This document shows, one piece after another, positions 1-30,213 of a stretch of 30,213 nucleotides of DNA. This stretch comes from Clostridia bacterium (lineage in GTDB: Bacteria; Bacillota; Clostridia; Oscillospirales; CAG-272). Each line of letters opens with the position of its first letter. Positions within the stretch are counted from its first letter, which is position 1. The stretch spans positions 1 to 30,213 of the forward strand of contig JAKSPV010000001.1 in assembly GCA_024404475.1 (NCBI GenBank), given 5' to 3'. A program made the position numbers and the translations under genes. Under the pieces are notes generated by a model. The model did not search any database and was not told the origin of the DNA. It saw nothing but the letters and a program-made list of their open reading frames with translations.

Positions 1-1
1 C

Positions 2-151
2 ACGATCGACTTCATCCGTAAGATGATCGCCGACGGCCGTCGGGAGGAAGCACTCAAGTATCTGAAAATGTTCGCATACTACGGCAAGGACGACGCGTCC
101 CGTGCCGAAGCAAAAAAACTGATCGACGAATTGAACACGGCGGAGGGTTAA
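2..151 (+). CDS. 3' end of a gene truncated by the window edge; TPR-like helical hairpin resembling the FimV C-terminal domain
   Basis: Open frame from base 2 reads TIDFIRKMIADGRREEALKYLKMFAYYGKDDASRAEAKKLIDELNTAEG with TAA at 149-151. Its last codons contain GGAGG, which serves as the RBS for the next ATG at 153. Confidence 0.75.
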   Translation, partial: TIDFIRKMIADGRREEALKYLKMFAYYGKDDASRAEAKKLIDELNTAEG

Positions 152-152
152 T

Positions 153-1109
153 ATGAAAAAATTAGTTATCAATGCTGATGTCTGCCATATGCCGATCGTG
201 GATATGGCAACCGGCCACGTCATCGCGCGCTCCTACGCCCCGTATTTTGACGAGAAGACGCTGGAGCTGAGCTATCTCGCGCTCGAATCCGACGACGGCA
301 AGGAAGAGATCATGTACATCCCGTACAGCGCCGTCTGCTTTGTCAACGACGTCTGTATGATGATCAACGTTCCGAAGGAAGCGTACGTTCCTGCTGTGGG
401 AAAAAGCTGCAAGCTGATCGGCATGCCGCTGACCGCAAAGGCCGGCTCCGTTTCGCTGTTCAGCTTCGGCAGCATCGTGCAGACGAACATCGGTGAAGAC
501 GGCAAGGTCACTTCTCTCGTTCTGAACGACGGCCATTCCTTTCTCGTTCCTCGCGACAACGCGCCCGAGAGTGTAGCCGTCAACGACGCGTTTGCGTCCG
601 AGGCATTCAACTGCCCGAACAACACGACCCGCGTCTCCCCTTCAGTAGCGGCTCCGGCGAAAGAGGCGGCCGCTGCAGCACAACCCAAGCCGGAAACGGA
701 GAAAGCGCTTCGCGCTGACTCGCAGACGCCTTCTGTCACCATTCAGGACCCGATGGCCCGCTTTCAGAAAAGCAAGACCGTATCCGAGCCGGCTCCCGTG
801 ACTGCCAAGGAGGAACCTGCCGGAAAAAAAGCTGAAACAGCCGCGCCCGCAGGGCCGGCTGTGAGCGCCCGTCCCGCCGCTCCGGAAAAGAAGCCGGAAG
901 CTCCCGCGAAGAAACCGGAAGCACCCGCCGTCCCCGAAAAGAAGGCGGAGGAGGCAGTTGACGCTGCCGCCGCTCCTTCCGAAGCGAAGAGCGACGCCCC
1001 CAAAAAGAGAAAGAAGAACAAGTTCCGCGTTTTCGTTGCCCCGATCGTGGCAATGGCGATCTTCTTTGTCCTGTACATGATCCTTTTCACGTTCTTCATT
1101 AAAGTCTGA
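153..1109 (+). CDS. Hypothetical membrane protein: probable tandem PRC-barrel N-terminus, long Ala/Pro/Glu/Lys linker, C-terminal TM anchor
   Basis: RBS GGAGG upstream. Two PRC-like beta segments (MPIVDMATGHVIA...FDEKT..LSYLAL..YIPYSAV and LIGMPL...GKVTSLVL), then a low-complexity linker, KKRKKNKFR, and a terminal hydrophobic helix. Confidence 0.7.
   Translation: MKKLVINADVCHMPIVDMATGHVIARSYAPYFDEKTLELSYLALESDDGKEEIMYIPYSAVCFVNDVCMMINVPKEAYVPAVGKSCKLIGMPLTAKAGSVSLFSFGSIVQTNIGEDGKVTSLVLNDGHSFLVPRDNAPESVAVNDAFASEAFNCPNNTTRVSPSVAAPAKEAAAAAQPKPETEKALRADSQTPSVTIQDPMARFQKSKTVSEPAPVTAKEEPAGKKAETAAPAGPAVSARPAAPEKKPEAPAKKPEAPAVPEKKAEEAVDAAAAPSEAKSDAPKKRKKNKFRVFVAPIVAMAIFFVLYMILFTFFIKV
888..929 (+). 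repeat. Imperfect 21-bp tandem repeat encoding KKPEAPA x2
   Basis: aagaagccggaagctcccgcg followed by aagaaaccggaagcacccgcc. Confidence 0.7.
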
Positions 1110-1114
1110 TAACG

Positions 1115-1900
1115 ATGGCACTTGTTTTACCGGGTATCTGGTTCTTTCTCCTCGGCGCGGCGATGGGCAGCTTCTTCAACGTGCTGGTCGATCGCCTGCC
1201 CGAGGGCAGAGACTGTATCAGTGAGCGCAGCGCGTGCTCTTCCTGCGGGACGCAGCTGAGATGGTACGATTTGATACCGATCTTCAGCTTCCTCATCGTC
1301 AAAGGAAAGTGCCGCTACTGCGGCGCCAAACTGTCGGCGTGGTATCTCGTCAGCGAGATCACGGTCGGCCTGCTTTATACGGGGGCATTCCTCCGCTATT
1401 CCGCGAGTGCCGATCTCGTGACGCTTTTCGCGGATATCGTCCTTTGGTCGCTTCTTTTCATTGTCGCGGTCATGGACTGGAAGACCGGCATGATCATGGA
1501 TATTTTCCCGATCCTGATCGCCGCCGCCGGCATTGTCGTCAGTCTGATCCGGCAGAGGAGCATCCTCAGCATCCTGCTCGGCGGAGTAGCAGGAGCCGCT
1601 CTCTTCGGGATCCTGTACCTTCTGGCAAAGCTGATCCTGAAAAGGGAAGGCCTCGGCCTCGGAGACGTGTTTCTCCTCGGCGCCGTCGGCTTCTGGCTGC
1701 CGGCGGTCCAGGTGATCATCACTTCGTTCCTCACCGCCTACGTCGCGTTGGTTTTCATCCTCATCAAAGCCGTGCAGATGAAAAAGATCGGGCTCAAAAC
1801 GGAGTTTCCGCTCGGCCCGTCCATCTGTATCGCCGCGTTTATCATGTGCATCTTCGGAGAAAGGATCAGCCGTTTCATAACCGGCATACTGCTGCCGTAA
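1115..1900 (+). CDS. pilD: Prepilin peptidase (A24 family, PilD/ComC)
   Basis: GSFFNVLVDRLP, RSACSSC and GKCRYC Zn motifs, catalytic Asp in MDWKTG and GLGDV, C-terminal FPLGP, multiple TM helices. Confidence 0.95.
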   Translation: MALVLPGIWFFLLGAAMGSFFNVLVDRLPEGRDCISERSACSSCGTQLRWYDLIPIFSFLIVKGKCRYCGAKLSAWYLVSEITVGLLYTGAFLRYSASADLVTLFADIVLWSLLFIVAVMDWKTGMIMDIFPILIAAAGIVVSLIRQRSILSILLGGVAGAALFGILYLLAKLILKREGLGLGDVFLLGAVGFWLPAVQVIITSFLTAYVALVFILIKAVQMKKIGLKTEFPLGPSICIAAFIMCIFGERISRFITGILLP

Positions 1901-1919
1901 ATTCAGAGGAGGACCCCTT

Positions 1920-3479
1920 ATGTTCCCGGATCGTCCCTCGGATGAGATCGTCTTTCTGAAAGCGATCGCCAAAAAACTGAATATGGAATACGTTGATCTC
2001 GAGATGACGACAGCCGACCCGATCGCTCTCAAATTTGTGAACGAGAAGCTCGCCCGGATGCACAAGATCATCCCGATCAACGCGAACGAAAACGAACTCG
2101 TGATCGCCATTTCCGATCCGACCGATCTCAGCGTTCTGGAGGACATCAAGATCATTTCCGGCCGCCGTGTCGTTCCCGTCCTCGCGCCCGCGCAGGAGAT
2201 CCAGGCAAAGATCGAGGAATTCTACCAGACCTCCGAGAGTGCGGAGCAGGCGATCGAGGATTTCCGCAACGAGACCTCCGACGAGAACGTCAAGGAACTG
2301 ACGGACGCGTCCACGGTCGACGTCGACAACGCGCCGATCGTCCGTATCGTCAACAGCATCCTGACGGATGCCATCAAGGAGCACGCGAGCGACATCCACA
2401 TCGAGCCCTTTGAGAAATTTATCCGCGTGCGTATCCGCATCGACGGCGATCTCAAAGAAATTATGCAACTGCCGAAAAACACGCTTTCCGGCATCGTCAC
2501 GCGTATCAAGATCATGTCCGACCTGAACATCGCGGAAACGAAGCGCCCGCAGGACGGGCGCGTCCGCCTCCGCTCGAGCGAGCAGACCGTGGATATGCGA
2601 ATTTCCATGCTGCCGACCGTGTTCGGCGAGAAAACGGTCATCCGACTTCTGAACTGCGAGGCCGGCGTCATGGATCGTTCCCAGCTCGGCCTGTCGCCGT
2701 ACAACGCGGCGCAGCTCGATAAGCTGATGCACATTTCCGAAGGCATCATTCTCGTGACGGGCCCTACCGGAAGCGGTAAAACGACAACGCTGTATTCGCT
2801 TCTGAAAGACCTCAACACGCCCGGCAGGAACATCATCACGCTGGAAGATCCGGTGGAATACCAAATGTACGGTATCAACCAGGTGCAGGTCACTACGAAG
2901 GTCGGCATGACCTTCGCGAGCGGCCTCCGCTCGATCCTGCGTCAGGACCCGGACGTCATCATGCTCGGTGAGATCCGTGACGAGGAGACCGCCGAGATCG
3001 CGATCCGTTCCGCCGTCACCGGTCACATAGTCCTTTCCACGCTCCATACGAACGACACGGCAAGCTCCGTGACGCGGCTGATCGACATGGGTATCCAGAA
3101 CTACATGGTAACGAGCGCCGTTGCCGGCATCGTCGCCCAGCGACTCGTCAAACGGATCTGCCCGAAATGCGCCGAAGCGTATGAAGCGAGCGAGCAGGAA
3201 TGCGGCATCCTCGGCGTCGAGCGGGCAACGCTCTCCCGCGGCAGGGGCTGTTCCTACTGCCGCAACACGGGCTACAAAGGCCGTATCGCGATCCATGAGA
3301 TACTCGTTCTGACGCCTCCGCTCAAAAGTATGGTCAACCACGGCTGCACGGCGGACGAACTCAAAGAAGCGGCGTGCAAGAGCGGTATGCAGACGCTGGC
3401 GTATTCCGCCCGCAATTTGGTGCTCGAAGGCATCACAACGGTCGCGGAAATGGAAAGAGCCACCTACGTTCTTGAATAA
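1920..3479 (+). CDS. pilB: Type IV pilus/T2SS assembly ATPase (PilB/GspE/PulE family)
   Basis: RBS GAGGA. ASDIHIEP, RPQDGR, Walker A GPTGSGKT, TLEDPVEY, Walker B LRQDPDVIMLGEIRD, His box TGHIVLSTLHTN, CPKC..CSYC tetracysteine. Confidence 0.93.
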   Translation: MFPDRPSDEIVFLKAIAKKLNMEYVDLEMTTADPIALKFVNEKLARMHKIIPINANENELVIAISDPTDLSVLEDIKIISGRRVVPVLAPAQEIQAKIEEFYQTSESAEQAIEDFRNETSDENVKELTDASTVDVDNAPIVRIVNSILTDAIKEHASDIHIEPFEKFIRVRIRIDGDLKEIMQLPKNTLSGIVTRIKIMSDLNIAETKRPQDGRVRLRSSEQTVDMRISMLPTVFGEKTVIRLLNCEAGVMDRSQLGLSPYNAAQLDKLMHISEGIILVTGPTGSGKTTTLYSLLKDLNTPGRNIITLEDPVEYQMYGINQVQVTTKVGMTFASGLRSILRQDPDVIMLGEIRDEETAEIAIRSAVTGHIVLSTLHTNDTASSVTRLIDMGIQNYMVTSAVAGIVAQRLVKRICPKCAEAYEASEQECGILGVERATLSRGRGCSYCRNTGYKGRIAIHEILVLTPPLKSMVNHGCTADELKEAACKSGMQTLAYSARNLVLEGITTVAEMERATYVLE

Positions 3480-3489
3480 ACAGCATAAG

Positions 3490-3519
3490 AAAAGACCGGC
3501 ACCGAGGTGACGGTCTTTT
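3490..3519. terminator. Bidirectional intrinsic terminator between convergent operons
   Basis: aaaagaccg...cggtctttt inverted repeat, with a T-tract on + and an A-tract before it. Confidence 0.8.
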
Positions 3520-3533
3520 TTGTTTTGTTTTTG

Positions 3534-4100
3534 TCAGGCCCAGGGGTCTTCCGACTTGGGCTTGCGGATGTCGGAGAGCAGATACTGCTCCCAGAGAAAC
3601 CATTGCTTATCGCCTTTGGCACGCAGTTTGACCTGCCGCGCCGAATCGGCACCGCCGGACGTCAGCCAGAGCACCGCGTATCCGTCTGTGTCGAACGAAT
3701 AGGGATTTGTGCTGACCGTCAGCTTGTACGGCTTGTCGGGCGTGTAGTCGTTGTCAGGCGTCGCGCCGGCGAGATACGATCTCGTTGTGTAGGCTTTGCC
3801 GCCCGTCAGCCGGTCGTGCAGAAACTGCTTTTCGTACGGCGTCAGCGGCTGCGGCCCTTTCACGAAATTCAGCATTTCGATGCCCGCGTCGGGATCCTCG
3901 GCATAGGCGCAGAGTGCCAGTACCGACAGCGCCGCTGCCTTGTAGGGCGTGTCGAGTACGGCCTCGGGGAGCGCTTTCAGTTCGTCAACGGACTTCGGCA
4001 GTTCGTCGAACGTGAACGTTTCGCTTTTTGTTTCGATCTTTTTGACGGCGGCAGCAGCCGCGTCCTTGAAAAGACCTTTCAAAATATTGGAGAGAGACAT
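3534..4100 (-). CDS. Conserved hypothetical soluble protein (possibly DUF6935-like; family name from memory, unverified)
   Basis: 188 aa, RBS GGAGGT, host-like codon usage, motifs FTFDELP, SGGADSAR and WFLWEQ, terminal DPWA. Last gene of the SPFH operon. Confidence 0.8.
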   Translation of the reverse strand: MSLSNILKGLFKDAAAAAVKKIETKSETFTFDELPKSVDELKALPEAVLDTPYKAAALSVLALCAYAEDPDAGIEMLNFVKGPQPLTPYEKQFLHDRLTGGKAYTTRSYLAGATPDNDYTPDKPYKLTVSTNPYSFDTDGYAVLWLTSGGADSARQVKLRAKGDKQWFLWEQYLLSDIRKPKSEDPWA

Positions 4101-4124
4101 GAATTGTTACCTCCTCGGAATCTG

Positions 4125-4889
4125 TCAGAATTTGCCGTGTGAGCTGCTGTGCGAATGACCGGATGAGCCGGAGTGTCCCGAGCCCGAACTGGTCTGCCGC
4201 ACCGTGCGCATTACGTTCGAGTACAGGAAGAACTCGTTTGCGGCGGTCACGTTGAAGCGGTCAACGTACGCGGCCGCGGCGTTTTGGAAAGCAACGCTCT
4301 TCAGTTCGCCCTTCAGCTTGCCAGTGTAGATCGCCGCCACGATGAGACCGATCACGACCGCAGCGAACACGGCGAGCGGCGTGTTGAACGGCGCCTTGTA
4401 GTAGATGCCGTTCTCCGCATCTTCGAGAAGATCCTCCGTCATGGAGACGAACGTGCGGAACGCGCTGTAATACCGGCCGGAACTCAGATCGGGGATAAAA
4501 GCGTCTGAGAGGTAATTTCTCGCGTCGCTGTTCACGATCTTCTCGCCGCTGCCGGTCGAGGTGATCACCCAGTCCCGCTCCGCCATGCTGATCACGAGGA
4601 TCACGCCGTCGCCGCCGGGGCCGAAGCCGTATCCGTACTGGTCGTAGACCTCGCAGGAGAACTCGTCGATGTCGTAGCTGTAATCGGTGTAGTCCGCGAC
4701 CGTCACCACGACGATATCGAATGAATACTTTACGCTGATCCGGTCGAGCTCCGAGAGGAGCGCGGTCTCTTCGCCGTCGCTGAGAAGATCGGCATCATCG
4801 ACGAGCCGCGGCAGCGTCGCCGCAGAGGTCGGAACGACCAGGGCAGCCAAGAGAAGCAGAACGAGGAGCGCTGTCATGATTTTCTTCAT
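4125..4889 (-). CDS. TPM-domain (DUF477) membrane protein, YdjH-like
   Basis: Start re-called at ATG 4889 (RBS GAGGTG; MKKIMTALL signal peptide). LVDDADLLS, GDGVILVISMAERDW, one TM helix, Ser/Gly/His-rich tail. Confidence 0.85.
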   Translation of the reverse strand: MKKIMTALLVLLLLAALVVPTSAATLPRLVDDADLLSDGEETALLSELDRISVKYSFDIVVVTVADYTDYSYDIDEFSCEVYDQYGYGFGPGGDGVILVISMAERDWVITSTGSGEKIVNSDARNYLSDAFIPDLSSGRYYSAFRTFVSMTEDLLEDAENGIYYKAPFNTPLAVFAAVVIGLIVAAIYTGKLKGELKSVAFQNAAAAYVDRFNVTAANEFFLYSNVMRTVRQTSSGSGHSGSSGHSHSSSHGKF

Positions 4890-4894
4890 ACGCG

Positions 4895-5980
4895 TCACCT
4901 CAGCTTCCAGAAGAGGTAGAGAAGACCTAAGACGATCGCCGCGACACCAGCTGCGACGCCCCAGAACCAACGGTTCTTCGCTGCCTTGTCAAGCGGGAGG
5001 TCACCGACGAACTTGCCGGTCTGCCCGTTCATGGCGAAGACGTACTTCGCGCCTTTCCATGTCGTGTTCAGAAGCCATACGGGGAAGAGCACGTACCGCG
5101 TCTTGCCGGAGGAGAGCCGGATGCTCGTGGACTCCGGAACGACGGACGAATAGCCCGTCACCGTCCCGGCGAACGCCTCTTCGGTGCTCCGCTTGACGCG
5201 CTCGTTCGCGCGTCCGACGCTGTCCTCGGCGGAGACGTCGTATTTATCGGCAAAATAACCGGCGAGGTAGGCAGTCCGGAAATCGACGGCCTTCGAGATG
5301 TCGTACGGTTCGAGCGATTCCATGAGGTCGTCCGCCATCTTGCGCGACCCGTCAACGGGCACGCCGCTGAAACGGACGGTGCCGGAGCGGGAGACCGCGT
5401 AGTAACTCGTTTCGGTGTAGTTGTAGCGGCTGTCGCTCCAGAATCTCTTTCTTGTCGCTTTGTATCGTATATCGGCATCGGCGTCGGCGTCAAAGAGCCA
5501 GAACGGGACATAGATCCCCTTGACCTCGTCGATATGGTTTTCGTCTTTGAATACCTTCGGCAGAAGGCGCTTGCCCTCGAGATGTTTTTTGAATCCTTCA
5601 CATGCGGCGTTTTTATCAAGCTGGAACGGGATCACGAGATCCGGCTTCAGCGTGCCGGCGAACTGCGGCATCATGACGACGGGATTCCCGCAGAACGGGC
5701 AGGACGTCGCCGCCGTGGTGGCATCGCCGACGATCTCGCCGCCGCAGGAGCGGCAGGCGTAGATCCGCATACCCTCGGCCTCGCCCGGCGTCCACTCCGA
5801 ACCGGCGTTCGTTTCCCAGTGAAAATCGCTCTCGCTTTGTTTCAGCACCTCGTCATACGCTGCCAGCGTCTCCACGTCGAATTCCGTATCGCAGTAGGGA
5901 CATTTCAGCTTTTGCAGGCCGCTGTCAAAGGTGATCCCCGCGCCGCAGCACGGGCACTTGTATTCCTGCAGAGCAGGCAT
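4895..5980 (-). CDS. Double Zn-ribbon membrane protein, YdjG-like
   Basis: CPCC..CPYC and CRSC..CPFC ribbons, YVPFWLF, PVW, AMNGQTGK, C-terminal TM helix. RBS GGAG. Confidence 0.85.
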   Translation of the reverse strand: MPALQEYKCPCCGAGITFDSGLQKLKCPYCDTEFDVETLAAYDEVLKQSESDFHWETNAGSEWTPGEAEGMRIYACRSCGGEIVGDATTAATSCPFCGNPVVMMPQFAGTLKPDLVIPFQLDKNAACEGFKKHLEGKRLLPKVFKDENHIDEVKGIYVPFWLFDADADADIRYKATRKRFWSDSRYNYTETSYYAVSRSGTVRFSGVPVDGSRKMADDLMESLEPYDISKAVDFRTAYLAGYFADKYDVSAEDSVGRANERVKRSTEEAFAGTVTGYSSVVPESTSIRLSSGKTRYVLFPVWLLNTTWKGAKYVFAMNGQTGKFVGDLPLDKAAKNRWFWGVAAGVAAIVLGLLYLFWKLR

Positions 5981-6026
5981 TGCGTATCACACTCCATTCG
6001 GAAAAACTTGAAAAAGCAAAAGGATA

Positions 6027-6057
6027 CATACCGACCGGTGATTGGCCGGTCGGTATG
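6027..6057 (-). terminator. Perfect 12-bp hairpin inside the operon (possible partial terminator or mRNA stabiliser)
   Basis: cataccgaccgg-7 nt-ccggtcggtatg, followed on the minus strand by tatccttttgcttttt. Confidence 0.55.
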
Positions 6058-6072
6058 CCAGAACCGAATGGA

Positions 6073-7383
6073 TTATCTGATATCGTTATCGTTGAAGATA
6101 TCGCCGCATTCCGGGCAGAATTTCGGCGGGTTGGCCGGATCTTCGGGCTCCCAGCCGCACTTGTCGCACTTGTAGAGCGGGGCATCCGCCGGTTTCTTGG
6201 CGCCGCACTCGGAGCAGAACTTGCCCTTGTTGACTGCGCCGCAGGAGCACGTCCAGCCGGCGGCGGGTTTCGGCTTGCCGCATTCGGTGCAGAACTTGCC
6301 GGTCATCACGGCGCCGCAGGAGCAGGTCCATGCGTCGGCTGCGGGAGCAGTCTTTGGCGCGCTCTGCGCTGCCTGTGCCTGACCCATCGCGAAGAGATCC
6401 TGTGCATTGACGCCGCCCGCGTTCATGGCCATACCCATGCCCATGAAGCCGGTCATTGCGCCTGCCGTGTTGCCGGCGGCGGTCTTCATCGCGTCTGCCT
6501 GCGCACCGATCATCGTGGCGGCAGCCATCGTCGGATCCTTGTACATCGCGGTCTTCTGCGCGGTCTTGATGAGTTCCTGGTCTTCCTCGGGCAGCGTGAC
6601 GGAGCCGAGCGCGACGGAAACGACTTTCAGGCCGCGGAGCTCGCCCCATTTTTTGGAGAGGGCTTCGTTCATTGCTGCTTCCAGATCGGGATTGTGGGAG
6701 ATGATCTGGTTCGGGCGGATCTCCATGTCGGAGAGTTTTGCGAACGCCGGCTGCAGAGCGGAGATGAATTCGGTCTTCAGCTGTGCGTCGATCTGCTCGC
6801 GGGTGTAAACGGAAGCAACGTTGCCTGCGACGGAGGTATAGAACAGGATCGGGTCGGCGATCCGGTAGGAGTACATACCGTTGCAGCGGAGGGAAACGTC
6901 GATATCGAGGCCGATGCGGGAGTCAACGACGCGGAAGGGAATCGGTGTTGCGGTGCCGAACTTGTTGTCGAGCAGTTCCTTCGTGTTGACGTAGTATACT
7001 CTCTGATCCTTGCCGGTGTCGCCGCCGTAAGTGAAGCGTTTGCCGATCGCCTTGAAGGTGTCGAGAATGGAGGTGCCGAGACTGCCGGTGAAGATCGACG
7101 GCTCGGTGGAGCTGTTCCAGGTGAATTCGCCGGGCTCAGCGCAGAACTCGACGATCTTGCCCTGCTCGACGATCAGCATGCACTGTCCGTCGGCGACGGC
7201 GATGCCGGAACCGTTCGAAATGATGTTGTCATTGCCCTTGGTGTTGGAGGAACGGCTTGTGATCCGCTTCTGACCTTTGCAAAGCAGGACGTTTGCGGGA
7301 AGTGCTTCGCAATAGAAAAATTCTTTCCACTGGTCGGCAAGAACGCCGCCTGCTGCGCCGAGAGCTGCTTTAATAAGTCCCAT
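6073..7383 (-). CDS. SPFH/Band-7-like protein (YdjI, 'virion core protein'-like) with three C-terminal Zn ribbons
   Basis: SNGSGIAVADGQCMLIVEQGKI, GEFTW, FGTATPIPFR, G.YSYRIADP, MGMGMAM coiled region, WTCSCG..GKFC.ECG x2 plus CDKC..CPEC. RBS AAGGAG. Confidence 0.9.
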   Translation of the reverse strand: MGLIKAALGAAGGVLADQWKEFFYCEALPANVLLCKGQKRITSRSSNTKGNDNIISNGSGIAVADGQCMLIVEQGKIVEFCAEPGEFTWNSSTEPSIFTGSLGTSILDTFKAIGKRFTYGGDTGKDQRVYYVNTKELLDNKFGTATPIPFRVVDSRIGLDIDVSLRCNGMYSYRIADPILFYTSVAGNVASVYTREQIDAQLKTEFISALQPAFAKLSDMEIRPNQIISHNPDLEAAMNEALSKKWGELRGLKVVSVALGSVTLPEEDQELIKTAQKTAMYKDPTMAAATMIGAQADAMKTAAGNTAGAMTGFMGMGMAMNAGGVNAQDLFAMGQAQAAQSAPKTAPAADAWTCSCGAVMTGKFCTECGKPKPAAGWTCSCGAVNKGKFCSECGAKKPADAPLYKCDKCGWEPEDPANPPKFCPECGDIFNDNDIR

Positions 7384-7466
7384 GATGTAAGTTCTCCTTT
7401 GAAAAAGAATTTCAGTTAGTTATATGTCACGTCGGGGTGCCCGATGCAGCGGTACCCCTACAATTT

Positions 7467-7494
7467 ATTATACTGATTTTCGACGAATTGTAAA
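7467..7494 (-). promoter_or_regulatory. Putative sigmaA promoter of the SPFH operon
   Basis: Minus strand TTTACA-16 nt-TATAAT. Confidence 0.55.
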
Positions 7495-7527
7495 GAGAAA
7501 ATTGCAAAAGAGGTGCTCTGTGATAAA

Positions 7528-7553
7528 AAAGTCCGCGGCGCACCGCGGACTTT
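7528..7553 (-). terminator. Intrinsic terminator of the EamA gene
   Basis: aaagtccgcgg-4 nt-ccgcggacttt, with a T6 tract on the minus strand 6 nt after the stop codon. Confidence 0.8.
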
Positions 7554-7558
7554 CCGGT

Positions 7559-7987
7559 TTATTTGAGGTTGATGAAGACGATGCCCCCGAGGCAGAGTGC
7601 GATGCCGACGAGCTTGTTCCACGTGACCGGCTCCTTATAGAGGAGAAACCCGACGAAGATCAGCACGACGGCGAGGAACGCGCTCTGTACGACGCTGCCC
7701 GAGCTGACCTGCCAGCCCGCCTTGTACGCGTAGATCCAGCCGACCTCGAGCCCGACGATGACGAGGCCGAGCACGTACGGTGCCCAGTTCATCGTGGAAA
7801 ACTGCCGGAAGAAACTCTCGCCGGGACGGAGGACGAAGTGCAGAATCGCCGTGATGACGGCGCCGACGAGATAGGTGACGGTCAGCGACGCGAACGGGCT
7901 GACCTCGTTCGGCACGCTTTTGGCGCAGATCTGATAGATGGTGTTGGAGACCACGACGAGCGCGATCGGCCAGATGAAATCAAGCAT
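7559..7987 (-). CDS. Half-size EamA/DMT family transporter (142 aa)
   Basis: Start re-called at ATG 7987 (RBS GGAGG). About 5 TM helices; YQICAK, GLEVGWIYAYKAGW, EPVTWNKLVGIALC. Confidence 0.88.
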   Translation of the reverse strand: MLDFIWPIALVVVSNTIYQICAKSVPNEVSPFASLTVTYLVGAVITAILHFVLRPGESFFRQFSTMNWAPYVLGLVIVGLEVGWIYAYKAGWQVSSGSVVQSAFLAVVLIFVGFLLYKEPVTWNKLVGIALCLGGIVFINLK

Positions 7988-8044
7988 GACCGTATTCCTC
8001 CGGGGGGGAGAGATTTGATAGCGGCAGATCCTGCCGGCGCTTCC

Positions 8045-8073
8045 ATTATACGCTTTGCCGGCGCTTTTTGCAA
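8045..8073 (-). promoter_or_regulatory. sigmaA promoter of the EamA gene
   Basis: Minus strand TTGCAA-17 nt-TATAAT. Confidence 0.7.
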
Positions 8074-8144
8074 GTGGGAAAACGGAAAGAAAAGACGATC
8101 GGAGTGGAAAAGCCGCCGCCTTTTGACGCAAAATGACCAAATCC

Positions 8145-8179
8145 TGCATAATTCGACCCGTTGGATGAATATATATTAC
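8145..8179. promoter_or_regulatory. Putative tandem ARG boxes (ArgR/AhrC operators)
   Basis: TGCATAATTCGACC (8145) and TGAATATATATTAC (8166) lie 21 bp apart and resemble the TG(A/C)ATAWWTAT(T/G)CA core. They are upstream of the argC promoter. Confidence 0.5.
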
Positions 8180-8206
8180 CAAAAGATAAAAAATATAAAT
8201 AAATAC

Positions 8207-8235
8207 TTGACATATAACGGCTTTTGATGTATAAT
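8207..8235 (+). promoter_or_regulatory. Consensus sigmaA promoter of the arg operon
   Basis: TTGACA(8207-8212)-17 nt-TATAAT(8230-8235), with an AT-rich UP-like tract upstream. Confidence 0.9.
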
Positions 8236-8238
8236 TCG

Positions 8239-8252
8239 TGTGTATTTATTCA
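8239..8252. promoter_or_regulatory. Putative ARG box overlapping the transcription start
   Basis: TGTGTATTTATTCA: the right half matches the ARG core perfectly, and it lies just downstream of the -10. Confidence 0.6.
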
Positions 8253-8271
8253 AGCGGGCGAGGGCAGCAAC

Positions 8272-9210
8272 ATGGCAAAGGTATTTATTGACGGCAGCGC
8301 GGGAACGACAGGACTACGGATCCGCGAGCGGCTTGCCGAGAGGGAAGACGTGGAACTGATCCGGCTCCCCGAAGAGCTCCGCAAGGACACGGCGGCAAGA
8401 CGCGAGGCGCTGAACAGCGCCGACGTCGCGTTCCTCTGCCTGCCGGATGCGGCGGCCTTGGAAGCGGTCTCGCTGGTGGAGAATGACCGCACGGTCGTGA
8501 TCGACACCTCGACAGCACACCGGACGGATCCCGCGTGGACGTACGGCTTCCCGGAGATCGGCGGCCTCCGCGAAAAGATCAGAAGTTCGAAGCGGATCGC
8601 CAACCCCGGCTGTCACGCGAGCGGCTTCATCGCGCTCGTCGCGCCGCTCGTCGAAAAAGGGCTCCTCGCCAGAGACGACCGGCTGACCGCCTTCTCGCTG
8701 ACCGGCTATTCCGGCGGCGGCAAGAAGATGATCGCCGACTACGAAAGCGAACAGTTTGCGCCGTCACTCGCGGCGCCGCGGATGTACGGGCTCTCGCAGA
8801 TGCACAAGCATCTGCCGGAGATGGCCGCTGTCTGCGGGCTGGGGGAGGCGCCCGTCTTCTCTCCGGTCGTGTCTTCGTATTACGCAGGCATGGAGGTCGT
8901 CGTTCCGCTCTTCCGGGAGCAGGTGAAAGGCGGCATCGAGGCGGTCCGCGAGACGTACCGCACTTACTATACGCAGGGGCTCGTCCGGTACGCGGAAGCG
9001 GACGACGAGAACGGTTTTCTCTCCGCCGGCGCCATGGCCGGTGCGGACGATATGCACGTCGGCGTCTGGGGCAGCGGCGAGCGGCTGACGCTCGTGTCGC
9101 GCTTCGACAATCTCGGCAAGGGCGCGTCGGGTGCCGCCATACAGAACATGAACATCATCCTCGGCGTTGAGGAGACAACGGGGCTTATTACAGGAGGACA
9201 ATCAAAATGA
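8272..9210 (+). CDS. argC: N-acetyl-gamma-glutamyl-phosphate reductase (short type)
   Basis: Start re-called at ATG 8272. KVFIDGSAGTTG, FLCLP, IDTSTAHR, IANPGCHASG, TGYSGGG, DNLGKGASGAA. Confidence 0.95.
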   Translation: MAKVFIDGSAGTTGLRIRERLAEREDVELIRLPEELRKDTAARREALNSADVAFLCLPDAAALEAVSLVENDRTVVIDTSTAHRTDPAWTYGFPEIGGLREKIRSSKRIANPGCHASGFIALVAPLVEKGLLARDDRLTAFSLTGYSGGGKKMIADYESEQFAPSLAAPRMYGLSQMHKHLPEMAAVCGLGEAPVFSPVVSSYYAGMEVVVPLFREQVKGGIEAVRETYRTYYTQGLVRYAEADDENGFLSAGAMAGADDMHVGVWGSGERLTLVSRFDNLGKGASGAAIQNMNIILGVEETTGLITGGQSK

Positions 9211-10421
9211 AACTGATCGAAGGCGGTATATGTGCCGCAAAGGGTTTCACGGCAAGCGGGATCCATTGCGGCATCCGTAAAAATAAAACGAAGAAAGACC
9301 TTTCTCTGATCTGCAGTGAAGTCCGTGCGAATGCGGCGGCGGTCTATACGACCAACCTTGTGAAAGGGGCGCCGCTCCTCGTCACGAAAAAGCACATCTC
9401 CGACGGGCACGCGCAGGCAATCGTCTGCAACAGCGGCAACGCCAACACGTGCAACGCGAACGGTGTGGAGATCGCCGAGAAGATGAGCGATCTGACGGCC
9501 GCCGCCCTCGGCATCTCGCCGGACGACGTCGTCGTCGCCTCGACGGGCGTGATCGGTCAGCCGCTCGACATCGAGCCGATCGCGGCAGGCCTGCCGGTGC
9601 TCGCCGGGACGCTCTCGGATGAGGGCGGGGACGATGCCGCGGAAGGCATCATGACGACGGACACCGTGATGAAGAAAGTCGCCGTCGAATTCACCGTCGG
9701 CGGGAAGACCTGCCGCATCGGCGGCATCGCCAAGGGCAGCGGCATGATCCACCCGAACATGGCGACCATGCTCGTCTTCATCACCACCGACACGGCGATC
9801 TCGTCCGGGATGCTGCAGAAAGCGCTGTCCACGGATATCGCGGACACGTTCAATATGGTCAGCGTTGACGGCGATACGTCGACAAACGATATGGTCGTTG
9901 TGCTTGCCAACGGTCTCGCCGGAAACAGCGAGATCACGGAAGACGGCGAGGATTTCGCCGCCTTCATGAAAGCGCTCAATACCGTGACCGTCCACCTCTG
10001 CCGGATGATCGCCGGCGACGGGGAGGGCGCATCCAAGCTGCTCGAATGCAGCGTCACGGGCGCGAAGGATATCGCCACGGCGAAGACCATCGCGAAGAGC
10101 GTGATCTGTTCTAGTCTTCTGAAAGCGGCGATGTTCGGTGCCGACGCCAACTGGGGGCGTGTCCTCTGCGCGATCGGGTACAGCGGAGCCGACGTTGACG
10201 TCGGAAAGATCGACGTCTCGTTCAGAAGCCCGAAGGGATCGATCGCCGTATGCAGAAGCGGCGCGGGTATCGACTTCTCGGAGGAGACCGCGAAGACGAT
10301 CCTGCTTGAAAAGGAAATCGAAATTCTGGTCGGACTGAACGACGGCAGCGCCGGCGCGACGGCGTGGGGCTGCGACCTGACGTACGAATACGTCAGAATC
10401 AACGGAGATTATCGGACCTGA
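9207..10421 (+). CDS. argJ: Bifunctional ornithine acetyltransferase / N-acetylglutamate synthase
   Basis: NSGNAN, STGVIG, IMTTDT, AKGSGMIHPNMATML autoproteolysis motif, DGDTSTND, DANWGR, WGCDLTYEYVRING. ATGA overlap with argC. Confidence 0.97.
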   Translation: MKLIEGGICAAKGFTASGIHCGIRKNKTKKDLSLICSEVRANAAAVYTTNLVKGAPLLVTKKHISDGHAQAIVCNSGNANTCNANGVEIAEKMSDLTAAALGISPDDVVVASTGVIGQPLDIEPIAAGLPVLAGTLSDEGGDDAAEGIMTTDTVMKKVAVEFTVGGKTCRIGGIAKGSGMIHPNMATMLVFITTDTAISSGMLQKALSTDIADTFNMVSVDGDTSTNDMVVVLANGLAGNSEITEDGEDFAAFMKALNTVTVHLCRMIAGDGEGASKLLECSVTGAKDIATAKTIAKSVICSSLLKAAMFGADANWGRVLCAIGYSGADVDVGKIDVSFRSPKGSIAVCRSGAGIDFSEETAKTILLEKEIEILVGLNDGSAGATAWGCDLTYEYVRINGDYRT

Positions 10422-10437
10422 CGGAGGCGAACACAAG

Positions 10438-12468
10438 ATGAATCAGTTTTCGAATGCGGAACGGGCTGAGATCCTGACGCAGGCGCTCCCGTATATCAAA
10501 CGGTATACGGGCAAGACCGTCGTGATCAAATACGGCGGGAACGCCATGATCGACGAGACGCTGAAAAAGCAGGTCATGGAAGATATCGTTCTTCTGTGGC
10601 TGATCGGCGTCAAGATCGTTCTGGTGCATGGCGGCGGCCCGGAGATCAGCGACCTCATGAACCGGCTCGGCAAAGAGCCGGAGTTCATCGACGGCCTCCG
10701 TGTCACCGACAAGGAAACGGTCGATATCGTGCAGATGGTGCTGGCGGGCAAGGTCAACAAGACGCTCGTCAACCTCCTCGAAATGCACGGCGGCAAAGCG
10801 ATCGGCCTTTCCGGCATGGACGGCGGTATGATCGAGGCGACGGTCAAAAGCGAGAAACTCGGCTACGTCGGCGAGATCACGAAGGTGCATATCGAGCCGG
10901 TGCTGGATATCCTTGAAAAAGGGTATATCCCCGTTGTTTCGACGCTCGGCTGCGACGGAGACGGCAACGTCTATAACATCAACGGTGACACCGCCGCCGC
11001 TTCGATCGCCGGCGCGCTCGGCGCGGAGCGTCTCATCATGATGACCGACATCGCGGGCATTCTGAAAGACAAGAACGATCCCTCGTCGCTGATCCCCGAG
11101 ATCAGTATCAGCGAGGCGGAGAAACTTCACCGCGAGGGGATCATCTCGGATGGCATGATCCCGAAGGTGAACTGCTGCATCGACGCGCTCCGGAAAGGCG
11201 TCAAGAACGTCGTTGTCATGGACGGGCGGGTGCCGCATTCGATCCTCATGGAACTTCTGACCGACGAAGGCGCCGGCACGATGTTTACGGAGAAAAGAGA
11301 TATGACGATCAAAGAAAAAGACTCGCAGTATATTGCCGACACGTACAACCGTTTCCCGATCGTGCTGTCGCAGGGAAAGGGCTCCGTTGTGTGGGATGAG
11401 AACGGCAAAGCGTATATTGACATGGGCTCCGGTATCGGCGTGACTTCCTTCGGCTACGCCGACGACAGATGGCAGGCGGCCGTTTCGAACCAGGCGGCCA
11501 AACTCCAGCACACCTCCAATCTGTATTACACCGAGCCCTGTGCCGTTCTGGCGGAAAAACTCTGTGAGAAGACCGGCATGAGCAAAGTCTTCTTCTCGAA
11601 CTCCGGCGCGGAGGCGAACGAGTGCGCGATCAAGGTCGCGAGAAAGTACGCTGCCGAGAAGAAGGGCGCGGACTGCAACACCATCGTCACGCTAAAAAAC
11701 AGCTTCCACGGCAGAACGCTGACGACGCTTGCCGCTACCGGCCAGGATCATTATCACGAGCTCTACCAGCCGCTGACCCCCGGCTTCGTCAACGTCGATG
11801 CGTATAACATCTACGAGCTCGAGGCGGTCGGCTCCTCCCATAAGATCGCCGCGATCGTCATCGAGTGCATCCAGGGCGAGGGCGGCGTCGTCGATCTCAA
11901 AAAATCGTTCGTCAACGAAGTCGTCGAATACGCACAGCTCCACGATATCCTCATCATCGTCGATGAGGTGCAGACCGGCAACGGCAGAACGGGCAAACTG
12001 TATTCCTACATGAACTACGGCTTCCAGCCCGATATCGTCACGACGGCCAAGGGCCTCGCGGGCGGTCTTCCGCTCGGCGCGACGCTCCTCAGCGAAAAGG
12101 TCAAGGACGTCCTCGGCCACGGCGACCACGGCTCCACCTTCGGCGGTAACCCGGTCTGCTGTGCCGCCGCGATCTCGATCATTGACCGTCTGAACGACGA
12201 ACTGCTCGCGGAAGTCGCAGATAAGGGCAAGTACCTCTTCGACGAGTTCCGCGGCGCCGACGGCATCGTGTCCGTCAGCGGCATGGGCCTCATGGTCGGC
12301 CTCGAAACGAAGAAACCGGCCGCCGAGGTCGTTGCCGAGTGCATGGAGCGCGGCGTCCTCTGCCTGACGGCGAAGGATAAGGTCCGTCTCCTGCCCGCGC
12401 TCAATATCCCGATGGAGGCGCTGCAGAAAGCGGTCGCCGTCATCAAGGAAGTCTGCGCGGAAGCGTAA
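10438..12468 (+). CDS. argB-argD: In-frame fusion of acetylglutamate kinase (ArgB, aa 1-~283) and acetylornithine aminotransferase (ArgD, from Met289 at 11302)
   Basis: ArgB motifs: IKYGGNA, VHGGG, GLRVT, GMIPKV, GAGTMF. ArgD motifs: FSNSGAEANE, SFHGRT, IQGEGG, DEVQTG, TTAKGLAGG, GSTFGGNP. No stop codon between them. Confidence 0.9.
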   Translation: MNQFSNAERAEILTQALPYIKRYTGKTVVIKYGGNAMIDETLKKQVMEDIVLLWLIGVKIVLVHGGGPEISDLMNRLGKEPEFIDGLRVTDKETVDIVQMVLAGKVNKTLVNLLEMHGGKAIGLSGMDGGMIEATVKSEKLGYVGEITKVHIEPVLDILEKGYIPVVSTLGCDGDGNVYNINGDTAAASIAGALGAERLIMMTDIAGILKDKNDPSSLIPEISISEAEKLHREGIISDGMIPKVNCCIDALRKGVKNVVVMDGRVPHSILMELLTDEGAGTMFTEKRDMTIKEKDSQYIADTYNRFPIVLSQGKGSVVWDENGKAYIDMGSGIGVTSFGYADDRWQAAVSNQAAKLQHTSNLYYTEPCAVLAEKLCEKTGMSKVFFSNSGAEANECAIKVARKYAAEKKGADCNTIVTLKNSFHGRTLTTLAATGQDHYHELYQPLTPGFVNVDAYNIYELEAVGSSHKIAAIVIECIQGEGGVVDLKKSFVNEVVEYAQLHDILIIVDEVQTGNGRTGKLYSYMNYGFQPDIVTTAKGLAGGLPLGATLLSEKVKDVLGHGDHGSTFGGNPVCCAAAISIIDRLNDELLAEVADKGKYLFDEFRGADGIVSVSGMGLMVGLETKKPAAEVVAECMERGVLCLTAKDKVRLLPALNIPMEALQKAVAVIKEVCAEA

Positions 12469-12479
12469 AACAAAAAAGG

Positions 12480-12508
12480 AAGCGCCGCTTCATTCCGAAG
12501 CGGCGCTT
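12480..12508. terminator. Bidirectional terminator hairpin overlapping the xylB stop codon
   Basis: aagcgccgcttc-attcc-gaagcggcgctt, with T-tracts on both strands. Confidence 0.8.
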
Positions 12509-13947
12509 TTCATGTTTTTAAGGGCAGGGTAGAGCGCGTGGAACACGCGGTATTTCTCATCGTACCGGGCGGCCTTGCCGGGATCGGGGAGGATCGTCTC
12601 CGAAACACGGATGATCGCGTCCGCGGCATCCTTGACCGTCGCGTATTCGCCGGCGCCGACCATCGCGAGCATCGCTCCGCCGAAAGAAGGTCCCTGTTCG
12701 GTCGAAAGAATACGGACAGGCATCTGTAGCACGTCGGCAATGATCTGCCGCCAAATGCGGCTTTTTGCGCCTCCTCCGCAGAGATTCGTCTCTGTCGGAC
12801 GAAGCCCGTTCGATACGGCGACTTCAAGGCAGTCCCGAAGCGCGAAAGCAACGCCCTCCATGACGGCGCGGCTCATCTGTCCGCGCGTCGTCTGCGCCGC
12901 AAGCCCGATGAACGCACCGCGCGCCGAGACGTCGTTGTGCGGCGAGCGCTCGCCGGAAAGATACGGCAGAAAGATCACGTCGCTGTCAGCCGCGGCGGCG
13001 ATCTCGGCTTCCTCGGTGGGGTAATCGGTCGAGCCGAATATATCTTCGAGCCACCACTTGCGGCAGGACGCGGCGGAGAGGATGCAGCCCATCAGGTGCC
13101 ATTTGCCGTTTGCGTGCGCGAAGCTGTGGAGCGCGTTTTTCGGATCGACGGAGAAAGCATCCTGCGAAAGAAAAATCGTTCCGCTCGTGCCGAGCGAGAT
13201 GTTGCAGCCGCCGTCCCGGACGGTGCCCGTGCCGATCGCGGCGGCGGCGTTGTCGCCCGCGCCCGCGGTCACGATGCAGTCCGGCAGACCGTATTCCGGC
13301 AGAAGCCGGCCGGTCACTTCATAACTCTCATAAAGCCGCGGCAGCCACTCCGGCTTGACGCCGCAGATTTCGCACATCTCCACCGACCAGCACTTGTTTG
13401 CCACGTCGAGCAGCAGTGTGCCCGAGGCGTCGGAATAATCGGTCGAGAAGACGCCGGTCAGCTTGTAGGCAAGGTAATCCTTCGGCAGACAGATCTTGCG
13501 GATCCGCGCAAAATTCTCCGGCTCGTTCCCGCGCATCCAGAGGAGCTTCGGCGCGGTGAAACCGGCGAACGCGATGTTGCCCGTCAGGGCAGAGAGTTTT
13601 TCTTTCCCGACGATCTCGTTGAGGTATGCGGTCTCCTTTTCGGTGCGCCCGTCGTTCCAGAGGATCGCCGGTCGGATCACGTCGTCGCTTTCGTCGAGCG
13701 CGACAAGCCCGTGCATCTGCCCGCCAATCGAAAGCCCGGCGATCTTGTCTTCGACACCTGCCGAAAGCACGCCGAGAATTTCCTTGGCGGCGAGGAGCCA
13801 TCCGGCGGGATCCTGCTCCGTCCAGCCGTCTTGCGGGTAGAGAACGGGGTAGTCTACCGCCTTTTGCCGGAGGATATTTCCGTCCTTGTCACAGAGGATC
13901 CCTTTGCAGGAAGACGTGCCGAGGTCTACTCCTATATAGTATTTCAT
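12490..13947 (-). CDS. xylB: Xylulokinase (FGGY family)
   Basis: YIGVDLGTSS, GQMHGLV, ILWNDGR, FTAPKLLW, DYSDASGT, GAGDNAA, SLGTSG, YLSGERSPH, GGGAKS. ATG at 13947 preferred (GGTGA SD); an alternative GTG is at 13956. Confidence 0.95.
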   Translation of the reverse strand: MKYYIGVDLGTSSCKGILCDKDGNILRQKAVDYPVLYPQDGWTEQDPAGWLLAAKEILGVLSAGVEDKIAGLSIGGQMHGLVALDESDDVIRPAILWNDGRTEKETAYLNEIVGKEKLSALTGNIAFAGFTAPKLLWMRGNEPENFARIRKICLPKDYLAYKLTGVFSTDYSDASGTLLLDVANKCWSVEMCEICGVKPEWLPRLYESYEVTGRLLPEYGLPDCIVTAGAGDNAAAAIGTGTVRDGGCNISLGTSGTIFLSQDAFSVDPKNALHSFAHANGKWHLMGCILSAASCRKWWLEDIFGSTDYPTEEAEIAAAADSDVIFLPYLSGERSPHNDVSARGAFIGLAAQTTRGQMSRAVMEGVAFALRDCLEVAVSNGLRPTETNLCGGGAKSRIWRQIIADVLQMPVRILSTEQGPSFGGAMLAMVGAGEYATVKDAADAIIRVSETILPDPGKAARYDEKYRVFHALYPALKNMKSAASE

Positions 13948-13952
13948 CGATT

Positions 13953-15266
13953 TCACCCGAAGAGGATCTGGTTGACGACGGCTTCGAGGTGCTCCGCCTT
14001 GCCGCTGCCCGGCAGCGCCGGTGCGCCGAGCGTGTCGGCGTATGCCGCAAGTTCGACAAGCGTCGAATTACCGTCGCGGATCTTCTTGCCGATGCCGCTC
14101 TCGAAACTCGCGTAGCGCTCCTTGACGAACGCGTCGAGGCGGCCGTCTTTGATGATTTTCTCGGCGTTCAATAGGCCGAGCGCGTAGGTGTCCATGCCGA
14201 GAATGTAGCTCTCGACGAGGTCTTCCATCGTGTAGGACGGGCGGCGGCACTTCGCGTCGAAGTTGAAGCCGCCGGTGAGTCCCCCTGCTCGCAACACTTC
14301 CAGCATGCAGTACGTCGCGGTATAAACGTCGAACGGAAACTCGTCCGTGTCCCAGCCGAGGTGCGGGTCGCCCTGGTTGGCGTCGATACTGCCGAGCATG
14401 CCGTTCATCCCGGCAATGCGGAGGTCGTGCTCAAAGGTGTGCCCCGCGAGCGTCGCGTGGTTCGCCTCGATGTTGAGCTTGAAATCCTTGTCCAGCCCGT
14501 ACTCGCGGAGGAAGCCGATCGCGGTCGCCGCATCGTAGTCGTACTGGTGCTTCATCGGCTCCTTCGGCTTCGGCTCGATGAAGAAATCGCCGGTAAAGCC
14601 GAGCGAGCGGGCGTAATCGACCGCCATGTGCATGAGCCGGGCGATGTTCTCCTGCTCGAATTTCACGTCGGTGTTGAGGAGTGTTTCGTAGCCCTCTCTG
14701 CCGCCCCAGAACAGGTACGCTTTGCCGCCGAACTTGACGGTCAGGTCGATCGCCTTTTTGACCTGCGCCGCGGCAAAGCAGTACACGTCAGCGGAGTTCG
14801 TCGAGCCGGCGCCGTTCATATAGCGCGGGTTGGAGAACAGGTTCGCGGTGCCCCAGAGGCACTTGATCCCCGTCTCGTTCATCTTCGCGAGGATGTGGTC
14901 GGAGATCTCGTCGAGCCGGCGGTTCGTCTCTTTGATATCGTCGGCCTCGGGGACGAGATCGACGTCGTGGAAGCAGAAATAGCGGATGCCGAGTTTCTGC
15001 ATGAAATCAAAGCCCGCATCGACCTTGGCTCTGGCGTGCGCCATCGTGCCTTTTTCCGCGCCGAACGATTTGTCGGCGGTGTCTCTGCCAAACATATCCG
15101 TGCCGGCAGCGCCGAGCGTGTGCCACCACGACATCGCAAACGGCAGATGCTCGCTCATTTTCCTGCCGAGTACGATGCGCTCGGGATCATAGAAGTGGAA
15201 CGCCAGGGGATTTTCGGAAGCGGCGCCCTCATAGCGGATCGCCGGGATGTTTTCGAATGCAGCCAT
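13953..15266 (-). CDS. xylA: Xylose isomerase (class II, 437 aa)
   Basis: Start re-called at ATG 15266 (RBS GGAGG). SWWHT, FHDVDL, LWGTANLF, WGGREGY, IEPKPKEP, NIEANHA, GWDTDEF. Confidence 0.97.
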   Translation of the reverse strand: MAAFENIPAIRYEGAASENPLAFHFYDPERIVLGRKMSEHLPFAMSWWHTLGAAGTDMFGRDTADKSFGAEKGTMAHARAKVDAGFDFMQKLGIRYFCFHDVDLVPEADDIKETNRRLDEISDHILAKMNETGIKCLWGTANLFSNPRYMNGAGSTNSADVYCFAAAQVKKAIDLTVKFGGKAYLFWGGREGYETLLNTDVKFEQENIARLMHMAVDYARSLGFTGDFFIEPKPKEPMKHQYDYDAATAIGFLREYGLDKDFKLNIEANHATLAGHTFEHDLRIAGMNGMLGSIDANQGDPHLGWDTDEFPFDVYTATYCMLEVLRAGGLTGGFNFDAKCRRPSYTMEDLVESYILGMDTYALGLLNAEKIIKDGRLDAFVKERYASFESGIGKKIRDGNSTLVELAAYADTLGAPALPGSGKAEHLEAVVNQILFG

Positions 15267-15303
15267 AATACTTGCCTCCGGTGAACGGAATTTTGTTGCC
15301 TCT

Positions 15304-15332
15304 ATTATACCGTATTTTTCCGTGTTTTGCAA
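15304..15332 (-). promoter_or_regulatory. sigmaA promoter of xylAB
   Basis: Minus strand TTGCAA-17 nt-TATAAT. Confidence 0.75.
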
Positions 15333-15365
15333 TTCCCGCACGGCTTTTTCCGTCGCACGAATGAA

Positions 15366-15397
15366 AAAACACCTGCCGAAACATCGGCAGGTGTTTT
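15366..15397 (-). terminator. Intrinsic terminator of the hydrogenase operon
   Basis: aaaacacctgccga-4 nt-tcggcaggtgtttt, with a T-tract on the minus strand. Confidence 0.85.
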
Positions 15398-15409
15398 CTT
15401 TTTGTAAAT

Positions 15410-17134
15410 TCAGACCGTCCACTCGCTCTGCTTTGTGTGGAGCAGCTCGTGCGATCTGTGTGAGAGCGGCTTTCCGAAATATTCGCCGTACAACGCCTGA
15501 ACGTCGGGGTTCTCGTGCGAGAAGCGGATCGGATTCTGCCGATCGAGCTCGTAGAGTACCGCGCCGCGGTCTGCTGCCTGCTCGACGCCGTCCGTGATCG
15601 GCTGACCGCCGCCGCCGGCGCATCCGCCGGGGCAGGCCATGATCTCGATGAAATCGTACGGTGCCTTGCCGGATTTCACTTGCTCGCAGAGAGCGCGCGC
15701 GTTTGCAAGTCCGCTGGCGACTGCCGCGCGTACCTTTACGCCGGCGATCTCGACTTCGGCCGTCCGGATGCCGGCGGTCTCCGTCGCGCGAACGGCTTTG
15801 AAATCGTCCGCACCGGGATTCTTGCCGGTCAGGAGATAATACGCGCTGCGGAGCGCTGCTTCCATGACGCCGCCTGTCGCGCCGAAGATGACGGCGGCGC
15901 CGGTGCCGGTGCCGAGCGGCGAGTCGAACTCGCGTTCCTCGAGCGACGAAACGTCTACGTGCGCGGCTTTCAGCATGCGCTCAAACTCGCGCGTCGTCAG
16001 AACGACGTCAACGTCCTTCGCGGACGCCCCGTTTACTTCGGGTACGTCACATTCGTATTTCTTTGCCGTGCAGGGCATGACGGAGATGCAGAACAGTTTC
16101 TCCGCGGGAACGCCGAGCTTTTCGGCAAAATAACTCTTCGTCACGGCGCCGAACATCTGCTGCGGGCTCTTCGCCGTGGAGAGATTGTCGCACAGCTCAG
16201 GGTATTCGTGTTTCACGAAGCGCACCCAACCGGGGCAGCACGACGTGAACATCGGCAGCTTGTAGTCATTCGGATGCGTCATGCGTTCGATGAATTCGGA
16301 GCCCTCCTCCATGATCGTGAGGTCGGCGGTGAAGTTCGTGTCGAATACGTAGTCGGCGCCGAGCGCTTTCGCGGCGGCGGCCATGCGTTTTTCGGTGGCC
16401 AGCTCTTTTGAAAGGCCGAGCCCGTCGCCCCATGCGGCGCGTACCGCAGGCGCGATCTGCACGACAGTGATCTTCTCGCTGTCCGCGATGGCGCGGAACG
16501 CCTTTTCGGTGTCGTCACGCGCGACGAGCGCACCGACGGGGCAGTGCGTGATGCACTGTCCGCAGAGGGCGCAGCCGGCTTCGTTCATCGAAAGACCGTC
16601 CCGGATCGTCACTTTCGTGTGCGCGCCGGAGCCGTTCACTTCCCAGACGCCGAGTCCCTGCACCTTCTCGCAGACGTTCACGCAGCGCCAGCATTTGACG
16701 CACTTCGTCTCGTCGCGCACGAGCGGGAAACCGGCAAGCCAGTTGTTTTTCGGAAGTTTCGTTTCGTAGGGGATCTCGCCGATGTTCATCTCTTCGGCGA
16801 GCGTCTGCAGCGTGGAGTTGCCGTTCCGGTTGCAGGGGGGGCAGTGGCAGCTGTGCGGCGAGAGGAGCAGTTCGAGGTTGACGCGCCGTGCCTCGCGCAC
16901 GCGCTCGGAGTTCGTGAGGATCTCCATGCCCTCGGCAGCGACCGTGTTGCAGGCGGCGGAGAGTTTCGGCTCGCCTTTGATCTCCACGACGCAGACGCGG
17001 CACGCGCCGACGTCATTGAGCCCCCGCCAGTAGCAGAGTGTCGGAATGGCGATGCCGGCCGTCTTTGCCGCTTCGAGGATGGTCGTACCCTCGGCGACAG
17101 TGATGACTTTACCGTCGATTTTCAGCGTTACCAT
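15410..17134 (-). CDS. hydA: [FeFe]-hydrogenase group A catalytic subunit (2Fe-2S, His-ligated 4Fe-4S, 2x4Fe-4S, H-cluster)
   Basis: Start re-called at ATG 17134 (RBS AGGAGG). H-cluster motifs TSCCPGW, MPCTAKKYE, EIMACPGGCAGGGGQP. Also CY..GACRVC..AAC, CVKCWRC and CALCGQC. Confidence 0.95.
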   Translation of the reverse strand: MVTLKIDGKVITVAEGTTILEAAKTAGIAIPTLCYWRGLNDVGACRVCVVEIKGEPKLSAACNTVAAEGMEILTNSERVREARRVNLELLLSPHSCHCPPCNRNGNSTLQTLAEEMNIGEIPYETKLPKNNWLAGFPLVRDETKCVKCWRCVNVCEKVQGLGVWEVNGSGAHTKVTIRDGLSMNEAGCALCGQCITHCPVGALVARDDTEKAFRAIADSEKITVVQIAPAVRAAWGDGLGLSKELATEKRMAAAAKALGADYVFDTNFTADLTIMEEGSEFIERMTHPNDYKLPMFTSCCPGWVRFVKHEYPELCDNLSTAKSPQQMFGAVTKSYFAEKLGVPAEKLFCISVMPCTAKKYECDVPEVNGASAKDVDVVLTTREFERMLKAAHVDVSSLEEREFDSPLGTGTGAAVIFGATGGVMEAALRSAYYLLTGKNPGADDFKAVRATETAGIRTAEVEIAGVKVRAAVASGLANARALCEQVKSGKAPYDFIEIMACPGGCAGGGGQPITDGVEQAADRGAVLYELDRQNPIRFSHENPDVQALYGEYFGKPLSHRSHELLHTKQSEWTV

Positions 17135-18957
17135 TTCGTGTTTCTGCCTCCTTTCAGCGAGCCGCAGCCGTAGTGATCGCACCGCAGGCAGCGCGAGCAT
17201 TCCTGCATCGCTTCCTCGCGGCTGATCGGTTTTTCCATAAGATCGAAATCGTCTTTTCTGTCTTCGGCGTCGCGTTCCGTGTTCGTCACGCGCCCTGCGG
17301 CGGGCTTGAATTTGTACGTGGGCGCAGGAATATCAACGAGCGACGAAATGTCGGTGTGACAGCCGAGATAGCCGTCAATGTTCGCCGCGGCGACCTTGCC
17401 GGCCTCGATCGCGCGGATGACCGTCGCGGGACCGGAAACGCAGTCACCGCCGGTGAAGACACCTGCGCAATCGGCAGCGGCACCGGCCTTATCTGCGGTG
17501 AAAGCGCCGCGGTTGACCGCCATGCCGGCGGCGGCAAACGGCTTCGAGTCGATCGCCTGACCGATCGCCACGATGATGACGTCGGCAGGAATTTTTTCTT
17601 CGGGCGCGTCCGCGTCATACGGCTTCGGACGGCCACGGTCGACCTCGCCGATCACCTGCGGCTGGACAACGAGTGCGGTGACGTTTCCGTCTCTGTCCGC
17701 CTCAATGCGGACGGGTGCCTTGAGCGGCACGATCTCGCAGCCCTCGGCCATCGCGCCTTCTACCTCTTCGGGAAGCGCGGTCATGTCTTCCACACGGCGG
17801 CGGTAGACACATCTGACCGACTTCGCACCGAGACGCATCGAAGTGCGCGTGACGTCCATGGCGACGTTGCCGCCGCCGACCACGATGACGTTCTTGCCCG
17901 TGAAGTCGGGCTTGTTCCCGTCGCCGATCGAGCCGAGCAGTTCCACGGCGGAGATGACGCCGCGGGAATCCTCGCCGTCGATGCCGAGTTTCTTGTCGGC
18001 GTGCGCACCGATCGAAACGTATACCGCGTCGTAGCCGGCGCGGAGCTCGTCAAACGGAATATCTTTCCCGACGCTGACGCCGAGTTTCACTTCAATGCCG
18101 AGCGAGAGGATGACGTCGATGTCGGCGTCAAGATACGCGTCAGGCAGACGGTAGCAGGGAATACCGTAGCGGAGCATGCCGCCGAGGCGCTGGCGTTTCT
18201 CGAAAACGGTAACGCTGTGTCCCATCAGCGAGAGGAAATACGCCGCGGTAAGTCCTGCGGGGCCGCCGCCGACGACGGCAACGGTCTTGCCCGTCGCGGG
18301 TGCCTTTGCGGGTGCGGGAACGACGCCGGCATTGTCAACGGCGTAGCGTTTCAGTCCGCGGATGTTGATCGGTGCATCCACGAGCGAGCGGCGGCAGTGC
18401 GCCTCGCACGGATGTTCGCAGATCAGTCCGCAGACGGACGGGAACGGATTGTCCTTGCGGATCACGCGGACGGCGTCGGCAAAGCGGCCCTCGCCGGTGA
18501 GCGCGATATAGGCGGGAATATCAACGTGCGCCGGGCACTCCGCCGAGCAGGGAACGGCGGCGAAGTCCGCGGTGCAGCGGTTCTTTGTCAGATGAGAGAG
18601 ATAGTCGTCACGGAAGGCGGCCATGCCGTCCAGAACGAGCTTCGCGGCCTCAAAACCGATCGCGCAGTCGGAGGAATCGGCGATGGCGCGTGCGGTGCGC
18701 TCGATGAGCGCGAGGTCTTCGGTGCTGCCTTCGCCGTCGAGCAGCGCGTCGATCAGCGCGGCGAGTCGGTCAAGACCGACACGGCAGGGAACACATTTGC
18801 CGCAGCTTTGGGCGAGACACAGTTTCAGGAAAGCGGAGGTCAGTTCGACGGGGCAGTTGCCTACGGGCGACGCGCCGATCCGGCGGCTGAGCGAATCGTA
18901 AAGGCCGCGGACGGTCTTTTCCGCACGGCTCTGCTGCGTGATTTCAAGTCTGTTCAT
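17128..18957 (-). CDS. GltD/NfnB-like FeS flavoprotein with an N-terminal NuoF-type 4Fe-4S module; hydrogenase partner subunit
   Basis: Start re-called at ATG 18957. SCGKCVPCR..DCAIG; PCSAECP..NPFPSVCGLICEHPCEAHC; GGGPAG (FAD); GGGNVA and YRRR (NADP-type); C-terminal CSRCLRC. Overlaps the hydA start by 7 nt. Confidence 0.9.
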   Translation of the reverse strand: MNRLEITQQSRAEKTVRGLYDSLSRRIGASPVGNCPVELTSAFLKLCLAQSCGKCVPCRVGLDRLAALIDALLDGEGSTEDLALIERTARAIADSSDCAIGFEAAKLVLDGMAAFRDDYLSHLTKNRCTADFAAVPCSAECPAHVDIPAYIALTGEGRFADAVRVIRKDNPFPSVCGLICEHPCEAHCRRSLVDAPINIRGLKRYAVDNAGVVPAPAKAPATGKTVAVVGGGPAGLTAAYFLSLMGHSVTVFEKRQRLGGMLRYGIPCYRLPDAYLDADIDVILSLGIEVKLGVSVGKDIPFDELRAGYDAVYVSIGAHADKKLGIDGEDSRGVISAVELLGSIGDGNKPDFTGKNVIVVGGGNVAMDVTRTSMRLGAKSVRCVYRRRVEDMTALPEEVEGAMAEGCEIVPLKAPVRIEADRDGNVTALVVQPQVIGEVDRGRPKPYDADAPEEKIPADVIIVAIGQAIDSKPFAAAGMAVNRGAFTADKAGAAADCAGVFTGGDCVSGPATVIRAIEAGKVAAANIDGYLGCHTDISSLVDIPAPTYKFKPAAGRVTNTERDAEDRKDDFDLMEKPISREEAMQECSRCLRCDHYGCGSLKGGRNTKW

Positions 18958-18991
18958 AAAAGGAGCTCCTTTTGATGTAACGATCAACAAT

Positions 18992-19020
18992 ATAATGCCA
19001 CAAACCGCGCCAAAATGCAA
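18992..19020 (-). promoter_or_regulatory. Putative promoter of the hydrogenase operon
   Basis: Minus strand TTGCAT-17 nt-CATTAT with a TGn extension. Confidence 0.55.
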
Positions 19021-19070
19021 GAGATATGACGACTTTTGCGCGCTTTTGTTCGGAAATGGCAAAAAGAAAA

Positions 19071-19095
19071 CGGCATCTCCCGGGGGGAGATGCCG
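19071..19095 (-). terminator. Intrinsic terminator closing the PHP/BMP/ARH operon
   Basis: cggcatctccc-3 nt-gggagatgccg, followed on the minus strand by ttttcttttt. Confidence 0.85.
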
Positions 19096-19113
19096 ATTGT
19101 CTTTCGGAAATGT

Positions 19114-20490
19114 TCAGAGAGCACCGAGCCGCACGGTCTTTTTTGCCAGAGCGCGGATCGAGACTTTCTTGATCTTGCGCATGTACGTGATCAGCTCGTC
19201 ACCGATCGGATCGCGCCATGCGGCGGGAACGTTCTTCCGGGAGGCGATCGCTACGACGCTGGCGATCTGCGCGGCGTTGCAGTCCACGTCGTAGCCCTGC
19301 ATCGCGCTGATATGCATCGTCTCGTCGAAATCGCCCTCGCCGAACCAGAGCGCCACGACTTCCGCGGCAGCGTTCGGGTAGGCGTGGATCCAGTTGTACC
19401 GTTCGTAGCGTTTTTCGCAGACCGCCCACGCTTCCTGCCACGTACCGTGCGTCCGGCACTGTTCGAGCGCAAAGCGGACGACGGAGGCGTATTCGCTTTT
19501 CTCCGGGATCAGGGAGACGGCCTCTTCGACGATCTCGCGGACGTCCGTCTTGACGTAGGCGAGCGACACGAGCACCGCGTTGAAGACTTCGCCGAGCACG
19601 CCGTTGTTGTGGTGGGAGACCTGTCCGTCGGTAAACGCCAGCTTCGCCGCGAGATACGGATCACCGGGCGCGACCATGCCGCACACGGCGCCGCGCATCT
19701 GTGCGCCGATCCATTCGCGGTAGGGGTTGTTGCATCTGCCGCTCTCCGGCGGGAAAATGCCGAGTTTCAGATTTTGCAGCGCACGGTCTTCCGCCGACCA
19801 GCCGGCGGGGATGAGCGCCACCCACTGTCCGGCGATATCCGCCGAGGTGAGCCCTTTGCCGCTCTTTTCGAGCGCCTCGAGAAACGCGAGCTCATAGGTG
19901 ATGTCATCGTTGTAGGTGTTCGGCTTGCGGACGTAGCCGCGGATATCGCCGAAGACCTTTTCGATGTTTTCCTTCGTGTAGCCCTCGATCGCCGTGCCGA
20001 GCGCACCGCCGCAGATCTGTGCGATCCAGCCGTAGTACGTCAGTTCCTCGTAGAGCGGGGAAGACGTGTCGAAATCGTACCGGCGGGGAGAAACGTCTTT
20101 CTCGTAATCCTCAAACGATTCGTACTGTCTGTATTGCCAATAGGGATGCGACGGGATCTTCGGGGCGATGTTCAGAAGACGGAAAACTTCGGCGGCGAGA
20201 CGCATCATCTCGGCGTAGTCTTTCTTTTCCACAGCCGCGGCGCCGGCGTCAATCAGCTTTTCCACCTCGGAGACGTCGTAGCCCATGTTCTCCATGTCCT
20301 GCATGGCGGCAACGATAACGTGCTCGGTCGCACCGGAGCCGGGGACGTTGCTGTGCCAGAGAAGCTCTGCCGCGCGGTTTTGCTCAAGAGCGGAATCTTC
20401 ACAGTCCTTCCAGCCCTGCTCCTCTTCTTCGAGGACGACGGGAATGGAGGTCCGCATCGTTTCGCATTCGATTTCCCATGCTTTTTTCAT
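19114..20490 (-). CDS. ADP-ribosylglycohydrolase (ARH/DraG superfamily) with a ~140-aa N-terminal extension
   Basis: GWIAQICGGALGTAIEG, NDDITYE (TDD-like), WIGAQMR, DGQVSH, GYDVDCNAAQ (DxD metal motif). Confidence 0.85.
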   Translation of the reverse strand: MKKAWEIECETMRTSIPVVLEEEEQGWKDCEDSALEQNRAAELLWHSNVPGSGATEHVIVAAMQDMENMGYDVSEVEKLIDAGAAAVEKKDYAEMMRLAAEVFRLLNIAPKIPSHPYWQYRQYESFEDYEKDVSPRRYDFDTSSPLYEELTYYGWIAQICGGALGTAIEGYTKENIEKVFGDIRGYVRKPNTYNDDITYELAFLEALEKSGKGLTSADIAGQWVALIPAGWSAEDRALQNLKLGIFPPESGRCNNPYREWIGAQMRGAVCGMVAPGDPYLAAKLAFTDGQVSHHNNGVLGEVFNAVLVSLAYVKTDVREIVEEAVSLIPEKSEYASVVRFALEQCRTHGTWQEAWAVCEKRYERYNWIHAYPNAAAEVVALWFGEGDFDETMHISAMQGYDVDCNAAQIASVVAIASRKNVPAAWRDPIGDELITYMRKIKKVSIRALAKKTVRLGAL

Positions 20491-20499
20491 ATTGGTTCC

Positions 20500-21408
20500 T
20501 TACTTTTCCTTTTTGTTTTTGTTGATGACCGCGTAGATGACGAGCGCCGCGATCGTCATGAGATAGGGCAGCGTGTTGAGCAGCTCGTAGGGGAACGTCA
20601 GAACGGTCTGCGCCCCCACGGAGAAGTAGTCCACCGCACCGAACAGGAGTGAGAAAAACGCGGTGCGCCAGGGACTGCCGAGCCCCATCGCCTCCGCCGC
20701 GATGCCGATAAAGCCGCGGCCGGCGACCATGCCCGCCGAGAAATACTGCAGGTAGCTCATCGAGAGGAAAGCGCCGCCGAGACCGGCGAACACGCCGCAG
20801 ATGATGAGCGCCTTGACCTTGACGACCCTCGTCCGGATGCCGACGCTTTCGGCAACCGCGGGGTTGAAGCCGGTCGCCTTGATCTCCGTGCCGAGCTTCG
20901 TTCTGCGGAGCAGGAACGAGAGGAAGATCGCCGCGAGAATGGCCACGTAGAAGAGAACGCTCTGGTCGAAAAGCAGTTTCCCGATGACGGGAATATCGCG
21001 CAAAACGGGAATGGAGATTTTCGGGATGGCAACGGCCGCCGCGGCGGACGAGTCACCCTTGACGCCGAGCACGGCGTAGAGCACGTAAACGCTGAGACCC
21101 GTTGCCAGCGTGTTGAGCGCGATACCGGAAAGGAAACTGTCCGTCCGGAGCCGCAGCGCGGCGAGCGCGAGCAGCAGCGACATGAGAACGCCGACGGCCG
21201 CCGCGGTCAGAAGACCGAGCACCCAGCTGTTCGTAAAGTGGCTGACGAGCGTGCCGCAGACGGCGGCGACGGACATGCTGCCTTCAATGTTGATGTTGAC
21301 GATGCCGGCACGGTTCGAGATCAGCGCCGCGAACGCCGCGAATACGATCGGCAGCGCGAACATCACGGAACTCAGAAGAAAATCTTCGCTGAAAATAAAT
21401 CCGATCAT
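20500..21408 (-). CDS. ABC transporter permease (BPD_transp_2, nucleoside/BMP type)
   Basis: RAGIVNINIEG, RTKLG.EIKATGFNP, GVFAGLGGAFLS, AGRGFIGIAA, LPYLMTI. Confidence 0.92.
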   Translation of the reverse strand: MIGFIFSEDFLLSSVMFALPIVFAAFAALISNRAGIVNINIEGSMSVAAVCGTLVSHFTNSWVLGLLTAAAVGVLMSLLLALAALRLRTDSFLSGIALNTLATGLSVYVLYAVLGVKGDSSAAAAVAIPKISIPVLRDIPVIGKLLFDQSVLFYVAILAAIFLSFLLRRTKLGTEIKATGFNPAVAESVGIRTRVVKVKALIICGVFAGLGGAFLSMSYLQYFSAGMVAGRGFIGIAAEAMGLGSPWRTAFFSLLFGAVDYFSVGAQTVLTFPYELLNTLPYLMTIAALVIYAVINKNKKEK

Positions 21409-22493
21409 TTCGCCGCCTCCGTTTTCTTCCGGGAGAACTTCATATCCCAGAGGAATTTCGCGCCGAACAGAATGATGATCACGCCCTGGATGATGTAGAT
21501 GATCTCATTCTGCACGTCAGTATAAAGCGACATCTGCTGCGCACCGACGCGGAGGTACGCGAGGAAGAGCGACGCCAGCGGGACGAGCGCGGGATTGTTC
21601 CGCGCCATGATCGCGATGACGAACCCGTCGAAACCGTAGTTCGGCAGGGCTCTCCAAGAGAAGCGGTAATAGTTGCCGAGCAGGTACACGCCGCCGCCGA
21701 AGCCGGAAAGACCGGCGCCGATGAGCTGGCTGTACACGACGACGGAGCCCGTCCCGATGCCGACGTAAGACGCGAACTGCGGGTTGTCGCCGGTCATGCG
21801 GATCGCATAGCCCCATTTGGTCTTGTAGAGGAACAGCGCACCGAGAACGGCCGCCAGAACGGCAAAGAGAATGCCGACGGAGAGCTCGTTGTCCTGATTC
21901 AGAAACGGCAGCTTGGCGTAGTCCTCGAGATATTTCGTGACGTTGGTGTTGTCGGGATCACCGCAGACGTTGTTGACGAAATAAAGGACGACCCAGAGCA
22001 CGACGTAGTTAAGCATCAGCGAGGAAACGAACTCGTCCACGCCGAGCGCGGCTTTGAGTTTGGCGGGGATGTAGCCGATGAGGACGGCTGCGAGCGTGCC
22101 GCAGAGGATGCAGAAGAGCGGGACGAGGAACGAGGAACCCTCGCTTGCCAGCTCCGGCGCGAGAACGGCGGCGACGAAGGCGCCGACGAAGAATCCGCCC
22201 TCGACGAACATGTTGAACTGACCGGCGCGGGACATGATCGACACCGCGACACCCGTGAACATCAGCGGGATCGACTCGGTAAGCACGCGGCTGAGCGTGT
22301 AGCTGTCTTCAAACGGGGAAGTGAGGAAAACGCGGACGGTCTCGAAGGAGCCCTTGCCCGCGACGAGGATCACGGCGACGGCGAATGCCAGCGAAAGCGC
22401 GAGCATGACGAGCGTCTTTGCGATCTCGCCGAGAACGCTTTTCGCTTCCTGCCCGGAAACACAGCGGCGGAAGCGGTCAATGATATCAACCAT
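21405..22493 (-). CDS. ABC transporter permease (BPD_transp_2, nucleoside/BMP type)
   Basis: Start re-called at ATG 22493 (RBS GGAGGT). RAGQFNMFVEG, DEFVSSLMLNY, TKWGYAIRMTGDNP, YGFDGFVIA. Confidence 0.92.
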   Translation of the reverse strand: MVDIIDRFRRCVSGQEAKSVLGEIAKTLVMLALSLAFAVAVILVAGKGSFETVRVFLTSPFEDSYTLSRVLTESIPLMFTGVAVSIMSRAGQFNMFVEGGFFVGAFVAAVLAPELASEGSSFLVPLFCILCGTLAAVLIGYIPAKLKAALGVDEFVSSLMLNYVVLWVVLYFVNNVCGDPDNTNVTKYLEDYAKLPFLNQDNELSVGILFAVLAAVLGALFLYKTKWGYAIRMTGDNPQFASYVGIGTGSVVVYSQLIGAGLSGFGGGVYLLGNYYRFSWRALPNYGFDGFVIAIMARNNPALVPLASLFLAYLRVGAQQMSLYTDVQNEIIYIIQGVIIILFGAKFLWDMKFSRKKTEAAK

Positions 22494-24009
22494 GCTGCAC
22501 CTCCATACGTTCCAGACCGAGCATATACCGGCCGAGCTGTACCTCGTCAACGGAAGAAACGTCCGTGATATCGGCGGTGATCTCGCCGTCGTGGAAGACG
22601 ATGATCCGGTCCGCGAGACTGAACACCTCGGCGAGATCGGCGGAAACGAGGATCACGGCTTTGCCTGCGTCGCGCATGGCGACGATGCGTTTGTGGATCG
22701 TCTCGATCGCGCCGATATCGACGCCGCGCGTCGGCTGATCGGCGACGATGAGTGCGGGATCGCTGTCGAGCTCGCGTGCCACGACGACCTTCTGCATGTT
22801 GCCGCCGGAAAGCATGCCGATCTTCTGGTTCAGCGTGCCTTTGATGCCGTAGTCGGCGATCTGCCCGCAGCTTCTTTCCCGCAGCTTTTTCGTTTTGAGA
22901 AAACCGAGACGGCTGTTCTCGGCGTAGTCGAGCGCGATCAGATTGTCGCAGATCGACGCCGCCGTGTTGCAGCCCGTCGTCATGCGGTCTTCCGGAATGT
23001 GGGAGAGACCGAGTTTCCGGATCTTGCGGATCTTCATGCCGGCGACGTTCACCCCGCCGAAGCGGATTTCGCCGGTATATTTCCTGTTCAGCCCGCAGAC
23101 GGAGCGGACGACTTCGCGCTGACCGTTGCCCTCGACACCGGCGATACAGAGGATCTCGCCGCGGTGCGCCGAGAAACTGACGCCGCTGACGGCGTTCCTG
23201 CCGCCTTTGCCGCGTACCGTAAGGTCCGTGACCGTGAGCAGCGCCTCACCGGGCTGTGCCTTTTCTTTGTCCACCTTCATCTGCACGTCGCGCCCGACCA
23301 TGAGCCGGGAGATCTCCGCTTCGGAGACGTCGCTGATGTTGTAGACGCCGACGTTCTCGCCCTGCCGCATGATCGTCACGCGATCGCAGAGCGCCATGAT
23401 CTCTTTGAGTTTGTGGGTGATGATGATGATCGTGTAGCCGCTCTTTTTCAGAAGACGGAGCTGCCCGAAAAGCTGTTCGGTCTCCTGCGGCGTCAGAACG
23501 GCGGTCGGCTCATCGAGAATGAGGAGTTGCGCGCCGCGCGCCAGGACGGTCAGGATCTCGATCTTCTGCGCGGTGGAAGCGGAGACGTCGGCGGCGCGAG
23601 CCGTGAGATCGACGTGCATATCGTACTTCTCGCAGAGCTCCTCCGCACGGCGGATCATCTCTTTCTTTTTGAGGACGCCGAGGGCGTTTTTCTCCTCGAT
23701 GCCGAAGAAGATGTTTTCCCACGCGGTGAACTGACCGACCAGCATGAAATGCTGATAGACCATGCCGATGCCGAGCGCGCCTGCGGCGCGCGGCGAGTTG
23801 ATGCTGACTTTCCGACCGTCGAGAAAGATCTCGCCGTCGGCTTTTTCGGCGCCGTACAGCACTTTCATGATCGTGCTTTTGCCGGCTCCGTTTTCGCCTG
23901 CAATGGCGTGGATCTCACCCTTTTCGATGGAAAGATTCACGTTTTTGTTGGCAACGACACCGCTCGGGTAGACCTTCGTGATGCCGCGCATTTCGATGTA
24001 ACCGGACAT
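22486..24009 (-). CDS. ABC transporter ATP-binding protein, tandem NBD (CUT2/NupA type)
   Basis: GENGAGKST, GMVYQHF, ILDEPTAVLTPQE, GVEGNGQ, LSGGNMQKVV, QPTRGVDIGA. Confidence 0.95.
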   Translation of the reverse strand: MSGYIEMRGITKVYPSGVVANKNVNLSIEKGEIHAIAGENGAGKSTIMKVLYGAEKADGEIFLDGRKVSINSPRAAGALGIGMVYQHFMLVGQFTAWENIFFGIEEKNALGVLKKKEMIRRAEELCEKYDMHVDLTARAADVSASTAQKIEILTVLARGAQLLILDEPTAVLTPQETEQLFGQLRLLKKSGYTIIIITHKLKEIMALCDRVTIMRQGENVGVYNISDVSEAEISRLMVGRDVQMKVDKEKAQPGEALLTVTDLTVRGKGGRNAVSGVSFSAHRGEILCIAGVEGNGQREVVRSVCGLNRKYTGEIRFGGVNVAGMKIRKIRKLGLSHIPEDRMTTGCNTAASICDNLIALDYAENSRLGFLKTKKLRERSCGQIADYGIKGTLNQKIGMLSGGNMQKVVVARELDSDPALIVADQPTRGVDIGAIETIHKRIVAMRDAGKAVILVSADLAEVFSLADRIIVFHDGEITADITDVSSVDEVQLGRYMLGLERMEVQHG

Positions 24010-24011
24010 TT

Positions 24012-25181
24012 TTATTTGGACGGGTCGAGTCTGTCAAACAGCGCGTTGAGATCGGCGGAAGACGTATAGCGTTTCAGACCGCTCTGCACGGTCAGCTCGC
24101 CGGAGACGATCTTCGCGGCAACGTCCGCGAGATACGCTCTGTTTTCTTCGGAAACGAGGGCACGGAAGTTTTCATTGTCCGCGTAGCCGATCTTGCCGTC
24201 GGCAACGCCGAGGACTTCGAGGTCGCCGTAGGTCAGCGTGCCGGTCATGAACTTCTCGCACGCTTCGTAAAGTGTATCACCGACGCGCTTCTCGATCGAC
24301 GTGACGATGACGGCCGCCTTGTCGGGATCGGAATCCTTGTAGTAGGCGTACTGGTCGCTGTCGACGCCGATGATCGTCTTGCCGCCGAGCTTCGCCGCTT
24401 CGATGCAGCCGATGCCTGCCTGGCTGGCCGCTGCGAAGAGGATAGAAACGTCGTTGTTGTAGTAGGCCTGTGCAAGAGATTTGCCCTTCGGGCTGTCAAC
24501 GAAGTCGCCGATGAAGGCGTGGTAAGCGCCGATCGACGAGGACTTGTCGGCATTGACGGCTTCGACGCCCTGCATGAAGCCGGAGGCGAAGTCGTTGATG
24601 ATATCGTTCGCCGCACCGCCAATGAACGCGGTGTTGGCAGCGCCGCTTTCGAGCGACAGAAGTCCCGCGAGAACGCCGGCGAGATAGCCGCCCTCGTTCT
24701 GGCTGAACATGATGGAGTGTACGGTCGGATAGTCAGCCGCTTTACCGTCCTTGATCTCCGTGTCGAAAATCACGAAGCGGCGGTCGGCGTATTTCGATTT
24801 CTTCACGAGGCGCTGGAGCGGCTCGCGCATGTCAGTCGTGCCGACAATGATGAGATCGTATGCCTCAGCGGCGGTCTTGGCAAGGAGGGACTCATACACG
24901 GTCGCGTCGCTCGAACCCATTTCCACGATCTTCACTTCCGCTTCGGGGTGATCAGCCTGGAAGCGGAGCATGCCCTCGTTGGCGGAGTCCCAGAAGGACA
25001 TATCGCCGAGGTCGCCGTTGATGAGCAGCGCCACGCGGAATTTTCCGTCATCGAGAGAGGCAACGCCGGAAGAGGAGGGGTCGGAAGGCCCCGCGGGATC
25101 GTCGTCGCACGACACGAGGGATACGGCGAGAGCCGCCGTCATAAGAAGCGCCAGAAGAAGCGCGGTGATCTTTTTAAACAT
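24012..25181 (-). CDS. BMP family substrate-binding lipoprotein (PnrA/NupN/RfuA-like)
   Basis: Signal peptide ending LVS-C; GDLGDMSFWDSA, EGGYLAG, FAAASQAGIG, GVDSDQY, TSIEKRV. Confidence 0.92.
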   Translation of the reverse strand: MFKKITALLLALLMTAALAVSLVSCDDDPAGPSDPSSSGVASLDDGKFRVALLINGDLGDMSFWDSANEGMLRFQADHPEAEVKIVEMGSSDATVYESLLAKTAAEAYDLIIVGTTDMREPLQRLVKKSKYADRRFVIFDTEIKDGKAADYPTVHSIMFSQNEGGYLAGVLAGLLSLESGAANTAFIGGAANDIINDFASGFMQGVEAVNADKSSSIGAYHAFIGDFVDSPKGKSLAQAYYNNDVSILFAAASQAGIGCIEAAKLGGKTIIGVDSDQYAYYKDSDPDKAAVIVTSIEKRVGDTLYEACEKFMTGTLTYGDLEVLGVADGKIGYADNENFRALVSEENRAYLADVAAKIVSGELTVQSGLKRYTSSADLNALFDRLDPSK

Positions 25182-25241
25182 GTTCGTATACTCCTATGCA
25201 TCAAATACATCAAAAAACTTTTTGTCGGAAAAAGCCATAAG

Positions 25242-25269
25242 GCGGCGGAGCCCCGGGGGACTCCGCCGC
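25242..25269 (-). terminator. GC-rich intra-operon hairpin (partial terminator or mRNA stabiliser)
   Basis: gcggcggag-10 nt-ctccgccgc, 10 nt after the DUF4430 stop codon, with only a weak downstream U-tract. Confidence 0.5.
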
Positions 25270-25279
25270 GTCGCCGGAA

Positions 25280-25741
25280 TTACCAGACTACTTCTTCAAA
25301 GCTGTAAAGGAGGTAATCGCCTTCAAAGACGTGAACGTCGTTGCAGGCAAAGTTCGTGGGGTTGTTGCCGTTGTACTGCCACATCCAGTAGGTGTTGGTG
25401 TTCGCGTCGTTGACGTAGCTGCCGATGGAGGTCACGAAGCCGACTTCGAGGCCTTCCTGGGACAGTTCTTTTTCTTCAACGGCTGCCTTGAAGAACTCGG
25501 AAGCGTACAGCGTGTCGCTGGTGAGCTTCACAGTGCCGCAGTAGAGCACGGTGTCGCCGGCAACGATCTTGACGTTGGCGGTAACGGTGCCGGCCCATTC
25601 GGAATGGCCATCCACTTCGGAAACGGTCGTGTCGGTGCCGACTTCAAACGGTGCCTTCGGAGCTGCGGGTTCATTGTTGCAAGAGCAAGCGAGAACGCAA
25701 ACCATTGCAAGCACGAGGAACAGAGCGGTGAGTTTTTTCAT
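25280..25741 (-). CDS. Small lipoprotein with a DUF4430 (transcobalamin C-terminal-like) domain
   Basis: Signal peptide ending LACS-C. C-terminal GFVTSIGS...YWMWQYNG...D.HVFEGD pattern typical of DUF4430. RBS AAGGAG. Confidence 0.7.
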   Translation of the reverse strand: MKKLTALFLVLAMVCVLACSCNNEPAAPKAPFEVGTDTTVSEVDGHSEWAGTVTANVKIVAGDTVLYCGTVKLTSDTLYASEFFKAAVEEKELSQEGLEVGFVTSIGSYVNDANTNTYWMWQYNGNNPTNFACNDVHVFEGDYLLYSFEEVVW

Positions 25742-25791
25742 GGTACTTCTCCTTCAAAAAGTTTTTTATTTGATACGGCTTTTTGCCGTGA

Positions 25792-27315
25792 TCAACGAAT
25801 GAATACGGGGTTCGAGATCGCGTAGATCGCTTTCGCGCCGAGCACTTCGACGAGCACCCAGTCGCCCGAGACGAGCGAGGAGATCGTCACGTCACCCTCG
25901 AACGAGGTGCCGTTCACTTCGATCTCGCGGACGGTCTCGCCGTTCACGACGAAGCGGATCTTTTCCATGCCTTCGCGGCACGTTACGCTGCCGCTGAAGG
26001 TGAGTTCACCGCTTTCGGCGTCGGCAGTCTCGCCGAAGATCGCGCCGTTCGCGGTGAGGGTCATAACGGGGCCGTTCGTCAGGTAGGAGTGACCGTTCCT
26101 GACGGCGTCGAGAATGTTCTCCTGGTTGATCTCGCTGTCGCCGAGGTACACGTAGGTGGCGATGCAGCCGCTGTACTTGCCGGCGTAGCGGCAGTAGTTT
26201 TGGTACTCGGAGAGCTTCGTGAACGTCTCCGGGAACTGATTGCGGACTTCTGCGGAGGCGTAGCCCGTGGAGTCGTGGTTGTCCGTACCGCTGGTCGCGG
26301 CGATGAACGCGCCGCCTTCCTTGACGCGGTTCAGAAGCGAATACCAAAGGAGTTTCGCCTGGTAGTTCTGGTTGTCGGTGTTCATCGTTTCAAACCGGCC
26401 GTCGGGCACCGTGAAATATGAGTTCCAGATCTCAATGGTGTCAAAGTTTTCGAACAGTTCGTAGTCGGTCGCGTCGAGAAAGTTCATCGCGCCCATGTTG
26501 GTGATCGAGTACGGGTGGTTGATCTGCGAAACGCCGCCCTGCAGGCGGATCTGCCGGGCGATGTAGACGATCTTGTCGCGGCAGATGGCGTTCTTGTCCT
26601 TGTTGGCGCGTTCCGCGTCGGTCAGGTTGATCTCATACTTGTCGTAGGTCATGCCGGTGCCGATGCTCTGGAAATGACCGAATTCCGTCGTGACTTCGCT
26701 GCCCGCCATGCCGAGGAAATTGCGGTGCGCGCCGGCCGCGTCCGTCAGAACGTTGATCGCGTTCGTTTCACGCCATTCCGGAACGCCGCGGGAGGTGTTG
26801 TGGTCGGTCAGGAAGCCCCAGTACATGCCGGTCGCCGCATTGGCAATGGCGAGGTCGGTAATGGAATCCGCGCCGTCGGAATAGGTGCTGTGCATGTGGA
26901 GGTCGCCGGCGATCCAGCCGTCTGCATACGAATCGGAAAGCTGATTCAGACGCACGTCGCGGAGGAAGTACGTTTTCAGACTTTCGACTTCGATCGTCGT
27001 CGTATAGGTGTTGAATTCAAAGCCCTTGGTGAAGGTCAGCGTGTATTTGCCGGGCGCCAGCTCGAGGTGATAGCCGCCGAAGGCGTTCGTCGTCTCCATG
27101 TGGCAGTTGTTTTCTTCGTCCACGATGATGATGCCGGCGATCATCATGTCGCCGTCGCCGGACAGGACCTTGCCGCGCACGTTGCCGGCAGGCGCGGAGG
27201 TGTTATCCGTGATGACCGCCGGGGTGTCGGCTTCCTCTTTCCCACAGGAGAAAAGGGCGGCCGGAAACATCAGAACGGCAAGCAGCAGAGAAACGAAACG
27301 CAGTGTCTTTTTCAT
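25792..27315 (-). CDS. PHP-superfamily metallohydrolase lipoprotein (CehA/McbA-like) with an N-terminal beta-sandwich
   Basis: Signal peptide ending LFS-C; carboxypeptidase-regulatory-like module (LELAPGKYTLTFTKG). Full PHP ligand set: GDLHMHS..SDG, TDHN, GSEVT..GH, INHP, IEIWN, GTDNH, GHSYLTNGP. Confidence 0.85.
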   Translation of the reverse strand: MKKTLRFVSLLLAVLMFPAALFSCGKEEADTPAVITDNTSAPAGNVRGKVLSGDGDMMIAGIIIVDEENNCHMETTNAFGGYHLELAPGKYTLTFTKGFEFNTYTTTIEVESLKTYFLRDVRLNQLSDSYADGWIAGDLHMHSTYSDGADSITDLAIANAATGMYWGFLTDHNTSRGVPEWRETNAINVLTDAAGAHRNFLGMAGSEVTTEFGHFQSIGTGMTYDKYEINLTDAERANKDKNAICRDKIVYIARQIRLQGGVSQINHPYSITNMGAMNFLDATDYELFENFDTIEIWNSYFTVPDGRFETMNTDNQNYQAKLLWYSLLNRVKEGGAFIAATSGTDNHDSTGYASAEVRNQFPETFTKLSEYQNYCRYAGKYSGCIATYVYLGDSEINQENILDAVRNGHSYLTNGPVMTLTANGAIFGETADAESGELTFSGSVTCREGMEKIRFVVNGETVREIEVNGTSFEGDVTISSLVSGDWVLVEVLGAKAIYAISNPVFIR

Positions 27316-27355
27316 GAAAATCTCCCCATTCCGCTGTACAATATTTAAAATCGTA

Positions 27356-27384
27356 TTGACAACTATCTAATCTAATGATATGAT
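27356..27384 (+). promoter_or_regulatory. sigmaA promoter of the AraC gene
   Basis: TTGACA-17 nt-TATGAT with a TGn extension. Confidence 0.75.
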
Positions 27385-27423
27385 CTTTTTATACAGATTT
27401 CAAGCGGAGAAAAACCAAAAACC

Positions 27424-28317
27424 ATGCAGTTTGATTCAAATGTTGCAATTTTCGACACGGTCGATTTGTCGATCGAGCACCCTTTTTCGCCGGAGGGCTC
27501 GCTTTTCACTTATTATCCGTCCGCGTCGCCGAAAATGTTCCATTATCATAACTTTCTGGAGCTCGGTTACTGCGAAAGCGGCACGGGCGTGTTCAACATC
27601 GACGGCCGACCCGTGCCGTTCCACGGCAGGTGTACGTCGGTGATCTATGACGGGCAGGTGCATATCGCACAGAGCATCAACAGCGAGGGAAGTCTCTGGC
27701 ATTTTCTCTATATCGACCTCAACTGCCTCTTCGCCGACTGTGAATTCGCCGGCGTCGATTTTCTGAAACGGATGAAATTTAATAACTGGAAAAATTACGA
27801 GTTCCCGTCGATTTTGCCGGAGGCGGAGTATCCGGCGTTTTACGCGCTTTGCCGTGATATTCTGGACGAGTGCGCCGCCATGCGCGGCAACGCGATCCAG
27901 ACGGTGCAGGGGCTGACGTATTCGCTTCTCAAAAAGCACGAGCGCCTTTTTGCCGAGATGCCCGCCGCCGTCCGGCAGCGCGGGAGCGTCCCGAGCCTCG
28001 TGCAGGAACTCGGCCCGACCCTGAACTACATCAACAAGAACTACCGCGAAAACATCACGATCGACGACCTCGTCTCCGTCGCCAAAATGAGCAAGAGTAA
28101 CCTCCAACGGAAGATGATCGCCTGCACGGGAAAAGCGCCGGTGCAGTATATCCGTCATCTGCGGCTGAAATACGCGACCGCGCTGCTTCTGGACGATACG
28201 AAAACGGTCGCGGAGATCGCGGAACTTGTCGGTTATAACCTTTCGAGTTTCAACCGCCAGTTTCTGAAAGAGTACGGGGTGACGCCTACGGCATGGCGGA
28301 AAAACGGAACGATCTGA
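27424..28317 (+). CDS. AraC/XylS family transcriptional regulator with a cupin sensor domain
   Basis: FHYHNFLELGYCESGTG cupin; LNYINKNYRENITIDDL, LRLKYATALL, AELVGY..SSFNRQF.KEYGVTP..WR. Confidence 0.93.
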   Translation: MQFDSNVAIFDTVDLSIEHPFSPEGSLFTYYPSASPKMFHYHNFLELGYCESGTGVFNIDGRPVPFHGRCTSVIYDGQVHIAQSINSEGSLWHFLYIDLNCLFADCEFAGVDFLKRMKFNNWKNYEFPSILPEAEYPAFYALCRDILDECAAMRGNAIQTVQGLTYSLLKKHERLFAEMPAAVRQRGSVPSLVQELGPTLNYINKNYRENITIDDLVSVAKMSKSNLQRKMIACTGKAPVQYIRHLRLKYATALLLDDTKTVAEIAELVGYNLSSFNRQFLKEYGVTPTAWRKNGTI

Positions 28318-28356
28318 CCGGCGGAAAAGCAGATATTTTATCACAACACACAAAAG

Positions 28357-28386
28357 CGGCGGGGAAGCAAATCCCCGCCGGTTTTT
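28357..28386 (+). terminator. Intrinsic terminator after the AraC gene
   Basis: cggcgggga-6 nt-tccccgccg followed by gttttt. Confidence 0.8.
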
Positions 28387-28426
28387 GTAAATAAACGGAT
28401 GCTTTTGAGGAAATACATCCTTTTTC

Positions 28427-28455
28427 TTGACTTTTTCGCAGGATAGAGTTATAAT
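28427..28455 (+). promoter_or_regulatory. sigmaA promoter of the polysaccharide locus
   Basis: TTGACT-17 nt-TATAAT. Confidence 0.8.
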
Positions 28456-28515
28456 TACTATGTCTAACTATAATCTAAGGAAGTGTGCGCTCGGTTGCGA
28501 CGGAAAGGCAGAACA

Positions 28516-29742
28516 ATGGAACTGAAACCGTTCGAAAAAAGAATATGGCTTTCCTCACCGACGATGCACGGCGAAGAACTCCGGTATATGACCGAGGCAT
28601 ACTCGACCAACTGGATGTCGACGGTCGGTGAAAACATCAATGAAATCGAGCGTATTGCCGCCGCAAAGATCGGTGTCGGTTACGCCGTTGCTCTTTCTTC
28701 CGGTACGTCTGCGCTCCACATGGCAACGAAACTGGCCGGCGAGCGTCTGTACGGAAAAACGGCATTGGGGAAAGGCGCTCTTTCCGGCCACCGAGTTTTC
28801 TGCTCGGATATGACGTTCAGTGCGACCGTCAACCCGGTTGTCTACGAAGGCGGCGTTCCCGTGTTCGTTGATACTGAGCGCGGCACGTGGAACATGAGCC
28901 CCGCTGCTTTGGAAAAAGCGTTTGCCGAATATCCGGATGTCAAACTGATTGTTACTGCACATCTTTACGGCACGCCCGGCCGGATCGACCGGATCCGTGA
29001 GATCGCCGACCGACACGGGGCGCTCCTCGTTGAGGATGCCGCGGAATCCTTCGGCGCTTCGCTTGGCGGAAAACAGACCGGCTCGTTCGGTGATTACGGC
29101 TGCATCTCGTTCAACGGGAACAAGATCATTACCGGCTCATCCGGCGGGATGTTCCTGACGGATACGAAAGAGGACGCGGAAACGGTGCGGAAATGGTCGA
29201 CGCAGAGCCGCGAGAACGCACCATGGTACCAGCACGAGGAACTCGGTTATAACTACCGTATGAGCAATGTCATCGCCGGCGTCGTTCGCGGCCAGCTGCC
29301 GCATCTCGAAGAACATATCGCGGCAAAAAAAGCGATCTACGAGCGGTACCGGGACGGCTTCCGCGACCTGCCCGTCACGATGAATCCGTTTGACGCTGAC
29401 CATACGGAGCCGAATTTCTGGCTTTCCTGCCTTCTCATCGATGAGGAGGCGATGTGCTGCCAGACGAGAAATGATTCGGCTGCCGCCTATACGAAAGAGC
29501 AGGGCAAGACCTGTCCGACGGAGATCCTCGAAACGCTTGCCGCGTACCGCGCGGAGGGAAGACCGATCTGGAAACCGATGCATATGCAGCCCATTTTCAA
29601 GGCAAATTCCTTTGTTTCTCTTGAGGGGGAAGACGTCGGTGCTGATATTTTCCGGCGCGGGTTCTGTCTTCCGTCTGATAACAAGATGACTCCTGACGAG
29701 CAGGACACCGTGATCGCGATCGTCAGAAAATGTTTTGCGTGA
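28516..29742 (+). CDS. DegT/DnrJ/EryC1/StrS sugar aminotransferase (PglE/EpsN-like)
   Basis: Start re-called at ATG 28516. ALSSGTSALH, TFSATVNP, HLYG, EDAAES, SFNGNKIIT (PLP Lys), GYNYRMSN, RPIWKPMH, GFCLPS. Confidence 0.93.
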   Translation: MELKPFEKRIWLSSPTMHGEELRYMTEAYSTNWMSTVGENINEIERIAAAKIGVGYAVALSSGTSALHMATKLAGERLYGKTALGKGALSGHRVFCSDMTFSATVNPVVYEGGVPVFVDTERGTWNMSPAALEKAFAEYPDVKLIVTAHLYGTPGRIDRIREIADRHGALLVEDAAESFGASLGGKQTGSFGDYGCISFNGNKIITGSSGGMFLTDTKEDAETVRKWSTQSRENAPWYQHEELGYNYRMSNVIAGVVRGQLPHLEEHIAAKKAIYERYRDGFRDLPVTMNPFDADHTEPNFWLSCLLIDEEAMCCQTRNDSAAAYTKEQGKTCPTEILETLAAYRAEGRPIWKPMHMQPIFKANSFVSLEGEDVGADIFRRGFCLPSDNKMTPDEQDTVIAIVRKCFA

Positions 29743-29752
29743 GGAACGTGCC

Positions 29753-30213
29753 ATGTACATAAAGTTTGGAAAACGACTTTTGGATGTCATCGTTTCCTTT
29801 TTGTCGATCGTCCTTTTGTCACCGCTTTTTCTTGCGCTGATCATTGTCGGCGCCTTTGCGATGCGGGGCAATCCTTTCTTTACACAAGAGCGCCCGGGCA
29901 AAAATGAAAAGATATTCCGTCTCGTCAAATTCCGCACGATGAATAACCGGACGGATGAGAACGGCGAGCTGCTGCCGGACGCCGTGCGGCTGAACCGCTA
30001 CGGCAGATTCCTGCGTTCCACGAGTCTCGACGAGCTGCCGGAGCTTTTCAACATTCTGGTCGGTCAGATGTCGCTTGTCGGTCCGCGGCCGCTGCTGGTC
30101 AAATATCTGCCGCTTTATAATGAGTATCAGCACCGCCGTCACGACGTTCTGCCGGGGCTGACCGGCTGGGCGCAGGTCAACGGCAGAAACCTCTGTTCGT
30201 GGGAAGAAAAATT
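29753..30213 (+). CDS. Initiating phosphoglycosyl transferase (PglC/EpsL-like sugar transferase), truncated by the window edge; not in the supplied ORF track
   Basis: RBS GAGGA, then MYIKFGKRLLDV..FTQERPGK..KFRTM..FLRSTSLDELPEL.N...G.MSLVGPRP..PGLTGWAQVNGRN. Confidence 0.93.
   Translation, partial: MYIKFGKRLLDVIVSFLSIVLLSPLFLALIIVGAFAMRGNPFFTQERPGKNEKIFRLVKFRTMNNRTDENGELLPDAVRLNRYGRFLRSTSLDELPELFNILVGQMSLVGPRPLLVKYLPLYNEYQHRRHDVLPGLTGWAQVNGRNLCSWEEK

Follow-up and report, generated by a model that had tools for sequence, protein, structure and literature searches.

Some bacterial operons join proteins predicted to act outside the cell to an importer and a cytoplasmic hydrolase, which raises the question of what compound is captured, how it is processed on its way in and what the cell gains from it. 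Such an operon is present in the 30,213-nt stretch of DNA of a Clostridia bacterium that was analysed here (the window). At a probability of about 0.6, its genes specify a catabolic or salvage route for a phosphorylated ribose-containing compound, here called a phospho-riboside.

Organization and control of the locus

Seven co-oriented genes on the minus strand encode a lipoprotein of the CehA/McbA-type PHP family, a DUF4430 lipoprotein, a BMP substrate-binding protein, an ABC ATPase, two permeases and a 458-aa ARH-fold protein (Table 1). The set is bounded by a divergent promoter region, held in common with a cupin-AraC gene, and by one strong terminator. From the PHP gene to the ARH gene the spacings are 50, 98, 2, -8, -4 and 9 nt, the 8-nt overlap being that between the stop of the ATPase gene and the likely start of permease 2 (ATG at 22493, behind a GGAGG). 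The first-pass annotation had described seven co-oriented genes closed by one terminator and divergent from a cupin-AraC gene, with which the open reading frames, the spacings and the terminator (19095-19071) agree. The PHP, DUF4430 and BMP proteins all have an N-terminal lipoprotein signal peptide with a lipobox Cys. Just two short contigs of one metatranscriptome matched the locus exactly.

Table 1 Features of the operon and of the adjoining regulator gene (positions in the window)
Feature	Position	Strand	Evidence
Terminator 3' of the ARH stop (intrinsic)	19071-19095	(-)	11-bp stem, 8 GC pairs, T run
Long-form ARH-fold hydrolase, 458 aa	19114-20490	(-)	ADP_ribosyl_GH (PF03747) 8e-44, residues 154-415 only
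ABC permease 1, 302 aa	20500-21408	(-)	BPD_transp_2 1.1e-28; 4-nt overlap with permease 2
ABC permease 2	21405-22493	(-)	BPD_transp_2 3.6e-36
Tandem-domain ABC ATPase, 507 aa	22486-24009	(-)	Two ABC_tran domains
BMP/PnrA-type lipoprotein, substrate-binding protein, 389 aa	24012-25181	(-)	Pfam Bmp (PF02608) 1.6e-43
DUF4430 (transcobalamin beta-domain-like) lipoprotein, 153 aa	25280-25741	(-)	PF14478 29.9 bits vs 23.8; lipobox
Surface PHP (CehA/McbA-type) trimetal hydrolase lipoprotein, 507 aa	25792-27315	(-)	NF038032 and PHP fold
Divergent promoter/regulatory region of operon and AraC gene	27316-27423	both	Promoter-like sites facing each other
Promoter-like site, operon side	27403-27375	(-)	10/12 match
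Promoter-like site, AraC side	27356-27384	(+)	11/12 match, extended -10
Cupin-AraC regulator, 297 aa	27424-28317	(+)	AraC_binding, Cupin_2, HTH_18
Terminator after the AraC gene	28357-28380	(+)	9-bp stem, 8 GC pairs, T run

The two facing promoter-like sites together span 27356-27403. On its other side, the AraC gene is set apart by a terminator from the gene of a DegT-type aminotransferase. The cupin-AraC protein is presumed to be a ligand-responsive activator of the operon. An orthologue is divergent from the PHP gene in many loci with the same set of PHP, DUF4430 and BMP-ABC genes (type 1; 41-55 % identity in the first set). Control by AraC, as put forward in the first-pass annotation, is lineage-specific, and many relatives carry a LacI regulator. 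A ribokinase gene is absent from the operon of the window, and among the PfkB proteins encoded elsewhere in the genome the best match is only 34 % identical.

Folds and ligand residues of the encoded proteins

In the PHP protein, the signal peptide with its lipobox is followed by a beta-sandwich (residues 44-123), a PHP barrel (approximately 134-430) and a C-terminal beta-sandwich (438-506). The protein scores 190.5 bits against the CehA/McbA metallohydrolase profile NF038032 (cut-off 80) and 23.9 bits against Pfam PHP, slightly below the gathering score of 26.4. No sequence-level match was obtained in a search of the PDB, and the AF2 model (pLDDT 90.9) gave 3e38, TM0559 (2anu), RNase AM (7ug9/9etk) and Cv1693 (2yb1) as the best folds. 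The ligands of a trinuclear metal site (His-x-His, His, Glu, His, His, Asp-x-His) are all present, and no variation was seen among 33 homologues at H140, H142, D147, H172, E207, H214, H267, D345 or H347. The PHP nucleotide phosphoesterases RNase AM/TrpH, the pAp phosphatase Cv1693, TM0559 and BVU_3505 resemble the protein in the barrel and the full His/Asp/Glu ligand set and are its best fold matches, and the modelled closeness to such enzymes would favor a phospho-riboside as the starting compound. They differ from it in being cytoplasmic proteins of one or two domains with at most 19 % identity to it, whereas the PHP domain of the window is part of a surface lipoprotein and lies between two beta-sandwich domains. 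Phosphoesterase chemistry is not certain, because CehA and McbA, after which the subfamily is named, are carbamate hydrolases.

The DUF4430 protein is presumed to bind a ligand at the cell surface. Its family profile matches 3u7z (E 0.003) and, weakly, residues 383-432 of the haptocorrin beta domain 4kki (E 0.0096).

The nearest solved chain to the BMP protein is TmpC/PnrA (2fqw, 7e-25). In BmpA, Asp98, Asp225 and Lys242 bind the ribose, and Phe27 and Phe176 form an aromatic sandwich (PMC13325309, PMC7093131). Alignment to TmpC and BmpA showed that the BMP protein retains the Asp/Asp/Lys set for ribose and the Phe/Phe sandwich known from PnrA, the motifs IFD, GVDSDQ, EKR, MSF and GDF standing at matching positions, and the pocket residues agree with the ribose- and base-binding residues named in PMC13325309. 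Judged from these residues, the protein has a complete nucleoside pocket. The alignment has a gap at Asp27, the base-reading residue of TmpC, which has no counterpart in the BMP protein, and specificity can therefore not be transferred nor the identity of the ligand inferred from TmpC. The best NCBIfam relatives of the ATPase are sugar/nucleoside-type CUT2 ATPases, every one of them under its cut-off. The PnrA, TmpC, BmpD and BmpA importers share with this system the BMP fold, the lipoprotein anchor, a tandem ATPase with two permeases, the Asp/Asp/Lys set and the Phe/Phe sandwich, but they work in nucleoside salvage, and genes for ARH, PHP or DUF4430 are not linked to them.

The long ARH protein consists of a conserved helical N-terminal extension (residues 1-150) and the ARH core (154-415). 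It has no signal peptide and is presumed to be a cytoplasmic riboside hydrolase. Its AF2 model (pLDDT 94.9) matched MJ1187, ARH3, DraG and ARH1 in Foldseek with a probability of 1.0 and TM scores, by target, of 0.7-0.77; the nearest reviewed proteins by fold are AF_1724, MJ1187 and E. coli YegU, all of them uncharacterized. In this family, a binuclear metal site is carried by two acidic motifs, T/S-D-D and D-x-D-T/S, to which a Glu after the G-D-A-L-G block is added. E169, N194-D195-D196 and D401-V-D403-C404 stand at the positions of the metal and catalytic motifs of DraG and MJ1187 and vary little or not at all among 34 homologues, albeit with Asn194 in place of Thr, Cys404 in place of Thr/Ser and GGALG in place of GDALG. 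To our knowledge, the characterized ARH enzymes all act on ADP-ribosyl conjugates and none acts on free ribosides. An HTH-ARH fusion is encoded elsewhere in the same genome.

Distribution and variants of the gene set

The first-pass annotation had proposed a survey for co-occurrence of the gene families. Anchored on the long ARH gene, this survey covered 58 non-redundant loci for the types of module, 83 with a usable flank and 45 with both flanks. A BMP-ABC or CUT1 importer stands beside the ARH gene in 76 of the 83, across Bacillota and Spirochaetota, the genes overlapping at start and stop or lying a few bases apart. Type 1, in which PHP, DUF4430 and BMP-ABC occur together, was found in 26 of the 58 loci, and BMP-ABC with one or two nucleoside hydrolases of the IUNH type, sometimes together with a deaminase-like amidohydrolase, in 22. 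In all 26 type-1 loci the DUF4430 gene adjoins the PHP gene, and none of them has an IUNH gene. The full set of PHP, DUF4430, BMP-ABC and ARH is conserved in 26/26 comparable loci, which is far beyond chance. PHP and DUF4430 are strictly coupled and were seen only beside BMP-ABC-ARH.

A ribokinase homologue is present near the long ARH gene in 36 of the 45 loci with both flanks. The PfkB copies that were scanned in loci L040 and L017 pass the ribokinase equivalog TIGR02152 (321.6 and 350.1 bits, respectively, vs 299.65), and the first of the two IUNH proteins scanned in L017 passes the RihA cut-off. When the PHP protein was used as the anchor, every look-up (36-42 % identity) gave the order PHP-DUF4430-BMP-ABC-ARH-ribokinase. 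Since a ribokinase gene usually closes the conserved unit, ribose is the likely pay-off. The carriers are gut anaerobes with small genomes.

Two lineages (L061/L080 and L066) have the long ARH gene with an UgpB-like importer and a cytoplasmic TrpH/RNase AM-like PHP protein, which replace BMP and the surface PHP; the UgpB-like call for the binding protein is under the family cut-off, sugar-binding proteins scoring nearly equally. These variants indicate that the association of PHP with ARH does not depend on the side of the membrane on which PHP is placed, and they support a phosphorylated riboside as the starting compound. Other operons combine homologues of the cytoplasmic PHP with a short ARH, a HAD phosphatase and PfkB kinases.

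A candidate phospho-riboside route and its alternatives

From the gene content, the lipoprotein signals, the folds, the conserved residues, the co-conservation and the alternative module types, we infer the reactions of the following route, the direction of flow, the role of DUF4430 and the kind of substrate. The DUF4430 lipoprotein would hold the compound, or a bulky precursor of it, outside the cell, where the surface PHP protein would take off a phosphate (mono- or diester) that would block uptake. The BMP protein would then bind the riboside, with Asp/Asp/Lys gripping the ribose and the two Phe residues sandwiching a flat aglycone, and the ABC system would import it. In the cytoplasm, the long ARH protein would cut the ribosyl bond and so release the aglycone and free ribose. 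A true ribokinase, encoded next to it in most relatives but missing from the operon of the window, could turn the ribose into ribose 5-phosphate. The operon would be turned on with sugar or riboside by the cupin-AraC protein, or by LacI in other lineages. An outside-to-inside pathway had been proposed by the first-pass annotation; it fits every comparative result (the PHP-DUF4430 coupling, the BMP pocket and the cytoplasmic-PHP variant), but the ribokinase ending was not foreseen. Likewise, that annotation knew of no described pathway with this gene set, and none combining these families was found in the literature searched.

As to the substrate, the odds are a little short of even that it is an unusual riboside that IUNH and PNP enzymes cannot split, such as an alpha- or O-linked riboside, the kind of linkage in all characterized ARH substrates, or a modified nucleoside. 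Ordinary nucleotides derived from RNA or NAD have perhaps one chance in three, and lower-ligand alpha-ribosides of cobamides are improbable. The genome has IUNH and four PNP_UDP_1 genes elsewhere, and the long ARH is a rare protein, found in 2 of 398 sampled Clostridia; both points speak for a special substrate and not for a housekeeping one.

The operon might instead serve plain scavenging of nucleotides and RNA, with PHP as a nucleotidase or exonuclease on extracellular RNA and NMPs, BMP importing canonical nucleosides and ARH as a non-homologous replacement of IUNH/PNP that splits ordinary beta-nucleosides. The closeness of the PHP fold to RNase AM and Cv1693, the canonical PnrA pocket, the ribokinase linkage and the small genomes of the carriers would all suit such a role, as would the type-1 loci, in which ARH is the sole glycosidic enzyme. 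This explanation is nevertheless rather unlikely, since in 22/58 loci the long ARH stands beside one or two IUNH genes, with which it is then not redundant, and the genome is already equipped with IUNH and PNP enzymes. The long ARH, although rare, is 45-73 % identical across the sampled phyla, which fits a specific substrate; we know of no ARH-fold enzyme that cleaves beta-N-nucleosides, and DUF4430 would be left unexplained.

A kinase-first order, comparable to the breakdown of pseudouridine by YeiC/YeiN, in which PfkB phosphorylates the riboside at the 5' position and ARH then frees ribose 5-phosphate and the aglycone, appears improbable. ARH-PfkB adjacency is nearly universal and mirrors yegU-yegV, the PfkB kinases of the short-ARH sister operons are not true ribokinases, and the known ARH substrates all carry a 5''-phosphate. 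Against it, both PfkB proteins scanned in long-ARH loci exceed the ribokinase equivalog cut-off, ARH has no adjacent kinase in the window or in locus L063, and removal of a phosphate at the surface followed by renewed phosphorylation of the same compound would be less economical.

Salvage or remodelling of the cobamide nucleotide loop, which the first-pass annotation had listed among the candidate substrates, is disfavored and has quite a low probability. DUF4430 would grip the lower face of the corrinoid, PHP would cut the phosphodiester of the loop, the resulting alpha-riboside (alpha-ribazole or a purinyl analogue) would be imported and an alpha-specific ARH would free the lower base. The weak haptocorrin match of DUF4430 points this way, characterized ARH enzymes cleave alpha-linked ribosyl bonds, cobamide lower ligands are the common alpha-N-ribosides of nature, and CbiR is said to be a precedent for a loop-cutting phosphodiesterase. 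However, CobS, without which a lower ligand cannot be re-attached, was not found in genome G000 (76 % complete) and was detected in just 1 of 10 genomes with the PHP-DUF4430 type, absences that are weakened by the incompleteness of the MAGs. Moreover, neither the window nor 18 related loci yielded a cobalamin riboswitch, the cluster has no corrinoid transporter, the close linkage to ribokinase and the variants with IUNH speak for ribose catabolism, and cobamide amounts are too small as a source of ribose.

That ARH is a genuine de-ADP-ribosylating enzyme (for a protein, DNA or small-molecule modification), merely co-located with an unrelated nucleoside importer, is suggested by the family name and fold and by the HTH-ARH fusion of the same genome, but is very improbable given the absence of a nearby ADP-ribosyltransferase partner, the tight importer adjacency in both phyla and the fact that the ARH gene keeps its place despite a change of transporter type in at least two lineages.

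Among known systems, the phospho-riboside route comes closest in logic to E. coli yegTUV, which combines the NHS-type nucleoside transporter YegT, the ARH-family protein YegU and the PfkB kinase YegV under one dedicated repressor, GgaR/YegW. YegU, to which no function has been assigned (PMC10819704), ranks third among reviewed proteins in structural similarity to the ARH core (TM 0.71 by hit). The importer of yegTUV is an MFS carrier, its regulator belongs to the GntR family rather than to AraC or LacI as in the window and its relatives, and it has neither a surface PHP nor DUF4430. YegU is only 17 % identical to the ARH protein of the window, which has the conserved 150-aa extension in addition. 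Of a yegTUV-like set, the window has an importer, of another class, and the ARH but no PfkB, which is adjacent in 36 of 45 related loci; the kinase of the relatives is a true ribokinase. The Rus loci of gut Bacteroidetes similarly join ribokinase(s), a transporter and variable cleaving enzymes to free ribose from varied sources, and ADP-ribosylglycohydrolases and phosphoesterases are named among these enzymes (Glowacki et al., bioRxiv 10.1101/574913). They are SusC/D-based PULs with RusR regulators, whereas the window is that of a Firmicute with lipoproteins and a BMP-ABC importer.

Cofactors and nucleotides that contain ribose, together with the products of their breakdown, make up a pool of nutrients in guts and anaerobic digesters that has been little charted. 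The operon ties three families without an assigned function, the long ARH, the surface CehA/McbA-type PHP and DUF4430, into one conserved, regulator-controlled putative pathway, the clear input and output sides of which provide defined targets for ligand screens and enzyme assays. More speculatively, the long ARH may be the first catabolic small-molecule glycosidase of this fold, specific for ribosyl bonds that are beyond the reach of nucleoside hydrolases (alpha-N-ribosides, among them those of cobamide lower ligands, or the alpha-O ribosyl-ribose from NAD or poly(ADP-ribose) breakdown), fed by PHP-DUF4430 as a new extracellular device for capture and dephosphorylation. If true, this would deorphanize three families at once and hint at the function of YegU. 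The ARH substrate, once identified, would extend the ARH fold from signalling by de-ADP-ribosylation to catabolism, and would give a lead for yegTUV of E. coli and for the ARH genes of the Bacteroides ribose-utilization loci.

Organization of the operon and its predicted products

The seven co-oriented genes, their spacings, the terminator and the divergent cupin-AraC gene of the first-pass annotation were found to be correct in every detail checked by open reading frames, family matches and reading of the terminator. The intergenic distances along the operon are 50, 98, 2, -8, -4, and 9 nt; the overlap of 8 nt depends on the start ATG at 22493, which is preceded by GGAGG. The stop of the ADP-ribosylglycohydrolase (ARH) gene is followed, 18 nt on, by a strong terminator with an 11-bp stem and a T run, and the 108-nt spacer common to the operon and the cupin-AraC gene holds promoter-like sites facing each other. 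An Rfam scan of the window revealed no family. The DegT/LegC aminotransferase gene heads a separate plus-strand unit with a promoter-like site of its own and is located outside the operon.

Coordinates of the operon genes, neighbouring features and features of other loci (window positions unless a contig or locus is named)
Feature	Position	Strand	Evidence or remark
CehA/McbA-type PHP metallohydrolase, 507 aa	25792-27315	-	NF038032, 190.5 bits (cut-off 80)
DUF4430 protein, 153 aa	25280-25741	-	family match
BMP binding protein, 389 aa	24012-25181	-	family match
Tandem ABC ATPase	22486-24009	-	family match
Two BPD_transp_2 permeases	21405-22493, 20500-21408	-	family match
Long ARH, 458 aa	19114-20490	-	ADP_ribosyl_GH, 8e-44, residues 154-415
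Cupin-AraC gene	27424-28317	+	own terminator
DegT/LegC-family sugar aminotransferase	28483-29742	+	PF01041, 2.9e-77; LegC-type model, 282.9 bits, under its cut-off
Promoter-like site of the aminotransferase unit	28427-28455		
Metatranscriptome contigs (run X20)	20890-21148, 25879-26115		permease 1, PHP gene
HTH-ARH fusion, 526 aa, contig C72	L002:733-2313	+	XRE-type HTH_3 (7-61), complete ARH domain (185-484)
IU_nuc_hydro match, contig C83 (L050)	C83:1541-2374	-	inside a 712-aa open frame
Variant nucleoside cluster	L132:8256-19045		
TPP riboswitch with thiT	L132:7265-8032		unrelated to the cluster
Sister operons with short ARH	L145, L146, L147, about 3700-12350 each		

Because PHP, DUF4430 and BMP each start with a signal peptide and a lipobox cysteine, all three are predicted surface lipoproteins of a Firmicute; no signal peptide was found in the long ARH. 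The PHP model (pLDDT 90.9) has the PHP barrel between two sandwich domains, the N-terminal one being carboxypeptidase-regulatory-like. All of its expected metal ligands are invariant, and the nearest folds are those of BVU_3505, TM0559, RNase AM, and the pAp phosphatase Cv1693. Alignment of BMP with TmpC/PnrA and BmpA showed that both stacking Phe residues and the ribose-engaging Asp/Asp/Lys are kept but that the base-reading Asp27 of TmpC is absent, on which grounds its ligand should be a riboside whose aglycone is flat. The DUF4430 family profile weakly matches the DUF4430 structure 3u7z and the haptocorrin beta domain. The window carries a single-domain form. In several lineages DUF4430 is a tandem duplication of about 293 aa, and across many lineages the two-domain protein encoded between PHP and BMP has about 290-330 aa, as in L006, L009, L011-L015, L037, L068, L070-L076, L084, L089, and L095.

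The core of the ARH model (pLDDT 94.9) superposes on MJ1187, ARH3, DraG, and ARH1, and the closest reviewed proteins are AF_1724, MJ1187, and E. coli YegU, all three uncharacterised. Profile alignment to DraG/MJ1187 places E169 on the catalytic Glu and N194-D195-D196 and D401-x-D403-C404 on the two metal-binding motifs. These residues vary little or not at all, which makes an active enzyme probable. Conservation of the helical N-terminal extension, 150 residues long, equals that of the core (P17, W45, G51, Q64, G70, and G83 are invariant), and no named relative of the extension was found in the ESM Atlas. Sequence searches of the PDB with the ARH, PHP and DUF4430 proteins gave no match; relatives were reached only by profiles and folds. 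Elsewhere in the window's own genome (a 76%-complete MAG), contig C72 encodes a fusion of HTH and ARH domains, which shares about 28-34% identity with the ARH of the operon. It would be unusual for a transcription factor to have an ARH domain as its sensor or enzyme part.

Conservation and variation of the gene set

To distinguish a real gene set from a chance neighbourhood, searches were anchored on three different proteins, ARH and PHP among them, and the gene content of relatives was mapped by tblastn. The ARH-anchored set comprised 128 loci, forming 92 clusters at 90% ARH identity; its named members, with 45-73% identity to the ARH of the window, belong to Clostridia, Bacilli, Acholeplasmatales, and Spirochaetes. 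An importer adjoins the long ARH in 76 of the 83 non-redundant loci with usable flank. Among the 58 loci with at least 7.5 kb upstream, 26 carry PHP, DUF4430 and BMP-ABC beside the long ARH, as does the window, and 22 carry BMP-ABC with one or two IUNH hydrolases, with or without an amidohydrolase. BMP-ABC alone, again with or without an amidohydrolase, is present in seven, a CUT1 importer with a cytoplasmic PHP in one, and none of these sets in two. PHP co-occurs with DUF4430 in 26/26 loci and never with IUNH in this census, which shows that the surface PHP and DUF4430 are strictly coupled and, as a module, exclusive. IspDF, ProRS, and HAD genes further downstream in the IUNH-type loci were set aside as housekeeping synteny outside the system. 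A cultured carrier of a locus of this type is Anaerovirgula multivorans SCA (NZ_FZOJ01000012.1), and Caldanaerobacter subterraneus likewise has an orthologue of the long ARH.

The PHP-anchored search yielded only about 120 relatives, and three of the most divergent of these (36-42% identity) all lie in PHP-DUF4430-BMP-ABC-ARH-PfkB(-LacI or AraC) loci. Among 400 evenly sampled Clostridia genomes, the window's own genome aside, no PHP orthologue was found and there were otherwise two partial matches of 32% identity; the long ARH was present in 2 of 398 sampled genomes, again not counting the window's own. The system is seldom found and patchily distributed over the phyla, and its conservation as a unit is high. 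The PHP, DUF4430, BMP, and ARH genes, grouped as one system in the first-pass annotation, are conserved together both in the 26 loci and in the three divergent ones. The operon is a real, conserved feature, probably a form of riboside and nucleoside scavenging operon made from three orphan families.

Of the 45 loci for which both flanks are available, 36 have a PfkB gene either after ARH or next to the regulator, and the two copies scanned exceed the ribokinase equivalog cut-off (321.6 and 350.1 bits vs 299.65). From this linkage and the ribokinase-grade scores, the usual end product of the pathway is predicted to be ribose 5-phosphate. The window's operon has no PfkB gene and terminates directly past ARH, a shortened form also seen in locus L063; the best PfkB match elsewhere in its incomplete genome, on contig C108, is 34% identical. 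Control by AraC, as originally proposed, is consistent with the window's closer relatives, in which an AraC gene diverges from the PHP gene, but a LacI regulator takes its place in Acholeplasmatales, Bacilli, and the IUNH-type loci.

In L017, the sole IUNH-type locus scanned, the first IUNH scores above the RihA cut-off, the second is RihC-like, and the amidohydrolase resembles MTA/SAH/5'-deoxyadenosine deaminases, below their cut-offs. By these family assignments, the IUNH-type locus clearly reads as one for nucleoside catabolism in which ARH is retained beside ordinary hydrolases. A variant cluster in L132 contains LacI, a PNP_UDP_1 phosphorylase, the long ARH, BMP-ABC, a second short ARH (343 aa), PfkB, and IUNH, that is, four different glycosidic-bond enzymes within one nucleoside operon; a TPP riboswitch with thiT lies just upstream. 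Usual IUNH enzymes have about 310 aa, and the far longer frame on contig C83 of the window's genome may represent a multidomain or surface form.

In two lineages, L061/L080 (99% identical) and L066, whose ARH is 70% identical to that of the former, the long ARH follows a CUT1 importer. The binding protein is most similar to UgpB glycerol-3-phosphate/glycerophosphodiester binders (best PDB matches 9lff, 6x84, and 4aq4; best NCBIfam family UgpB, score under its cut-off), and the gene between it and the permeases encodes a cytoplasmic PHP of 291 aa, of the TrpH/RNase AM/pAp-phosphatase kind. Because of this variant, ARH is seen together with a PHP in two settings, with PHP outside the cell and a nucleoside-type importer or with PHP inside and an importer related to carriers of phosphorylated cargo. 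Such a pattern would be expected if the natural starting compound were a phosphorylated riboside whose phosphate has to be removed ahead of cleavage by ARH.

Homologues of the cytoplasmic PHP (47-58% identity) are found in DeoR-controlled operons with an SBP, PHP, two permeases, a HAD phosphatase, a short 339-aa ARH, and PfkB. A partial alignment gives the short ARH just 24% identity to the long form, and the kinases are not true ribokinases; these operons are taken to be a sister system resembling yegUV. In L145, L146, and L147, divergent PfkB and DeoR genes face the UgpB-like SBP side of such an operon, which continues with a TrpH-like cytoplasmic PHP, two CUT1 permeases, the short ARH, and PfkB. 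The HAD gene accompanies the divergent PfkB in L147 and lies in the main operon in L145 and L146. Neither L145 kinase attains the ribokinase cut-off. This operon looks like an ABC version of yegUV plus phosphatases.

Proposed pathway and its substrate

The reading with the best support is a phospho-riboside scavenging pathway, whose reactions are all inferred; the analysis itself established the gene content, the localisation signals, the residues for catalysis and ligand binding, and the co-conservation. DUF4430 would capture the compound at the surface, where PHP would dephosphorylate it; the riboside would then be imported by BMP-ABC, the long ARH would cleave its ribosyl bond in the cytoplasm and ribokinase, where present, would phosphorylate the ribose. 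The outside-to-inside route of the first-pass annotation is retained in this scheme, and clipping of a phospho(di)ester before ribosyl cleavage is in line with the association of the long ARH with PHP on either side of the membrane.

As a less likely alternative, the operon may serve plain nucleotide or RNA scavenging. A substrate beyond the reach of ordinary nucleoside hydrolases is favoured because ARH coexists with IUNH in 22 loci (one scanned IUNH being RihA-grade), because the window's genome has IUNH and PNP genes elsewhere, because the system is rare, and because alpha-linked ribosyl bonds are the known target of every characterised ARH enzyme. The cobamide nucleotide loop, one of the candidate substrates originally listed, is made attractive by DUF4430 and by this alpha-specificity, but CobS was not found in the 76%-complete genome of the window and was found in just one of the 10 genomes that carry the PHP-DUF4430 type, an absence weakened by incomplete MAGs. 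No cobalamin riboswitch precedes the window's operon or any of 18 related loci, which is likewise weakened by MAG incompleteness, and there is no linked corrinoid transporter. An Rfam search of the window and these 18 loci for a ligand-naming riboswitch gave only the unrelated TPP riboswitch before thiT and tmRNA. Given the negative CobS survey and riboswitch search, the cobamide loop was rejected as the main reading.

The phospho-riboside pathway finds its nearest described logic in E. coli yegTUV, with a nucleoside transporter, an ARH, and a PfkB kinase, the function of which is still open (PMC10819704). ADP-ribosylglycohydrolases without known substrate are also among the variable enzymes of the Rus loci of Bacteroidetes (10.1101/574913). 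PnrA-type importers account for the uptake part of the operon. The searched literature contained no description of the PHP, DUF4430, BMP, and ARH combination, in agreement with the first-pass annotation, and no characterised pathway was found in that on yegU, DUF4430, or ARH with ribokinase, nucleoside hydrolase, or cobamide.

Near-identical DNA was found in runs labelled gut or feces metagenome and recorded as from animals. A horse-gut metatranscriptome contained two short contigs identical to the window, neither of which spans two genes, a weak indication of expression of the operon in the equine gut or of DNA carry-over. The operon opens a direct way to establish by experiment what would be the first catabolic function of the ARH fold.

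Follow-up and report, generated by a model that had tools for sequence, protein, structure and literature searches.

A transcobalamin-fold DUF4430 lipoprotein and a PHP metallohydrolase in a conserved, putative riboside-scavenging cassette

The DUF4430 lipoprotein gene at 25280..25741 (minus strand) of the window, which is the whole 30,213-nucleotide stretch analyzed here, belongs to a conserved cassette encoding a PHP metallohydrolase, the DUF4430 protein, a BMP importer, an ARH glycohydrolase and usually a ribokinase. The same gene order recurs in 27 loci of Clostridia and Bacilli/Acholeplasmatales assemblies, and PHP and DUF4430 occur together in each of the 23 loci where the contig is long enough for a check (in the other four it stops short of the PHP gene). 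We consider it probable that the cassette performs riboside scavenging in two tiers, where a riboside would be released from a larger molecule at the cell surface, imported and split, and its ribose used.

The DUF4430 lipoprotein and its operon

The DUF4430 reading frame encodes 153 amino acids downstream of a ribosome-binding site and begins with a lipoprotein signal (Cys19/Cys21), in which Cys21 is invariant across 14 homologues. Comparison with Pfam PF14478 gave 29.9 bits against a gathering cut-off of 23.8 (E 7.9e-7). An AlphaFold model from an alignment of 54 sequences, superseding an earlier one from 14 sequences (pLDDT 73), describes residues 31-153 with a pLDDT of 95.4 and predicts the SLBB beta-grasp fold of the transcobalamin beta domain with its hairpin insert, to which the subfamily adds an N-terminal strand of its own. 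Structural comparison using VIA placed haptocorrin at the top (Z 12.8, rmsd 1.8 over 97 residues), followed by intrinsic factor (Z 12.1), the human transcobalamin beta domain (Z 11.5) and bacterial 3U7Z (Z 10.5); the best unrelated match reached Z 7.5, with other beta-grasp folds at 7.5 or less. The top 19 rows of a Foldseek search all fall in the transcobalamin-like/DUF4430 family. Single-sequence PDB searches returned no match for DUF4430 or the ARH; profile searches did match, and for DUF4430 they recovered 3U7Z, intrinsic factor and haptocorrin by sequence as well. An earlier note on this DNA had likened DUF4430 to the beta domain of transcobalamin/intrinsic factor and proposed an HMM search and an AlphaFold/Foldseek comparison as checks; the likeness is upheld at Z 11-13, with the Pfam score above its cut-off and a fold match spanning Z 10.5-12.8 when 3U7Z is included.

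Inspection of the ligand pocket reveals both retained and altered positions. By profile alignment, F102 matches the base-stacking hairpin aromatic of transcobalamin-like proteins (PMC1796856); 34 of 38 close homologues keep it, and among them W119 is invariant and Y118 is also kept. Cassette DUF4430 has no counterpart of the hairpin-tip aromatic that 11 of 17 non-cassette DUF4430 domains carry; some riboswitch-linked DUF4430s lack it too. A conserved pocket Gly is Ala132 in the window's protein (Gly in 18/38 homologues), and F32, G35, D37, E82 and Y143 are conserved specifically in the cassette subfamily. The isolated transcobalamin-type beta domain binds Cbl and Cbi (PMC5599065). Corrinoid contacts in this fold are mostly main-chain, so the DUF4430 sequence alone cannot decide binding. 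In eight related loci (L020, L023, L025-L029 and L051) the whole domain is duplicated in tandem, giving proteins of about 290 amino acids, several of which have no lipobox Cys.

DUF4430 is encoded by the second of seven minus-strand genes with intergenic gaps of -65 to 98 bp. In order, these specify the CehA/McbA-type PHP lipoprotein (25792..27315), DUF4430, a BMP/PnrA-type nucleoside-binding lipoprotein (24012..25181), a two-domain ABC ATPase of the sugar/nucleoside importer type identified by profile matches (22486..24009), two BPD_transp_2 permeases identified by Pfam (21405..22550 and 20500..21408) and an ARH-fold glycohydrolase (19114..20490). A cupin-AraC regulator (27424..28317, plus strand; Pfam HTH_18 and AraC_binding) is encoded divergently at a conserved position, with divergent sigma-70-like sites at 27356-27403; one branch of the cassette has AraC in this role, another a LacI/RbsR-type repressor. 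Folding of the spacer after the DUF4430 stop yields a 12-bp GC-rich intercistronic stem-loop (25242..25269, minus strand), where the z-score of the whole spacer is modest (-1.9); most cassette loci have a hairpin at the same place with a different sequence. The operon closes with an intrinsic terminator (19071..19095, minus strand), at the site where the ribokinase missing from this genome's copy is usually found. A PfkB gene adjoins 20 of the 27 cassette loci, and two of three such neighbors tested pass the ribokinase cut-off TIGR02152. An Rfam scan of the window gave no match, and no BtuF/ECF gene occurs in the operon, in keeping with the earlier note, which had reported neither a BtuF/ECF transporter nor a recognizable cobalamin riboswitch here. 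Its list of neighbors holds for the nucleoside-type importer, the ARH and the PHP protein, though the term 'phosphoesterase' applies to the last as a superfamily label only.

Other gene groups surround the operon. Directly downstream (15410-19062, minus strand) lies a two-gene hydrogenase unit in which a NuoF-type Fe-S/GltD-like flavoprotein precedes the large subunit of an [FeFe]-hydrogenase. As read from sequence, the window also contains xylose-isomerase-like and xylulokinase-like genes (12490-15623, minus strand), an arginine biosynthesis cluster (8224-12468, plus strand) including a 676-aa reading frame that appears to be an ArgB-ArgD fusion (10438-12468, plus strand), and a row encoding an SPFH-like protein with zinc ribbons, a zinc-ribbon membrane protein and a TPM-like protein (4125-7383, minus strand).

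The PHP lipoprotein joins an Ig-like domain to its metallohydrolase domain, matches NF038032 with 190.5 bits (cut-off 80; E 4.7e-56) and carries the metal motifs H140/H142, H172, E207, H214, H267 and D346/H348, which are invariant or nearly so in 66 homologues. Cassette-type PHP proteins make up a discrete family with about 117 clusters; no DUF4430 gene neighbors the outliers at 26-28% identity, and a non-exhaustive scan of nine long DUF4430 matches contained no PHP-DUF4430 fusion. ESM Atlas returned matches only to unnamed CehA/McbA and DUF4430 clusters. Matches to PHP phosphatases are weak. Phosphodiesterase activity of the PHP lipoprotein is an assumption, because the characterized CehA/McbA enzymes are carbamate ester hydrolases only (PMC8292978).

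The BMP protein, identified through Pfam Bmp and PnrA (2FQW, E 7e-25), keeps all conserved residues listed for nucleoside binders (PMC13325309), namely F63, D140, F198, F227, V273, D274 and K298. Its pocket combines an aromatic sandwich with a ribose-binding Asp/Asp/Lys set, and the operon supplies the accompanying ATPase and two permeases. The base-side Asn of BmpD (Asn28 in BmpD numbering; PMC7093131) is replaced by W64, and such a change to Trp or Phe suggests, at the level of sequence, a ligand with a more hydrophobic base. The replacement occurs in both cassette and nucleoside-catabolism operons, so it does not set the cassette apart.

The ARH (Pfam ADP_ribosyl_GH, E 8e-44) carries an N-terminal extension of about 150 amino acids and is the sole candidate glycosidase of the cassette. 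It keeps the binuclear metal ligands E169, D195/D196 and D401/D403 (motifs E, xDDT and DxDT, with the last Thr replaced by Cys). G262 and H293 are invariant and correspond, by motif alignment, to the phosphate/pyrophosphate-contacting Gly and His of ARH1/ARH3; the position next to G262, Asn or Cys elsewhere, is Ile261, preceded by Trp. Given the retained metal ligands and Gly/His pair, the enzyme may act on a riboside or its 5'-phosphate. ARH1 and ARH3 cleave alpha anomers only (PMC9738213), and by analogy with this family chemistry the cassette ARH probably cleaves an alpha-linked glycosidic bond. The intact BMP pocket and the ARH metal site bear out the nucleoside-type importer and the ARH of the earlier note, the ARH family being alpha-specific in its characterized members. 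The same genome encodes a second ARH paralogue (contig C72, L091:2004-3584) that is 28% identical and belongs to a group common across the order. At L094:8971-12231, one reading frame of 1086 amino acids combines a RecQ helicase with a homologue of the operon's ARH, representing a putative fusion or a lost stop codon.

Conservation, ancestry and B12 context of the cassette

Cassette loci were reached from three starts: DUF4430 homologues, ARH homologues and one distant PHP homologue. ARH identity across these loci is 55-73%, and the position of DUF4430 between PHP and BMP is fixed down to about 35% PHP identity. Since the carrier genomes are related, the locus counts express conservation rather than independent events. 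Pairing in all 23 checkable loci agrees with the PHP-DUF4430 partnership proposed from this one stretch, and the ribokinase in 20 of 27 loci fits the ribose release that riboside splitting would bring. The cassette is not described in the DUF4430 literature searched, as judged from titles and abstracts, and the papers searched likewise give no account of PHP and DUF4430 as an addition, of its apparent single origin or of its independence from B12 regulation.

To place the cassette among related operons, we consider loci where the same ARH subfamily and BMP importer occur without PHP or DUF4430. Fifteen loci of nucleoside-hydrolase type encode RihA/RihC-like enzymes, often with an MTA/SAH-deaminase-like gene, RbsR and ribokinase, and neither PHP nor DUF4430 was seen in them. 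Four further loci (L107-L109 and L040) hold an ARH that is 50-53% identical together with BMP and PsuK-like and PsuG (Indigoidine_A) genes, linking the subfamily to the catabolism of pseudouridine or modified nucleosides. More distant ARHs (36-37% identical) lie directly upstream of hutH and hutU (L104:10237-14811, L105:10714-14931 and L106:6320-11046), which suggests catabolism of ribosylated histidine or imidazole; at L104 these are joined by LacI, a ribokinase-like gene and a sugar ABC importer. A quick maximum-likelihood tree gathers the cassette ARHs in a single clade (SH-aLRT 86) that falls among ARHs linked to RihA/RihC/deaminase and PsuK/PsuG genes, the PsuG-linked group being its sister. 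Such nesting within older operon types makes the surface pair look like a single addition; most likely, an existing operon for riboside catabolism gained PHP and DUF4430 in one event. Nesting among general nucleoside-catabolism operons also indicates that the ARH did not arise in a B12 context. In 20 further loci, no ARH relative was seen within a cob operon, and a cobS gene about 30 kb from one hydrolase-type operon (G070) was examined and judged unrelated. The B12 role proposed earlier for the ARH and BMP is weakened by these results: both appear older than DUF4430 and occur in nucleoside-catabolism operons with no B12 link.

Host cobamide metabolism was surveyed in 20 carrier genomes, which are incomplete MAGs; the cassette was seen in 19, and one was placed by the tree. 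A B12-binding domain is encoded in 18 of the 20, while CobS was found in three, CobT in three and CobU in two. No cobS, cobT or cobU gene lies near a cassette, none of the 15 cassette loci scanned has a cobalamin riboswitch, and no corrinoid transporter gene occurs in the cassette loci examined. One riboswitch on the contig of a cassette (G048) is about 15 kb away, heads another gene and was judged unrelated. In six carrier genomes, a different DUF4430 paralogue sits just downstream of a cobalamin riboswitch. The window's own genome encodes on contig C133 (L015:3162-4203) a second, canonical DUF4430 lipoprotein, 19% identical, followed by a CbrT-like ECF S-component gene similar to 6FNP (ECF-CbrT). 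No Rfam riboswitch was detected upstream of this second DUF4430 gene, nor was a cobalamin riboswitch found in this genome, which is 76% complete. With canonical riboswitch- or CbrT-linked paralogues present and no riboswitch on the cassette, B12 supply would fall to the paralogues and the cassette would be regulated like a catabolic operon.

Proposed mechanism and rival readings

In the mechanism that we favor, the PHP metallohydrolase would work outside the cell and release a riboside from some larger or charged compound, with DUF4430 serving as its ligand-capturing partner. The BMP ABC system would import the riboside, a step well supported by pocket conservation, and the ARH would split its glycosidic bond, probably alpha-linked from family chemistry, such that ribokinase could feed the ribose into metabolism. 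Alternatively, ribokinase may act ahead of the ARH and phosphorylate the intact riboside, in the manner of PsuK and PsuG. The AraC or LacI regulator would control the cassette as a catabolic operon rather than through B12 repression.

The best substrate that can be named, tentatively, is the cobamide nucleotide loop, used for its base and ribose rather than for remodeling. It would suit all components together, since the DUF4430 fold is one that binds corrinoids, the loop offers a phosphodiester to cut, its alpha-riboside bears a hydrophobic base, and ribose would be the product. Against it stand the general nucleoside ancestry of the ARH, a pocket that has in part diverged and the scarcity of cobamides, which are trace compounds and a poor carbon source for an inducible operon. 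We therefore regard as somewhat doubtful the full route of extracellular cobamide degradation, where DUF4430 would capture the cobamide, PHP would cut the loop and an ARH-fold alpha-nucleosidase would split the imported alpha-riboside, leaving cobinamide(-phosphate) outside. A non-corrinoid nucleotide is at least as likely a substrate. On this account, which we hold to be a serious prospect though short of an even chance, DUF4430 was repurposed for a non-corrinoid ligand, and the system would harvest modified or unusual nucleotides released as RNA or NAD is turned over, such as alpha-anomers or hydrophobic modified bases. It draws on the PsuK/PsuG, RihA/RihC and deaminase neighbors of the closest non-cassette ARHs and the hutH-hutU neighbors of more distant ones, on the BMP Asn-to-aromatic change common to those nucleoside operons, on AraC/LacI control with no riboswitch, and on the DUF4430 pocket, which is diverged and carries the subfamily residues F32/G35/D37, E82 and Y143. 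Binding of another metabolite by some transcobalamin-like members is also allowed for in PMC1796856. However, all ligand-characterized members of the DUF4430/transcobalamin-like clade bind corrinoids, cassette DUF4430 keeps F102, Y118 and W119, and the loss of the tip aromatic extends to some riboswitch-linked DUF4430s.

The remaining readings assign DUF4430 a different part. It could be a structural or activating subunit of PHP, or supply PHP with a corrinoid, rather than catch substrate; strict pairing with the PHP gene, the subfamily-specific N-terminal strand with conserved surface residues, and a post-DUF4430 hairpin that could raise the PHP and DUF4430 transcript over downstream genes are all compatible with this. 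Whole-domain tandem duplication in eight loci better fits ligand avidity, the ligand-side aromatic F102 is conserved, and we know of no PHP enzyme that needs a corrinoid, making such a role unlikely. Less credible still is the remodeling route of the earlier note, where the cassette would strip the lower ligand so that the cell could rebuild its preferred cobamide, as with CbiZ or CbiR. The B12-binding domains of 18 carriers, the precedent of CbiR and the three carriers with CobS and CobT speak for it, but it is not supported because most carriers show no CobS, CobT or CobU; moreover, CbiR homologues adjoin cob genes and no cassette does, and the operon has neither a corrinoid importer nor, in any of the 15 loci scanned, a riboswitch. 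Equally improbable is an ordinary B12-capturing lipoprotein placed in the operon by chance and unlinked to PHP or ARH. Its transcobalamin fold and cobamide-using hosts would suit that role, yet the PHP-DUF4430-BMP arrangement is fixed across Clostridia and Bacilli/Acholeplasmatales, DUF4430 never occurs apart from PHP in cassette loci, and B12 regulation is absent even though six carrier genomes have riboswitch-linked canonical paralogues.

Under the favored scavenging mechanism, the cassette joins three uncharacterized families, namely CehA/McbA-type lipoproteins, a DUF4430 subfamily and long metabolic ARHs, in one testable pathway. If the substrate is a cobamide, bacteria mostly unable to rebuild the loop would dismantle cobamides extracellularly, which would bear on how B12 is shared within gut and digester communities. 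Such degradation would supply these communities with cobinamide and free lower bases, and it would assign a substrate to an orphan ARH subfamily that is widespread. If it is not a cobamide, the cassette would present a transcobalamin-fold domain with a non-corrinoid ligand.

Relation to known systems

Cassette DUF4430 resembles haptocorrin, intrinsic factor, transcobalamin and 3U7Z in fold, beta-hairpin insert, F102, the Tyr-Trp strand and surface location. Unlike these transcobalamin-type proteins, it is paired with a hydrolase and has no alpha/alpha toroid partner, ECF/CbrT genes or riboswitch; it also differs from the transcobalamin-like clade in its shorter hairpin with no tip aromatic, the Gly-to-Ala132 change and the extra N-terminal strand. 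The PHP lipoprotein shares a PHP-like catalytic domain, above the NCBIfam cut-off, with the CehA/McbA carbaryl hydrolases. Those enzymes cleave pesticide carbamate esters, whereas the cassette subfamily consists of lipoproteins with a constant place in an operon of nucleoside type. All conserved pocket residues are shared with the PnrA/TmpC and BmpA/BmpD importers, with the difference at Asn28 (Trp or Phe).

CbiR, a phosphodiesterase, cuts the loop to Cbi-P and alpha-ribazole, and the proposed cassette cut would yield the same products as this Akkermansia enzyme, which we compare alongside CbiZ. In contrast, CbiR belongs to the AP-endonuclease-2 family and has its gene among cob genes, and the cassette enzyme is a PHP-fold lipoprotein never found beside cob genes, in hosts that mostly show no CobS, CobT or CobU. 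Closest in operon logic are E. coli yegTUV, which encodes a nucleoside transporter, the ARH-family YegU and a PfkB kinase (PMC10819704), and the RihA/RihC-RbsK-RbsR operons of nucleoside catabolism: like the cassette, they combine a transporter, an ARH or nucleoside hydrolase and a PfkB kinase under a regulator that responds to a ligand. The cassette departs from both in its ABC/BMP importer and its long ARH with an N-terminal extension, and it has two surface lipoproteins, PHP and DUF4430, in place of the Rih hydrolases.
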